Below, piece after piece: positions 1 to 64,000 of a stretch of 64,000 nucleotides of DNA (position 1 is its first letter; each line of letters begins with the position of its first letter). The translations under genes were made by a program, and so were the position numbers. The DNA is from Acidobacteriota bacterium (GTDB lineage Bacteria > Acidobacteriota > UBA6911 > RPQK01 > JAJDTT01): assembly GCA_965217775.1 (NCBI GenBank), contig CBDCJH010000002.1:5600001-5664000 (forward strand), read 5' to 3'. The notes beneath the pieces are model-generated. The model saw only the letters and a list, made by a program, of their open reading frames with translations, made no database searches and had not been told where the DNA came from.

Positions 1-1058
1 CCTTCCCCCCCTTGGACCAGACCGGCCGGGTGGGCGATTCCGAAGAAGATCTGGCCATTGACGTGGACGGGAAAGCCTTCTCCTCCCTCACTCGCGGTGC
101 CGCCGGTCTGGTAGTTGCCCAGATCGACGTCGAGCACGCGGATCGGATCCGTTCCCCGGTTTGCGATGCTGACAAACTTGCGCAAAAGGGGACTGCCCTC
201 CCGCCAGGTGTAACGCACCTCGCCCTGTATGGAATCCCCCTGGCTCTGCACCTCGAGAATCAGGGAGTTGCTTTCTCCGTCGCGCTCCAGACGGTGCGAC
301 GTCACGCCAAAGTTGGCCTTGCGCATCGGCTCTCCGATGGTCACGAACTGGTCGAAGTTGGACTGATAGCCGATGGGCTGGGGAAGTTGCTGGCGGTTTC
401 GGGAATCCAGGTTCTTGAGTCGGCGCAGCCGCTCACCTCCGGCATTCATCCCCTTCAACTGGAGCACGAGCAGGTTGTCGCCGCCAAACTTCAGAAGATC
501 GTAGGCCTTTTCGCCGGATTCAAGCCGGAATACGCGAGGCTCGCGCCAGAACCCCGATTCCACCCGTGTCCCGATCTCCGTTCCATTGAGGAAGACCCGC
601 ATCCAGTCGGCGTCGTTGAGCCCGTGGCCGCCCAGCACGATGTGGACCGGCCGGCCGGCGGCGTCCGGGAGGTGGAACCGGGTCCTGCCCCAGACGTGCC
701 TGGAGCGATCCGCCAGGACAACGGGAGAGGATTCCCAGTCCGCGTCATCCACTTCGAGGGCGAAATACCGTTTTTCATAGCCCGGATCCCGTTCCGGGGG
801 AGTCGAACCGAATCCGGCAAACTTCGACGTGACCGTCCGTTTCCACGGACCGAGTTCGATTCGGGAGTCGGAAGCATCGAGGTAGACGGCCAACTCCTCC
901 CCGTGGCCCAGGGAACAATATTCTCCGGTGAGTTTGTTCGCCATGCCGATGGCCTTGAACGTCTGGAGATCCAAATCCCATCGGAAATTCTCGTTCTCTA
1001 CGGAAACACCTGTCTTGCTGGTGCACGCGGCGAACGTCAGGGCCGCCAGCAGAATCAT
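1..1058 (-). CDS. Lipoprotein, possibly glycoside-hydrolase-like; runs off the window edge
   Basis: ATG at 1058 gives MILLAALTFAAC (lipobox). The frame appears open to position 1 (..YTWREGSPLLRKFVSIANRG..FFGIAHPAG). The listed + ORF 12-1103 is its antisense shadow. Confidence 0.7.
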   Translation of the reverse strand, partial: MILLAALTFAACTSKTGVSVENENFRWDLDLQTFKAIGMANKLTGEYCSLGHGEELAVYLDASDSRIELGPWKRTVTSKFAGFGSTPPERDPGYEKRYFALEVDDADWESSPVVLADRSRHVWGRTRFHLPDAAGRPVHIVLGGHGLNDADWMRVFLNGTEIGTRVESGFWREPRVFRLESGEKAYDLLKFGGDNLLVLQLKGMNAGGERLRRLKNLDSRNRQQLPQPIGYQSNFDQFVTIGEPMRKANFGVTSHRLERDGESNSLILEVQSQGDSIQGEVRYTWREGSPLLRKFVSIANRGTDPIRVLDVDLGNYQTGGTASEGGEGFPVHVNGQIFFGIAHPAGLVQGGE

Positions 1059-1264
1059 GACTCTTATGGTCCTGAAATTATTTATATCTGTATCCTCCCC
1101 TAAGAATGTATATTCGAGCAGTTGAGCCGAGACATTAATAAAATCGCCTCTTCGTATTTACGTATTTCTATCTCAAGACGGCGGCTACATCAAGCAAAGA
1201 TCGTGATATTCCAGCAAGGGCGTGGGATCGGTGCGTTTATAGCAATGCATGCTAAGATGTTCCC

Positions 1265-3181
1265 ATGCTCCACGTTCCAACAGTGATGGCTCTGGTCGGG
1301 ATCCTGCTACTGGCGCAGGCTGTCGGCGGCCGGGCCGGAGCTCAAGTCGAGCCGGAGCAGGCGCTACGGCGGGCGCTGGAACTCCAGCAGGCCGACGATG
1401 TGGACGGCGCCATCGAGCAGTACCGGGCCTTGCTGGCCCGATACCCGGACCATGCGGAGGCTCGCGTCAAGCTGGGCAACGCCTACTCTACGATCGGCCG
1501 CCATCAGGATGCCGTCACCCAATACGAGCAGGCTCTCGACCAAGGCGGCCTCAGGGATCCGACCGGTGTCAATTACGCCCTGGGGTGGGTCTATTTTCGA
1601 ATGGCCGAGTACGAAAGGGCCAAGCCGATCCTGGTCCGGGTCGTCGCCTCCGGCTCCAAGGGCAGGGAAGCCGTTCAACTGCTGGCATCCTGTTATTTCA
1701 ACTTGGGCGAATGGCGGAAGGTGATCGGCCTTCTGTCTCCGCATGAAGCGGAACTGTCCGAGTCGCCCGCTCTGACCTATCTGTTGGGCGTCGCGCTGGA
1801 AGAAGACGGTCAGATCGAGAGGGGAACGCCACTCGTAGAGACCGCCCTGAAAGAAACCGACTGGCCGACGGCACGGTTTCGGTCTGAGATGCGCTCGGAT
1901 TGGCTCAATCGACTGGCTCGTCGAGGAAGAAGCCTGATGGAGAGCGGGGACTACCCTGGGGCCGCCAGGCATTTGGAAAGAGCCCTCTCGCTCGATCCGA
2001 GGGTCCCCTCGTTGAACGTCACTTACGGGAAGTTGCTCCGGCTCATGAACCGGCACGCCGTTGCGGACCTGGCCTTCCTGCAAGAGCTTGAAATCAATCC
2101 CGACGATTACGATGCCAATTTGTTTCACGGCATCTATCTCTTCGAGAACGAACAGAAATATGAGGAGGCCCTGGCCTGCTTCGAACGGGCGTTGCGCACG
2201 CGGCCCGGCGCTGCCGATGCACGGTTTCAGATGGGACTCGTGTACAATTCCGCCAACCGGATTGAAGAGGCCATTCAAACCGTGAAGGGTGTGGTGGAGG
2301 AGAATTCCAATTTCCTGGAAGGCCATGTCACTCTCGCCGGCCTTTACTTTCGGTTGGGAAAAGAGGAGGAAGCCGAAAGCCACCGGGTCGCGGCCGAGCG
2401 GCTTCGAACCAGCAGGGACGGGCAGCACTTGATCAAGCTGGGGCAACTCTCGCAGGCCTCGGAGCTGTTCCAGCGCCAGAAGGAGGCGGACCCGTCGGAC
2501 CCCGAACCTTACTTCCATGAGGGCGTGGCCCTCTGGCAAGCGCAGGATTGGCAGGGTGCCGCCTCCGAATTCAAAGAGGCGGTGCGATTGGGCGACGGCG
2601 ATCTCAAATACACTCTCTACTATTCGAATGCGCTGGCCCAGTCGGGTCGGCATGAATTGGCGCGGACCATCGTGGAGTCCCTGCATCGGGATTGTTGGCG
2701 CCAACTGGACTCCCGTCAGGCCTGGATTCTGGGAGACACTTATTTTCAGATCGGAGAGCATGACCAGGTTCTGAAGGTCTTGGATTTCCTGGCTGGGAAG
2801 GACCCGAAGAATGCGCGGGTCGATCTGATGCGAGGCCAGATCCTTCTCCGTAAGGGAAACTACGAACGGGCACGGGCGTCCGCTGAAGGGAGCATCAGGA
2901 AACAGCCGGACAATGGCCTCGCCCACGCTCTGTTGGGAACAGCCCGGTATCTGCTCGGGGACCTGCCTGGGGCCAAGGAAGCCTTTCTCAAGGCCGTGGA
3001 ACAGGATCCCGGCAATCCGAATCATCTGCGCAAGCTGGGTGCGCTCTACCTGGAGTTGGGAGAGTATGAGCCGGCCATCGCGACTCTTGAGGGGGCCAGA
3101 CCAGCCGCTGCCAACATTCCCAGTATCCGCCGTCTTCTCGAAAGGGCGTACCAGGCAAGGGGAACCGGTTCCAAGGAATAA
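1265..3181 (+). CDS. Exported TPR-repeat protein
   Basis: Signal peptide ending in AGA-Q, followed by many TPR motifs (A..LG..Y...G.Y..A...Y..AL...P). Confidence 0.9.
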   Translation: MLHVPTVMALVGILLLAQAVGGRAGAQVEPEQALRRALELQQADDVDGAIEQYRALLARYPDHAEARVKLGNAYSTIGRHQDAVTQYEQALDQGGLRDPTGVNYALGWVYFRMAEYERAKPILVRVVASGSKGREAVQLLASCYFNLGEWRKVIGLLSPHEAELSESPALTYLLGVALEEDGQIERGTPLVETALKETDWPTARFRSEMRSDWLNRLARRGRSLMESGDYPGAARHLERALSLDPRVPSLNVTYGKLLRLMNRHAVADLAFLQELEINPDDYDANLFHGIYLFENEQKYEEALACFERALRTRPGAADARFQMGLVYNSANRIEEAIQTVKGVVEENSNFLEGHVTLAGLYFRLGKEEEAESHRVAAERLRTSRDGQHLIKLGQLSQASELFQRQKEADPSDPEPYFHEGVALWQAQDWQGAASEFKEAVRLGDGDLKYTLYYSNALAQSGRHELARTIVESLHRDCWRQLDSRQAWILGDTYFQIGEHDQVLKVLDFLAGKDPKNARVDLMRGQILLRKGNYERARASAEGSIRKQPDNGLAHALLGTARYLLGDLPGAKEAFLKAVEQDPGNPNHLRKLGALYLELGEYEPAIATLEGARPAAANIPSIRRLLERAYQARGTGSKE

Positions 3182-3202
3182 GACCCCCGCCACCCGGGGA
3201 AG

Positions 3203-4921
3203 CTAATCTCGTTCCTCGACCCTGAGAATCTGGTCGGGGGCGACCTCTCTAAGTACCTGCAGCTTGCCCGAAGCCCAGCGGACCTCCAGCGACTCGATGT
3301 CCTCTTCCTTCCCCAGGCCGAAGTGAACCCGTCGGTCCGGTGAGGACATGAGACCCACCGTGGAGGAAACATGGTTCAGGAGGGTCCTGCCCGAGGCCGT
3401 CCGCAGTAAGACGGTGGCTCCGATCGCATCCCGATTGCTGGCCCGGCCGCGAAGGTCGACCATCAGCCAGTGGTTCCCGTTGTCTCCCGAATTTTGCAGA
3501 ATCCTCGGATTCTGGTTCAGAGAAGTGACGACGATATCCAGGAATCCGTCATCATTCAGATCTCCGAAAGAGGAACCGCGCTGGTAGGCAATACGCAGAA
3601 AATCCTGTCCCAGACTCTTCGAAACGTCGGCAAAGGTCGTTCCGTCCAGGTTTCGCAGCATGGTGTCATGCTGGGCGGTATCGGGGCTCAGATATTCCAG
3701 GCCCCCGTTGGCCGAATAGATGTCTTTCCAGCCGTCGTTGTCAAAATCGATGAATCCGCTGCCCCACCCCGTGAACTTGCGGCTCAGTTTGGCCACCTGA
3801 GTCCGGTAACTGACATATTCGAAGTACCGCCCTCCCTGGTTCTGAAAGAGCCCGTGGAGCTGATTTTTGAGGTCGTTGTAGAAAATGTCGACCTGTCCGT
3901 CATTGTTGAAGTCCTTGGCGTCGGCACCCATGCCCGAGCCGGCCACCGCAGAGCCCTTGTAGGCGACGCCTAGGAAAAACGATGCTTCCCGAAAGCTGCC
4001 GTTCCCCTGATTCAGATAGAGAAAATTCTGCACCGTGTCGTTGGCGACGAATACGTCCGGGCGGCCGTCCCGATTGAAATCGGCAATTCCCAGTCCCATG
4101 CCTTTGCCCAGCGCATTGGTGAGGCCCGCTTTCTGAGAGACATCGGCGAATCTGCCGCCGCCCAGGTTCCGGTAGAGCGTGTTGGAAACGCTGCGGACGG
4201 TTTTGGGACTGCAGTAGAACGGAGTTCCGTCGGGAAACGCACAAGGCTTGTCGGTCTTGGCATTCCAGTAGGTGTATTGGGAGACGAACAGGTCCAGCAG
4301 GGAATCCTGGTCGTAGTCGAACCAGGCGGCATCTACGCTCAGCAGATCGTCCGGTTTGTTGTCGAGGCCCGATCCGGCCGTCACCTCGGTGAAGGTGCCG
4401 TCTCCGTTGTTCCGATAAAGGGCGTTGGGTCCGGCATTGCCGATGAACAGGTCACGGTCGCCGTCGTTGTCGTAATCGCCGACGGTCACCCCGAAACAGT
4501 AGCCCAGACCGACTCCGGTCAGGCCGGCCTTCTGCGTGACGTTCTCGAATCTGCCGTTTCCCATGTTGCGCAAGAGGCAATTGTGAAACGAACGGTCCGT
4601 CTTCTCGACTTCCGGCAGCTTGGCGCCGTTGGTCAGAAAGATGTCCTGCCTGCCGTCGCCGTCGTAGTCGAAGATAGCCACGCCGCCGCACATGGGCTGG
4701 GGAAAGTACTTGCGGCCGGTGAAACTGTTATTGGACTGGTAGCGGATATTCGATCCGGGTGCGATGTCGGTGAACCGAATGGACCCTGCGTCGTTCCCGC
4801 GCGCGTTATTTTCGGATTGGGCACCAAGGACTCCCGTGACTGGGGTCGCCAAGACTGGAATGAGTACGTAACTCCACACCAGGGCCCATCCTGCGGGATG
4901 CATGTGCGTATGGTACGACAA
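3203..4921 (-). CDS. CRTAC1-family protein (FG-GAP/VCBS repeats + ASPIC/UnbV)
   Basis: Repeated DYDNDGDxD motifs and C-terminal NRDAIGA..RVHFGLG..VRWASG. Confidence 0.92.
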   Translation of the reverse strand: MSYHTHMHPAGWALVWSYVLIPVLATPVTGVLGAQSENNARGNDAGSIRFTDIAPGSNIRYQSNNSFTGRKYFPQPMCGGVAIFDYDGDGRQDIFLTNGAKLPEVEKTDRSFHNCLLRNMGNGRFENVTQKAGLTGVGLGYCFGVTVGDYDNDGDRDLFIGNAGPNALYRNNGDGTFTEVTAGSGLDNKPDDLLSVDAAWFDYDQDSLLDLFVSQYTYWNAKTDKPCAFPDGTPFYCSPKTVRSVSNTLYRNLGGGRFADVSQKAGLTNALGKGMGLGIADFNRDGRPDVFVANDTVQNFLYLNQGNGSFREASFFLGVAYKGSAVAGSGMGADAKDFNNDGQVDIFYNDLKNQLHGLFQNQGGRYFEYVSYRTQVAKLSRKFTGWGSGFIDFDNDGWKDIYSANGGLEYLSPDTAQHDTMLRNLDGTTFADVSKSLGQDFLRIAYQRGSSFGDLNDDGFLDIVVTSLNQNPRILQNSGDNGNHWLMVDLRGRASNRDAIGATVLLRTASGRTLLNHVSSTVGLMSSPDRRVHFGLGKEEDIESLEVRWASGKLQVLREVAPDQILRVEERD

Positions 4922-4957
4922 TCATTGGGGTTGGCGGGGACACGGGATATCGGAGCG

Positions 4958-6574
4958 TTACGGCCGCTGCTGCCAGATCTGAACCAGCTCCCACTCCACC
5001 CCTTCCCGGGCCAGGCCGAAGTTTCCCAGGATGATATCGGTGTGGCCGTCCCCGTTGATGTCACCCAGTTCCAAGGTTATGTAGTCGCACGGAATTCCGG
5101 TCAAAGACCGGGGTTGGAAGGATCCGGGTTGGGTCTGTTCGTACCAGACCACTCCCGAAAGATTGGTCTGACGGCGCAGCTCCTCGGTCAGATTGGGAAG
5201 GTACGAGGACGCAACCAAGTCGAGATCGCCATCCCCGTCGAGGTCCCCCGCTTCGGCCCGGAGGGCGCCGTAGTAGACGTCCACCCGGTGGTGGACAAAG
5301 GAAAGCTGGCCCCTGTTCTCCAGCCAAGACAGCCCGTGATAGGGCCTCATCTGTGCGCTGTCGTCCAGGGTATCTCCGTGGGTGAAGATCACGTCCAGGT
5401 CCCCGTCTTGATCCAGATCGATGACCTCGATTCCGCTTGAACCCCAGTGAGGGTGAGGAGCCTTGAACAGGTTCTTCTTTTCAAACACTCCAGATCCCCG
5501 ATTGAGGAAAGCAACGACCGCTTCATGTTCCTGGGACAGCAGGGCGATGAAGTCGGGCCGGCTGTCCCGATCGATGTCCACGATGGGAATGTGGATCGCG
5601 CCGGCACGAGCGTCCAATTCCACGGGTCTGAAATCGTCGGCTCCGAGTTTCGAGGCGTTCTCCGGATGGGACTCGTTCTCCAGGTAGTGGATGCCGCCCA
5701 CTGTCCTCCAGCCGAACTCGGCGACGATGACATCCAGGTCCCGGTCGCCGTCAAAGTCCGCCGCCCGGACATCGGCGACCCTTCCGACCCCGGTGAGCAG
5801 CCGGTGAACCTCGAACTCGCGCCTCCCGGTGCGCCGGAGCCAGGACACGGATCCGGTTCGTTGGTCGGTCGGCTTGGGCCATCCGAGTTCGGCAACCAGC
5901 AAGTCGATCCTGCCGTCCCGGTCCAAATCAACGGCCTCGGCATGGCATGGATTGTTGAGTTGAGCAATGGGCTGGAGGTCCATTTGACCGTCGTCGGGAT
6001 CCGTCCAGCTCACCCATCCGGAGATCATGTCGCTGACCACCAGTTCGGGGCCCTTCCGGTCTGAAAACAGCTCCAGAAGGCGGACATTCGCTGCCCCGGG
6101 CTGGAGCCCGCGAACCGTCTTGCCCGGCAGGAGCCGGCGACTGAACTGAAGCTCCGGACCCCCGCGCTTCGCCGTCCAAGGCGGCGTCTCCAATTGGGCA
6201 GGCGCCTTCGACCGGAAGTAGGAAGCCACCTGTAAGGCGTCGATATCCCAGATCGGCTTGTTGTGGGATTGGAGGAGGGAGAGATTGGCCAGTCTGAATT
6301 TCCTCTGAATCAGGCCGGGCCATTCCTGCTTGGGGAGGATCTCCGGAGGAGTCCATTCGTGGCACTGGGTACAGGCCTTCCGGATCTTTGTTTCCAAGGC
6401 CTCCTCTTCCGTCAGCTGGAGGCTGGAGTGTGAGGAAAGTGAGGGGAGTCCGGGTGAGCGCCCGCCGGCGACGGATCGGCCGGGCAAAAACAAGAGGACA
6501 ATCAGACACAGAACCGGGAGGCAGCCAACGGACTGACCTCGTGTCTTCAGGTTCGAAATAGTAGCTGCTGACAT
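4958..6574 (-). CDS. FG-GAP/VCBS repeat protein with N-terminal c-type heme motif
   Basis: Signal peptide, CTQCH, then DLDRDGRID/DFDGDRDLD/DLDGDGDLD repeats; no ASPIC tail. Confidence 0.85.
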   Translation of the reverse strand: MSAATISNLKTRGQSVGCLPVLCLIVLLFLPGRSVAGGRSPGLPSLSSHSSLQLTEEEALETKIRKACTQCHEWTPPEILPKQEWPGLIQRKFRLANLSLLQSHNKPIWDIDALQVASYFRSKAPAQLETPPWTAKRGGPELQFSRRLLPGKTVRGLQPGAANVRLLELFSDRKGPELVVSDMISGWVSWTDPDDGQMDLQPIAQLNNPCHAEAVDLDRDGRIDLLVAELGWPKPTDQRTGSVSWLRRTGRREFEVHRLLTGVGRVADVRAADFDGDRDLDVIVAEFGWRTVGGIHYLENESHPENASKLGADDFRPVELDARAGAIHIPIVDIDRDSRPDFIALLSQEHEAVVAFLNRGSGVFEKKNLFKAPHPHWGSSGIEVIDLDQDGDLDVIFTHGDTLDDSAQMRPYHGLSWLENRGQLSFVHHRVDVYYGALRAEAGDLDGDGDLDLVASSYLPNLTEELRRQTNLSGVVWYEQTQPGSFQPRSLTGIPCDYITLELGDINGDGHTDIILGNFGLAREGVEWELVQIWQQRP

Positions 6575-6649
6575 CAGCCTGACTTCCACCGGGGCATCGT
6601 CTACACCATCGAACTTCGGTGCAGTGGCCGTTTTTCTTCCTGACCCGAA

Positions 6650-8839
6650 TCACCCGATGGTCAACACCCCTGCTCCGTAGGCCGGCAAGCGGACGCTGAG
6701 CGATACGGTGTCGCCGCGGCGGGCCAGTGACACCGGCTTGGGATCCTCGCCTTCCACGAAGAGCGACCCGGTGGTTCCGACCGATCTGCCGAGGGTCTCG
6801 GGAGAGAGCGAGACCTTCACCGTGCTCGGCCGGGGCCGGCCATTGGCCAGAGTCGCCGCAACACCGCCGGGCGACGTATAGACGTAGCCCTTGCCCCCCT
6901 CCACTTGCAGGCCGCGGTCGTCGCGAAACTGTCCATGACTCACAAAGGGCGCAGTGGCCTTGCGCAATCGCGCCAGACGGGCGACCTGCGCGGCGAGGTC
7001 CGGGTCGTCCGAGAGCAGCCCCGTCATGTCTTGAGTGGCGATGGCCATGTAGCTGCCCAGGCCAAAGGCGTCGGCGATGACGTCACGCTGGTTCTCGTCA
7101 ATGCACCAGCAGGGGACCATCGAGGGCAGGACGTACCGAAAGACATGCAGCAGGTCTTCCTCAGGCTTGCGCCAGCCCCAGATCCACCACAGGTCGATAT
7201 GCTGAGTGTTGTAGAGATCCGGAAGCTCGGCGAGGGTGTAGCTGCCGGGGTGTCGTTCCCGGGTCGTGCGAGTGAGTTCGGCATACCATTTGTAGGTGCG
7301 GTCCCACGCCTCCCACGGCGAGGCATGGCCGTGGTCGCGCGAAAGGCAGTAGTTCCACTCCGACGCCTGGTCGATGGAAATCATGTCGAAGCCGAGATCG
7401 AGGGTGCGCTCGAGGACCCGGCGCGCGAACGGAAGGAATCCATCCGCGCCGCAGCAGACGGCATGCGACCCCATTTCGTAGCCGGGATCGTTGTACCAGC
7501 CGCCGTCCAATGTTCCGCACGGAAAACCGAATATGGGGATGCCGAACAGACTCTGCTGGACCAGCGGCTTCAGCTCCTCCCAGGAGCTGTTGTATTCCAC
7601 CGCCAGGCGATAGTTCGTATAGGAGGTGAGGGAACAGCCGAGACGCCGCAACTCCTTCACGGCACGCCGCAGCGCGGCTTCCCGGTCAGCCGACATCTCC
7701 CAGAAGCTGCCGCGGTCCGGCCGGTAATACACCGACGCGGTGTGATCCCAGATCATGAGGTCGCTCACGCCGTACTTCATCGAATCTTTGGCGATGGCGG
7801 GAAGCTCGGAGAAATCGTGGTAACGCTCGCCCGAGGGCCCGTGGGTATGAATGTGGAACAGCCCGATCTTTTCCCGCAGCGCGGGGGGCGTGTCGCAGGG
7901 TTTCCACCATCCCGACAACCAGTCCCGGAGGCGGTCGGCCGTGGCATGCCAGTCGCCCTGGTGGACCCCCACCCCAAACTCGCAACTGGTCCAGGTCTCC
8001 CCCGGCTCGACAAACACGCCTGTGGCCCAGGTCCAGGTCAGGGAGATCTCCCGGGTGACGTAAAGAGCGTTCTCGAATACGAGGATGTGCGGCGAGGGGC
8101 GCTGCTCGTACTTGATGAAGGAGAGGCCGCCGCCGTCGTAGCTCAAATCCATCATCGGCAACTGATGGATCGGAACTTCGCCCAGCCGCAGGTGATGGTG
8201 TCCGAACGAATGGGTGCTGGTCCCCATCTCGGCGATTGTGGCGTAGATGTCGGGGTACAGTTTCTTGCTGGTGGTGATCAGATCGCGGGACTGACCAGGC
8301 TTGGCCAGGCGTCCGCCGATCCAGGGGAACCACATTTCGTGGACGCGAAAGGGACTCTCGTTGCGGATCTCGGCCGTGAAGAGGGCCTCCGAACTGCCTT
8401 CGGGCAGGCGCACCCGTACGGTCAGGAACACGCCGTACTTCCGGCCGCGAAACTGTAGCTCCGGAAAGTCGATCTCGAGCTGATCGCCGTTTCGGTTCAG
8501 GGACGGCCTTCCCGCCTGGTGCGACCTCAACGGCACCGAGTTGTGTTCGGGCGTCGGCACTACCAGCTTCGCCAGCCGGTGTCCGCGCGGGTCGTTCAGA
8601 TATTGCCGGCCCGTCTTGCGGTCGGTGATCTGGAGCAGGCTCCCAGTCCCCTCGTCGAACTCGAAACTCACCAGTCCGTTGTCCAGTAGCGTGACGGGCG
8701 GATTCACCTGCACGCCGGCGCCGCGCTCCGGCGTCCTCGGTCCCGGCGCAACTCCTGCAGCGGCACGACCCTCCACCAACCCGTAGGCTCCGGTCCCACC
8801 GGCGATCTTCATCAGTTCTCTGCGGTTGATCCTGGACAT
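6650..8839 (-). CDS. Tat-exported putative glycoside hydrolase (DUF6259-like)
   Basis: NRRELMK twin-arginine signal, beta-sandwich N-terminus, HQGDWH motif, and TIM-barrel-like region with FDMISIDQ..C...HGH. Confidence 0.7.
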   Translation of the reverse strand: MSRINRRELMKIAGGTGAYGLVEGRAAAGVAPGPRTPERGAGVQVNPPVTLLDNGLVSFEFDEGTGSLLQITDRKTGRQYLNDPRGHRLAKLVVPTPEHNSVPLRSHQAGRPSLNRNGDQLEIDFPELQFRGRKYGVFLTVRVRLPEGSSEALFTAEIRNESPFRVHEMWFPWIGGRLAKPGQSRDLITTSKKLYPDIYATIAEMGTSTHSFGHHHLRLGEVPIHQLPMMDLSYDGGGLSFIKYEQRPSPHILVFENALYVTREISLTWTWATGVFVEPGETWTSCEFGVGVHQGDWHATADRLRDWLSGWWKPCDTPPALREKIGLFHIHTHGPSGERYHDFSELPAIAKDSMKYGVSDLMIWDHTASVYYRPDRGSFWEMSADREAALRRAVKELRRLGCSLTSYTNYRLAVEYNSSWEELKPLVQQSLFGIPIFGFPCGTLDGGWYNDPGYEMGSHAVCCGADGFLPFARRVLERTLDLGFDMISIDQASEWNYCLSRDHGHASPWEAWDRTYKWYAELTRTTRERHPGSYTLAELPDLYNTQHIDLWWIWGWRKPEEDLLHVFRYVLPSMVPCWCIDENQRDVIADAFGLGSYMAIATQDMTGLLSDDPDLAAQVARLARLRKATAPFVSHGQFRDDRGLQVEGGKGYVYTSPGGVAATLANGRPRPSTVKVSLSPETLGRSVGTTGSLFVEGEDPKPVSLARRGDTVSLSVRLPAYGAGVLTIG

Positions 8840-8901
8840 GCGGCACCCCCCTTTATGACATAGATTATCCTCGGTTATTCTGACGAATGAAAGAGCAGAT
8901 T

Positions 8902-8917
8902 ATTAATTTAAATTAAT
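8902..8917. promoter_or_regulatory. Perfect 16-bp palindrome, candidate operator
   Basis: ATTAATTTAAATTAAT in an AT-rich divergent intergenic region. Confidence 0.45.
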
Positions 8918-9062
8918 CGGGAAGGAGCGCGTATCGGTTGTAATGATTTTGTCGAATCCGAATTAAAGGGGATTGCAACCAACATATTTTCGGTTTCGTT
9001 GGAAGCCGTTCCAATATGCATCTATTAAATATGCATATGTAACTATATATCGTCGTAACGTA

Positions 9063-9091
9063 TTGACGTTATGTCGATGATGTATCATAAT
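9063..9091 (+). promoter_or_regulatory. Sigma70-type promoter, probably producing a leaderless mRNA
   Basis: TTGACG (9063-9068), 17-nt spacer, CATAAT (9086-9091); ATG 9099 follows after 7 nt; no Shine-Dalgarno. Confidence 0.7.
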
Positions 9092-9098
9092 TCCCACT

Positions 9099-12000
9099 AT
9101 GCCCAGGAAACGTCGGGGCGCCCGCAACCGGCAGAGGAAGAGAAGACGAGTTCAAACGACCTCTGCGAAAAGGCGTCCGAGCGTCCGCAAGACCCGCCCA
9201 CAATCCGCACCGGAGAAACGGTCACCGGAACGAAGGCCCAAGAGTCTCTACCTGGGAATGTCAGTCCTGGGCGCGGTTGTGGCAATCGGGGCACTCTATT
9301 TCTTCAAGGATCGAGGTGAGCCCTTTCCCGGCAGGGTCTGGTCACAGGAGTACACGATCCCTCCCAGGAATCTGCCGCTGGGCGACGTGGAGAAGGCCTT
9401 GAAGAAAGTTCCGGAAGGGGCTGACGAATGGGATTCCGAAGAGGTGGACGTCGAGATCGAGAACAGGCTCCAGGAATTCGCCAGTGTGCTCAAGGGCGAA
9501 TCGGGTGCCGAATCGTTTCTGCCCGGGTTTCTCGGTTCCGACTTCAAAGGGACGCCGCTGGAGCCGTCAGCCACCCGGAAGGTCAAGGCTGAGGAGGGGT
9601 TGGAGATCTTCCGAGGCGAGCCGGACAGCGAGGAAAGAGTCACGGCGGCGGCGTTTCCGTCAGAGATCGCAAAGTTATTGCGTGAAGCCGCACGGATAGA
9701 AGACGTGAAATTCAAGGTGACGAGGATCGAATCGCCCCGGCTTCCGGGATCGACCGTCGTCAGCGACGTCAAATACACCATTCTGGGTCTGGACAAGGCC
9801 GGCGAATCCTTGCAGTGGATGGGAGACTGGCAACTCGACTGGCAAAAGGACCACTTGGGCCAATGGAAGCTCTCACGGCTGAAAGCTCTGTCCACTTCGC
9901 AAGGACGGAGTGTCCGCAACGCCTTCATGGAGGTCACTCAGCGGGCGCTGGGGAAGAACGACTCCTACCGGCAACAGCTTCTGCTGGGAGTCGAGTATTG
10001 GCAGGGAATCCTCGACTACGTCGCCGGAATGGACATCTATGGTCACAACGGCGTCTCGATTGCCGATATCGACGACGACGGCGACGAGGATTTCCATGTC
10101 TCTCAGCCGGCGGGCCTACCCAATCTGCTGTTTCGCAACCAGGGAGACGGAACCTTTCTGGACGTCACCGAAAAGGCGGGAGTCGACGTCCTGGACAATA
10201 CGGCGTCCAGTTTTTTTGCCGACACGGACAACGACGGGGATCCGGACCTCATCCTCATTGGCGCCAGCTCACTGCTTTTTCACAACGACGGCTCCGGCCG
10301 CTTCCGGCTGGCTCCCGATTCCGGGTTCGAGGCGATCGATGACACCGGCGGGAGCAAAGTGTCCGCTGCCGTGGCCGACTACGACCTGGACGGACATCTG
10401 GACATTTATGTCTGCTCATACGCCTTTTGGCAGGGACAGGAAGAACTGGGCAATTATCCCTTTCCCTACCACGACGCCAACAACGGCGCCCCCAACATCC
10501 TCTTGCGGAACCAGGGGAACGGGTCGTTCCGCGACGTCACCCGGCGATCCGGAATAGATCAGAATAATCTGCGTTACAGTTTTGCCGCGGCGTGGGGGGA
10601 TTACAACGGCGACCGATATCCGGACCTGTACGTCGCCAACGACTTCGGCCGCAACAACCTCTATCGAAACAACGGTGACGGCACCTTTACCGACGTGGCC
10701 CGAGAGGCGGGAGTGGAAGATATCGGAGCGGGAATGAGCGCGGCTTGGGAGGACTATGACAACGACGGCCGCCTGGACCTCTACGTGGGAAACATGTGGT
10801 CGTCGGCGGGTCAGCGGATCACTTCACTGCAGCAGTTCCAGACCCAGCGGCCGCAAGAGGAGATCCGGAGCTATCGACGCCATGCCAAGGGCAACTCCCT
10901 GTTCGCAAATCGGGGTGACGGAACGTTCGAGGAAGTCGGCGCCCAAGCGGACGTCGAGTTGGGCCGGTGGGCCTGGAGCAGCGATTTCTTCGATTTCGAC
11001 AATGACGGTCATGAAGACCTGTACGTGGTGAACGGCTTCATCACCAACGAAGACACGAAGGACCTCTGAAGCTTCCTCTGGCGGCAGGTCGTGTCGCAAT
11101 CGCCATCGCAGGATGCCGTCGCTTCCGCCCCGTCCGGAGCGCGGATCGGCTCCGAATACCGGAATGGGTGGGACGCGGTGAACTTGCTGATCCGGCAAGG
11201 CGGATCCCTGAGTGCGCGCGAGACCAACAATTTCTATATCAACTGCGGCGACGGAACCTTTGCCGACGCCTCGGGCATCACGGGACTGGACTTTCCCGAA
11301 GACGGACGTGCCTTCGCCACCGGCGATCTCGACCAGGACGGCGACCTGGATCTCATTCTAAAGAATCGAAATTCGCCGCAGCTCCGGCTGTTGCGGAATC
11401 AGGGCGGGAGCGGCTACAACGCGGCCAGTTTCGATCTCAGGGGCACGCGCAGCAACCGGGACGCCGTCGGAGCGAGAATCACCATCGAGACCGACGCGGG
11501 CTCCAGGTCGAAATTCGTCAAGATCGGATCGGGTTTCCTGTCCCAGAGTTCTCGCCGGGTCTGGTTCGGACTGGGGAACCAAGAAGGGATCCGGCAAGTC
11601 AAGATCGATTGGCCCAGCGGGGAAGTCCAGACTCTTCGTGATCTACCGGCCAACCACCGGATCGTGATCGTCGAGGGGGTGGGCAGAACGGAGACCATTC
11701 CTTTTCGGTCTTCCCAGCAGGAGGACGCCAGGGCGGGCGACGCGAGGGAAGCGCCTGCTGGTGATCCTCCGCTATACAGTGGAACCTGGCTGCTGGAGAA
11801 ACTTGCCGCCCCCAAGTTCCGGTTGCCCAGCGTGAATGGAAGGCATTATGGCTTGGGCATGTACCAGGGCCGCCGGGTGTTGTTGAATTTCTGGGCGACC
11901 TGGTGCCCGCCGTGCCGGGAAGAGTTGCGCGACCTGCGATCCCATCGGGAGGATCTGAAAGACCTCGGCGCCACGATTCTGGCGATCTCCGTCGATGATC

Positions 12001-13181
12001 CTTCAGACCGCGCGAAGGTACGAGAGTACGCCCGGCAGGAAGAGCTCCCGTTCCCGATCCTGCTTGCCGACGAGGACGTCATCGCTGCGTACAACCTGGT
12101 CAATCGCTTCCTGTTTGAAAAAATACGCGACTTGGCCGTACCCACCTCCATGCTTCTGGACCGGGACGGGAACATCGTCAAAATCTACCGGGGCAGAGTT
12201 CCCGCCCGGCAGATCATCCGGGACATTCAGAATATCCCTCGATCCGAAGAAGAGCTGGTCCGGGCGGCCTTTCCTTTTCCGGGTCAAACCTTCGGCATGG
12301 AATTCGTCCGGGACTACACGGTGATTGCGGACGCATTCCGAAGGGCCGGACTCAACGACCAGGCGGCGGATTACTACCAGCACCAGCTACTGGAGCAGGG
12401 CCACGACACGCCCCAATCGTGGAACAGCCTCGGGCTCCTCCATGAACGTGAGGGTAAGTTGGTCCAGGCTCGTGAGGCCTACGAGAAGGCCCTCCGTCTG
12501 AATCCCGACTACGCGGACAGCCACAACAATCTCGGCGCGATTCACTTGAAAGCGGGGGAAATCGACAAGGCCGTAGACAGCTACCGAACTGCCGGCCGCC
12601 TGGCTCCCTGGTCAGCCGACGTCCAGAACAACCTCGGCCATGCGCTGGTGGAGAAGGGTCTGTTCGGGGAGGCCATCCGGGCGTACCGGCGGGCCCATGA
12701 GATCGACGGTCAGGCTCCTCAGCCGCTGATCAACCTTGGAAACACTTACCTTAAAATGAAGCGTTTTCAAGACGCGATCTCAGCATACGGCAAGGTCTTG
12801 CAGATTTTTCCGGATTCCGCGGATATCCATCACAACCTGGGTTTCGCGTATCTGGAGTCAGGGCGACTCGACGACGCTTTGGCGTCGTTCGACAGTGCGC
12901 TTCGGCTTCGGCCTCAATACGCAAGCGCCCATAACAACAAGGGGACGGTCTTTTTGCGAAAGGGCAGGTTTGAAGAGGCGGGACGTGCGTTCAAGGGGGC
13001 GATCCAGGTCGAATCCGGGTTCAGGGCCGCCTACATCAACCTTGCCATGACGCACCTTCGAGCAAACGAAATTGAAAAAGCCGTGGACGTGCTCCGCCGC
13101 CTGCTCAAGGTGAATCCGGACGATCCCATGGCGCTGGACCTATTGGCACAGATCGAGCAAGTGAAGTCCTCGGCACCGTAG
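9099..13181 (+). CDS. Putative selenoprotein (U657), 1360 aa: TM anchor + FG-GAP propeller + ASPIC/UnbV + TlpA-like redoxin (WCPPC) + TPRs
   Basis: ORFs 9099-11069 and 11091-13181 share a frame with a single TGA at 11067 (EDTKDL*SFLWRQVVSQSP). The last FG-GAP repeat and the ASPIC domain lie downstream of the TGA, and a SECIS-like hairpin follows it. Confidence 0.78.
11081..11097 (+). promoter_or_regulatory. Bacterial SECIS-like hairpin
   Basis: GCGGCA-GGUCG-UGUCGC, 17 nt long, starting after an 11-nt spacer from the UGA; possible lower stem 11071-11077/11110-11116. Confidence 0.7.
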
Positions 13182-13246
13182 AAGGAAAACCGCAGGAGCT
13201 GGTCAGATCCTGCTCGATCGTCCGGCTCCGCGGTGAGAAACGCGGG

Positions 13247-13633
13247 TCAGCGCGATTCGTCGTGGGTCTCGAACTCGGCCGGCATGGTGATCTCCAGGAC
13301 CTGCCAGTCGTCGGAGTATTCCAGCACCTGATGTTTGATCCCGGGCGGCTGGTACCAGGCGTCTCCCGCCTCCACGCGGATCTCGCCGATATCTTCGAAG
13401 TAGAGCAGCGCCCAGCCCTGGATCAGGTAGACCATCTGGAATTCCAGATCGTGTGAGTGGTAGTCCATGGGGCCCCCGGACGGTTGCTCGGCCCGGATGA
13501 CGTGCGCCAGCACCCTGCCTTCGGTGGCATCCTTGATTCCCAGGTCCCGGTAGGCGAAATAGGGCCGCAGGTCCCTGCCCCACCGGGCATCCTTTGCATG
13601 CGCCGCAAATGATTGGGTCCGCTTGTCGGTCAT
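13247..13633 (-). CDS. Cupin domain protein
   Basis: HSHDLEFQMVYLIQGW..AGDAWYQPPGIKH cupin motifs. Confidence 0.88.
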   Translation of the reverse strand: MTDKRTQSFAAHAKDARWGRDLRPYFAYRDLGIKDATEGRVLAHVIRAEQPSGGPMDYHSHDLEFQMVYLIQGWALLYFEDIGEIRVEAGDAWYQPPGIKHQVLEYSDDWQVLEITMPAEFETHDESR

Positions 13634-13765
13634 GGAACAACTCCTTTTTCGGTATCGTCAGCCGATTCTACGGGGCACCGATGGTAGCTGCAAGTTCCCA
13701 AGTTCTTGCAATACAGCGACTTCGATCTCTTCAGGAACTTCTATTCTCCGCTCGCATTGCGACCC

Positions 13766-14836
13766 TTACGCGTCGAGGACCACTCGTTCCGCACGGCCGC
13801 CGCCCGCCGACCGGTAGGCCGCCTCCAGCAACTCCACGGTGCGCGCGGAGATCTCTCCCGGCGACCAGTTCTCCCGGCTCCGGCCGAGGATCAGATCGAT
13901 GAACCGGTTGGGCGGACCGTCGCAGGCGTAGTCCCCCTCGCCCAGCTCGACCTCCAGCTCGAAATTGTCGCCGTCGTGGCGGTGGATGGTCAGGTGCTCA
14001 TGAAAGAGATCGAGACTCAACTCCCCCTCGCTGCCGTAGATGCGGATGTCCATCTCATGCTTGGGCTTGCTGGAGGGCTGGGTTCCGGCGGCGGAAATGG
14101 TCGCGATGGAGCCGTTGTCGAACTTGGCCACGATGGCGTCGTACATCTCGACCGGCGCGCCGGCTCCACTCATGTAGGCGAACACCTCGCTGCCGCGCAG
14201 GCCCGTGAGCCAGAACAGGATCGCCACGCTGTGAGACAACTGGGAGTATCCCTGCCCGCCGCCGGCGAGATCGGGATCACTGTAGAAGGCTTCGGGGTCG
14301 GGGATATTTTCCATGGGATAGGGCCATTTCTGTCCCATGTAGAGAGCCCGCAGGGCCGAGCCCATGTGGCACACGACGTACTCGACTTCGCCGACCGCTC
14401 CCTGATCCATCCTCTCTTTGGCGGCGACGACCATGCGGTTGTAGTGCCAGCCGGTGGGAATGGAGAGCGCCAACCCGTTCGCTTTTGCCGTCTCCACCAG
14501 GTCCCAGGCCTCGGCGGCCCGTAATGCCATGGGCTTCTCCACCAAGACGTGACGGCCCGACTCGAGGCTGGCCTTGGATTGCTCGTAATGGAATCCGTGA
14601 GGAGAGGCGATCACCACCGCGTCGATGGGCTGTTCGAGCAGTTCGCGGTAATCGGCCGTGGCGTAGGGGAAGCCGAATCTCCTCACCGCCAAGTCCCGCG
14701 AGTCCTTCGTGGGCGTGGCGACGCCCGCCAACACCACGTCCTCATGGGCCTGCAAAACAGGCATGTGATTCGTCTGCGCCCAGTTTCCCGCGCCGATGAA
14801 TCCCACTCGGACCTTTTGACTCGTCGCTGATGTCAT
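13766..14836 (-). CDS. Gfo/Idh/MocA oxidoreductase
   Basis: VGFIGAG Rossmann motif and HVLVEKP. Confidence 0.92.
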   Translation of the reverse strand: MTSATSQKVRVGFIGAGNWAQTNHMPVLQAHEDVVLAGVATPTKDSRDLAVRRFGFPYATADYRELLEQPIDAVVIASPHGFHYEQSKASLESGRHVLVEKPMALRAAEAWDLVETAKANGLALSIPTGWHYNRMVVAAKERMDQGAVGEVEYVVCHMGSALRALYMGQKWPYPMENIPDPEAFYSDPDLAGGGQGYSQLSHSVAILFWLTGLRGSEVFAYMSGAGAPVEMYDAIVAKFDNGSIATISAAGTQPSSKPKHEMDIRIYGSEGELSLDLFHEHLTIHRHDGDNFELEVELGEGDYACDGPPNRFIDLILGRSRENWSPGEISARTVELLEAAYRSAGGGRAERVVLDA

Positions 14837-14852
14837 AATTCTATTGCCTCTA

Positions 14853-14876
14853 GGAGGGGGGACATTCCTGTCCCCC
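14853..14876 (+). repeat. GGAG-tagged REP hairpin
   Basis: GGAG GGGGGAC ATTCCT GTCCCCC. Confidence 0.8.
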
Positions 14877-15030
14877 AGTCTTCATTCCCAACCTTTCACG
14901 TTCGCATTGCCAAACGACACCCTCCAGTGTTCGGCGACAAGAAAGCTGCCGCTTGTCTGTTTAAATAAAGAAATTACATCGTTGATTCCAGAGCCGGTTC
15001 GTGGACGCAGGCTCGAAAACTCTAGTTTCC

Positions 15031-15774
15031 CTATCCGTCGATGACACCTTTCTCTTGCAATCTGCCAACCGCATTCTCCATAGACCTATCGCCCTTCACC
15101 TTATTGCACGCCGAACAGAGTAGTTGGAGATTAGAGATCTTGTCGATACGCTTCTTTTTCTTAGGTAGGATGTGGTCTTTTTCCAGATTCCTCAGCGGGA
15201 AATCATGAGCGCACAAGACGCACTTTCCATTCTGTTGTTCGTAGAGGTACTTGGCGATTTTCTCGTCGCCCATCCAAGGATGCCATTGAGCCATCTTGCC
15301 GCTTGGCGCGTGCAGGTAGATTCTCCCCCTGATATGCGACTCCGTGTGGACGTAGAAGTACCCATCACTCGTCGACCTGGCCCATCCGCCCGACTCGACG
15401 AAGGCATCCTCTTCTACGAGTCCCCTCTTCGTGGCGATATTCGCGGCGCGCAGGAATCTTTTCCGATACCGCCCAACATCATCGGACTTCGCTATTGCCT
15501 TGCCCAATCGCGTATCGGGTAGGCTGTGTCTTGGCGGGTCTGGCTTGTCGGGACTCAATGACGAAGTCTTCAGCCATCGGGCGACTCGGTTCCCGTCAAG
15601 GTGGTGATAGTAGTATTTGGTCACTCGAGCCCATCCTGCGATTTCCTCAAAGACTTCCACCTGCTGACCTCGATATAGTCGGTTGACTACCTCGGCATCC
15701 TCGGAAGGAGCAAGATGTTCGCTCGCAACTTCGTCCCTGACGAATGCCGCGGGAGCTTGGTGCTGTCTGTTCAT
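15031..15774 (-). CDS. HNH endonuclease with N-terminal SH3b-like region
   Basis: C-terminal CVLC..DHILPK..NLQLLCSACNKVKG; N-terminal APSEDAEVVNRLYRGQQVEVFEEIAGWARV; lower GC than neighbours. Confidence 0.8.
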   Translation of the reverse strand: MNRQHQAPAAFVRDEVASEHLAPSEDAEVVNRLYRGQQVEVFEEIAGWARVTKYYYHHLDGNRVARWLKTSSLSPDKPDPPRHSLPDTRLGKAIAKSDDVGRYRKRFLRAANIATKRGLVEEDAFVESGGWARSTSDGYFYVHTESHIRGRIYLHAPSGKMAQWHPWMGDEKIAKYLYEQQNGKCVLCAHDFPLRNLEKDHILPKKKKRIDKISNLQLLCSACNKVKGDRSMENAVGRLQEKGVIDG

Positions 15775-15845
15775 TCCTTTTTTCCTTGCGCTCAGATGTT
15801 GATGCCGGTGCCTATGAACACGTCCGCTTGCGTCCTCGCTCCGGC

Positions 15846-15869
15846 CGGCGGTTAGGAAACCGCCGCTCC
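15846..15869 (-). repeat. GGAG-tagged REP hairpin
   Basis: Reverse strand reads GGAG CGGCGGT TTCCTA ACCGCCG. Confidence 0.8.
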
Positions 15870-17384
15870 TCACCGTGGCTCACGCCGGAGGACGACCGGA
15901 CGGAGTCCGGGAATCTCATCCTGCGCCGGGAAATAGGGGCCCTTGAGCTCTGTGTACCGAACGTGGCGCAAAATCGCCGGGGTTGGGCCCGGCGTATCCA
16001 GCACCAGTGCCTCCGTGAACTTCCTCTCATAGCCGACACGGTAGTTCATGGGATTCTTGACTACGATGAACTTGGCGTTTCGAGTGTCCATGCCCACGGA
16101 CCGGTATTGCTCGTCGGCCCAATCGTAGGTGGGAAAGGTGCAGATCAGCACTTCGACCGAGCCGATCCGGAGCCGCACCGAGGGACCCATGTCGGCGACT
16201 TGGCCTCCCCAAATGCCGCCCGAGTAGACGAACTTCCCATCAGTCAGCTTCTCGATCCGCCCGGTCACGGACATGGACCGGCCCCAGCGCGGATCCACCC
16301 TGTGACCCAGAGTCAGTCGGATCTCGGAACCCTCCGTCTCCTGATGGCATTTGGCTGCGGCTTCCGGATCCACCACGGGAACCAGGGCAGGAACGGAAAT
16401 GAAGTTCTCCAAGAGCGCGCGCAAGGTAGCCACGCTGTCCCCGGCGGCGCCACCCCCGACGGAATCCGCGGTCTCCAGCAGCAGGACGGGGCCACCCTCC
16501 ATCTCCAGTCCACGGACGATCGCCTCCCGCGGACTCCAGACTTGGGGTTCCAGGTCGAACCTTCGCTCCCAGTACATCTCGGCGACCTGCGTCGACAACT
16601 CGACGGCAGCGGTGATGTCGCCGTCGGTGATGACCAGGCCGCCGCCCCCCATGCCGGGATGATCGAGATACGGCTGGACCAGGAAGCTGCTCGTCGACAG
16701 CACGTCGGGCCGCTGCTCCATGGCCTTGGCGAAGCGCATCACGTCGGCAAAGGGCGCCGAACCTTCGGTAGAACCCATGATCCCACCCACGATGACCGGC
16801 ACCTTGGCCATGGCCATGGCCGGCCGAACCTTCCCGTCGAGGATGTCGAGCAGCATCCTAACGCCGCGGACTCCTGTGGTGTACGTGTCGCGGTGGGGAT
16901 AGGTCTCCCAGGCCACCAACGCGTCGGTGCATTCGACCATCCTCTCGCTGACGTGGGCGTGCAGATCGAGCGTCCCGACGATGGGGATCTCGGCTCCCAC
17001 CTCGTTACGCACGGCTTCCACCAGATCCCCTTCAAGGTCGCCGATCTCTTCGACCGCCGCGCCTCCGTGCAAGGGGAGCAGCACTCCGCCCACCGGCTTG
17101 GAATCCCGTAACCTTTGTAGAAGCTCCGTCTTCAGCGTGAGGTAGCAGTCCCGGCTCAGGATGCCCCCCGGGACGGCGGTGGCCACCAGCAGCGGCACAA
17201 TGTCCGCGCCACGTTCCCTCAAAGCGGACAGCATTCCCCCGACGACACCGTCCGTCGATTCCAGGACCTGTTGCCCCCGGCGCAGCTCCGTTCGTTCGAA
17301 GCAGGCCAGATCGGTGAACGTGCCGACCAGGTGATTGGACTCCGTAAAGATGGTGCCGACGGCGATTCGATACGGTTGGCTCAT
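15870..17384 (-). CDS. MlrC-family (M81) metallopeptidase
   Basis: FTESN, LPLHGG, DLEGD, TLDLHAH, TYPHRD motifs. Confidence 0.9.
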   Translation of the reverse strand: MSQPYRIAVGTIFTESNHLVGTFTDLACFERTELRRGQQVLESTDGVVGGMLSALRERGADIVPLLVATAVPGGILSRDCYLTLKTELLQRLRDSKPVGGVLLPLHGGAAVEEIGDLEGDLVEAVRNEVGAEIPIVGTLDLHAHVSERMVECTDALVAWETYPHRDTYTTGVRGVRMLLDILDGKVRPAMAMAKVPVIVGGIMGSTEGSAPFADVMRFAKAMEQRPDVLSTSSFLVQPYLDHPGMGGGGLVITDGDITAAVELSTQVAEMYWERRFDLEPQVWSPREAIVRGLEMEGGPVLLLETADSVGGGAAGDSVATLRALLENFISVPALVPVVDPEAAAKCHQETEGSEIRLTLGHRVDPRWGRSMSVTGRIEKLTDGKFVYSGGIWGGQVADMGPSVRLRIGSVEVLICTFPTYDWADEQYRSVGMDTRNAKFIVVKNPMNYRVGYERKFTEALVLDTPGPTPAILRHVRYTELKGPYFPAQDEIPGLRPVVLRREPR

Positions 17385-17426
17385 CCTTCGAGGTTCGCTC
17401 CGGCAGTTGCGAGGATTGGACATCTG

Positions 17427-17495
17427 GGAGCGAGGGTTGTCCAACCCCCGGAACAAGTAAACCAGAAGCACCGGGCGACTGGAAAGTCCCCCTCC
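17427..17495. repeat. Inverted dimer of GGAG REPs (REPIN-like)
   Basis: GGAG CGAGGGT TGTCCA ACCCCCG (+) and GGAG GGGGAC TTTCCA GTCGCC (-). Confidence 0.7.
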
Positions 17496-17533
17496 TGCGA
17501 GTACGTGAAAACGTGACTGTCCCCTTCTCAGGA

Positions 17534-17806
17534 TTATTTCTTGAAGAGATCCGAGTGTGTCCCGGTGCGGACCAAGTGCAATTCGTCGCCCTCTACACGG
17601 TAAATCACGAGCCAGTCCGGTTCGAGATGCGCCTCGCGGTACCCTTTCCAAATTCCCCGTAACGGATGGTCGCGATGCCGCGCGGACAGCGGCTCCTGCA
17701 CGATCAATGAGGACAGGAACGACCGCAGCTTCGTCAGATCCTTGCCTCGCACCCTGGCTTTTCGCACATCGCGTTTGAACTGCGATGAGCGTACCGGGGT
17801 CAACAT
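17534..17806 (-). CDS. yafQ: YafQ-family mRNA interferase toxin
   Basis: SQFKRDVRK..RDHPLRGIWKGYREAHLEPDWLVIY..LVRTGTHSDLF. Confidence 0.93.
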   Translation of the reverse strand: MLTPVRSSQFKRDVRKARVRGKDLTKLRSFLSSLIVQEPLSARHRDHPLRGIWKGYREAHLEPDWLVIYRVEGDELHLVRTGTHSDLFKK

Positions 17807-17807
17807 G

Positions 17808-18065
17808 TCAGAGGTCGAGGTCCCGGAATAGTTCCTTGGCGCTGTCGAAACGCCGGCCCTTGCCGTCGTCCAACTCCTTCATGGCTTTGACGGTCGCGGC
17901 ATTTGGGACTTGGATGGAGAAGGGCAATCGCTTCTCGTCCGCTACGCGCAACAAGAGCAGGCGAATCGCATCGGAAACCGTCAAGCCCATGGCTCGGAGC
18001 GCCTCGGTAGCGCGTGCTTTGGTGCTGCTGTCGATTCGAGCGCGCACAACGGTGTCTGAACTCAT
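17808..18065 (-). CDS. dinJ: DinJ/RelB-family antitoxin
   Basis: VVRARID..MGLTVSDAIRLLL..LPF..PNAAT, with an AGGAGG RBS. Confidence 0.92.
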   Translation of the reverse strand: MSSDTVVRARIDSSTKARATEALRAMGLTVSDAIRLLLLRVADEKRLPFSIQVPNAATVKAMKELDDGKGRRFDSAKELFRDLDL

Positions 18066-18093
18066 CTTCGATTTCCTCCTACGTGGTAGCCTC

Positions 18094-18122
18094 AATGTAG
18101 CTACAAAGGACGTTCCTGTCAA
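18094..18122 (-). promoter_or_regulatory. dinJ-yafQ promoter with autoregulatory palindrome
   Basis: TTGACA-17 nt-TACATT on the minus strand; palindrome TGTAGCTACA (18096-18105) overlaps the -10 box. Confidence 0.75.
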
Positions 18123-18303
18123 TAAGGACTCCAGCGAACGAGTGCCACGGGCAGAATACCCGCGCGAGAACGGGACCGAGAACGCATTCTAGACAGTGAC
18201 TGTCCCCTTCTAACCTGGTCCCCTTCCAGCCTGCATTTGAGGGGTACATGCCTGATATAGTCAGAATTCAAGGTTGTTCCATGATTTCAGCAAGGAGATT
18301 CGC

Positions 18304-19083
18304 GTGACCGTTGTTGTGATCATCTCAGCCAATATTGAATGGAACGCCGTCAGGAGAATTCTTTCCGAAGCTGCCCCCCAAGCATCTCCTTATGGAGAAT
18401 GGTTTGAGACCCAGCTTGACACTGAAGATGCCCGGCAGTCCGTCATACTTTTTCACGGTGGACGGGGCAAGATTTCGGCGGCAGCATCAGCGCAATACGC
18501 GATCGATCGATGGTCTCCGGATCTGGTGGTGAATCTGGGCCCTTGTGGTGGATTTGAGGGAGAGGTCGAAAAGGATGCCGTCGTGCTGGTTGAGCGGACG
18601 GTGGTATATGACATTATCGAGCAGATGGTGGATGCTGAGGAAGCAATCCGAGATTATGCAACGGAGATCGATCTTTCGTGGTTGAGTGAGCCCTATCCCC
18701 ATCCTGTGTTGAGAACCGTTCTGGTATCGGCAGACCGGGATCTCAGGCCGGAAGATATTTCAGACTTGAAGTCCAAATACGGTGCAGTGGCAGGAGATTG
18801 GGAATCGGGTGCAATCGCCTGGGTGGCCAACCGAAACCAGGTCCGATGCCTCATTTTGCGTGGGGTTACGGATCTGGTGGGTGATGGAGGCGGCGAAGCT
18901 TATGCGGGCAGGGTGCAGATCTATGTAGAAAATACGGAGCGGATCATGAACGATCTGGTTCTGAACCTTCCCCAGTGGATAGTATATATGGACGCCAAAA
19001 AATCCGGACCAGTGTACGAAGTTGATAACCGGGTGGTGAGTAGACTGTCGATGACCCAACGATCGAAATGGGATTCCTGTTGA
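18304..19083 (+). CDS. MTA/SAH nucleosidase-like (PNP_UDP_1 family)
   Basis: GRGKISAAAS, VNLGPCGG, GDWESGAIA, LRGVTD motifs; AAGGAG RBS before GTG. Confidence 0.82.
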   Translation: MTVVVIISANIEWNAVRRILSEAAPQASPYGEWFETQLDTEDARQSVILFHGGRGKISAAASAQYAIDRWSPDLVVNLGPCGGFEGEVEKDAVVLVERTVVYDIIEQMVDAEEAIRDYATEIDLSWLSEPYPHPVLRTVLVSADRDLRPEDISDLKSKYGAVAGDWESGAIAWVANRNQVRCLILRGVTDLVGDGGGEAYAGRVQIYVENTERIMNDLVLNLPQWIVYMDAKKSGPVYEVDNRVVSRLSMTQRSKWDSC

Positions 19084-19100
19084 AGGCCGAGCGAGGTTCC

Positions 19101-20738
19101 ATGTCTCTTCCGGGCCGGCGGCTGGTCTGTGCAGGGTTTTTTCTGCTCGGCCTCATTTATTGCGCACACTCGAGCCGCGAGGCCTCGCTTTCAGTTCGCA
19201 TCCTCGATGCCGGCACCGGTCAACCTACGCCGGTGCGGGTCTTGCTGACGGACTCGGACGGCAACACTCCTCGGGTCACGGGGGCCTTGGCGGTCTCGGA
19301 ATCTGCGCTCCCCATCCCGGACGCCGCCATTCCGGTCATGTACGGGCGCTACGATCGCGCGGAAGGGTATCTGCTCCAGCCCGACGGCTCCTTCTATGTC
19401 GATGGGTCCTTCGAGGCACAACTGCCCCCGGGGCCGTATTCGCTCAAGCTGTCCAAGGGATATGAGTTCGTTGCGCAAACCGTGAAGCTCGATCTCAACC
19501 CGGGCGAGAGCCTTTCCCGAGAGTACAAGCTGGAACGATGGATCGACATGCCCCGGCGTGGCTGGTACTCGGGGGACGATCACATTCACCTGCGGCGGTC
19601 GCCGCGCGACGATCCGGCCATTCTTCGCTGGACGGCGGCAGAGGATGTGCACGTGGCGCATCTTCTCCAAATGGGGGATTTCTGGGCGACTTATTACTCT
19701 CAATATGCTTGGGGCGGCAGGGGCCGTTACCGCGAAGGGGACTACATCCTCTCGCCCGGTCAGGAAGGCCCCCGGACGCCCGAGATCGGTCACACTATTT
19801 CGCTCGGTGCGGAAGAGTTCGTGCGATTTCGGGACGACTACTACAATTACGGCCGTGTTTTCGACCAGGTGCACGAGCTGGGAGGCATTACCGGCTTCGC
19901 CCATCAAGCGATGACCTTTCACGGTTATCGTGGAATGACACTCAACGTGTTGCGAGGGAAGCTTGATTTTCTCGAGGTGATGCAGTTCTGTCCACGGGAA
20001 GGGCCGCTGGCGCTGAAGCACTATTATCATTTCCTGGATCTTGGATATCAGCTTACGGCGTTAGGTGGCTCAGACTTTCCCTGGTGTGGGCGAGGACCTC
20101 GCTTCGGCCTGGAAGAGGGGTGTTCCCAGATCGGCGACGCCCGGTTCTACACCTATACCGGCGACAGCCTCTCGTTTGACCGCTGGCTGCAGGGCGTCAA
20201 GGCCGGCCGCACCTTCGTTACCAGCGGACCGATGCTGGAGTTTACGGTGAACGACCGGCTTCCCGGAGCGACGCTGGATGTCGAATCGGGCACTGTAATC
20301 AGGATCTCAGCCAAAGCCTACGGGAAGGCGTCTCAGATCCCCTTACGCCAACTGGAAATCGTAGGGCATTCCAAAACGCTGAAGAAAGTCTCTGCGGGGG
20401 AGCCGGGACAGAGTGAAGAGTTGCTCTCTATAGAGATGGAGTTGCCGGTGACACGTGGGATCTGGGTCGCCGCCCGGACCGATGCCGCCCACACCCAAGT
20501 CGCCCATACGACGCCAGTCTACGTCAGAGTGAACGGAGCGAGCTTCCACAACCCGGCAACGGCTGATCACAACCTCGAGCTTTGTCGCAGCTACCTGAAG
20601 GAGTTGGAAGAGGATCTGGCCCATCCGGGGGAAAGAAACGACAATCAGGCTGTCCGACACAAACAGAACCTGGAACGGCAGATCGTTGAAACCAGAGCCG
20701 CGCTAAAGCACTTGGCATCGCGTCTGGGCCGGGAATGA
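19101..20738 (+). CDS. CehA/McbA-family PHP-like metallohydrolase
   Basis: GWYSGDDHIH, GFAH, GGSDFP, GRTFVTSGP, AHTTPVYV motifs. Confidence 0.85.
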   Translation: MSLPGRRLVCAGFFLLGLIYCAHSSREASLSVRILDAGTGQPTPVRVLLTDSDGNTPRVTGALAVSESALPIPDAAIPVMYGRYDRAEGYLLQPDGSFYVDGSFEAQLPPGPYSLKLSKGYEFVAQTVKLDLNPGESLSREYKLERWIDMPRRGWYSGDDHIHLRRSPRDDPAILRWTAAEDVHVAHLLQMGDFWATYYSQYAWGGRGRYREGDYILSPGQEGPRTPEIGHTISLGAEEFVRFRDDYYNYGRVFDQVHELGGITGFAHQAMTFHGYRGMTLNVLRGKLDFLEVMQFCPREGPLALKHYYHFLDLGYQLTALGGSDFPWCGRGPRFGLEEGCSQIGDARFYTYTGDSLSFDRWLQGVKAGRTFVTSGPMLEFTVNDRLPGATLDVESGTVIRISAKAYGKASQIPLRQLEIVGHSKTLKKVSAGEPGQSEELLSIEMELPVTRGIWVAARTDAAHTQVAHTTPVYVRVNGASFHNPATADHNLELCRSYLKELEEDLAHPGERNDNQAVRHKQNLERQIVETRAALKHLASRLGRE

Positions 20739-20867
20739 CTTTGCCCGCGGCGATGAAGCAAAACTCTTGTGGGGCCGCTGTCCGGCCGCCCCTGGTTCGG
20801 CCCTGATCTTGAAGGTGACGCCGCTCCAGACGACTGCGTCCGGTTGGGGTAGAATGGAAACCTCAAG

Positions 20868-22469
20868 ATGAAGCAGGCGGCAGCGGCCATTTGTTTCCTG
20901 GCCTTCACACTCTCCTCCCTGTTTTCCCTGCCGCATGCGTTCGCCCAATCGCAGGAAGAGCAGATCGATCCCTATGCAAAGTGGCTGAAGGAGGACGTCT
21001 TCTACATCATCACCGACGACGAGAAGAACGTCTTCCAGAAGCTGACGACGGCCGTCGAAAAGGAGAACTTCATCGAACAATTCTGGCGGCGGAGAGATCC
21101 GGACCGCTCCACCAACGAGAACGAGTTCAAGGAAGAGCACTATCGACGCATCGCGTACTCCAACGAGAATTTCCGGTACGCCGGAATCTCCGGGTGGGTG
21201 ACGGATCGGGGCCGCGTCTACATCATTTTCGGTGAGCCCCAGAGCCGCGAGCGATACTCGTCGGGATCCATGTATTTCCGGCCCCTGACCGAGGGCGGCG
21301 GGAGGACTCGAACCTTCCCCTACGAGAGGTGGCACTACAACCACCTGCCGGGAATCGGTCAGGGAATCGATCTGGAATTCGTCGATCGGTCCCAGACCGG
21401 CGACTACAAGTTGGCCTTGCGCCCCGAGGAAAAGGACGCCCTGCTGATGATTCCGGCAGGCGGTTGGACGTTCTACGAAATGATCGGTGCGGAGACCCGG
21501 GCCGGGCGGCTCATCACCAGGGATCTGATGCGAACTTCAGGGTTCGACGGGGAAGGACATCACCGTACGTCATCGAATCCCTTTCGGATGCTGGAAACCT
21601 ATTTTCAGGTCCAGAGGCCTCCCAAGATCAAGTTCGAGGATCTCCGGGCCGCGGTCCTGACTCGGATCACTTACGACGAGCTTGCCTTGCAGGTGACCGA
21701 TTCCTACCAGGTGTTGAACCAGAAGACATTCCTGGTGCCGGTGACCGTAGTGGTGCCAGGTGCGCAGTTGACCTACGAGGACATGGCTGACGGGACGCGC
21801 CGCGCCACGATCGAGCTGTACGGGTCCATCACCGCATTGGGTGGCCGGGTGGTCCACGAGTTCGAGGAATCGATCTACCGGGACCTGAAGAGCGAACGGG
21901 AACGCGTTGCTCGTGACGTCTATTTCCAGAAGAAGCTTCCCCTCCCTCCCGGGCTCTACAAACTCAACGTCATCGTCCGCGATCACCAGAGCGGCCGGAT
22001 GGGAGCGATCCAACGGCGGCTGGGTCTTCCCATGAAGGTGGCCAGTAATTTGAATCTCTCTTCTCTGACTTTGGCCGAATACATCGTCCCGGCGAAGGGG
22101 GAAACGCTCTCTGCGCCTTTCGTCACGCCGCTCGGCTGGAAAGTCTACCCCTCGATGGACGGAGAGTTTCAGCCCGGAGATCCGCTGGGAACCTATTTCG
22201 AGATCTACGGTTACGCCGTCGACGGCAGCACCCAGGCTCCGGATCTGGGTATTCACACAAAGATCTGGAACCGGAAAGGCAAGGCGATTCTCGAGTCTCC
22301 CGGACAGAATCAGGTCGTTCCCTTCTCCGACCGGGTGCTGGTCGCTCAGGTCTTCGACCTCAAGTCATTGGAACCGGGAGATTACCGGTTGGAGATCAAG
22401 GTCGAGGATCGGATCGGCGGCGCGGCCGCGGCCGGGGAGGCCCTCTTCCAGGTCAAGCCTCCGGAATAG
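20868..22469 (+). CDS. GWxTD-domain protein
   Basis: KWLKEDVFYII..FWRRRDP..EHYRRIAY..GWVTDRGRVYI. Confidence 0.92.
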   Translation: MKQAAAAICFLAFTLSSLFSLPHAFAQSQEEQIDPYAKWLKEDVFYIITDDEKNVFQKLTTAVEKENFIEQFWRRRDPDRSTNENEFKEEHYRRIAYSNENFRYAGISGWVTDRGRVYIIFGEPQSRERYSSGSMYFRPLTEGGGRTRTFPYERWHYNHLPGIGQGIDLEFVDRSQTGDYKLALRPEEKDALLMIPAGGWTFYEMIGAETRAGRLITRDLMRTSGFDGEGHHRTSSNPFRMLETYFQVQRPPKIKFEDLRAAVLTRITYDELALQVTDSYQVLNQKTFLVPVTVVVPGAQLTYEDMADGTRRATIELYGSITALGGRVVHEFEESIYRDLKSERERVARDVYFQKKLPLPPGLYKLNVIVRDHQSGRMGAIQRRLGLPMKVASNLNLSSLTLAEYIVPAKGETLSAPFVTPLGWKVYPSMDGEFQPGDPLGTYFEIYGYAVDGSTQAPDLGIHTKIWNRKGKAILESPGQNQVVPFSDRVLVAQVFDLKSLEPGDYRLEIKVEDRIGGAAAAGEALFQVKPPE

Positions 22470-22472
22470 GTG

Positions 22473-22496
22473 GGAGCGGCGGCTTTCTTGCCGCCG
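22473..22496 (+). repeat. GGAG-tagged REP hairpin
   Basis: GGAG CGGCGGC TTTCTT GCCGCCG, just after a stop codon. Confidence 0.8.
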
Positions 22497-22592
22497 AACT
22501 CCCAAAGCATCAGACGGGCAACAAAATTCGTTTGACGAAACCGCAACAACGGAGAATGCCGCCATTTTTCTTTCCAAAGGGAGATTCTGACC

Positions 22593-24032
22593 ATGTCATC
22601 GACCCTCTACGCAGGCGTTGCCCGGCGTGTGATCAATCCCGAGATCGGCACGGCCATGGGAGGACTGAGACTGTTCGGGAGTCCGATCCAGGCCATCGAG
22701 AGCGACTTGACGGGAACCGTTCTGGTGCTGTCGAACCAGACCACCAAGGTGGCCATCGCCGCTCTGGATCTTGCCGTGCTCTCCCCGGCCGAGGGCCTCG
22801 CCATGCGCAAGAGCATGGGAAACGCCATCGGTGTCCCCGCGACCAACGTCATGCTGAATCTGAGCCACAACCACAGCTCGCCCTGTCTGCCCGGTTGGGT
22901 TCCGGACACCGACGAGCAGACCCGGCTGAAGACTCGATACCGGGACCACCTGAATGAGTGGCTCGTAGAGGCGGTGCAAGAGGCAGATTCCGGTCTCCAA
23001 CCGGCGCGCATCGGTGTCGGCTGGGGAGAGAGCGACATTGGGATGTATCGGCGTGAGACCGGACCCGACGGCCGGGACGTCTTGGGGGAAGTGCCGGAGC
23101 ACCCCATCGATCCGGCCGTGGGTGTGGTCCGGGTGGACGACCTGGACGGCAACCCCATCGCGGTCCTGTTCAGCTATGGTTGCCATCCGGTCACGGTAGG
23201 ACCACGTTCCATGGTGGCCTCGACCGACTTTCCCGGTCCGGCGCGAGAGGTGTTGGAGACGTGCCTGGGTACGACGGCGGTCTTCCTGCAGGCGTGCGGG
23301 GGCAACATCAATCCCCGGCCCGGTATCGGTTACGAGGTGGATTGCCGGGACGTGAAGGAGCGTATCGGAAAGGCCTTGGGGGCAGAGGCTCTACGGGTCG
23401 CTGCCGGGATCCGGACCCACCTGGAGCCCGGAGATCGAATCCCGTTCGGCAACATTCCAAACATCCTGTTCAGGCCCTGGCTGCACCTGCAAGGGGACAC
23501 CTGCAGCTACCTGGGGGCCGTTGAAGAGACCATCGGGCTCGAATACGGGACTCTTCCTTCCCGCGAGGACGCTCAGCGGATCCGCGACCAATGGAAAGCC
23601 GAGCTGGAGCGGCGAAAAACCGGCAATGCGCAGCAGTGGGAGATTCGTGTCGCGGCCCGGTTTGCAGAGTGGTCCGAGAATCTGCTGGCGGCTGCCATAG
23701 CGGACAAACCGACGCTGGATTTGGAGGCGCAGGCCATTCGGGTCAATGACATCGTCCTGGTGGGCATGAACATGGAGATCTTCTTCGAGACCGGACTGGC
23801 CATCAAGGCGCGGTCGCCCCTGAAGCACACTCTCCCGTTGGGGTACACCAACAGCTCCATCAGCTACCTGCCCCGAGAAGCGGACTATCCCGAGGGCGGA
23901 TGGCAACTGGGTGAGACCTACCACGTGCCGGACCTGTTCTTCCAATCCTATACCGTGCCGGTCGCACCGCGGCCCGATGCCGAGCAGAACGTCGTCGAGA
24001 GAGTGTCGGCGCTGGTTCGGAAGCTGGTGTAG
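22593..24032 (+). CDS. Neutral/alkaline ceramidase-like hydrolase
   Basis: SHNHSSP, YGCHPV, STDFPG, FLQACGGNINP motifs. Confidence 0.8.
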   Translation: MSSTLYAGVARRVINPEIGTAMGGLRLFGSPIQAIESDLTGTVLVLSNQTTKVAIAALDLAVLSPAEGLAMRKSMGNAIGVPATNVMLNLSHNHSSPCLPGWVPDTDEQTRLKTRYRDHLNEWLVEAVQEADSGLQPARIGVGWGESDIGMYRRETGPDGRDVLGEVPEHPIDPAVGVVRVDDLDGNPIAVLFSYGCHPVTVGPRSMVASTDFPGPAREVLETCLGTTAVFLQACGGNINPRPGIGYEVDCRDVKERIGKALGAEALRVAAGIRTHLEPGDRIPFGNIPNILFRPWLHLQGDTCSYLGAVEETIGLEYGTLPSREDAQRIRDQWKAELERRKTGNAQQWEIRVAARFAEWSENLLAAAIADKPTLDLEAQAIRVNDIVLVGMNMEIFFETGLAIKARSPLKHTLPLGYTNSSISYLPREADYPEGGWQLGETYHVPDLFFQSYTVPVAPRPDAEQNVVERVSALVRKLV

Positions 24033-24037
24033 CCGCC

Positions 24038-24865
24038 CTAACCTGAAGCGCTCAGGTAATCCATCCTTCCCCCGTCGACGGTCAGAATCTGGCCGGTCAC
24101 GAAGCGGGCCTCGGAGGAGGCGAGGAAGGCCACTGCGGCGGCGATGTCGGCCGGTTCACCGATCCGTCCCAGGACGCTGCGTCCGGCGAACTCTTGAATG
24201 ACCCGCTCCAATTCCTGGGGGGGGGTGAGCTGCACCAGGAGATCGGTTCGAACCAGACCGGGCGCCACGGAATTGACGTTGATGTTGTCGGGGCCGAGTT
24301 CCAGGGCGAAGCGTTTGGTCAGGTTCATGACGGCCGCCTTGGTCGCGCTGTAAAAGGTCCTCAGTGGGGAGATGTTGCCAAAGCCGGCGATGGAGGCGAT
24401 GTTGACGATGGAGCCGGAACGCCGTTTCCGCATCTGCGGCAGGACCGCCCGGGTGCAGTTGATGATTCCCCGGACGTTGACCCCCCACATGGCATCCAGG
24501 TCCCGCTCCAGGTCCTCATCGGAGGCGTATGAGGTCAGGTCCCCGTCGAGCACGATGCCGGCGTTGTTGACCAGGACGTCGATGCGGGAAAATCTCTCCA
24601 GAATCCGGTCGACCATGGCCTGGACGGTGGAGCGATCGGAGACGTCCGCCTGCACCGCCTCAGCCTCGGTTCCGAGGCGGTTCACTTGCTCGACGGTCTC
24701 GGCGGCGGCCGGCTCGTTGCTCACGAAGTTGATCCCGACCCGGGCGCCTTCCTGAGCCAGACGCAGGGACACGGCCCGGCCGATCCCTCGCGACCCCCCG
24801 GTCACGAGAGCCACCTTTCCCCGGAATCTCCGACCTGGATTGCCGCTGTCGGTCCGCGTCGTCAT
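24038..24865 (-). CDS. SDR-family oxidoreductase
   Basis: TGGSRGIG, NNAG and YSATK motifs. Confidence 0.93.
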   Translation of the reverse strand: MTTRTDSGNPGRRFRGKVALVTGGSRGIGRAVSLRLAQEGARVGINFVSNEPAAAETVEQVNRLGTEAEAVQADVSDRSTVQAMVDRILERFSRIDVLVNNAGIVLDGDLTSYASDEDLERDLDAMWGVNVRGIINCTRAVLPQMRKRRSGSIVNIASIAGFGNISPLRTFYSATKAAVMNLTKRFALELGPDNINVNSVAPGLVRTDLLVQLTPPQELERVIQEFAGRSVLGRIGEPADIAAAVAFLASSEARFVTGQILTVDGGRMDYLSASG

Positions 24866-25080
24866 CGGGCTTCTCTCCGGTAGCCTATCAGTCCCGCTTG
24901 CCGCCATCAAAATGGGGGATCGAATCCCGCCCAATGAGCCCCGGCGGGGAAGACATTTCTTGCCAGGATAGTCTAGAATTGTTCCTGGTTGGCTCGCTCT
25001 CGGCCCGGGAGGGCGTGGCTTACTGTCAAAGTCCGAGACCCGAATCGCGGGGGAGTCCCAAGTTCAAGGGAGACAGCCCT

Positions 25081-27396
25081 TTGTCCTCTGTCAGACGTCG
25101 ACTCGCAGTCCTGATCCTCCTGCCGGTGATCGGCACTGGGATCTTGAACGGGAATGACAAGGGTGTTCGCCTTCCCCACCTGGAAGCCATGCGTCCCATT
25201 GGGGGGCAGGCTGGCGCCCAGGTCGAGGTCGTACTTCTGGGAGACATGCTCTCCAACGCCGAATCGGTCGAGTTCGATTGCGAAGATCTCGACTTCACCT
25301 TGACCAAGGCGACGGCGGAACGAATCGAGGGAACGATCCGGATCTCGAAGCATGCCCCCCTGGGACAGCACATCTTGAGGGCCAAGACCAAGGACGGCTA
25401 CACCACCGCCCTCTGGTTCACGGTGGGGCAATTCGAACCGGTTCCCGAACAGGAGCCCAACGAGACCCTCGCCGGCGCTCAAGCCATCTCTCCACCCTGT
25501 GAGATCTACGGGACCATGGAGAAGAAAGAGCGCGATTTCTATGCTCTCAAGGCGAAGAAGGGGGACCGTTGGATCTTCGAAGTTCGGAGCATCCAGTTCG
25601 GATCCATGTTCGAAAGCTATCTCAATCTGCGAGACGAAACCGGGAGAGAACTGGTCTTCAACGACGATCGCGCCGATTTCGACGTGAACTCGCTGATCGA
25701 TCACACGTTCGAGAAAGACGGCACCCATTTCATCGAGGTCGATTCTTTCCGGGGCGTTCGGGGGTGGGGTTTCACCAAGAACAACGGATACGTTCTGCGT
25801 GTCTCCCGGGTCCCCCTGATCGACCACGTCTCGCCTCTGGGAGGCCGCGCGGGCAGCCGGGTCACCGTCCGGTTTTCGGGTCGGGGCTTGCAGCAGGTGG
25901 AACAGGTCTACCTGTCACCCACGCGCCGGGGGGAGCATGTCACCCTGACGATTCCTTGGACCATGGACGTCCGATTCGCCGACGATTATTCCACCGCGTC
26001 GGCCATCCCCAGGGTGGAGGGGAACATTCTGCGTCGAGCATCTGAGGCTATGGAAGTCGAGTTCGACCTGCCGGAGGAACCACTGGGCATCTGGTCGCTC
26101 TTTGTGAAGGACACGAATGGGATCGCGGATCCCAAGTATTTCGAGGTCACACAGTCAGAGGAGATCGCGGAAACCGAATCCAATGACCGGCGCGACGAAC
26201 CGCAGGAATTGCCTTTTTCGGTCGGCAAGAACTTGGTGGTCAACGGCAGGCTTGAGCGGCGAGAGGTTACGGAGCTGAGTCAGGACAAGGATTTCTATGC
26301 CCTCGACGCCAAGCAGGGCGTGTCGCTACGGATTCACACCAACGCCTACCAGCTCCTGTCGCCCAGTATCGACACCGTCGTCAGCCTGTTCGATACGGAC
26401 GGAAAACTGTTGGCGGAGAGTGACGATCTGACGCACGGTCGTGGGTTCTACACGGGAAGTGTCGACAGCAACCTGTATTACATCCCCGAACGGGATCAAA
26501 AGCTCGTCATCTCCGTATCGGACCGGGTCGGCCGAGGCGGTCCCGGGTATGACTACCGTCTCCATGTCAAGTCGGAGGAGCCGGGGTTTCTCCTCATCGT
26601 CTCCCCGCAGTTCGGACTACAATCGATCTCCCTGTCCAACTTCACCGTGGAGCAGGGGGGAGAGAGCAACATGGTGGTGGGCATGATCCGGATGCCCCCC
26701 AAGATTCATTCCGACGATCCAGTTCCCGCCGCCCTGGCCCCGCCTCCCGGGGCCGTTATGGAAGGGGAGGTTCGGGTCTGGGTCGAGGGGCTTCCGCCGG
26801 GGGTGACCGCCGAGGAGCATCGGTTTCGCGCCGATGAGATCGTCGAGCCGGGCGGGGATGGAGCCACCTTCATGGTGCCGGAACGGCTGCTCACGATTCG
26901 CGCCGGTGACGCGGTGCCGCCTGGAACTTACCCCTTTCGTGTTTTGGGCGAAGTCGTTGGAAATGAAGGGGTCACCGCAGTCGGCAGAGCCATGGACTCC
27001 ATGGGCGGCATCACCGAGCTGTACAATTTTCCGGGCCGGCCCGTCGCCGAAACGGCTCTCACCGTCATCGAGCCGGGTGCGGTGACCGTTGAACTGGATG
27101 CGAAAGAGGACAAAGTCGTGGTGATGCAGGGGGAGACCTCCCTGGTCGGGATCAAGAACCGGCTACCCGTCGGGGCGGGCGATAAACCGAGCGTCTGGCT
27201 GACGAACGCCCCTGAAGGTGTTTCGGCGCATCTGGATTCGGACCCGGAGGGGAACCTGCTCGTGGGCTTCCGGGCGGCGGAGGAGACGGGGATCGAGTCC
27301 ACCGAGAATGTCTACGTTGAGTTCGACGTCGGCAGGCGAGTCGTCTCGAGCCACCGCTTTACCGTCCAGGTCGTTGCGAGGGAGCATATGCCGTGA
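25081..27396 (+). CDS. PPC-domain (pre-peptidase C-terminal) repeat protein
   Basis: EQEPNET/ETESND..D.Y..G.LLAESDD repeats; TTG start inferred; first gene of the DUF1549-DUF1501 operon. Confidence 0.75.
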   Translation: MSSVRRRLAVLILLPVIGTGILNGNDKGVRLPHLEAMRPIGGQAGAQVEVVLLGDMLSNAESVEFDCEDLDFTLTKATAERIEGTIRISKHAPLGQHILRAKTKDGYTTALWFTVGQFEPVPEQEPNETLAGAQAISPPCEIYGTMEKKERDFYALKAKKGDRWIFEVRSIQFGSMFESYLNLRDETGRELVFNDDRADFDVNSLIDHTFEKDGTHFIEVDSFRGVRGWGFTKNNGYVLRVSRVPLIDHVSPLGGRAGSRVTVRFSGRGLQQVEQVYLSPTRRGEHVTLTIPWTMDVRFADDYSTASAIPRVEGNILRRASEAMEVEFDLPEEPLGIWSLFVKDTNGIADPKYFEVTQSEEIAETESNDRRDEPQELPFSVGKNLVVNGRLERREVTELSQDKDFYALDAKQGVSLRIHTNAYQLLSPSIDTVVSLFDTDGKLLAESDDLTHGRGFYTGSVDSNLYYIPERDQKLVISVSDRVGRGGPGYDYRLHVKSEEPGFLLIVSPQFGLQSISLSNFTVEQGGESNMVVGMIRMPPKIHSDDPVPAALAPPPGAVMEGEVRVWVEGLPPGVTAEEHRFRADEIVEPGGDGATFMVPERLLTIRAGDAVPPGTYPFRVLGEVVGNEGVTAVGRAMDSMGGITELYNFPGRPVAETALTVIEPGAVTVELDAKEDKVVVMQGETSLVGIKNRLPVGAGDKPSVWLTNAPEGVSAHLDSDPEGNLLVGFRAAEETGIESTENVYVEFDVGRRVVSSHRFTVQVVAREHMP

Positions 27397-30038
27397 CCCT
27401 CAAACTCCGAACCGCCAAGCTGACAGCCGTCTCCGGATCCGGCCCGAGACCCAGGCACACACGGGGGATCCTGAGGATCGCAGCAACGGCCATGGCCGTT
27501 TTCTGCCTGATCGGTTTTCCGGGTCGCACGGTGGCCTTGCCGGGGGCTGCGTCAGAGAATCGGGGAGAAACGGCGAAGCCGGATACGGCAACAACGGACG
27601 CCCCTCAAGCCGCCGAGTCGGCCACGAGCGTACTGACCGACCCGACAGCCGGTCTGAAGCGAATCGTCCTGGAACCGGCGGAACTCGTTCTGGCCCATCC
27701 CGGCGCGACCCAGCGATTGGTGGTCACGGGTTACTACGCCGACGGGACTTCCCACGACGTGAGCCTCTTCTGCCGCTATGTCTCATCCTCTCCTCAAGTC
27801 GTCTCGGTCAGTTCCGATGGCGTCGTCCGGGCTCTGACGCCGGGACGCGCCGAAGTCGAAGCCTGGCTGGGGAAGGCTCGCTCCGGCCTCCAGGCACGCG
27901 TCTCCGATCAGGCCACCGAGGTGAGCATCAACTTCAGTCAGGACCTGCTGTCCATCTTTACTCAAAGGTCCTGCAACACTCCCACCTGCCACGGCGCAAT
28001 CACCGGGCAGGCCGGCTTCAAGCTCTCGCTGTTCGGTTACGATCCCCAAGCCGATTACGGGATGATCGTCGAAGCGGACGACGGCCGCCGGGTCGATCTG
28101 GAACACCCGGAAAAGAGCCTGCTTCTGATGAAGCCGACATTCAGCGTGCCCCACGGTGGTGGCAAACGGCTGACCCTGGACTCGGCCGAATATGGCACGA
28201 TCGCCACTTGGCTGAAGCAGGGAGGCCGTTACAACTCGGACGGACCTCGGGTGACCGACATCGCCATCTATCCCCGGGAGCGGATCCTGCTCGGTTTGGG
28301 GACCACCCAGCGCTGGGTGGTATTGGGGCGCCTGTCCGACGGGACCACGCGGGACATGACCGGGGAAGTCAAGTATCAGGTGGGAGACGACAACGTCGTC
28401 CAGGTGACTCCGGAGGGGGAGTCGAAGGCGGTCGGGCGCGGCCAGACTCACGTGATGGTCCGGGCTATGGGCCGGGTCGCGGTGGCCAGGGTTGGCGTTT
28501 TGGATGAGCCCCCAATGGCGGACTATCCTCCCCTGCCGGCTCACAACTTCGTCGACGAGGCCATGATTCGGCAGTGGAAAGAGCTGAATCTGGTCCCGTC
28601 GGAGATCAGCAGCGACGAGGAGTTCCTGAGGCGGGTCTATCTGGATGTGATCGGGTTGCTGCCGACAGTGGAAGAGAGTGAGCGCTTCCTGGCGGACCCC
28701 CGAGCCGACAAGAGGGCGGCCCTGATCGACGAACTGTTGGAGCGGGACGAGTACGCCATCTACTGGACGACCAAGCTCGGAGACAGTTTCCGCGTCCACC
28801 AGACAAACATTCCCAGTCGTGCGCAGGGATTATTCAAGAGATTCATCCGGACCTTTCTCAGGGAAGACCGCCCCTACGATGAGTTCGTTCAGGAGATACT
28901 GACCAGCACCGGAGACCAGACCAGGAATCCTGCAGCCATGTTCTGGTCCCCCATGTCCAACACCGTTCTGGACATCACCAATGTCAATCAGGTGACGACC
29001 ACGGTCAGCCGCCTCTTCCTGGGTATCCGGATGGAGTGCGTGGAATGCCACAATCATCCCCTGGAGAATCTGACCCAGGACAACTTCTTCGACTTGAGTG
29101 CGTTTTTCGGACAGTTGCGTCAGAAACGGGGATACGAGACCTACCGCCGAGTCTGGTGGCTGGACCCGAAGTCCCATTTTGTGCACCCGCGGACCAAAAA
29201 GCCGGTGCAGCCCAGAATCCCCTTCGACCCGGATTTTCCGGTGAGGACCAACGGGGACCACCGCAAGGACTTGGCGGCGTGGATCACCTCACCCGAGAAT
29301 CCCTTTTTCGCCCGGTCCATCGTCAACCGCATCTGGAGGGAGTATTTCAACCTGGGAATCGTGGAGCCCTACGACGATTTCCGAACCACCAACCCTCCCT
29401 CCAACGAGGCCCTGCTGGACGGATTGGCCCGGCATCTGATCGACAACGGATTTCGTCTGAAGCCGGTGCACCGGGCGATCCTCAACTCCATGACCTACCA
29501 GCGGACGTCCTCGCCCAATCCCCTGAACAAGCTGGATGCCCCTCACTTGTTCACCCGTTACAACATTCGGATTCTTCCCGCCGAGGCCATGCTCGATGCC
29601 TTGTCGCAAGTCGCCGGAGTCGAACACTCCTTCCAAGTCAGTCCCAAGGGAACCCGGGCCCAGGAGGTCATCTACTCCGACTACGCGGGTTATTTCCTGA
29701 GTATTTTCGGTTACCCGGAACGCTTGAGCTTGGAGGAGCGGCCCAAGGAACCCACGCTGAGCCAGGCCCTCCACATGAGATTCGGCGACACGGTCATGGA
29801 CAAGGTCCAATCGGATCAGAATGTGGTGGCCAAGTTGCTCGAGTCCGGCAAGTCCGATCGCGAGATCTACGATCATGTCTTCATGAGCGCCTACAGCCGC
29901 AGGACGACGGATCGCGAGTGGGACCTCGCCTCCAACTACCTCGCCAGCATGGATTCGCAGGGCGTGGAACGGAAGCAGATTCTTGATGACCTGCTTTGGA
30001 CCGTGATAAACTCCCAAGAATTCCTAGTCAATCATTAG
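27393..30038 (+). CDS. DUF1549/DUF1553 protein with Ig-like repeats
   Basis: DEEFLRRVYLDVIG, CVECHNHP, NPFFARSIVNRIW, QALH, INSQEFLVNH motifs. Confidence 0.9.
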   Translation: MTLKLRTAKLTAVSGSGPRPRHTRGILRIAATAMAVFCLIGFPGRTVALPGAASENRGETAKPDTATTDAPQAAESATSVLTDPTAGLKRIVLEPAELVLAHPGATQRLVVTGYYADGTSHDVSLFCRYVSSSPQVVSVSSDGVVRALTPGRAEVEAWLGKARSGLQARVSDQATEVSINFSQDLLSIFTQRSCNTPTCHGAITGQAGFKLSLFGYDPQADYGMIVEADDGRRVDLEHPEKSLLLMKPTFSVPHGGGKRLTLDSAEYGTIATWLKQGGRYNSDGPRVTDIAIYPRERILLGLGTTQRWVVLGRLSDGTTRDMTGEVKYQVGDDNVVQVTPEGESKAVGRGQTHVMVRAMGRVAVARVGVLDEPPMADYPPLPAHNFVDEAMIRQWKELNLVPSEISSDEEFLRRVYLDVIGLLPTVEESERFLADPRADKRAALIDELLERDEYAIYWTTKLGDSFRVHQTNIPSRAQGLFKRFIRTFLREDRPYDEFVQEILTSTGDQTRNPAAMFWSPMSNTVLDITNVNQVTTTVSRLFLGIRMECVECHNHPLENLTQDNFFDLSAFFGQLRQKRGYETYRRVWWLDPKSHFVHPRTKKPVQPRIPFDPDFPVRTNGDHRKDLAAWITSPENPFFARSIVNRIWREYFNLGIVEPYDDFRTTNPPSNEALLDGLARHLIDNGFRLKPVHRAILNSMTYQRTSSPNPLNKLDAPHLFTRYNIRILPAEAMLDALSQVAGVEHSFQVSPKGTRAQEVIYSDYAGYFLSIFGYPERLSLEERPKEPTLSQALHMRFGDTVMDKVQSDQNVVAKLLESGKSDREIYDHVFMSAYSRRTTDREWDLASNYLASMDSQGVERKQILDDLLWTVINSQEFLVNH

Positions 30039-30052
30039 GGATACAGTACGCC

Positions 30053-31342
30053 ATGAGAATCTATCCTGCAGAGTTGTCCTGCAGTCCGTCCCGAAGGGAC
30101 TTCATCCGCATCGGCATGGTGGGTCTGGGAGGCTTGAGTCTCACCAGCTTGTTGCGGCAGCAGAGTGCATTGGGATCGAAGAAGAGAGATCTCAACTGCA
30201 TCGTGCTGTTCCAGGCGGGCGGTAACAGTCAGGTCGACACCTGGGATCCCAAGCCGGACGCCGAGGCGGAGATTCGAGGCTATTTCAAGGCGATTCCGAC
30301 CGTGATCCCGGGGATCCATTTCTCCGAGTTGTTGCCCGAGTCGGCGAAGCGGCTCGACAAGTACGCGGTGATCCGGTCCATGTACTCGGACGATGCGGTC
30401 CACGAGAGCGCCCAGCAATACGTGATCAGCGGCACCAAGCGTAGAAATGACCTGGTTCATCCCGCTCTGGGTTCGGTCCTGGCTCATGAGTGGGGCTCCT
30501 CGGCAGGCCTTCCACCCTATGTCGCCATTCCCAAGAACAGCCGTTCCGGTGGAGCCGGTTTTCTGGGTTCGGTCTATGATCCCTTCCAATCCGGAGATCC
30601 CAACCAGAAGAACTACTCGGTCAAAGACCTGACTCTGCCGCTGGGAATGAAACTGGATCAGGCCCGGGCCCGATCGGAGCTGCTGAACGCTTTGGACAAC
30701 CGTTTCCGCAAGGTGGAGAGCTCCGGTCTGCTGGATCGGATGGATCAGTTCTCCCAGAAAGCCCACGACCTGGTGAGTTCGCCCGCCGCCAAGAAGGCCT
30801 TCAACATCTCCGAGGAGAGCGAAAAACTGAGGGACGCATACGGGCACACCACGGTGGGACAGGGATCCCTGCTGGCGCGCCGGCTGATCGAATCCGGCGT
30901 TCGTGTGGCGACGGTCTTCCACGGCGGCTACGACACGCACTTCGACAACAAACCCGGGATGGAGAAGGTCAACATTCCGTTCGACCAGGCCTTCGGCGCG
31001 CTCTTGGACGATCTTGAGAATCGCGGCCTTTTGGAAACGACGCTGGTCCTGGTCCTCTCGGAGTTCGGACGGACGCCGCGCATCAACAACCAGGCAGGAC
31101 GGGATCATTGGCCACGATCGTTTTCCGTGGCTCTGGCTGGAGCCGGAATCAGCGGAGGAGTGGTCTTGGGCAGCACCACACCGACCGGTTCCGATCCCCA
31201 CGACCGGCCGGTGTCGGTGGAAGATCTGATGGTTACGGTCTACCGTATCCTGGGAATCGACCCGGAAGGGGAGTTCCATGCCGGCGGGCGCCCCGTCAAG
31301 ATCGCCACCAACGGCAAGTTCGTCCACGAGTTGTTCTCGTAA
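30053..31342 (+). CDS. DUF1501 protein (Tat-type signal)
   Basis: SRRDFIR, GGNSQVDTWDPKP, YDTH, SEFGRTPRIN..GRDHWP motifs. Confidence 0.92.
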   Translation: MRIYPAELSCSPSRRDFIRIGMVGLGGLSLTSLLRQQSALGSKKRDLNCIVLFQAGGNSQVDTWDPKPDAEAEIRGYFKAIPTVIPGIHFSELLPESAKRLDKYAVIRSMYSDDAVHESAQQYVISGTKRRNDLVHPALGSVLAHEWGSSAGLPPYVAIPKNSRSGGAGFLGSVYDPFQSGDPNQKNYSVKDLTLPLGMKLDQARARSELLNALDNRFRKVESSGLLDRMDQFSQKAHDLVSSPAAKKAFNISEESEKLRDAYGHTTVGQGSLLARRLIESGVRVATVFHGGYDTHFDNKPGMEKVNIPFDQAFGALLDDLENRGLLETTLVLVLSEFGRTPRINNQAGRDHWPRSFSVALAGAGISGGVVLGSTTPTGSDPHDRPVSVEDLMVTVYRILGIDPEGEFHAGGRPVKIATNGKFVHELFS

Positions 31343-31345
31343 ACA

Positions 31346-31418
31346 GGAGCGGCGGCTTTCTTGCCGCCGATCTTACGACCGGGCATCAGGCAAAAGACGA
31401 CTGGCAGGTCGTCCCTCC
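31346..31418. repeat. Inverted dimer of GGAG REPs
   Basis: GGAG CGGCGGC TTTCTT GCCGCCG (+) and GGAG GGACGAC CTGCCA GTCGTCT (-). Confidence 0.78.
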
Positions 31419-31489
31419 AGATCACCCCTTCGATACGCTGGGCACGAGCCACGCCGCCACCCAGATGCGGCGGAAGCGTCAAAATTGCC

Positions 31490-33414
<1,925 letters not shown>

Positions 33415-33418
<4 letters not shown>

Positions 33419-35154
33419 GTCCGGTTCTCTGGAGAGGGAATGTGATCCGGGAATGGGTCAATACGAAGGCGGCCGGAAGGGTAGTCCGAGCTCGCAAGTG
33501 CGGGTACCGATGGAGGTGGGTTGCCGCGACGCTACTGTCGCTCACTCCCGTTACCGCCGCGCCAGAAGAGCCCACCAGTCCCGGGATCGTCTACGAGGAA
33601 GTCCCACCCCAGTCCAGCGGCATCCATTGGGTTCATGAGAATGCCATGTCGCCACAGCGGCACTTGCCGGAGACGGTGGGGCCCGGCTGCGCCATCTTCG
33701 ACTACGACAACGACGGATGGATGGATCTGTATTTGGTCAACAGCGGAATGTCCGACTTCTACACTCCCGCCACGCCGCTCCGGAACGCCCTGTACCGCAA
33801 CGGCCGGAATGGGACCTTCACCGACGTCACCGAAGCAGCGGGCGTCTCAGGCGGCCGATTCGGCATGGGCGTCGCGGTTGCCGACTACGACGGCGACGGC
33901 TGGCAAGACCTCTACGTCACCAACTACGGACCCAACGACCTCTATCGCAACAACGGCGACGGTAGCTTCTCCGAAGTGGCCACGGATGCGGGCCTCCTGG
34001 CTCCCGGATGGTCCACCAGTGGGGTGTGGTTCGATTACGATGGAGACGGAAGGCTGGACCTGTTCGTCTGCAGCTTCGTCCGCTACGACCAATCCCTCAG
34101 CCGGCTCTGCTTCGATCACCTGCGAAAACGGACCTACTACTGCTTGCCGACCCTCTTCGATCCCACCCCCAGTCATCTCTTTCGCAACGACGGCAACGGC
34201 CGCTTTACCGACGTCAGCCGGGAGTCGGGGATCGCCGGGCACCCGGGCAAGGCGTTCGGAGTGGTGGCCACCGACGTCAACAACGACGGGCATCTGGACC
34301 TGTTCGTCGTCAACGACACGGTGGCCGACTTCCTCTTCGTGAATCAGGGAAACGGGACCTTCCGGGAGATGGGCCTCTGGGCCGGAGTCGCGTTCGACGA
34401 CGGCGGCAAGCCGCGCTCCGGGATGGGCGTGGATGCCACCGACTACGACGGCGACGGCCTGCAGGACCTCTTCGTCTCCAATATCGACCACGAGGTGTTC
34501 AGCCTGTACCGGAATCAGGGAGACTTGACCTTCACCGACGAAGCAGCCGACGTAGGGAAACTGACCTGGCTGCTGAGCGGTTGGGGACTGCGCTTCTTCG
34601 ATGCCGACAACGACGGCGACGAGGACCTGTTCCTGGCCAACGGCCACCCGGACGACATGGTGGAGAAGTTCCGGCCGGGGCTGGGGTACAGGGAACCCCT
34701 CCTCTATTTCGAAAACGTCAACGGCCGCTTTCACGACCGCAGCCCCCAATCGGGAGCCGTCTTCTCTCGCACTTTCTCCGCCCGGGGACTGGCCACCGGG
34801 GACCTGGACAACGACGGCGATCCGGACCTGCTCATCACCGACAACGGCGGACCGCCGGTAATGCTCCTGAACCGGGGAGGCGACCGCAACCATTGGCTTG
34901 GCCTCGATCTGGTGTCCCGCCACGGCCACACCCCTGTCGGCGCCGTCATCACCTGGTCGGCGGGAGGGGTCGAGCGCCGTCGCCTGAAGCGGGCGGGTGG
35001 CAGCTACCTCTCCTCCAGCGATCCCCGGGAGATCCTGGGTCTGGGCCCGGCCAAAGCTCTCGACTGGGTGGAGATCCAATGGCCCAGCGGCGCCAAGACG
35101 AGGCTGACCGACCTCCAACCGAACCGCTACCACAAGATCCACGAGTCTCACTAG
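33415..35154 (+). CDS. CRTAC1-family protein (FG-GAP + ASPIC/UnbV)
   Basis: [17 protein letters not shown] repeats, [17 protein letters not shown]. Confidence 0.9.
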
Positions 35155-35288
35155 GAGGGGGGACATCCCTGTCCCCCATACTCCAAGAGGCGGTTAAAAA
35201 CCCCCTATTTCGTCGAAACTAACCTGTAGTCGTTGGGATTATTGTGTCCAACGCTATGAAGATTCGGGGGTTGGAAAACCCCCACTCC
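35154..35288. repeat. GGAG REPs at the 5' end of the RAYT gene
   Basis: 35154-35177 (+) GGAG GGGGGAC ATCCCT GTCCCCC; 35265-35288 (-) GGAG TGGGGGT TTTCCA ACCCCCG. Confidence 0.78.
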
Positions 35289-35945
35289 CATTTCGACCCC
35301 TGCGGGAAGATCGACGTCACCGAAAACCGCCTTCCCCACTGGCAGCAACGTAACGTCTTCGTCTTCGTGACATGGCGCCTGGGAGACTCGCTGCCCCAAG
35401 TGAAACTGGATCAGTGGAAGGAGGAACAGGGTATCTGGCTGAAACGCCACCCTCGTCCTTGGGATGCGCGAACGGCAAAACGCTACCACAAGCGGTTTTC
35501 TCGACGAATCGAGGACTGGTTAGACCAGGGAAGTGGCTCCTGCATCTTGAAGGATCCGGTTCTGGCGAAGGTGGTGGCTGACGCGCTCCGTCACTTCGAC
35601 GGCGAACGCTATGAGTTGGCTTCCTTCGTCGTGATGCCCAACCACGTCCATGTGCTGTTTCGTCCTCTTGGTACCCACGAAATTCCAAAAATCGTGAAAT
35701 CCTGGAAGTGGTTCACAGCGCGGCAGATCAACAGGAAAACGGGAAATTCGGGCACCTTTTGGCAGGAAGACTATTGGGACCGTCTGATCCGGCACCCGCT
35801 GCACTTTTCCTGGTGCGTGGAATACATTAGTGAAAACCCAACAAAGGCCGGATTGCGAGATGGCCAGTTTCTTCTCTTCGAGAAAGCTGTGAGGACGGAC
35901 ATCCTTGTCCCCCAAGAGGCGGGGGTAAAATACCCCCGCTCCTAA
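35256..35945 (+). mobile_element. REP-associated tyrosine transposase (RAYT/TnpA-REP, Y1 HUH)
   Basis: RLPHW..FVTWRL, MPNHVHVL (HUH), FWQEDYWDRLIR, YISENP (catalytic Tyr); flanked by REPs. Confidence 0.88.
35890..35942. repeat. REP pair at the 3' end of the RAYT gene
   Basis: Degenerate TGAG GACGGAC ATCCTT GTCCCCC (+) and GGAG CGGGGGT ATTTT ACCCCCG (-). Confidence 0.7.
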
Positions 35946-37522
35946 GGCAAACTCGGATCGATCTTCCGCATGCCCGGCTTGCGGCTCGATTTGGGCTTTC
36001 GCTTCTGCAGCAGGTCGAACCGGTCGAAGTACTTCCGGGCGGTGGCCGGATCTTTCAACCGGTGGTGGAGCCTTCCCATCAAATAGTGGGTCTCCACGTG
36101 GTCGGGATTTTGAGCCAGGGCCTTCTGGAGATGCCCGAGCGCCCCACCGGCCTCCTTCCCTTTCAACAGGATGCGGCCCTTCTCCAAGTGCAGCAGGAAG
36201 GAATCGGGATTCAACTCGATTCCTTTGTCCAGCCATTCCAACGCTTTGCCGGTCTGACCCGAACGGGAACGGGCACTGGACAACTGGTGCAAGATTTCCT
36301 CTTGGCCGGGTCTAAGCCGTAGCGCCTCGAGCAACCTTTCGGTGGCCTGGTCGAACTGGTCCAGGGAGTTCAGGGCGGCTCCCAGATAGTAATGGGTTTC
36401 CCAGTTACCGGGGTCCCGCACCGTCAGCCGTTGGAGGACCTCCTTGGAATCTTGGAATCGGCTCTGGTCTACATAGAGCATGCCCAGCCGCAACTGGGCC
36501 GAGGAGGAAGCGAGGGGCTTCAGAATCCGCTCCCCCTCGTCGTTGTACTTGAATCGAATGAGTATCCGGGCCGCTTCCTCTTGTTCGTCCGGACTGAGGT
36601 CCAGTCGGTTCAGGAAGGTGAGGGCATCGTCGGAGCGCGCCAACCAGAAGAGCTGCTCCGCCAGCCTCAAGCTCAATTTATTGTCGAGCTTATTCCGGTC
36701 TACCTTCTCCAGCACTGCCGAAGACAGTTCCAGATCGCCCCGCTCGAAGGACAGCCTGGACTTGAGAATGAGCAGCTTGGGATCGTGAGGATTGAGTTTC
36801 AGGGCTCGTTCCACCTGTCCCGCCGAGATCTCCACCACGGCGAGCTGGGTCAGGTCGGGGTCCAGATCCGCCGCGCTTCTCAAGTGCTCGGCGGCTTCCC
36901 GCAATTGTCCCTGCGAGACCAGAAACTTCCCCAAGGCGTAACGGACCCGGCCTGAATCGGGGGCGAGACGATAGGCTCGGAAGAAGGCCGTCCGGGCCTC
37001 TGACAACTTTCCGACCCAGGCGTAAGAGGAGCCGAGTTTGGCCAAGGCCTCGGCAAAGTTGGGGTCCAGTTCCAACGCGTCCCGGTACACTTTGATGGCT
37101 CGCTCCCACTCGCGCTCCTGGCGCAACCGGTCTCCCTCTTCCTCCAGACGGCGAGCCCGCTCCTGGAAATCAGCCGGCATGCGATAAAGCAGCGCGTAGT
37201 CGTAACCGGAACGGAAAATGGAACTGTAGGCGCCGGGACCCAGCCCCGCGGCGGCCTGTCGAAACTCGCGGTTCATCCGGGTCAGGGAAATACTTCCCAG
37301 ATAACCGCCGTCCGCAGCCGTACGGTCGATGGAATGTCGGCGCGCCAGATTCGCAAATGATGCCCCGCGGTTCAATTCCTGGAGGATCTGCTGGGCCAGA
37401 GACAGGTTGCTTACCACCAGAATGCGCAGGAAGATGCTCTTTCCGTCCGAAGAGGGAACCGCCGGGACGGAGACGAGCAAGACCAGAAGGCAAAACACAC
37501 CGGCACTGAACGGCCGTCTCAT
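35942..37522 (-). CDS. Exported parvulin (PpiC)-like domain + TPR protein
   Basis: GASFANLARRHSID.TAADGGYLG..EFRQAAAGL followed by TPRs. Confidence 0.85.
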   Translation of the reverse strand: MRRPFSAGVFCLLVLLVSVPAVPSSDGKSIFLRILVVSNLSLAQQILQELNRGASFANLARRHSIDRTAADGGYLGSISLTRMNREFRQAAAGLGPGAYSSIFRSGYDYALLYRMPADFQERARRLEEEGDRLRQEREWERAIKVYRDALELDPNFAEALAKLGSSYAWVGKLSEARTAFFRAYRLAPDSGRVRYALGKFLVSQGQLREAAEHLRSAADLDPDLTQLAVVEISAGQVERALKLNPHDPKLLILKSRLSFERGDLELSSAVLEKVDRNKLDNKLSLRLAEQLFWLARSDDALTFLNRLDLSPDEQEEAARILIRFKYNDEGERILKPLASSSAQLRLGMLYVDQSRFQDSKEVLQRLTVRDPGNWETHYYLGAALNSLDQFDQATERLLEALRLRPGQEEILHQLSSARSRSGQTGKALEWLDKGIELNPDSFLLHLEKGRILLKGKEAGGALGHLQKALAQNPDHVETHYLMGRLHHRLKDPATARKYFDRFDLLQKRKPKSSRKPGMRKIDPSLP

Positions 37523-37653
37523 TGGAGACTATTCTAGCAGTCCCAAATAAAGGTGGCTTTCCTCCTGTCGTCGACGTTTCCTCCAATGCCGCGACGCGCG
37601 GCCCCGGGAAGAAGGGGTTTCCCGGATCTGGTAGCCTCCTCCCCGGAGGCGCC

Positions 37654-38931
37654 ATGAGACACATCTCGTTTCCGGCCGTCGTTTTCCTGCTTGTCATCTC
37701 TCCCGCCTGTGATTCCGAGACGGAACCGAACGACGGGCCCGATCATCGGATCAAGATCAAACTGGGCAAGAGCCTGCAGATCCTGCCCGTGGGCAGAGCC
37801 GCCGGAATGATGAAGTTGCTCCGTCATCCCGACGGCACCCTCTACCTGAATACCCAGTCCGCAGATCTCTCGCGGGGATTGGCCAAGAGCACCGACGGAG
37901 GGAAAACGTGGACCGTCCTTCCCCTGAACTTCGAGGAGGCGCCGCCGCGGCAATTCGCGTCCGGTTTCGGCATCACTCGCGACGGACGCCTCTGGATGCT
38001 GCACCAGCAGTTGCGACTGTACGGGCAAAAAGAAGATCCGGACGAGGACAGGACGGTGTTTCTCTCCCATTCCGACGACGGGGGCATGACCTGGAAGAGC
38101 CGGCCGTTCGAGTATGGCCGGTTCTCCCCTGGAGCGCCCGAGGATCCCTACACTTCAATGGATGTGGCGGCCTGCTTCCCCAACTTCGTCCAGAGGCCCG
38201 ATGGGATGCTCATGTTCTCGGCCAGCATGCGCTATTCCGATTGGGAGGACTACGGACAAGAGGACCAGTCACGCCCCGGGATCCGCGACGTTCTGGTCCG
38301 GTCCCGGGACGGTGGAGAGACCTGGGACGATCCGACCATCGTTCACCTGCACGCCACCGAGACCGATTACGCCGTCGACCCCGCCGACCCGGATCGCATT
38401 CTGGCCATGACCCGAAAGCAGCGGCTGTTGCTCCCGGCAGAAGACCGGGAACAGGCGGAGAAGGAGGCCCTCATCTGGGGGACTCGTTTCTCCGGAGCCG
38501 AGTGGCTCTGGAAGGGGGGCTTGTTGCTGGAGTCGACCGACGGCGGGCGCAGCTTCCGGGAGATCCCGGGCAGCTACGCCGGCTACTATGCGCACCGCGG
38601 GGCCATCCTGTGGACCACGAACAACGTGGTTATCGTGACCCACAACACCGGCTACTACCATGACTCGGTACCGCCCGTCCCCGCGACCTGTGCCCGGATC
38701 AGCCTGGACGGAGGCCGGACCTGGGTGGACGGTACCCGGAGCGGGACCAAGCGGATGAATCAGTCCACGCAATTTCTGGAGATCGTCGGCGCGGCCACCA
38801 TCGAGCTGGAGCCCGATCGCTTCTTCACCGCGTACAAGATCATGGCGGAGCCCCGGGGGGACCGGACCCTGGGATCGGTGCAAGGGTTCTTTTGGGAGCT
38901 TGAGCGGGCCTCCGGAAAGCCCTCCCGGTGA
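37654..38931 (+). CDS. BNR/Asp-box (sialidase-like) lipoprotein
   Basis: Lipobox ISPAC; STDGGKTW, SDDGGMTW, SRDGGETW, SLDGGRTW; GGAGG RBS. Confidence 0.85.
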   Translation: MRHISFPAVVFLLVISPACDSETEPNDGPDHRIKIKLGKSLQILPVGRAAGMMKLLRHPDGTLYLNTQSADLSRGLAKSTDGGKTWTVLPLNFEEAPPRQFASGFGITRDGRLWMLHQQLRLYGQKEDPDEDRTVFLSHSDDGGMTWKSRPFEYGRFSPGAPEDPYTSMDVAACFPNFVQRPDGMLMFSASMRYSDWEDYGQEDQSRPGIRDVLVRSRDGGETWDDPTIVHLHATETDYAVDPADPDRILAMTRKQRLLLPAEDREQAEKEALIWGTRFSGAEWLWKGGLLLESTDGGRSFREIPGSYAGYYAHRGAILWTTNNVVIVTHNTGYYHDSVPPVPATCARISLDGGRTWVDGTRSGTKRMNQSTQFLEIVGAATIELEPDRFFTAYKIMAEPRGDRTLGSVQGFFWELERASGKPSR

Positions 38932-40281
38932 TCACCCGGCCTCGGGCGGCTCCTCCGGGGCGTTCTCCAAGTGCCAGAACACCGCCCGCAGCCCCAACCA
39001 GGGGCAGTCTCCGACTTCAGTGCCCTGTGGACACGGACTCTTGGGCGCTTCGTAGTATCGCTTCAGCGACTCGTTCTCCCAGTAGGCGTACACCGACATG
39101 AAGTGATTGGGCGACAATTCCAACATGGGACTGGTGAAGGAGACGGTGAGGGGCGGCGTGAGGAGTGGGTGCCTCTTCGCCTGATTGAACTCCCGCGTAC
39201 CCTCTGAAGTCCCATCCACCCAGGTCCGGCCTCCGTCCAGGCTGATTCTCAAAACCCGGCTGGAGTTTTTGCGTTGAAAGTTGGCGGCGACCACGACCAG
39301 GTTGTTGCTGCCCCAGACGATGGTCGCCCGGTGCCCGTAGAACTCGGTCAAGCCGCCGGGCACTTCATGGAAGGTCCGTCCGCTGTCAGTGGATTCCATC
39401 AGCAGGCCGTTCTTGTAGATGGAAGGCATGTCGGAGGGCATGTCGGAGGGGGCGCCGGTTCTCTTGATGGTCGCCTCCCGGTCCTCGCCGGCCAGGAGCT
39501 CCCGCTGGGTTCGGGTCATGGAGAGGATCCGGTTGGGATCGAAGGGATCCAGGGCGTGGCCCACCTCGGTGACGTGGGGGTGCATGATACTCACGTCTCC
39601 CCAGGTCTTGCCCCCGTCGCTGGAGCGGAAGATCGTCTCGCCTCCGAAGTCCAGATCGGCACGCATGAGTCCGTCGATCCGGTTTTTGGGGTCCTTGTAG
39701 TAGGACCCGTCGTAGCGGAAACCCACCGAAAACATCAGGGTGCCGTCGGGCTGTTCGATGAAGGTGTTGTAGTCGTTGTAGCAGTAGACGTACGGCTGCT
39801 CCATGCCCCGCGATCCCAGAGGCCGGAAGTCGATGGGCGTCGTGTTCCAGGCCTCGACGTCGGCGGACCAGGAGACGAATAGCTCTTTCGGGGTGCTCTG
39901 ATGCAGGAGCCAGAGGCGTCCGTCTCGAGTGACCCCCGAACCGATCAGGCGTTGGCCGGGCGGAGCATCGGCGAGATTCAGCCGCACCGGTTCCCAGGTC
40001 TCGCCCTGGTCCGTGCTCTTGAAATATCCTAACGCCTCACCCGTCCCCTGGGTCTCGGTGTTCACAAAGATGGTCCCGTCCGGACGGCGGACCATTCCCA
40101 CCATCTCATGAGCCAGGCCGGTCTCGGGGCCGGGTTCGATGATGCTGACCTCCTTGTCGATCTTGAGGACCAACCGCTCGGGATCGAGTGCTTCGACCTC
40201 CTGAGCGGTTTCCGGCGGGGAGCAGGCGGTGAGAGACAGGAGCAGGGTCATGATGAAGATGCGATAAGTCGGCGAAGCCAT
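38932..40281 (-). CDS. BNR/Asp-box (sialidase-like) lipoprotein, paralog of the preceding gene
   Basis: Lipobox LTAC; STDQGETW, SSDGGKTW, ISLDGGRTWVDGT. Confidence 0.85.
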   Translation of the reverse strand: MASPTYRIFIMTLLLSLTACSPPETAQEVEALDPERLVLKIDKEVSIIEPGPETGLAHEMVGMVRRPDGTIFVNTETQGTGEALGYFKSTDQGETWEPVRLNLADAPPGQRLIGSGVTRDGRLWLLHQSTPKELFVSWSADVEAWNTTPIDFRPLGSRGMEQPYVYCYNDYNTFIEQPDGTLMFSVGFRYDGSYYKDPKNRIDGLMRADLDFGGETIFRSSDGGKTWGDVSIMHPHVTEVGHALDPFDPNRILSMTRTQRELLAGEDREATIKRTGAPSDMPSDMPSIYKNGLLMESTDSGRTFHEVPGGLTEFYGHRATIVWGSNNLVVVAANFQRKNSSRVLRISLDGGRTWVDGTSEGTREFNQAKRHPLLTPPLTVSFTSPMLELSPNHFMSVYAYWENESLKRYYEAPKSPCPQGTEVGDCPWLGLRAVFWHLENAPEEPPEAG

Positions 40282-40448
40282 GTTGCCTCCAGGGAAGGGC
40301 GGTGAATATTGGGCTCCAGTGTATGGACTTGGCGCAACCGGCACAACCTGAATGGAAACCTGGCTACAGAGCCTGACTTGTCCTGTATAGGGATGCTTGC
40401 TAACTTGAGCGCGAACCGTGAGTTCCCTTCTATCTCGATTTTCTTCGG

Positions 40449-41375
40449 ATGAACCGGACGATGACTGGCGCCCCAAGTTGTAGGAGACTCGGCGCGGCAG
40501 CCCTTCTGTCGGTGCTGTTGGCCGGAGCCGGTTCGGGCTCGTTCGCCCAGACGACGGCCGAAGAGACCGACGATCTCACCGCCGTCGGCCGGATCGTGGG
40601 CACCGATATCAATCGGATCGCGGCCGTCGTGCGTTACCACAGTGCCATCCTGATGACCCGGATGGAGCAGTTCGAATCGGCCTACGAGGCATTGCAGCAG
40701 TTCGTCTATCAGAACAACACCAGTCCGAAAGTGGTCGAGGCCCTGGGGCTGTCCATCCTGCGCATGCGGTATCTTCCTTCCGAGTATCCTCCGGCCAAAC
40801 GGGAACTCGTCATGCTGGCGGGACGGGCCGCGTACGAGACGGAGGCGCGGCGAGCGGAGAACGCCGATCGCCTCTATCAAGAGCTCGTCTCCCGCTACCC
40901 CGACGAAGCGACTGTGCACTATGCCTATGGGGCGTTCCTGATGGGCAGCAAGCCGGACCTGGCGGTCCAACAGTTCCAACAGGAGCTGAAGAAGAATCCG
41001 GATCATGTGCCGAGTCTCCTCCAGATCGCCATGGAGTACCTGCGTCAGGGCAGGTACCAGGAGGCTCTGCCCCTGGCGGAAAGAGCGCACCGGCTGCTGC
41101 CGAACTTCTTCACTTCCAGAAAGGTTCTGGGCAGGGTTCTGCTGGAGACGGGCCAGATCGAACGGGCCGTCCAGGAACTGGAAGCCGGAGTGCAACTGAA
41201 ACCCGAGGACTCCGAAATGCACTTCGCCCTGTCCCGGGCTTACGCGAGAGCCGGTCGAAAAGCGGAGGCGGAGCGGGCGCGGCGCGAATTCCTGCGGCTG
41301 GACCGGATCTACCGGAGCCAGCGAGAGGGTCCGCAGTCCGTCGGCGGTCAGGCGCAGCCTGGAAACTCACCTTGA
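40449..41375 (+). CDS. Exported TPR protein
   Basis: Signal peptide followed by TPR motifs. Confidence 0.8.
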   Translation: MNRTMTGAPSCRRLGAAALLSVLLAGAGSGSFAQTTAEETDDLTAVGRIVGTDINRIAAVVRYHSAILMTRMEQFESAYEALQQFVYQNNTSPKVVEALGLSILRMRYLPSEYPPAKRELVMLAGRAAYETEARRAENADRLYQELVSRYPDEATVHYAYGAFLMGSKPDLAVQQFQQELKKNPDHVPSLLQIAMEYLRQGRYQEALPLAERAHRLLPNFFTSRKVLGRVLLETGQIERAVQELEAGVQLKPEDSEMHFALSRAYARAGRKAEAERARREFLRLDRIYRSQREGPQSVGGQAQPGNSP

Positions 41376-42820
41376 GGCCGCCGGTCGTGGCTCGCGCGGT
41401 TCCCGCCATTTTTTCGCTTTTGTTCCTGTTGGCGCCCCTCCTTCCGGCCCAGAGCGAGCCGTTGCCTCCCGTTCCTGATTTGGTCCCTCGGCTCGACGAG
41501 TTCGACGCCACGAGCCGCAAGCAGATCCGGGAAGCCGGCGAGCAGGTCCGTCTGCATCCCAGGGATGCGGAAGCCAACGGCAGGATGGGCATGCTGCTGC
41601 ATGCTCATCAGCGCTACGAGTTCGCCGAACCGTTTTACCTGCGGGCCCGGCTTCTGGAGCCCGACTCGTTTTCGTGGGCCTACTATCTTGGGAACCTTCA
41701 GGGACGCTTGGGCAAGCCGGCTGAAGCGTTGGCATCGTTGCGGCTGGCGACGAAGCTCAATCCGGACTATCTGCCGGCTCGTTTGGCGCTGGCTGAGGCT
41801 TTGCGGAAACTGGGAAGATTGACGGAAAGCCGGGAACTCTACCGCCGGATCATAAAGGACCACCCCGAGTCCGCTTCGGCCTGGGCGGGTCTGGGCCGGA
41901 TCTTTTGGGAAGCGGGAAAGGCTTCTGACGCTGTCGAGAACTACCAGAAGGCCGTCGAGCGATTCCCCAGGTACGGCGCCGCCCATTACGCCTTGGGGCT
42001 GGCCCACCGGAGTCTGGGCAACCTGGAACAGACCCGGGAACATCTCTCGCAATTCCAGCGCCATTCGGCGCAACAGCCGCCGGTGGAGGACCCCCTGCTC
42101 GGAGCCGTCCAGGTCTTGGGGTCTCGCGCCGGACACTTTCTTCGGGAAGGCTTCGTTCTGAGAGAGGAGCGGAGATACAAGGAGGCGGCCGCCGCCTTCG
42201 AGGAAGTGCTGAAGCTGGAACCCGGCCATGCCATCGCGCATGCCAACCTGGTCTCTCTGTACATCGCTCTCCGGAACCCCGCCAAGGTGAAGCACCACTA
42301 TCGCGCGGCTGTCGCCGGCGATCCCGGCTTGTACAAGACGCACTACAATTTCGGCACCTACCTGGGGTGGCAGGGGCGCACGGCCGAGGCGATCGCCGCA
42401 CTCCGTAAGGCCGTCGAGATCAATCCGTTTCACGCGGACAGTCACAGCAATCTGGGACATCTGTTGGCGCAGTTGGGCAGAAGCGCCGAGGCGGAGAAAC
42501 ATATGCGGCTCGCCATCCGGCACCAGCCCAATTTTCCCCTGCCGCATTTCAACCTGGGACATCTGCTGCTGACGCAGGGAAAGTACGAAGAAGCCGTTCG
42601 GCATCTTCACAAGGCGCTCGACGGCCAGAACGACGGTGATCCCTTGCACGTCTACACCCTGGCTCTGGCCTATGCCCAACTGGGAGAGCTGGAGAAGGCC
42701 GAACACTATGCTCTGCAGGCGAAACGGAAAGCGGTTGCTCCAAACCACGCCGGAATCGCGCGCGACATCGAGAGCCTGCTGACCGAGCTCAAGAGAGCGG
42801 CCAATTCCCATGGGAATTAG
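41372..42820 (+). CDS. Exported TPR protein
   Basis: Signal peptide and ~10 TPRs; overlaps both neighbouring genes. Confidence 0.88.
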   Translation: MRPPVVARAVPAIFSLLFLLAPLLPAQSEPLPPVPDLVPRLDEFDATSRKQIREAGEQVRLHPRDAEANGRMGMLLHAHQRYEFAEPFYLRARLLEPDSFSWAYYLGNLQGRLGKPAEALASLRLATKLNPDYLPARLALAEALRKLGRLTESRELYRRIIKDHPESASAWAGLGRIFWEAGKASDAVENYQKAVERFPRYGAAHYALGLAHRSLGNLEQTREHLSQFQRHSAQQPPVEDPLLGAVQVLGSRAGHFLREGFVLREERRYKEAAAAFEEVLKLEPGHAIAHANLVSLYIALRNPAKVKHHYRAAVAGDPGLYKTHYNFGTYLGWQGRTAEAIAALRKAVEINPFHADSHSNLGHLLAQLGRSAEAEKHMRLAIRHQPNFPLPHFNLGHLLLTQGKYEEAVRHLHKALDGQNDGDPLHVYTLALAYAQLGELEKAEHYALQAKRKAVAPNHAGIARDIESLLTELKRAANSHGN

Positions 42821-44555
42821 GAAGCCGCCGTCCTCGTTCGCAATCAATTGCTTGCTCTCCGTCGCTGTCCTGGGAGCCTGCTCCCTCTCCCGGATTCTTT
42901 TCGCTACCGGCGGCTCGCCTGTCTTTCGAGAAGCCGCTCAAGAAACCGGTCTGGACTTTCACCACTTCATCGGAGCGACGGGCGAGTATTTCTTTCCTGA
43001 GATCATGGGCTCGGGGGTGGGCATGCTCGACTATGACGGCGACGGCGACCTGGACCTCTATTTCGTCCAGGGAGCGATGCTGGACCCGGCCAAGGAAGTG
43101 TCCCAATCGGTGTTTCCGTTTGCCGGAGAGGGAACGCCCCGGAACCGGCTGTTCCGCAATGAACTGAATCCGACGGGAGAACTCCGGTTCACCGACGTCA
43201 CCCGTGAGGCCGGGGTTGGACACCGGGGATACGGCATGGGCTTGGCCGTCGGAGACTACGACTCCGACGGCGATCCGGACCTTTATCTGACCAACTTCGG
43301 ATCCAACGTTCTGTACCGCAATGACGGCGATGGGACCTTCATCGACGTGACCCGTGACGCCGGAGTGGACGATCCTCGTTACAGCGCCAGCAGCACCTTC
43401 CTCGACTACGATTCCGACGGCGACCTGGACCTCTACGTCGCCAACTACGTCTCCTTTACCATCAAGGGAAACCGCAGGTGCGGCGGGGAGCGCCGCGACT
43501 ACTGCGCGCCCGGTGTCTACCAGCCGTTGCCTGACCGCCTCTTTCGCAACGAAGGAAACGGAAGCTTCACCGACTGGTCGGAGGAGGCCGGTCTGGGCCG
43601 GGCCTTCGGAGCCGGTCTTGGAGTCGTGGCCGTCGATCTGAATCTCGACCGCCGCGTGGACGTCTACGTTGCCAACGACGGGACCCCCAACCAGTTGTGG
43701 ATCAACCAGGGGGATGGGACGTTCCAGGACCGGGGCCTGGTGTCCGGGACCGCCTACAACATCGACGGAGTGGCCGAAGCGGGCATGGGGGTCACGGCAG
43801 CCGATTTCGACGGCGACGGCGACGAAGACCTCTTCGTGACCCACAACAAGAAGGAGACCAACACCCTCTATCTGAACGGACGAGCGGCAGGATTCGCGGA
43901 TGCGACCTCCCGCTTCGGGCTGGCCAACGCCAGTGTTCCCTATTCCGGTTTCGGGACGCTCTGGTTCGACTACGACAATGACGGGTGGTTGGACCTCTTC
44001 GTGGCCAACGGAGCCGTGGTCATGGACGATCGGCAGCCGGCCGATTCACCCTACCCGTACGCGCAGGAGAACCAGCTCTTCCGGGGCGACGGGACCGGCC
44101 GTTCTCGAGAGATCGGTTCCGACGTTGCGGGATCGGCACTGGATCTCGTGGAAGTCAGCCGGGGAGCCGCCTTCGGCGACATCGACAACGACGGGGACGT
44201 GGATATCGCCGTTGCCAACAACAACGGGCCGGCCCGGCTTCTCCTCAACCAGGTCGGCTCCCGCAACCATTGGCTGGGTGTCCGGTTGAAAGTGGAGGGG
44301 GGCGGGATGTCGGCCGTCTATCAGGCCCGGGTCGCGTTGATCCGGAAGGGCCACACGCCCCTGTGGCGCCGTTGCCGCTCCGACGGCAGCTATCTCAGCG
44401 CCAACGACAGCCGGATCCTCTTTGGTCTGGGCGCATCGAAGATTGTGGATCGAGTGGAAGTTCACTGGCCCGACGGCGGGTGCGAAGCGTGGGATGGCAT
44501 AGAGGTCGATCGATACGTCACTCTCCGGAGGGGGACCGGCCGACCTTGCGAATAA
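42810..44555 (+). CDS. CRTAC1-family protein (FG-GAP + ASPIC/UnbV)
   Basis: FPEIMGSG, DYDGDGDLD repeats, DGSYLSANDSRILFGLG. Confidence 0.92.
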   Translation: MGIRKPPSSFAINCLLSVAVLGACSLSRILFATGGSPVFREAAQETGLDFHHFIGATGEYFFPEIMGSGVGMLDYDGDGDLDLYFVQGAMLDPAKEVSQSVFPFAGEGTPRNRLFRNELNPTGELRFTDVTREAGVGHRGYGMGLAVGDYDSDGDPDLYLTNFGSNVLYRNDGDGTFIDVTRDAGVDDPRYSASSTFLDYDSDGDLDLYVANYVSFTIKGNRRCGGERRDYCAPGVYQPLPDRLFRNEGNGSFTDWSEEAGLGRAFGAGLGVVAVDLNLDRRVDVYVANDGTPNQLWINQGDGTFQDRGLVSGTAYNIDGVAEAGMGVTAADFDGDGDEDLFVTHNKKETNTLYLNGRAAGFADATSRFGLANASVPYSGFGTLWFDYDNDGWLDLFVANGAVVMDDRQPADSPYPYAQENQLFRGDGTGRSREIGSDVAGSALDLVEVSRGAAFGDIDNDGDVDIAVANNNGPARLLLNQVGSRNHWLGVRLKVEGGGMSAVYQARVALIRKGHTPLWRRCRSDGSYLSANDSRILFGLGASKIVDRVEVHWPDGGCEAWDGIEVDRYVTLRRGTGRPCE

Positions 44556-44556
44556 C

Positions 44557-44637
44557 GTAGGGGCACCTCTTGTGGGTGCCCTCTTACGTCATCACGCGTG
44601 CAAATAAGGAAGGGCAACCACAAGGGTTTGCCCCTAC
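44557..44637. repeat. Inverted dimer of GTAG-type REPs between convergent genes
   Basis: GTAG GGGCACC TCTTGTG GGTGCCC (+) and GTAG GGGCAA ACCCTTGTGG TTGCCC (-). Confidence 0.8.
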
Positions 44638-44638
44638 G

Positions 44639-46351
44639 CTATTCTTCCGTGAGGGTCACGTAGGAGTCGACGGGCAAATCCTCGAACCTCCGGACCCGGT
44701 TGCTGGGAGCCGGCCAGTGGATCTCGACCCAGTCCAGCTTGATCGCCTTGCCCAACCCCAACACCTCGCGCGGATCGTGGGAAGCCAAATAGCTTCCCCC
44801 ACTCGTCTTCAAACGGCTTCGGACGACTCCGTCGGCCGACCACCGGATCAGCGCCCCGATGGCGTCCCGGTTACAGGTTTTCCCCACCAGCTCGAGACCG
44901 ATCCAGTGATTGCCGGCCCCCCACTGGTTCCGTAGAAGCACTGGCGCCTGCCCGTTGTTGGCGACCAGCACGTCGACTCTCCCGTCGTTGTCGACGTCAC
45001 CCACCGTCATCCCGCGGGCCGGATACTTCTCCGCGAAGACGGCGCCCGCCCGCTCGCTGATGTCCCGGAACCTCCCGTCCACGTTTTCGAAGAGCAGCAG
45101 CGGCATGGCGTAGGTGACCTGCAGGGAATAGGAGGGGATCATGTCGTCGGGATGCCCGTTGGCCAGGAACAGGTCCATGTCCCCGTCCACGTCGAAGTCC
45201 AGGAACTTCAGTCCCCAGCCGCTCAGGAGCCGGGTGGACTGCGCCACCTGATTGGGATGGGAGTGGTCGCGGAACAGCTCATTCCCCTGATTCTGGTAGA
45301 GCGCGAACATCTCCTGGTCCACGTTGGCCACGAAGAGGTCCTGCCGGCCGTCCTGGTCGTAGTCAGCGGCATCGACGCCCATGCCGGAGCGCGCCTTCCC
45401 GTTGGCGCTGAACCCCACCTCCGCCAGAAAGCCGATCTCGTCCCACCGGCCGTTCCCCCGGTTCACGAACAGGAAGTTCTGGACCGTGTCGTTGGCGACG
45501 AAGAGATCCATCCTGCGGTCGTTGTTGACGTCGGTGGCGACGACGCCCAACGCCTTGCCCAATGACCGGCCGATGTCGCTCTTGGCTCCGACTTCGGTGA
45601 AGGTGCCGTCGTGGTTGTTTCGGAAGAGCAGGCTCGGCGTCGGTTCGAAGAAGGTGGGGATGCAATAGTAGTTCTTTCCCAACTGGTTGTTGCCGCACCG
45701 CACCGGGTTGTCGATCTGGTATTTGACGAAGCTGCAGACGAACAGGTCGAGCCATCCGTCGCCGTCATAGTCGAACCAGGCGGCGCTGGTGGTCCAACCG
45801 GGAGCCGCCAGACCGGCACTGGGGGTCACGTCCCGGAAGGTCCCATCTCCCTGGTTTTCGTAGAGGATGGCGCGGCCATAGGCGGTGACGTAGAGATCAG
45901 CGTCTCCGTCGTTGTCGTAGTCGGCTGCTGCTGCTCCCATGCCGAAACTACCCGCGGAGACGCCCGCCTCGCGGGTGACGTCGCTGAAGGTTCCGTCGCC
46001 GTTGTTCCGGTAGAGAGCATTGCTGAGCTTCTTCTCCGGCGAGAAGAAATCCGAGCGGCCGTAATTGACCAGATAGAGGTCCACCCACCCGTCATTGTCG
46101 TAGTCGAAAAAGGCGCAGCCGGGTCCCAGGGTTTCCGGGAGATGCCGCATCTCCGACATGGCGTTCTCGTGCACCCAGACGATGCCGCTGCTGGAGGGCG
46201 GGATTTTCGTGAAGAGTCCCGGTCGGGACGGATCGGTCTCGTTCCCCGCCAATCCAGGGGTCAGGAACGCCGCCAGTAAAAGGAGTGGCAATCGGGAAGA
46301 GGGTGCAAGAGAGGAGACGAGGTCGAAGATGTCGGCCTCGATATCGTTCAT
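44639..46351 (-). CDS. CRTAC1-family protein, close paralog of 33415-35154
   Basis: [36 protein letters not shown]; ATGA overlap with the upstream gene. Confidence 0.9.
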
Positions 46352-47322
46352 GAAACTGGTTGGTTTCGTCTTCCAACCTCGGCAGCGAGTTCCTGGGCGC
46401 GTTCCAGGGACGTCGACTTCTCCTCCAGCATGATCCGGCGGACCTCCTGCAGCGTTTCCTTGTCCGCGTGGGTGGTCACGTAGAGCGCGCGGCTGGTGAT
46501 GACGGCGTCGATCTTCTGGGCAACCCGCCGCACGTCGGGCCCCGGCGTATGGGCGATCCAGTTGACCGTGTCTTTGACGGACTGGTAGCGGAAATCGCAC
46601 GAGAGCCGAATCCGGTCGGAGCGGTTCACCAGTCCGCGATGGGCCGTGACATGGCCGAAGAAAATGGCGTCGCCGGGATGGTAATCGGAGGTGCCCCAGG
46701 CGAATTCCGTCGAATCCAGTCCGAATCCCTTGGACCTCGCTTTCTTCGCATCGCTGGGACTGGAGCCCGCGTGTTCCAGGAATCCCATCTTGTGGGAGCC
46801 GACAGCGATGGCCAGACCCCCGATGTTGGGATCGATGTCCATGAGGGGCAACCAGCAGGTGTAGAATCGGTCGGCCTGGTACCCGAGGTTCCTGGCTCCG
46901 TCCTGGTGGGTGCCTACGCCGACGTCATCCGCCGCATCGGGGTCCGGAAACATGACCCGGATGAGTCGCTGTTCCCAGACCGTGACGGCTTCACCGATCA
47001 CGTTCTCCATGATCGCGACGATCTCCGGCGACTCCGCGAGGCGGTTGAAGGAATCGAGCCGTACGATCTTGTCGTAGTACCGCATGTGTTCCGCTTCCGA
47101 AGGGTGGGGGCCTCCGCTCCACATGGGGTCCTCGCTGTCTTTCTCTTCGATGATGTGAGTTTCGTGCAGGACCCCCACGATGTCTCTCTTGACCTGCAAC
47201 ACCCGATGGGGATCGAGCAGGCGCCGCAGGAGGAGGTAGCCGTCTTCGGCGAGGTTTTCCGAAAGGCGCTTGACATCGCCCAAGTGCCCGGTGGAATCCC
47301 TCAGCGCTCGATATTCCATCAT
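46348..47322 (-). CDS. Phytanoyl-CoA dioxygenase (PhyH) family Fe/2-OG enzyme
   Basis: [39 protein letters not shown] motifs. Confidence 0.9.
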
Positions 47323-47329
47323 GGCGGTG

Positions 47330-48106
47330 TCAACTTCCTTTCTCCGATTCGTGGAAGGCGTCGATTCCGGCCCGGACCGCATTCAGAACCAGGTAGTAGT
47401 CGGGACCGAAGCCCAGGAAGGTCAGGCCCTGGGCCTTGCGCATTTTCAATTCGTCAGGTGTCGTGGAACCGATCCCGATGGCGACCCCGTTCTTTTTCCC
47501 CATCTCCACCGCGTATTCGATCACCGCGTCCGTTTCCGGGAAGGGCATTCCCATGGGATCGAAGCCCATGGAGAAGCAGAGATCCCACATCCCCAGATAG
47601 AGGGCGTCGAGACCCGGAACCGACATGATCTCTTCCAGGTTCTCGACCGCTTCCGTGGTCTCCAACAGCGCGGAGACAATGATGTTGTCGTTGGCCCGGC
47701 TGATGTAGTCATCGGTGTCGATGGTGTACTGGCTGGCCCGCATCGGTCCCCAACCCCGGATTCCGTGCGGCGGGTAACGGGTCGCGGCTACCAGGGCCTC
47801 GGCCTCGGCCGCAGTCCTCAACATGGGAGCGATGATGCCCAGGGCGCCCATGTCCAAGGCGCGTTGAATGAACACATGCTCATGGGAGGGGACGCGGACG
47901 ATGGGTACGGTGTCCGTCCCCTTGATGGCCATGAGGAGGTGCTCGATCTCGGCCGAGTCCAAGCCGTTGTGCTCGGTTTCGATGACCAGGAAGTCGAGCC
48001 CCACCTGCGACATCAGCTCGGCGACATTGGGACTGCCCAGCCCCATGAAGGTGCCGAGAACGGCCTCCCCGGAATTCAGTTTTCCTTTTGCGCGGTTAGT
48101 TTGCAT
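47330..48106 (-). CDS. HpcH/HpaI aldolase family
   Basis: DFLVIETEH, PIVRVP, RALDMGALG, YPPHGIRG motifs. Confidence 0.92.
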   Translation of the reverse strand: MQTNRAKGKLNSGEAVLGTFMGLGSPNVAELMSQVGLDFLVIETEHNGLDSAEIEHLLMAIKGTDTVPIVRVPSHEHVFIQRALDMGALGIIAPMLRTAAEAEALVAATRYPPHGIRGWGPMRASQYTIDTDDYISRANDNIIVSALLETTEAVENLEEIMSVPGLDALYLGMWDLCFSMGFDPMGMPFPETDAVIEYAVEMGKKNGVAIGIGSTTPDELKMRKAQGLTFLGFGPDYYLVLNAVRAGIDAFHESEKGS

Positions 48107-48136
48107 TGTTCAGAAGAATCTCGGTTTGCCAAGTTC

Positions 48137-49111
48137 TCAATATTTAGTCCCGCTCTCGTCCACGTCCGCCGATCCCTCCCGGGTGACGTAACCAGCGCCC
48201 GAATCGTAGAGCCGCCGCTGGTAGTCGACGGAAGTTTCAACGGCCTTCAGAAAATTGATTTGTCTCTCCAGGGCCTCCTGGAGACCGGGTCTCGCCGCCT
48301 CTTCGCCGATGCCGGCCCGATACGAGATTTCCGGAGGAACCAAGCCCATGTAGATGGAAAGGTATCCGTCGAAACCGATCTCCTTCAGGGTACTCAAGAT
48401 GGCCGGATAGTCGGCGTGGCCCTCGCCCAGGAAGCAGTGATTGGTCTCGTTCACGTGCATGACCTTGATGCGATCGCCTGCCGCCAGGAGAGCGCTGGTG
48501 ATGGAGGCCTCGGAGATGTTCATGTGGTAGATGTCCGGCTGGATGCCGACGTTGGGCAGGTCCAGGTCGTCGATCAGGCTGATGGCGTCGAAGACGGAGG
48601 TCATGATGCCGGAATAGGCTTCATAGCGGTTCAGCGGCTCGAACAGGACGGTGATGTCCCGCTCTATCCCGTACTCACAGATTTCTCTTGCGCCCTCGAG
48701 AAAATTGCTTCTCAGAACGTGCATGGGCAACTTGGGGAAGGGGATCTGCGGGACAGGAGTCTGGGAAGCGCAGATCTGGTAGTACGTTGCCCCCAGGGCC
48801 GACGCCAGGTCGACGCAGGCCTTGCCGTAGTCGATGCCTCTCTGCCGGGCTTCCACGTCGTCGCCGGCCAGGTCCCTGCTTTCTCCGGCGTGATGATACG
48901 CCCAGGCACCCAGAATTTCGTTGACCTCAAGTCCCGTGGAATCCAGCAACCGCCGGAACTTGTCGACATCGAGCTTCTGCGGATTGCCCGGCAGGTCGAC
49001 GGCGTCGAACCCGGCCCGCTTGATGGCTTCCAGGATCGGCTGCGGCGTCTCGAGTATGTAGTGTCCGATTCTCCCGATGGTCTCGGAGATGACGGAGTAT
49101 TTGAACGCCAT
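48137..49111 (-). CDS. Sugar phosphate isomerase/epimerase (TIM barrel)
   Basis: EPLNRYE, DIYHMNISE, HVNETN..GEGH motifs. Confidence 0.9.
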   Translation of the reverse strand: MAFKYSVISETIGRIGHYILETPQPILEAIKRAGFDAVDLPGNPQKLDVDKFRRLLDSTGLEVNEILGAWAYHHAGESRDLAGDDVEARQRGIDYGKACVDLASALGATYYQICASQTPVPQIPFPKLPMHVLRSNFLEGAREICEYGIERDITVLFEPLNRYEAYSGIMTSVFDAISLIDDLDLPNVGIQPDIYHMNISEASITSALLAAGDRIKVMHVNETNHCFLGEGHADYPAILSTLKEIGFDGYLSIYMGLVPPEISYRAGIGEEAARPGLQEALERQINFLKAVETSVDYQRRLYDSGAGYVTREGSADVDESGTKY

Positions 49112-49126
49112 TGGGGGATCCCTCCT

Positions 49127-50167
49127 TCAGTTGGATTCCAAGTCGACGGGTTTCCTCGTCCTCATGGACTCATAGACGGCGTCGATGACCCGCATGTTGC
49201 CGAGGCTGAACTCCGGGGAAACCCGGTGCGGCGTGTCCGTCTCGAGGCATTCCACGAGATGGTCGAGCTGCAGGGCGAACTGATCTACGGGGGCGAAGCC
49301 GTGAATTTCATGGTCGAAGTTGTCATGGAACACTTCGATGGTGGCGGGCAGGTCTTCCTTCTCGACGAACTCCTGTTCCCTCACGCTCCGTTGGTCGAAC
49401 GGCAGGTCGGCGCGGATCCACCCGGTCAGGCCCAGCACCTCCGTCGCCTGGCAGTAGCCGTATTGATAGCTGGTGGTCAGTTGGGCGGTTGCACCTCCCG
49501 GAAACTCAAGCTGGATGACGGCCGACATGTCCGCGTCGGAAGACTCGATAAACCGGCCCACCGCATAGGCCCGGTGGGGCTCCTCGCCGATGACGAGTCG
49601 CGAGAAATGAATCAGGTAGCAGGCCGTGTCGTAGACGGACCCGCCGCCCCGCCGCCGATCATAGCGCCAGTTGTCCGGCTTGGCGAATCGAACCAACGGC
49701 GAGGAGAATGTGGCCTGGACGGAGACGACCGGGCCGATCCCACCGGAGTCGACGATCTCCTTGATCCGGACATGTTGCGGATCGTGCCGCCACTTGAATG
49801 CTTCCACCAGCACGACGCCGTTCCCGCGGGCGGCAGCGACCATCGCTTCGCATTCGGCGGCGTCGCCGGCGATGGGTTTCTCGCACAGGATGGCCCGGAC
49901 GTTTCCCGAGTTCGCCGCGGCGATGCTGACCGGGGCATGGGCAGGTCCCCAGGTGGCGACGATGGCGATATCGAGCCGTTCTTCCGACAGCATTCGGTCC
50001 AGGTCCGTATAGCGATTGGGGACCTGGAAGCGGTCGCCGAAGGCGTTCACGGCCTCGGCGGAAAGGTCACAGGCGGCGGCCAACTCGACTTTGGGGTTGC
50101 CGAGGCAGGTGACCGCGTGGTCCAGTGCGATGGTCCCGGTGCCGATGATTCCTGCTTTCAAGGCCAT
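49127..50167 (-). CDS. Gfo/Idh/MocA oxidoreductase
   Basis: GIIGTGTIA, LCEKP, GGGSVYD motifs. Confidence 0.92.
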   Translation of the reverse strand: MALKAGIIGTGTIALDHAVTCLGNPKVELAAACDLSAEAVNAFGDRFQVPNRYTDLDRMLSEERLDIAIVATWGPAHAPVSIAAANSGNVRAILCEKPIAGDAAECEAMVAAARGNGVVLVEAFKWRHDPQHVRIKEIVDSGGIGPVVSVQATFSSPLVRFAKPDNWRYDRRRGGGSVYDTACYLIHFSRLVIGEEPHRAYAVGRFIESSDADMSAVIQLEFPGGATAQLTTSYQYGYCQATEVLGLTGWIRADLPFDQRSVREQEFVEKEDLPATIEVFHDNFDHEIHGFAPVDQFALQLDHLVECLETDTPHRVSPEFSLGNMRVIDAVYESMRTRKPVDLESN

Positions 50168-50307
50168 GGTCAGGTTCCGCACATTCTATTGGAATGCGCG
50201 CGCCGCCGATAGCTGCACCGGTGCCATTGCTGGGTCGAGGACGTATACTCGCTCCTAGCAAGGATGCAGGCGTCGTTCCGTTGTCATCCAGGAGGAGGAA
50301 TACGCAA

Positions 50308-51636
50308 ATGAAGTGGTTCTCGACGATATTCGGTCTCTTGCTCGCCGTCTCCATACAGCCGGACGCTGAAGCTGGTGACAAACCGAACGTTATCTTCATT
50401 CTGGTCGACGATATGGGATATGGCGACGTGGGTCCCTACGGCGCCACGGATCTCCAAACCCCTCACCTGGATCGCATGGCTCGGGAGGGAGTCAAGCTCA
50501 CGGACAATTACGCGGCGGCCCCTGTGTGCACGCCGACGCGTATCGCTTTTCTTACCGGGCGCTACCAACAGCGTAGTGGGATCGAATGGGCGTTCGCGGG
50601 CGCGGGGTCTCCGGGACTGTCCACGTCGGAGACATCCGTGGCCAGGATGGTGAAGAATAACGGCTATGCGACGGGACTTATGGGGAAGTGGCACGTGGGA
50701 ATCACCCCCGAGACGGGACCAAATGCCCACGGATTCGATGAGTTTTTTGGTTTCCTGGGTGCAAACATCGATTTCTACACCCATCGCGAGGTGATTCCGG
50801 AGAGAGGTCTTCCCGATCTCTACGAAAACGGCAAACCGGTGAAGAAAGATGGGTACATGACCGATCTCATCACCGAGCGGTCCGTCGACTTCATCGAACG
50901 CCACGCGGGCAAGCCGTTCTTCCTCTTCGTCTCCTACAACGCACCTCACTGGCCGTTCCAGCCACCGAACCGGCGCTGGGTTGCGACGGCGGAGAATCGG
51001 CTGGAAGGGACCCGCGAGGACTACAACGGCATGGTCGAGCGAATCGACGATGGGGTCGGCGAAATTTTGGATGTGCTCGATCGGAAGGGTCTGGCCGCCA
51101 ACACCCTGGTCATCTTCACCAGCGACAACGGAGGCGAGCGCCTCTCGCGCACCACACCTTTCTTCAATCACAAGGCCACATTGTGGGAGGGCGGGATTCG
51201 AGTTCCCGGCCTGGTCCGTTGGCCGAAACGCCTCCCGGCCGGCAAGACCTCCGATCAGCAGGTCATCACCATGGATTTCTCGGCCACCATCCTGGCGGCC
51301 ACGGGGAGTGCGCCGCCGGAGGGACGCACCCTGGACGGTATCGACATCCTCCCTATCCTGAACGGAGAGAAACCTCCACAGGAGCGCACCTTCTTCTGGC
51401 GCGTCCGGTTCGTGGGCGAATGCAATCCACAGCGGCCCTACTGGCAGTGCTATGTACAGAAGGCGGTCCGCAAGGGGCACTGGAAATACGTCTTGGACGG
51501 CGTTGAGCAGGTAGACATGTTGTTCGATCTGAGGACCGATCCGAGTGAGCGCCAGACGCTGACCTACGAGAAACCGGAAGTCGTGGAAGAAATCAAGCGC
51601 CTGTTCGCGAACTGGGAGCAGGACGTAGGCCAGTAG
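50308..51636 (+). CDS. Cys-type arylsulfatase family
   Basis: PNVIFILVDD, CTPTR..LTG, GKWH motifs; AGGAGG RBS. Confidence 0.93.
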   Translation: MKWFSTIFGLLLAVSIQPDAEAGDKPNVIFILVDDMGYGDVGPYGATDLQTPHLDRMAREGVKLTDNYAAAPVCTPTRIAFLTGRYQQRSGIEWAFAGAGSPGLSTSETSVARMVKNNGYATGLMGKWHVGITPETGPNAHGFDEFFGFLGANIDFYTHREVIPERGLPDLYENGKPVKKDGYMTDLITERSVDFIERHAGKPFFLFVSYNAPHWPFQPPNRRWVATAENRLEGTREDYNGMVERIDDGVGEILDVLDRKGLAANTLVIFTSDNGGERLSRTTPFFNHKATLWEGGIRVPGLVRWPKRLPAGKTSDQQVITMDFSATILAATGSAPPEGRTLDGIDILPILNGEKPPQERTFFWRVRFVGECNPQRPYWQCYVQKAVRKGHWKYVLDGVEQVDMLFDLRTDPSERQTLTYEKPEVVEEIKRLFANWEQDVGQ

Positions 51637-51644
51637 GGGCGACG

Positions 51645-51701
51645 GGAGCGGCGACTTTCTTGTCGCCGACAGGGGGGCAGGGGGGACGGAGTCCCCACTC
51701 C
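51645..51701. repeat. Inverted dimer of GGAG REPs
   Basis: GGAG CGGCGAC TTTCTT GTCGCCG (+) and GGAG T GGGGAC TCC GTCCCC (-). Confidence 0.75.
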
Positions 51702-51727
51702 GAGTCCTCCACATCACTGAGGCAAAT

Positions 51728-52888
51728 ATGAACAGACGCCATTTCATCACATCCACGGCCGGAGTCTGGGCGGCAGCCCATCTCACCGGCAACACGGCCA
51801 ATCTCTATTCGGGCAACAAAAAGTACCGTGCCGCCGTGATCGGTCACACCGGCGTGGGCGGCTACGGGCACGGTTGGGACACCGCCTTCAATCCGTTCGA
51901 CACCATCGACGTAGTGGCCGTCGCCGACCCGGACGACACCGGCCGAAAAGAAGTCATGAGCCACACGGGAGCAAAGCAGGGCTATCGGGACTATCGCGAA
52001 ATGCTCCGCAAGGAGAATCCGGATCTGGTGGCGATCTGTCCCCACGCGCTGGACCATCGCCTGGAGATGGTCACGGCCGTTGCGGAGTCAGGCGCCCATA
52101 TCCTGATGGAGAAACCGTTCGCACGCGATCTGCTGGAAGCGGACGCCATGGTGAAGGCCATCCGGAAGAGCGGCGTGAAGGTGCAGGTCGGTCTGGTCAC
52201 GGCGACGCTGCCCATGACCCGGCGCGTCCTTCAGATGGTCCGGCAAGGCGAGATCGGCGTGCTTCAGGAGATACGGGCCCGCGGCAAGGAAGACCGGCGT
52301 GCAGGCGGAGAGGATCTGATCGTGCTGGGGTGCCACCTGATGCATCTGTTGAGGATGTTTGCCGGTAATCCGAAATGGGTGTTCGCCCACGTGACGGACC
52401 ACGAGTCCGAGATGGAACGAAGCCACATCCGCGAGAAGCAGGGACCGGGAAGCATGGGATCGCTGGCGGGAGACCAGATCGCGGCCATGTTCTATCTGGG
52501 CCAGGGCGTCCACGCCTACTTCGGATCCAAGGTAAACGACGTCAAGACGGGACGGCGCTTTGGAATCTACCTCTATGGCAGCAAAGGAGTGATCTACCTG
52601 CCGACCGTTGCGGGCGCGGCGATACTTCGATCCCCCGATTGGCACAATGGAGCTTGGGAGCCCATCGAACTCACTGCGGAAGAGAAGGCTGGATCCGACC
52701 AGTTGGCTACCCTCATGGTCGCCGATCTGCTTCAGGCCATCGAGGAGGATCGTGAACCGGCCGTCAACGAGATGGACGGCCGCTGGACAACCGAGATGAT
52801 CTCATCCGTCTATCAATCCCAGTTGACGGGCGCGCGGGTGACGTTTCCGCTCAAGGATCGAAGGCATCCGCTAGAGAGAGGAGCGTGA
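51728..52888 (+). CDS. Tat-exported Gfo/Idh/MocA oxidoreductase
   Basis: MNRRHF signal, IGHTGVGGYGHG, MEKP. Confidence 0.9.
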   Translation: MNRRHFITSTAGVWAAAHLTGNTANLYSGNKKYRAAVIGHTGVGGYGHGWDTAFNPFDTIDVVAVADPDDTGRKEVMSHTGAKQGYRDYREMLRKENPDLVAICPHALDHRLEMVTAVAESGAHILMEKPFARDLLEADAMVKAIRKSGVKVQVGLVTATLPMTRRVLQMVRQGEIGVLQEIRARGKEDRRAGGEDLIVLGCHLMHLLRMFAGNPKWVFAHVTDHESEMERSHIREKQGPGSMGSLAGDQIAAMFYLGQGVHAYFGSKVNDVKTGRRFGIYLYGSKGVIYLPTVAGAAILRSPDWHNGAWEPIELTAEEKAGSDQLATLMVADLLQAIEEDREPAVNEMDGRWTTEMISSVYQSQLTGARVTFPLKDRRHPLERGA

Positions 52889-52949
52889 TGGGACCCGACG
52901 GCGACACCCTGGCCGCCGGCCGCTCCCGAATCTGGTTTCTCGTCGTTTC

Positions 52950-54332
52950 CTAGAACTTCTCCGGAATCACATAGGGCGAACGATAGTTGCGGGTCAGCAT
53001 GGCGTTGGCTTCTTCGTCGCCGATGTAGCGTTCCGTTACGGGGTCGAAATCCAGAGTGCGGCCGAGCCGGTACGAGGTATTGGCCATGTGAATCAGGGCA
53101 CAACTGCGATGCCCTTCGACAATGTCCCCTTCCATGATGGAGCGGTCATTGGCGCGGATGGCCTCCACGAAGTTGCGGAACATGTTGCCGCCGCCGCTGC
53201 CCGAAGGACCCGGTTCCCGTCCCTTACCCATGTACGTCCGCCAGTTCCCGCCTCCGTCGATCACCATGTATCCCTTGGAGCCGTAGAAGAGGTTGCCGAT
53301 GTTGTTGCCGGCCCCTTTCCCCAGTCCGCCTTCGTGATTGGTGGCCCAGTGGCGGACCTCGAACTGCATGATCTTCTTCTTGTCGCCGCCCCCCTGTTCG
53401 CTGGGGAACTCGAAGAGAGCCATCTGCGTATTGGGGGTCTCCTGATCGTCGTCGAACATGAAGTGGCCGCCCATGGAAGAGATCTTGGTGGGCAGGGTGA
53501 CGCCGAGGCCCCAGCGGGCGATATCCACCTGGTGGGCGCCCTGGTTGCCGATGTCACCGTTGCCGTAATCCCAGTGCCAGTGCCAGTTGTAGTGGAAACG
53601 GTTCCGGGTGAATTCGCGCTTGGGCGCGGGCCCTAGCCAGAGATCGTAGTGGACGCCGTCGGGAACCGGCTCGGGTCCCTTGCGTTTGATGGTGTTGCGC
53701 CACTTGTAGCACATCCCTTTCGCCAGGTAGACCTCGCCGAGTCCGCCCTCGTGCAGGAACTTCATGGCGGCTTTGTAGCCTTCGAAGGTCCGGCGCTCCG
53801 CGTGGTGCTGGATCAGGCGGTCGTATCTCTTGGCCGCCTTGATAAGCTGCTGCCCTTCGAAATAGTTGTGGGTGCCCGGTTTTTCCAGGGTGGCGTGCTT
53901 TCCGGCCTGAGCCGCCCAGAATCCGGCCAGGGCGTGCCAGTGGTTCGGTGTCGCCACGCTGATGGCGTCGATGGTGGGATCGTCCAGCACGCGGCGCAGG
54001 TCGTAATAGGTCTTGGGCCGCGGCAGGCCCATTTCATCCATTTCTTTGACCCGCTTGGCGCTGATGCTCTCGTCCACGTCGCAGAGGGCCGCCACCTCGA
54101 CGTTTTCGAGTCCCGCGTAGCCTTGGACGTGACCCCATCCCATCCCGCGGAGACCCACGACGGCGACTCGAACCCGGTCGTTGGCGTCCTTCACCTTGGC
54201 ATAGCTCGCCGCGTTGAAACCCATGGACAATCCGGCGCCGACCGTTCCGGCCGCCACCGATCTCATGAAGGTCCGGCGCGATTCCGTGGTGTCCTGGCCG
54301 GATTGGACATGATTGCTGTTTTTCGTCGTCAT
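52950..54332 (-). CDS. Tat-exported Gfo/Idh/MocA oxidoreductase
   Basis: SRRTFM signal, TPNHWH, LEKP, YDLWLGPAP, NQGAHQVD motifs. Confidence 0.92.
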   Translation of the reverse strand: MTTKNSNHVQSGQDTTESRRTFMRSVAAGTVGAGLSMGFNAASYAKVKDANDRVRVAVVGLRGMGWGHVQGYAGLENVEVAALCDVDESISAKRVKEMDEMGLPRPKTYYDLRRVLDDPTIDAISVATPNHWHALAGFWAAQAGKHATLEKPGTHNYFEGQQLIKAAKRYDRLIQHHAERRTFEGYKAAMKFLHEGGLGEVYLAKGMCYKWRNTIKRKGPEPVPDGVHYDLWLGPAPKREFTRNRFHYNWHWHWDYGNGDIGNQGAHQVDIARWGLGVTLPTKISSMGGHFMFDDDQETPNTQMALFEFPSEQGGGDKKKIMQFEVRHWATNHEGGLGKGAGNNIGNLFYGSKGYMVIDGGGNWRTYMGKGREPGPSGSGGGNMFRNFVEAIRANDRSIMEGDIVEGHRSCALIHMANTSYRLGRTLDFDPVTERYIGDEEANAMLTRNYRSPYVIPEKF

Positions 54333-54382
54333 AGGTTCTTCCTCGTTGTTCGGACCCGTAAACACACCATTTGTCGGCGCGG

Positions 54383-55789
54383 TCACCGCGCCGGTTTCAT
54401 ATCGGTTTCCCATTGTCCCAGGAGTCCCTTCAATCTCTCTGCGTCATCCGATCGGGATTGAAGCAGGTCGTTCTCCTCGTGGATGTCGGTGGACAGATTG
54501 TACATCCATTCCTCCGTCCGCTCACCCTCGTTCAGGCGGACGTACTTGAGATCGCTGTCGCGCACGGCTGCCCAGGTCCTCTCTCCGCGCCGGCCGCGCC
54601 AGAACAGGGTGCGGTCGAAATCTTCGCGGCCCTCCGCCACGTGACCGATGATGTCGTAGCCGTCCAGCCGTTCGGCCGGCACGCCGGCGCCGGCCAACTT
54701 GAGGAACGATCGAGTCAGGTCGAAGGTCGCCGAGACCTGTTCGCTCTTGGTCTCCGCATCGATGCGACCGGGCCAGCGAATGATGAGGGGGACGCGGATG
54801 CCCCCTTCCAGGGTCGTCCCCTTGGCGCCCCGCAAGGGAGCCATGTTGGCCGCCCCCTTCAGACCGCCGTTGTCCGAGACGAAGATGACGACGGTCTTTT
54901 CCCGGATCCCTGCGTCGTCGATGGCGGCCAGCAACCGGCCGACTTCCGAATCCATGTCCTCCAGCATGGCGACGTAGGTGGCCGGGTCCCTCTCCATCCA
55001 GTTCTCCTTGGTGACCACCTTGTCCTTGTCCTCAGGCCCCTGAAAAGGGAAGTGAGGGGTTTCGTGCGCCACGTACAGGAACAGGGGCCGGTCTTTGTGC
55101 CGCTGGATGAAGTCGATGGAGGCGTCGGTGATCAGGTGGGTCATGTAGCCCTCCCGATAGACCGGCATTCTTCCGTCGAAGAGGACGTGCAGGTCGCTCG
55201 TTTCCCGGTGGTTGAAGTAGTGCACGTTCCCGCCCAGGTAGCCGAAGAACTCGTCCCAGCCGTGTTCCAGCGGGTTGAAATGGGGTTCGTAACCCAGGTG
55301 CCACTTGCCGAAGGTGCCGGAGACGTAGCCGGATTCCTTCAACGCTCCCGGCATCACCGTCTGTTCCGAGGGGAGCCCCAGCTCCCGTTGTTCGGCCAAC
55401 CGGATCGCGTCGTCGTAACGGCCGACGTTGCCCGTGCCGATGGCGCACTCCAGACCGCCGGCCCGTTGCTGGTAGCGCCCGGTCAAGAGTGCCGTCCGGG
55501 TGGGAGTGCACTCCGGTCCATTGGCGTAATGCTGGGTGAAATGCGCGCCTTCTTTCGCCAAGCGGTCGATGTTGGGGGTCTTGGCCTCGGGATGACCGTA
55601 AAGTCCCAGGTCGCCGTAGCCCAGATCGTCCGCCAGGATCAGGACGATGTTCGGCTTTTCCGAAGTCTCAACGGATGTTTGTACGTCAGGGGCACTCGCG
55701 GGAGGATCGCAGGCAGCGAAACCAAGGAGCAGGAAGGCGAACGATGCAAGAAGGACGAATCTGGGGTGCTGTTTCCCTGGTCGAATCAT
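54383..55789 (-). CDS. Cys-type arylsulfatase family lipoprotein
   Basis: Lipobox FAAC, PNIVLILADD, CTPTR, GKWHLG motifs. Confidence 0.93.
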   Translation of the reverse strand: MIRPGKQHPRFVLLASFAFLLLGFAACDPPASAPDVQTSVETSEKPNIVLILADDLGYGDLGLYGHPEAKTPNIDRLAKEGAHFTQHYANGPECTPTRTALLTGRYQQRAGGLECAIGTGNVGRYDDAIRLAEQRELGLPSEQTVMPGALKESGYVSGTFGKWHLGYEPHFNPLEHGWDEFFGYLGGNVHYFNHRETSDLHVLFDGRMPVYREGYMTHLITDASIDFIQRHKDRPLFLYVAHETPHFPFQGPEDKDKVVTKENWMERDPATYVAMLEDMDSEVGRLLAAIDDAGIREKTVVIFVSDNGGLKGAANMAPLRGAKGTTLEGGIRVPLIIRWPGRIDAETKSEQVSATFDLTRSFLKLAGAGVPAERLDGYDIIGHVAEGREDFDRTLFWRGRRGERTWAAVRDSDLKYVRLNEGERTEEWMYNLSTDIHEENDLLQSRSDDAERLKGLLGQWETDMKPAR

Positions 55790-55891
55790 TGCGTCAGTCT
55801 ACAGGAATCAGGAAGGAGAGACTGTTCGTTTCGGAGGGGCGAAAATGACGTATCCTCTCCGACTGACGCACTCTCCTATGCCCGGTAGACT

Positions 55892-56920
55892 TCACGAGCG
55901 GTCCTCTTCGAATGGGTCGGCATCAACCGATTCGGGACGAGGGTCTGTGGATTCGAAGGCCACGGGCGATCTGGAGGACCGGTCCACGCTGAGCTTGAAT
56001 ATGTCGAACCGGTTGTACCCGCCCACCACGTCGTGGATCTGCTTGGGGGCCACCGTTTGGGAGAGATCGATCTCGGCGTAGAGGAGGCCTTCCTCGTCCT
56101 GCAGAATCTGGCTGACCGGGGTTCCCTCCGGACCCATGACCACCGAGATGCCTCTGGGGCTCCCGTCCAGAATGCTCCCGGCCTCCGGGGTCAATTGGCC
56201 CAGACGGTCCCGGGCCGCCGCATCCAGGAAGCCGGAGGCCACCACGTTGAAGACCTTGCCTTCGAAGGAATGGGCGCCGGCCCGAATCAGTATCGCCTGC
56301 TTGAGATCGTAGTTGCCGCCGGTGGCAGGATCGCGGGTGGGCCACAGGGGCGGGTAGGTGGATAGATGGACCTGCTCGCCCTGGGCCAGCAGGGCAAAAC
56401 GAGCCAGGGGATTGGTGTTCTCTCCGCAAATCAGCATCCCCACTCGACCCAGCCGGGTCTCGGACACCTGAAGTCCGCTGCCGTCCCCGGGCGCCCAGAC
56501 CAGTTTCTCGTAGAAGGTCGGAACCAGCTTGCGGTGGTGGCAGAGCATGTCCCCCCGGTCGCTCAAGAGCAGATTGGCGTTCCAGAGGCAACCGTCGCTG
56601 ATTGGCGAGACCTCGTTGAATCCCAGGGAGACGAAAATGCCGCTGCGGCGGGCCGCGTCTGCAACCTTGCCTATTTCCGGCCCGTCCACCCGCAGACTGC
56701 CGGCAGCGAGTTGGCAGAAAAGATCATGGTTTTCAATGGGGGCCTGCAGGGCGCACCAGAGCGGAAAGGCCGGTATGTAGGTCTCCGGGAAGACGATGAG
56801 CTGAGCCCCGTTGCGGGCGGCTTCCCCGATCAGGGCGCAGGCCTTTTCCAGCGTGGCGTCCTGGTCGAGGAACACCGGGGCCACGTGAGCGGCAGCCACC
56901 TTGTAGGCTGGAGGTTGCAT
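55892..56920 (-). CDS. Nitrilase (carbon-nitrogen hydrolase)
   Basis: Catalytic triad motifs FPE, HRKLVPT and ICGEN. Confidence 0.92.
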   Translation of the reverse strand: MQPPAYKVAAAHVAPVFLDQDATLEKACALIGEAARNGAQLIVFPETYIPAFPLWCALQAPIENHDLFCQLAAGSLRVDGPEIGKVADAARRSGIFVSLGFNEVSPISDGCLWNANLLLSDRGDMLCHHRKLVPTFYEKLVWAPGDGSGLQVSETRLGRVGMLICGENTNPLARFALLAQGEQVHLSTYPPLWPTRDPATGGNYDLKQAILIRAGAHSFEGKVFNVVASGFLDAAARDRLGQLTPEAGSILDGSPRGISVVMGPEGTPVSQILQDEEGLLYAEIDLSQTVAPKQIHDVVGGYNRFDIFKLSVDRSSRSPVAFESTDPRPESVDADPFEEDRS

Positions 56921-57096
56921 GGTGAATGGGCGTCTTTTTCCCGCTCACTCCAGCCGGGTCGCCAGCCCCTCGAGAATTGGATCCAGGAGGCGATTCAGCC
57001 GGGCAAAGCGATGGGGGTCGGACAGCATCAGGTCGGCACTTTGAATAAACGGTCTGTCAACGAGCTCGTCGGCACAGCCGTGAGCCAGGTCCTCAA

Positions 57097-57255
57097 CAGC
57101 CCGTGGCAAAAGTCGTCACGGCATTCGACCGTCCCTGCATCCCGGCGGACTGCGTTGCTATCGGCTCACATACTCCCGGTATGCTCCCTCCGAAGCGCCT
57201 TGTCCGGCGGGCGCAGGACCGGTCTCGGTGCTCGTGAGACTTTCACCACGGACTG
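57097..57255 (+). mobile_element. ~159-bp MITE, copy 1
   Basis: TIRs CAGCCCGTGGCAAAAGTC / GACTTTCACCACGGACTG, with a TCAA target duplication on both sides. Confidence 0.85.
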
Positions 57256-57287
57256 TCAAGGGCTTCCCGGGTGGTCTCAAGGTGGAA

Positions 57288-58301
57288 TCACTTATCCTCT
57301 CCATATTTTCGCAACATTTCCGCGATTCTTTTCGGGGACAGCTCACCCCGGTGGAGCAGCATTCTGTAACGCAGCCGGACCGGTGTCTCTTTGGAAATCG
57401 GGACCGGAACTCTTCCGGGGTAAACCTGGTTCTGCATGCTTCTGCCCCGGCGCAAAACCCAGCGGCGTGGCATTCCCGGGGTTTCCGGATGGCAGAGTAT
57501 GGTCAACCCGGAAACTCCGGTCTCGGCGTCGAAGGAGCCGGTCAGATCCATCCAGGGACCAGCCGTCAGCGGGGTCTCTATGGGCTCGAGCTCCCCTATT
57601 TCGCTGGTGAAACGGACGTCATCCGGCAAGCCGAGCCGGATCGTAAAGCCCCCATAGGCCTTCTTTCCCGCGGACCCGCCCAACCGGACACCGTCGACCA
57701 TGGCTTGCAACCGGATGTCGAAGTCGATGGGACGGACGTCGTCCCGGACGGCGCCGACTCGAACCTTCACCTTTTCCCGAACGATCGGTTTGGGATCGCC
57801 GTTGGATTCGCGCAGGAAATGTGATCTCCACCAGACATGGGTGGCGAGAGTCAGCCGATTCTTGTCATCGGACAGGATCTCGATGTCGCGCACATCGAAT
57901 TCGATATTCTCGGTCCGCCACGGGTTTCCCGCGGGCTTTCCGTCCACGGTGAGTTGGTGCCACCCGAGGAAGACCCCTCGGTGGTGAAGATGGTCTTCCG
58001 GAAAATCTTCCGTCAGTACATGGCCGTCCAGTCCGTACAGCGGATGAATGTAGTTGGCCCGGGGCATCTTGCCCTGATGAGACTTGGTGCGCCGCTGGTA
58101 GAAGAGGACCGGTTGGTCCCCGTCCGTGATCAAGACGCCCTCTTCGGTTTCCTTGGCATCGAGCGCGTCGAGATTGGCTCCCACAGCGGTGCCGTCAAGC
58201 GCCAGCAGAAGTGGGATCAGAGAGAGTCTGGCGAACCGATTCAAGGCAGTTGCGATCGCTCCTGAACTCCGTGGGGGTTGGTGTCGGCGTCGAGTATACA
58301 T
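57288..58301 (-). CDS. DUF6807 (PmoA-like) family protein
   Basis: YIHPLYGLDG.VLTEDFPEDHLHHRG and YGGF..R motifs; start uncertain. Confidence 0.8.
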   Translation of the reverse strand: MYTRRRHQPPRSSGAIATALNRFARLSLIPLLLALDGTAVGANLDALDAKETEEGVLITDGDQPVLFYQRRTKSHQGKMPRANYIHPLYGLDGHVLTEDFPEDHLHHRGVFLGWHQLTVDGKPAGNPWRTENIEFDVRDIEILSDDKNRLTLATHVWWRSHFLRESNGDPKPIVREKVKVRVGAVRDDVRPIDFDIRLQAMVDGVRLGGSAGKKAYGGFTIRLGLPDDVRFTSEIGELEPIETPLTAGPWMDLTGSFDAETGVSGLTILCHPETPGMPRRWVLRRGRSMQNQVYPGRVPVPISKETPVRLRYRMLLHRGELSPKRIAEMLRKYGEDK

Positions 58302-58305
58302 CGGA

Positions 58306-58400
58306 GAGGAAAGAGGAAATAGGAAATTAGGAAAGAGAGAAGAGTTCGCGCCAATCCCACTCTTTTCTCTTTGCTCTTTTCTCTTTGCTCCCTTCCTTGC
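58306..58400. repeat. Opposed purine and pyrimidine heptamer tandem repeats
   Basis: (G/T)AGGAAA x4, a short spacer, then CTCTTT(T/G) x4. Confidence 0.7.
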
Positions 58401-58416
58401 TATTCTGACCCCGGTT

Positions 58417-60705
58417 TTGAAGTCCTCCCTGGCCTTGTTCCTGCTGATTCCAGCCTTCATCCTTGGTGCCGCTTTCTGGCAATCGGGTCCAACTCGGGAA
58501 CGTTTCTACGTCGGCGGGTCGGACGCCGGCTACGTCAGCGCCGATTCCTGCCGGCCCTGTCACTCGGACGTCTACGAGACCTACCAACATACGGGGATGG
58601 GCCGCTCCTTCTACCGTATGCGGCCTGAGAAGGCGGTCGAAGACTGGACCGGGAACAACGTTTACTACCACGCGGCCTCGAAACGCTACTACACCATGGT
58701 TGAGCGGGACGGCCGTTACTTCCAGCGGCGCCACCAGCTCGGGTACGGCGGCAAGGAAGTGAACGTGGTGGAGAAGGAGATCCATTTTGTGGTGGGTTCC
58801 GGCAACCGGGTGCGAACCTATCTCCACCACGCGCCCGACGGCAAGCTCTTCGAGCTGCCGGTGAGCTGGTACAGCGAGAAGGGGTCTTTCTGGGCCATGA
58901 GTCCCGGCTACGATTCCCGTTCCCACCATGGCTTCCAGCGGAGAATCCATCACGGTTGCATGTTCTGTCACAACGCGTATCCGGAAATCGAGCCGGGAAG
59001 CGACTCCTTCGGACGGGCCTCCTTTTTCAGGGGGAAGATTCCGGAAGGCATCGACTGTCAGCGCTGCCACGGGCCTGGGCAGGACCACGTCGCCGTGGCG
59101 AAAAAGGCCGAAGCCTCGTTGGAAGCGATTCGGACCAGCATTCAAAACCCCGGAAGGATGAGTCCGGAGCGTCAGATGGAAGTCTGCATGCAGTGCCACC
59201 TGGAGACCACCAGCGCCCGGCTGCCGCCGTTCATTCACCGCTTCGAACGGGGTGTGTTCTCCTTTCGGCCGGGCGAGGAACTTTCCGATTACGTCCTCCA
59301 TTTCGACCACGCACCGGGCGCCGGGCATGACGACAAGTTCGTCATCGTCAATGCCGCCTACCGGCTGCGCCGGTCGCTCTGTTTTCAGAAGAGCGGCGGA
59401 GCAATGACCTGCGTCACCTGCCATGATCCTCATGACATCCCCCGGGGCGAGGAGGCCGCTCGCCACTACGCGGAAGTGTGCCGGAGCTGTCACGCGTCGG
59501 CGCTCGACGAGCAGATCGCGTCGAGGGAACACACTTCTTCGTCGGACTGCCTGACCTGTCACATGCCGAAGCGCCGGACCGACGACGTCATACACACGGT
59601 GATGACCGACCACTACATTCAGCGCTTCAAGCCGGAGCGGGACCTTCTGGCCCCATTGGAGGAGGAACCCTTTTACCAGCGCCCATATCGTGGTGAAGTG
59701 AAGCTCTACTATCCGAGCCAGGTCGCAGCCCGCGAAAAGGACCTCTATCTGGCCGTCGCCCAGGTGGAGGACAAGTCCAATCTGGAAGCGGGGATCGCGA
59801 ATCTGGAGAAAGCCATCAAGACCCACCAGCCGTCAGAACCCGAGTTCTACCATCGTCTGGGGGAGGCCTATTTCGAGACGGGACAGTTCTCCAAGGCGAT
59901 TCCCATGTATGAGGAGGCCCTGCGCCGCCAACCCGATCTGTGGACTACCCTTCACCGGCAGGGTCTGGCCCTGGCCAGGTCCGGGCAGCTTTCCCGAGCC
60001 GTGACTGCGCTGGAACGGGCGTCACGGAACGATCCGGAGCCGGGGGCGATTCTGAACGATTTGGCTCTCCTCCACTGGGAAGCGGGGCGGGTCGAGGAAG
60101 CGGTGAAGACCTTGAGGGACGCCATAAAGCCCGACCCGGAGCGCTCGGAGGTTCACAGCAACCTGGGAGCGCTACTGCTGGAAACGGGGTTGTTCGGCGA
60201 GGCGGAAACGGTGCTGCGCGAGGCCGTCCGTCTGGAACCGGAACTGCCGGCCGCCCACCACAACCTCGCCACCGTCCTGGTGGCGCGGGGAGACTGGTCC
60301 GAGGCCGAATATCATCTCGAGAGGGCCATCGAGAACAATCCGTCCGACGTGCAGATCTACTTGGACTACGCGGCCATCCTGGCCCAGAGGGGACTCTACG
60401 AGCGAGCTCGAACGTATTTGGACGATGCCCTCAAGCTGGATCCCAGGCGGCCGGACGCTCACAGCTTGATGGCGGAGATACTGGCGTCAGACGGCAAGAT
60501 CGAAGAGGCCGTCACCCATTTCGAGAAGGCACTTGAAATGAATCCGGTGCATCATCGGACGCACTACAGTTACGGTGCCGTCCTCGCCCTCTCGGGAGAT
60601 GTGCAACGAGCCATGACCCATCTGCGGAAAGCGTCCGAGAGTCCGGATCCCGGAATTCGCCAAGCCGCGCTGGATCTGTTGAGGGAATTGGATCGAGCCC
60701 CGTAG
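58417..60705 (+). CDS. Multiheme cytochrome c (7 CxxCH) + TPR protein
   Basis: CRPCH, CMFCH, CQRCH, CMQCH, CVTCH, CRSCH, CLTCH, then TDH.I and TPRs; TTG start inferred. Confidence 0.88.
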   Translation: MKSSLALFLLIPAFILGAAFWQSGPTRERFYVGGSDAGYVSADSCRPCHSDVYETYQHTGMGRSFYRMRPEKAVEDWTGNNVYYHAASKRYYTMVERDGRYFQRRHQLGYGGKEVNVVEKEIHFVVGSGNRVRTYLHHAPDGKLFELPVSWYSEKGSFWAMSPGYDSRSHHGFQRRIHHGCMFCHNAYPEIEPGSDSFGRASFFRGKIPEGIDCQRCHGPGQDHVAVAKKAEASLEAIRTSIQNPGRMSPERQMEVCMQCHLETTSARLPPFIHRFERGVFSFRPGEELSDYVLHFDHAPGAGHDDKFVIVNAAYRLRRSLCFQKSGGAMTCVTCHDPHDIPRGEEAARHYAEVCRSCHASALDEQIASREHTSSSDCLTCHMPKRRTDDVIHTVMTDHYIQRFKPERDLLAPLEEEPFYQRPYRGEVKLYYPSQVAAREKDLYLAVAQVEDKSNLEAGIANLEKAIKTHQPSEPEFYHRLGEAYFETGQFSKAIPMYEEALRRQPDLWTTLHRQGLALARSGQLSRAVTALERASRNDPEPGAILNDLALLHWEAGRVEEAVKTLRDAIKPDPERSEVHSNLGALLLETGLFGEAETVLREAVRLEPELPAAHHNLATVLVARGDWSEAEYHLERAIENNPSDVQIYLDYAAILAQRGLYERARTYLDDALKLDPRRPDAHSLMAEILASDGKIEEAVTHFEKALEMNPVHHRTHYSYGAVLALSGDVQRAMTHLRKASESPDPGIRQAALDLLRELDRAP

Positions 60706-60770
60706 GGGCGATAGGAGGGGGAACATTTCTGTCCCCCCTCTTCATTGTTGGCCGGGAATCGGCGGTTGGA
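60555..60770 (+). repeat. ~215-bp direct repeat, copy 1 (gene 3' end + REP)
   Basis: Matches 62358-62572 with about 10 differences. Confidence 0.92.
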
Positions 60771-60830
60771 AAGCAGGCGCTCCCAGATACCTCTTTTTCT
60801 TCCGGGATTTCGCCGGAAGCCGACCGGTGG

Positions 60831-61211
60831 TGTCAGTGGCCATTGAAAACTGCACACTTCTGGCCGTCGAAAATTGCACACATCGCGGGAGTCCTCGTGA
60901 AGGGAGCGTAGCGACCGGGGGGCTCCTGCGGTCGGACTTGGTCCCCTCGTGTGCCCGTCCTTTCCGCGCCGGAGTTCTGTGCGGTGACTGCTCGGGAGGC
61001 GGTCGGATGGATCGCTTTGGAGAGTTCGGCGTGGCGGCGCAGCCGGTAGCTATTGCCCCGGATGTTGACGATGTGGCAACCGTGTAGGACCTGGTTCAAG
61101 AGCGCCGCCGCCACTACCTCGTCCCCCAGGATCCGGATCCACTCCTCGAAGCCCTTGTTTGCGGTCAATACCTTCGAGGCCCGCTCGTAGCGTATTCGCA
61201 AGGCAGCTACG
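60831..61211 (-). pseudogene. istB: IS21-family remnant: istB C-terminus plus IS end
   Basis: RYERAS.VLTANKGFEEW..LGDEVVAAALL..VLH..HIVNIRGNSYRL; end TGTCAG with tandem TGGCC..GAAAA.TGCACAC repeats. Confidence 0.85.
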
Positions 61212-61215
61212 CTAT

Positions 61216-61373
61216 CAGTCCGTGGTGAAAGTCCCGCGAGCACCGAGACCGTTCCTGCGCCCGCCGGACAAGGCGCGATTCGGGTGCATACCGGGAGTAT
61301 GTGCCCGAATCGCAACGCCGTCCGCCGGGATGCAGGGACGGTCGAATGCCGTGATGACTTTTGCCACGGGCTG
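61216..61373 (-). mobile_element. ~158-bp MITE, copy 2
   Basis: Inverted copy of 57097-57255, with a CTAT target duplication. Confidence 0.85.
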
Positions 61374-61580
61374 CTATACCCCCTGACAATCACCCATCAA
61401 CTGCTTGACCATGCAATTGCAGAATTGTTATTTTGACTATCCTATTGGAGGAACCAGTCTCGCCAAAGCTCTTTCCGGGGGCACGCTGGTTGTGAAAGGA
61501 GGGGCCAACTCCGCATCTTTTCAAGACCCTGATTTGCTGAATGGGGTGGGTGTGGGGCTTACTGTCTCGGGAGGTTTGAG

Positions 61581-62084
61581 ATGACTCGATATCCGATTGT
61601 CTTTACCTACAGAGAGCTGATTGTGGGGAACGGCTTCGTGGCGACCGTGGAGTCCACTGGCAGATGCCTGATGGAAGACTTTGGGGACAACGATGTCTGG
61701 ATCACCGGAGTCCGTCCTTCCGGGTTTTCCGCCGGAGCAGACAACCAACAGTCCGCGTCGGAGGCCTTTCAGCGAGAGCACCGTGTTGCTCTTCTTGACA
61801 TGGTCCATGATGCTCCTGATTTCGATAGCTTCCAAGCCATGGTCCATGACTTCCATGCTCAAAAGAGCGAAGTCGGCGAGATGGAGTGGTGGGAAGCTGT
61901 TCACCAGGTCAGGGCTGGGACAATCACCTCGGACTGGCTGCAGAAAGTGTCGGCCAACACAGAGCCTACGCTCAGGGTCCGGTGCATTTCTTTGAATGAT
62001 TCCGAGGAGCGCGAAGAATATAGGGCCGAACCGAGCCCCTCGCTCAATCCGGACGAGCGCCAGATAGGGCTGCTTGCTGCCTGA
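61581..62084 (+). CDS. Hypothetical protein, possibly HicB-like antitoxin
   Basis: GGAGG RBS; acidic; VWITGVRPSGFSAGADNQQSASEAF loosely resembles a HicB core. Confidence 0.55.
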   Translation: MTRYPIVFTYRELIVGNGFVATVESTGRCLMEDFGDNDVWITGVRPSGFSAGADNQQSASEAFQREHRVALLDMVHDAPDFDSFQAMVHDFHAQKSEVGEMEWWEAVHQVRAGTITSDWLQKVSANTEPTLRVRCISLNDSEEREEYRAEPSPSLNPDERQIGLLAA

Positions 62085-62332
62085 TGCCGGCGAGAGGGCA
62101 GATTCCCTATCGAAAGGTCAAGAGGATGCTTGACGACTGCGCTCCCGGGTACACGACTCGACTAACACGCCACCGTAGGCAGTTCCGGTTCAATGGTAAG
62201 GTTCATCGACTCCAAAAAGGACCTCATGGCTCTTCAACGAATTACCCGGTCGCGATTGGCCAGGTCAGGGCTTTAGCCAAAGATTTTGAAATCCTGGATT
62301 GCGCCAAGGAGCACCTGCCGCAATTGCGTTGA
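62084..62332 (+). CDS. Small basic protein, possibly HicA-like toxin
   Basis: 82 aa, coupled by TGATG overlap; RKVKRML..G..TRHRRQF..HG..VAIGQVRALAKDF. Confidence 0.55.
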   Translation: MPARGQIPYRKVKRMLDDCAPGYTTRLTRHRRQFRFNGKVHRLQKGPHGSSTNYPVAIGQVRALAKDFEILDCAKEHLPQLR

Positions 62333-62357
62333 TCGTCCCCCAGACCCGATCTTCAGC

Positions 62358-62572
62358 TCGGACGCACTACAGTTACGGTGCCGTCCTCGCCCTCTCGGGG
62401 GACGTGAAACAAGCCATGAGCCATCTGCGGAAAGCGTCCGAGAGTCCGGATCCCGGAATTCGCCAAGCCGCGCTGGATCTGTTGAGGGAATTGAATCGAG
62501 CCCCGTAGGGGCGATAGGAGGGGGGACATTCCTGTCCCCCTCTTCATTGTTGGTCGGGAATCGGCGGTTGGA
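62358..62572 (+). repeat. ~215-bp direct repeat, copy 2 (orphan gene 3' end)
   Basis: Encodes RTHYSYGAVLALSGD..LRELNRAP*, near-identical to the end of 58417-60705. Confidence 0.92.
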
Positions 62573-62680
62573 GAACTCTGCTCCCACGCCGAAATGCGGA
62601 GGGGGGACTGCCGTCCCCCCTATACCCCCCAAGAGGGCGACTGGAAATCGCCCCTCCCGGCGGTTGGAAACCGCCGCTCC
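62517..62680. repeat. Cluster of GGAG REPs (BIME-like)
   Basis: Copies at 62517-62540(+), 62598-62619(+), 62635-62657(-) and 62658-62680(-), plus a degenerate copy near 62562-62584. Confidence 0.8.
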
Positions 62681-64000
62681 TACCCAAGAAGTTCCGGAAT
62701 GGGCTTCCCGGTCTTGTCCTCGAAGGAGTTGGCGATCTTCACGGGACGTCCGACCGGGGTCATGTACTCCTTGGTCCAGTCGATTCCCATCGCCTTGTAC
62801 ACGGTCGCGAAGATGTCTCCGATGGAAACCTCGCGCTCCGCCACATGGGCGCCCTTCTCATCGCTGGCTCCGAGCACCTGACCTCCCTGGACTCCGCCGC
62901 CGGACATGAGCAACGTCCAGGCATGGGGCCAGTGGTCCCGTCCACCGCTGGCGTTGTGGTTCGGTGTCCGGCCGAACTCGCCCATGACGATGACCATCGT
63001 CGAGTCCAACATTCCCCTCTCGTCCAGGTCGACCAACAGGGCGGACAGGGCCTGATCGAGCGGCGGAACCAACGCATCCTTGTGCTGCTTGTCGTTGTTC
63101 CCGTGCGTATCCCACTCGTTGAACTTGTAGCCGGCCGCCGTCACGAAACGGGATCCCCTTTCCGCCAGGCGCCGAGCCAGGAGCACGCTCTGGCCGAAGC
63201 CGTTCCTGCCGTAGGCGTTTCGGACCTTTTCCGGCTCCCGGGTCAGTTCGAACGCTTCCCGGACCTCCGGTGTCAGAATCATCTGCAGCGCCTTCTCACG
63301 GAACCCGTCCATGGCGTTGAACTCGGCCAATTCCACCTTCTTGCGGTAGGCCGAGTCGACCATCTGCAACATCGAAAGCCGGGACTCCAACCGCTCGACC
63401 GGCAATCCCTTGGGGAGGGTCAGATCCGCGACGGCGAAGTTGGGGTCGCAAACCGTGGTGATCTCCTTGAAGCTGCAACCCGTCGGGTCGCCCAGGATCA
63501 GGGGATCGTATTTCGCCCCCAGGTGCGCGCTCTTGAAGAGCTGCTCGTATTGCCGGTCCACGTCGAACTGGGGGGCCAGGACGTACGGGGGCATGGTGTT
63601 TATCGGACCCAACTCCTTGGTGATGATGGAGCCGACGCTGGGGAACGCCATGGCCGCACTGGGACGATGCCCGGTGAGCACGTTGTGTGCGCCCTCGAGG
63701 TGGTTGGCTTCCTCCGTACGGACGGACCGGACGACGGCGATCTTGTCCATCTGCTGCGCGACGAGAGGACAGAGCTCCGTCACCTGAATCCCCGGAACGT
63801 TGGTGGAAATCGGCTTGAACGAACTGTTCGGCTTGGGGTCGTATGTGTCGATATGACTCGGCCCACCCTCCAGCCAGAGCAGGATGATCGATTTCGCCGT
63901 GGCCTCCTTCTCGATATCCACTCCCGCACTCGCCATCAGGCTCTTGAACTGAAGGTAATGCGTGAGGTTGGCTCCCAGCAGGCTGAGAGAGCCCAATCGC
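62680..64000 (-). CDS. DUF1501 protein, 5' end outside the window
   Basis: GGPSHIDTYDPKP, WDTH, MGEFGRTP..GRDHWP motifs. Confidence 0.92.
   Translation of the reverse strand, partial: RLGSLSLLGANLTHYLQFKSLMASAGVDIEKEATAKSIILLWLEGGPSHIDTYDPKPNSSFKPISTNVPGIQVTELCPLVAQQMDKIAVVRSVRTEEANHLEGAHNVLTGHRPSAAMAFPSVGSIITKELGPINTMPPYVLAPQFDVDRQYEQLFKSAHLGAKYDPLILGDPTGCSFKEITTVCDPNFAVADLTLPKGLPVERLESRLSMLQMVDSAYRKKVELAEFNAMDGFREKALQMILTPEVREAFELTREPEKVRNAYGRNGFGQSVLLARRLAERGSRFVTAAGYKFNEWDTHGNNDKQHKDALVPPLDQALSALLVDLDERGMLDSTMVIVMGEFGRTPNHNASGGRDHWPHAWTLLMSGGGVQGGQVLGASDEKGAHVAEREVSIGDIFATVYKAMGIDWTKEYMTPVGRPVKIANSFEDKTGKPIPELLG

Follow-up and report, generated by a model that had tools for sequence, protein, structure and literature searches.

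The plus strand of the window (the whole 64,000-nucleotide stretch of DNA that was analysed) holds, in frame 1 of positions 9099-13181, a reading frame that is open apart from a single TGA at 11067-11069, in the context ITNEDTKDL-U-SFLWRQVVSQSP. Under translation table 11 it is listed as two ORFs, 9099..11069 (656 aa) and 11091..13181 (696 aa, GTG start), and translation of frame 1 bore out the claim of the first-pass annotation that this TGA alone separates the same-frame pair. The same annotation had placed the last FG-GAP repeat and the UnbV domain downstream of the TGA, and the Pfam coordinates (six FG-GAP_3 stretches; UnbV_ASPIC at residues 789-855) put them there. The features of the locus, and the related genes elsewhere in the window, are as follows.

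9099..13181, plus strand: predicted selenoprotein gene (ATG at 9099, Sec codon at 11067, stop TAG at 13179-13181; 1360 residues)
9099..9245, plus strand: Arg/Lys-rich N-terminal tail, residues 1-49, from the translation; probably cytoplasmic
9246..9305, plus strand: hydrophobic segment LYLGMSVLGAVVAIGALYFF, residues 50-69; putative signal anchor
10053..11393, plus strand: FG-GAP beta-propeller, residues about 319-765 (Pfam FG-GAP_3, 3.6e-46, six stretches; blades in the AF2 model)
11067..11069, plus strand: UGA, predicted Sec657 (TGA column conserved; TAA and TAG never present)
11067..11195, plus strand: three-helix insert with Sec as its first residue, residues 657-699 (AF2 helices at model residues 357-363, 371-376 and 385-399)
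11081..11097, plus strand: predicted SECIS hairpin (stem 11081-11086 / 11092-11097; apical loop GGUCG, 11087-11091)
11463..11663, plus strand: UnbV_ASPIC domain, residues 789-855 (Pfam, 3.3e-18)
11805..12203, plus strand: ResA/TlpA-like thioredoxin-fold domain, residues 903-1035 (Pfam AhpC-TSA, 3.6e-24; Redoxin, 1.9e-20)
11904..11915, plus strand: active-site C936-P-P-C939, 279 residues past Sec, at the start of model helix 637-648
12396..13154, plus strand: TPR repeats, residues about 1100-1352 (Pfam TPR_1, 1.3e-49, and related models)
about 3212-4684, minus strand: CRTAC1-like paralogue
about 31793-33391: CRTAC1-like paralogue
about 33685-35139: CRTAC1-like paralogue
about 43239-44543: CRTAC1-like paralogue
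about 44561-46120, minus strand: CRTAC1-like paralogue

The basic tail and the hydrophobic segment at residues 50-69 suggest that the residues after the signal anchor would be extracytoplasmic. The five CRTAC1-like paralogues that had been counted in the window were all located, one of them with Pfam confirmation, and the genome as a whole carries about 45 ordinary CRTAC1-like paralogues.

The interrupting TGA is not peculiar to this assembly, a concern raised when the Sec reading was proposed, as independent assemblies and contigs carry it. Orthologues in eight same-genus genomes (84-93% identity) contain the same single TGA, and in contigs from two other runs that span 11067-11069 (a 908-nt piece, X1, and a 150-nt piece, X5) no differing letter is listed there. 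A pseudogene or an error of assembly at the TGA has nothing to recommend it except the stop codon itself; the agreement of both contigs, the recurrence of the codon in the genus and in many families and phyla, and the presence of only one stop within 1360 codons make this explanation barely credible.

Of 30 order-level loci (33-99% identity), 27 have the TGA in the same column, as do 76 of the 111 unique homologue sites in a sample of the phylum, where TAA and TAG were absent, and this recurrence places it beyond chance. It was also present in 117 of 117 loci retrieved by a DNA pattern, which span Planctomycetota, Acidobacteriota, Verrucomicrobiota, Latescibacterota, Bacteroidota and Eiseniibacteriota. 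The tblastn HSPs continue through the stop, with the protein conserved on both sides of the UGA and the motif D-L-U-S-F-F/L-W-R-Q-V-V around the Sec position. The seven codons from the TGA to GTG 11091 encode the conserved peptide SF[FL]WRQV and vary synonymously, and this peptide is uninterrupted in the Sec-less orthologues, which are single chains of about 1250-1320 aa.

These observations bear on the possibility that the UGA is a true stop and that the locus yields two products, a propeller fragment of 656 aa and, after a restart at GTG 11091, a protein of 696 aa. Such an arrangement would fit the Table-11 ORFs on either side of the TGA and the half-length entries in databases, where, as had been predicted of standard annotation, the gene is split and only truncated halves are found (56 of 112 newly returned database relatives stop exactly at ...DL). 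It would also fit a GTG conserved eight codons downstream, a codon that is conserved because it codes for part of a conserved Val-Val. Against two products, the stop is always TGA and never TAA or TAG (76 + 117 cases), the codons that separate the GTG from the TGA show constraint at the protein level, Sec-less orthologues are undivided, and the break would split a propeller that is continuous in the predicted structure. The GTG lies inside the hairpin described below and has no AGGAGG-like ribosome-binding site in the preceding 25 nt, in agreement with what was first noted from the sequence. We therefore consider separate products very improbable.

At the Sec column itself, Sec-less orthologues contain N, S, A, G, E, D or Y within an otherwise conserved flanking motif. 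Cys codons (TGC/TGT) were found at only 2 of the 111 unique sites (L127 and L128), and Cys was found in none of the 91 database orthologues that have the motif; in distant paralogues an aligned Cys falls where the HSPs end and could be an artefact produced by the C-for-U query. Thus, the expectation that the codon at DL-x-SF[FL]WRQ would be a conserved TGA in Sec-using genomes was upheld, and its second half, that Cys or Ser would stand there elsewhere, was not, the replacements being mostly N, S, A, G, E, D or Y. Such a near-absence of Cys homologues is unusual for a selenoprotein.

Eleven nucleotides after the TGA, the 17-nt stem-loop GCGGCA-GGUCG-UGUCGC that had been described is present at 11081-11097. 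The bSECIS model specifies a loop of 3-9 nt, a stem of 4-16 bp, a G in the first two loop positions, a UGA-to-loop distance of 16-37 nt and an MFE of -7.5 or lower (PMC13188914). The candidate satisfies all four bSECIS constraints, with a 5-nt loop, a 6-bp stem, G at loop position 1, a UGA-loop distance of 17 nt and an MFE of -8.7 kcal/mol. Its stability does not exceed that of synonymous recodings (-8.1 ± 2.5 kcal/mol; 40% as low), so the significance of the hairpin comes only from comparison across homologues. Across 71 unique TGA sequences, paired cells make up 82.6%, compared with 75.7 ± 1.0% in shuffles (0/500), covariation reaches a score of 0.206 versus 0.106 (0/500), and all six pairs are formed in 45 of 71 sequences where 2.7 are expected from synonymous resampling (0/2000). 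One stem pair occurs in the TGA sequences as CG 32, GU 14, GC 6, UA 5 and AU 2 times. Among further unique sequences, 100 of 114 are fully paired, and the Arg wobble base follows the codon four positions on (CGG/CGA-UCG, CGC-GCG, CGU-ACG, CGG-CCG). By comparison, in 25 Sec-less relatives that share the peptide motif, pairing is 58.0% versus 57.6% in shuffles (238/500), and one of them is fully paired. RNAalifold found no consensus structure when given all 71 TGA sequences, and Rfam gave no match. The suggestion that covariation be sought downstream of the UGA was thus answered in the TGA forms only, and these alignments indicate that compensatory changes keep the predicted hairpin only in TGA-bearing genes.

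The genome also encodes the means to use such an element. Genes for selA, selB and selD and a tRNA-Sec are on the same contig as the window (SelA 443 bits; SelD 298.5 bits; SelB matched by its wing domains), so that the full selA/selB/selC/selD set is present. Because TGA is the commonest stop of this genome, used by 2498 of 3921 long open frames, there is no change of code. UGA is the leakiest bacterial stop, a property that counts for readthrough in which a near-cognate or suppressor tRNA for Trp, Cys or Arg takes the place of Sec-tRNA(Sec). Several observations oppose readthrough of this kind: the sole UCA-anticodon tRNA found by ARAGORN is tRNA-Sec, the hairpin lies at a SECIS distance with a G-rich apical loop and shows compensatory changes only alongside TGA, and all 61 listed genomes with a TGA form have SelA (57 genomes) or a tRNA-Sec (the remaining 4, 68-76 bits). 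In addition, the orthologues of five genomes that gave no SelA match are non-TGA forms. SelA is present in 301 of 401 genomes of the phylum, so finding it together with TGA forms has little discriminating power. Taken together, we regard near-cognate readthrough as very improbable.

The conservation of the TGA, the covariation of the hairpin and the Sec machinery support the original proposal that UGA is read as Sec657. From these comparative sequence data, we conclude with high confidence that Sec is inserted at UGA 11067-11069, and we think it very probable that 9099-13181 is a single gene in which UGA is read as Sec via the SECIS hairpin to give a full-length product of 1360 residues. No Sec was seen in the FdhA, SelD or CMD homologues of this genome and Rdx gave no match, which prompts the question of why this genome keeps the Sec trait.

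The AF2 model of residues 301-1050 runs continuously through the TGA position (pLDDT 88.7, pTM 0.88), and the Sec-bearing helical insert interrupts the FG-GAP propeller. Sec657 had been assigned to a loop; the AlphaFold model instead predicts that it starts a short helix in the three-helix insert. The whole protein contains four Cys residues, two of which are C936 and C939 of the redoxin domain.

Of 129 unique Sec forms, 123 have a CxxC motif 230-320 residues downstream of Sec. The other six are without CxxC, and two of these lack any downstream Cys. Three U-x-C forms have no redoxin domain in Pfam. Sec-less orthologues mostly have A/S-x-x-C or worse at this motif, with CxxC kept in about 5 of 105 database proteins and in 3 of 27 non-Sec rows of the set used for the tree. 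When kinship is considered, the association between Sec and CxxC reduces to five independent pairs (sign test, p about 0.25).

On balance, we somewhat favour a role for Sec657 as an extracytoplasmic redox centre whose oxidised form is reduced by the fused CxxC domain, with the Cys of U-x-C substituting locally. In this mechanism, SelB with Sec-tRNA(Sec) would bind the 17-nt hairpin and the ribosome would decode UGA 11067-11069 as Sec. Sec657 would then become oxidised, to a selenenic acid or to a selenenylsulfide with substrate, and would be reduced by the fused CxxC domain, which might itself be re-reduced through the usual TlpA/ResA membrane electron route. In U-x-C relatives without a redoxin domain, the Cys two residues past Sec could do the same job locally. 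Lineages that lose Sec would lose the chemistry entirely, the site changing to N, S, A, G, E, D or Y and the redoxin dropping its first Cys.

It is possible, if somewhat doubtful, that Sec is inserted without being a CxxC-recycled redox centre, and that it serves as a metal or metalloid ligand or that the UGA ties full-length synthesis to selenium supply. The replacement of lost Sec by unrelated residues within conserved flanks is what would be expected of a dispensable add-on, and the Sec forms without CxxC and the lack of significance over independent pairs point the same way. A non-redox role is harder to reconcile with the retention of CxxC in all but six of the Sec forms, with the U-x-C of redoxin-less forms, and with the predicted position of Sec at a helix N-terminus; most catalogued selenoproteins are, moreover, thought to be redox proteins (PMC13188914).

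Soil and marine phyla have bacterial CRTAC1/ASPIC-UnbV proteins in very large numbers, and we are aware of no biochemical function established for these proteins. A conserved Sec together with a thiol-disulfide domain points to extracytoplasmic redox chemistry, a first chemical clue for this group. Because gene callers end these genes at the UGA, the domain architectures recorded for several major phyla are wrong, and so are their selenoproteome counts. In terms of selenium biology, the family stands out for its near-lack of Cys counterparts and for placing Sec outside a thioredoxin fold. We tentatively suggest that CRTAC1-like (FG-GAP/UnbV) propellers may include a large unrecognised class of extracytoplasmic selenoenzymes with a catalytic Sec in a helical insert, recycled by a fused TlpA-like domain or a local U-x-C Cys. 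Cys would be no stand-in in such enzymes, so that lineages keep Sec or lose the activity, and these genes could be a main reason that Sec machinery is kept in Acidobacteriota, Planctomycetota and Verrucomicrobiota without Sec-containing formate dehydrogenase.

None of the 119 families in Table 1 of a 2026 selenoprotein catalogue (PMC13188914) has FG-GAP, UnbV, CRTAC1 or TPR, in keeping with the first-pass annotation, which knew of no described selenoprotein family of CRTAC1/ASPIC-UnbV proteins. An NCBIfam search with residues 301-880 gave no significant model, and one with the whole protein gave TPR and redoxin models only, all below cutoff. The propeller protein very probably belongs to a widespread selenoprotein family that is absent from both the catalogue and NCBIfam.

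Its parts can nevertheless be compared with known systems. Like the consensus bacterial SECIS, of which the E. coli fdh genes are the characterised cases, the candidate hairpin is a coding-region stem-loop just past the UGA; it fits the model, with a loop that begins GG-U, and it is short and, as first noted from the sequence, without the bulged U of fdhF. The propeller resembles the CRTAC1 family in having FG-GAP repeats followed by UnbV_ASPIC. Its top Foldseek match in the PDB is murine CRTAC1 (9etn_A; E 3.4e-29, target-normalised TM 0.70, 20% identity), and 9etn was the sole match in hmmsearch with the profile (6.9e-36). In the HMMER alignment to CRTAC1, nothing corresponds to the Sec-bearing three-helix insert, and the present protein adds a putative membrane anchor, a redoxin domain and TPRs.

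The redoxin domain shares with ResA/TlpA/DsbE-type oxidoreductases the thioredoxin fold and a W-C-x-x-C at the start of a helix. It matches ResA (2f9s_A) in Foldseek with a TM of 0.89, and TlpA entries as well, and it matches the ResA, StoA and TlpA models of NCBIfam below cutoff. Unlike those oxidoreductases, it is fused behind a propeller, and its proposed client would be the Sec of the same chain rather than apocytochrome c or ScoI. It also matches a Sec-containing family of the TlpA/redoxin kind weakly (NF041054 WAxxUGC_long, 50 bits versus a cutoff of 300). In families of that kind Sec replaces a Cys of the thioredoxin-fold motif, whereas the present protein has an ordinary CxxC, with the predicted Sec placed in a different fold 279 residues upstream. 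In Neisseria PilB, a Trx-like domain is fused with MsrA and MsrB. By analogy only, and with no claim of membership since the catalytic folds are unrelated, the protein described here may resemble PilB in having a catalytic chalcogen residue regenerated by a TlpA-like domain of the same extracytoplasmic chain.

The candidate selenoprotein gene occupies window positions 9099-13181 (+) as one reading frame, in which the sole in-frame TGA lies at 11067-11069 (...ITNEDTKDL-U-SFLWRQVVSQSP...). Translation with table 11 splits this frame into a 656-aa ORF (9099-11069) and a 696-aa ORF beginning at GTG 11091, and the joined product comprises 1360 residues, in agreement with the first-pass annotation, which had described a single frame interrupted by this TGA alone. 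The joined protein contains only four Cys residues (439, 716, 936 and 939) and has the following parts:

Residues 1-49: Arg/Lys-rich tail
Residues 50-69: single hydrophobic segment
Six stretches: FG-GAP repeats (Pfam FG-GAP_3, 3.6e-46)
Residues 789-855: UnbV_ASPIC domain (Pfam)
Residues 903-1035: AhpC-TSA/Redoxin domain with C936-P-P-C939 (Pfam)
Residues about 1100-1352: TPR repeats (Pfam)

The UnbV domain and the last FG-GAP repeat are encoded downstream of the TGA, and the window's five ordinary CRTAC1-like paralogues have the same parts in a single, uninterrupted chain, as had also been claimed. SF[FL]WRQV, the motif conserved most strongly in the family, spans the seven codons from the TGA to GTG 11091, and these codons vary at synonymous sites. 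Orthologues that lack the TGA contain the same peptide unbroken, within frames some 1250-1320 aa long.

A six-frame search of 41 related genomes returned matches in 29, with nearly all best matches containing exactly one TGA (34-93% identity), and the stop fell in the same column in 27 of 30 fetched loci. Across a sample of the phylum, 172 of 401 genomes had matches, and 61 genomes had at least one single-TGA match as read from table rows. With 60 additional pieces fetched, we obtained a set of 111 unique sites, of which 76 were TGA, 2 were Cys codons, 33 were other sense codons and none was TAA or TAG. The unpublished genome G016 (loci L020 and L052) is included in the 61-genome, 30-locus, non-TGA-orthologue and 111-site tallies and in two alignments (A1, of 71 unique TGA-bearing sequences, and A3, another alignment of the family), and no claim depends on it. 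Thus, the TGA predicted by the first-pass annotation to be conserved at DL-x-SF[FL]WRQ is indeed conserved among homologues. If the TGA were a true stop separating two genes, all three stop codons would be expected at this position, so the presence of TGA alone argues against a split gene. Conservation of this kind would not be expected of a pseudogene.

To extend the comparison, we scanned a single genome for each bacterial and archaeal species with a degenerate DNA pattern encoding U-S-x-F-W-R-[QH]-V-V, which gave at least 117 stretches. Among the matches listed, 117 of 117 were homologues with TGA at the site, assigned by record taxonomy to Planctomycetota, Acidobacteriota, Verrucomicrobiota, Latescibacterota, Bacteroidota and Eiseniibacteriota. 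A second family gene is present in the same genome outside the window (1465714-1468591 of C2, the contig carrying the window). It is about 35% identical, encodes propeller, UnbV and redoxin (WCGPC) parts and no TPRs, and has a TGA at the equivalent position (C2:1467496; KDT-U-SFFWRHVV), followed by the hairpin GGCGCCAC-GUC-GUGGCGUC; in the phylum sample, this TPR-less type outnumbers the other. In genome G005 the orthologue (L018/L044) aligned as two segments (residues 1-1159 and 1192-1359), suggesting that its TPR part contains a frameshift or indel, and the match in genome G010 (L019) was listed as containing a TAG in addition to the TGA. A Sec form on a Pirellulaceae contig (L168) has Cys immediately before Sec (G-D-C-U-S-F-F-W-R).

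The four sequencing runs compared with the window were all represented by contigs. The TGA is spanned by a 908-nt piece from run X1 (10635-11542) and a 150-nt piece from run X5 (10959-11108), either of which could be the window's own source sample, and no differing letter is listed for either piece at 11067-11069. Uncovered parts and the many short joints in this comparison are attributable to paralogous repeats. A metatranscriptome library labelled 'sponge metagenome' (X16) contained a 172-nt contig (11049-11220) that takes in the TGA, hairpin and helical insert with 0 differences; this contig has only 18 letters before the TGA and is not counted as bridging it, and DNA carry-over is possible.

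The hairpin proposed by the first-pass annotation, GCGGCA-GGUCG-UGUCGC, is present 11 nt past the TGA, at 11081-11097. As outlined in a 2026 review (PMC13188914), the consensus bacterial SECIS has an apical loop of 3-9 nt on a stem of 4-16 bp, a G in the first two loop positions, a UGA-to-loop spacing of 16-37 nt (also in PMC10778597) and an MFE <= -7.5 kcal/mol. The window hairpin has a 5-nt loop (GGUCG), a 6-bp stem, a UGA-loop spacing of 17 nt and an energy of -8.7 kcal/mol. Its stability did not differ significantly from that of synonymous recodings (mean -8.1 +/- 2.5 kcal/mol, 40% as stable). As the window hairpin alone is unimpressive, the weight lies on the comparison across homologues.

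In the 71 unique TGA sequences, we observed that 82.6% of cells were paired, compared to 75.7 +/- 1.0% in shuffles (0/500 reached the observed value), and that the covariation score was 0.206 versus 0.106 (0/500); slid controls on these sequences gave 24-68% paired. One stem pair occurs as five types (CG 32, GU 14, GC 6, UA 5, AU 2). All six pairs were formed in 45 of 71 sequences, where 2.7 were expected when each peptide was re-encoded with the set's own codon usage, and the observed total was reached in 0 of 2000 resamplings. Since such pairing counts are inflated by relatedness, the control is the comparison of TGA with non-TGA genes encoding the same peptide. In 25 non-TGA relatives with the same peptide motif, 58.0% of cells were paired versus 57.6% in shuffles (238/500), and the hairpin was fully paired in one of them. 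Mean folding energy over 33 nt was -12.05 kcal/mol for TGA forms and -9.33 kcal/mol for the others (Mann-Whitney p = 1e-4). Covariation in the downstream hairpin, the check proposed at first pass, is therefore above shuffles in TGA forms and absent from their non-TGA relatives.

The pattern scan, which left five of the six 3' stem partners free, supplied 114 further unique sequences among the matches listed, of which 100 were fully paired and 88 had the loop GGUCG. Among these listed matches, the Arg codon's wobble position varies in step with the codon four places downstream: UCG (Ser) goes with CGG/CGA, GCG (Ala) with CGC, ACG (Thr) with CGU and CCG (Pro) with CGG. Two results count against a SECIS: RNAalifold returned no consensus structure for all 71 TGA sequences (A1), and an Rfam scan of 10900-11300 at E <= 10 gave no match. 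The case is therefore built on the pair counts and on resampling of synonymous codons, which support the conclusion that the hairpin after the TGA behaves as a SECIS.

The genome also encodes the machinery for Sec insertion. The only tRNA with a UCA anticodon identified by ARAGORN is a single tRNA-Sec, and we found SelA (443 bits), the wing domains of SelB and SelD (298.5 bits); all four components sought, selA, selB, selC and selD, are on the window's 6.29-Mb contig. TGA ends 2498 of 3921 long open frames in this genome, and is therefore its ordinary main stop. SelA (E <= 1e-40) was detected in 57 of 61 genomes with a TGA form and in 301 of 401 phylum genomes. The other four TGA-bearing genomes (G009, G341, G117 and G279) had no SelA-grade match and a tRNA-Sec at 68-76 bits, and five genomes with a TGA-less close orthologue (G134, G198, G235, G245 and G331) had no SelA match as read from the table. 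This co-occurrence is consistent with Sec use, and is weak evidence given the 75% base rate of SelA. Among the FdhA-like, SelD and CMD/AhpD homologues checked in the genome, none had an in-frame TGA, and Rdx/SelW gave no match.

The first-pass annotation had expected Cys or Ser in place of Sec in other lineages, and this expectation failed for Cys. The nearest TGA-less orthologues (45-57% identical) have A, G, S, N, E, D or Y within an otherwise unchanged DL-x-SFFWRQVV, and 91 database orthologues with the motif have N (43), S (21), A (20), G (4), E (3) or C (0). Cys was found in two distant homologues only (L127 and L128; DY-C-T.FWRH) among the 111 unique sites. A Cys opposite the site in distant paralogues (10 of 30 HSPs) was not counted as a Sec/Cys pair, because these alignments stop at or near the Cys and the query had C for U. 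In a quick FastTree of the 111 pieces (midpoint-rooted, long branches flagged), at least 7 state changes were required, 5 of them forced by well-supported branches, and the nesting of non-Sec rows among Sec rows points to repeated replacement of Sec.

An AlphaFold model covering residues 301-1050, computed with 52 aligned sequences, was continuous and confident (mean pLDDT 88.7, pTM 0.88). Its best solved structural relative is murine CRTAC1 (9etn_A; E 3.4e-29, TM 0.70), and its redoxin domain matches ResA (TM 0.89) and TlpA. In this model Sec657 is residue one of a short helix (model 357-363) that starts a three-helix insert, a feature of the window protein without an aligned counterpart in CRTAC1.

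The redoxin motif accompanies Sec in most of the family. In the first sets, W-C-x-x-C was present in 29 of 29 Sec-form loci extending into the redoxin domain, and in all sets CxxC lies 230-320 residues after Sec in 123 of the 129 unique Sec-form frames with >=320 residues downstream. In most Sec-less orthologues this motif reads A/S-x-x-C or lacks Cys altogether, and about 5 of 105 database proteins with an aligned redoxin domain keep CxxC. Three Verrucomicrobiota and three Planctomycetota make up the six Sec forms without CxxC, two of which have no Cys anywhere downstream. L152 and L172 (Planctomycetota; U-S-[AS]-F-W-R-H-V-V), with no Cys downstream of Sec, are exceptions to the pairing. By Pfam, the redoxin domain is missing from three divergent Sec groups, and exactly these have Cys at Sec+2 (G-U-S-C-V-W-R, G-U-R-C-V-W-Q and G-U-T-C-L-W-R). 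These U-x-C forms comprise L037 (genome G028), L134 (G414), L135 (G128) and their relatives L103, L104 and L110-L114, with several copies each in G414 and G406; no separate redoxin gene was found beside them in the short flanks examined. No second Sec, as UxxC, was seen in the redoxin motif of the family. The tree set contained 35 sequences with Sec and CxxC, 3 with Sec and no CxxC (the U-x-C forms), 24 with neither and 3 with CxxC alone. Of 5 phylogenetically independent pairs, about 3.3 changed in the same direction and 0 in the opposite one (sign test p about 0.25); the direction is consistent with a Sec-CxxC link, for which a sign test has no power at 5 pairs.

From these data, we propose that the hairpin assists decoding of UGA 657 as Sec, a reading supported by the comparative evidence, and that the product would be one 1360-residue protein. 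TlpA/ResA proteins are usually membrane-anchored with their bulk outside, and the basic tail and single hydrophobic segment may likewise anchor this protein in the membrane, with its bulk outside. Sec657, at the N-terminus of its helix, could act as a redox-active nucleophile; once oxidised, it would be resolved by the cysteines of the fused domain (C936/C939) or, in U-x-C forms, by the Cys at +2. Loss of Sec in some lineages might then represent loss of this chemistry, followed by decay of CxxC.

Neighbouring genes gave no hint of a substrate. They encode a TPR protein, two FG-GAP proteins, a 729-aa ORF and a GFO/IDH/MocA oxidoreductase, and about 45 places in the genome hold CRTAC1-like/FG-GAP paralogues. 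Features around the selenoprotein gene are:

1265-3181: all-TPR protein, 638 aa
3203-4921 (-): ordinary CRTAC1-like/FG-GAP gene
4958-6589 (-): ordinary CRTAC1-like/FG-GAP gene
6650-8839 (-): ORF of 729 aa on the opposite strand to the selenoprotein gene and immediately upstream of it, no Pfam match at 1e-5
19068-20738 (+): ORF of 556 aa, no Pfam match at 1e-5
31793-33391: ordinary CRTAC1-like/FG-GAP gene
33685-35139: ordinary CRTAC1-like/FG-GAP gene
43239-44543: ordinary CRTAC1-like/FG-GAP gene
44561-46120 (-): ordinary CRTAC1-like/FG-GAP gene

An HNH endonuclease ORF (15031-15873 (-)) overlaps the end of an M81 peptidase/MlrC-type gene (15870-17651 (-)).

Same-genus genomes hold orthologues of 84-93% identity, and a search among 748-2380-aa database proteins returned no full-length form and nothing above 57% identity. 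Querying with the N-terminal half returned database proteins of 649-657 aa (85-96% identity) with FG-GAP domains only, and, of 112 newly returned proteins, 56 terminate precisely at ...DL, as anticipated by the claim that standard annotation would report separate pieces. Those that carry a name appear as 'VCBS repeat-containing protein', 'FG-GAP repeat domain-containing protein' or 'hypothetical protein'. No NCBIfam model (June 2026) covers the propeller part. None of the 119 prokaryotic selenoprotein families in Table 1 of the May 2026 review (PMC13188914) has FG-GAP, UnbV_ASPIC, CRTAC1 or TPR. Word finds in the main texts of the selenoproteome papers PMC13188914, PMC12013277 and PMC13326102 gave no FG-GAP, ASPIC, UnbV, CRTAC1 or VCBS; likewise, TPR and repeat were absent by word find from PMC13188914 and PMC13326102, and FG-GAP, ASPIC and repeat from PMC9312934. 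A literature search joining seleno terms with FG-GAP, ASPIC, UnbV, CRTAC1 or VCBS found nothing relevant in full texts, and an earlier listing in a supplementary table is possible.

The original reading of a selenoprotein gene split by a UGA with a SECIS thus holds. On comparative sequence grounds, we conclude that these genes represent a new family of bacterial selenoprotein with a predicted in-frame SECIS, found widely across at least six named phyla and consistently misannotated as truncated genes. Two of its predicted properties are uncommon: Cys counterparts of Sec657 are nearly absent, and the putative Sec is located outside a thioredoxin fold yet appears tied to a fused CxxC domain.
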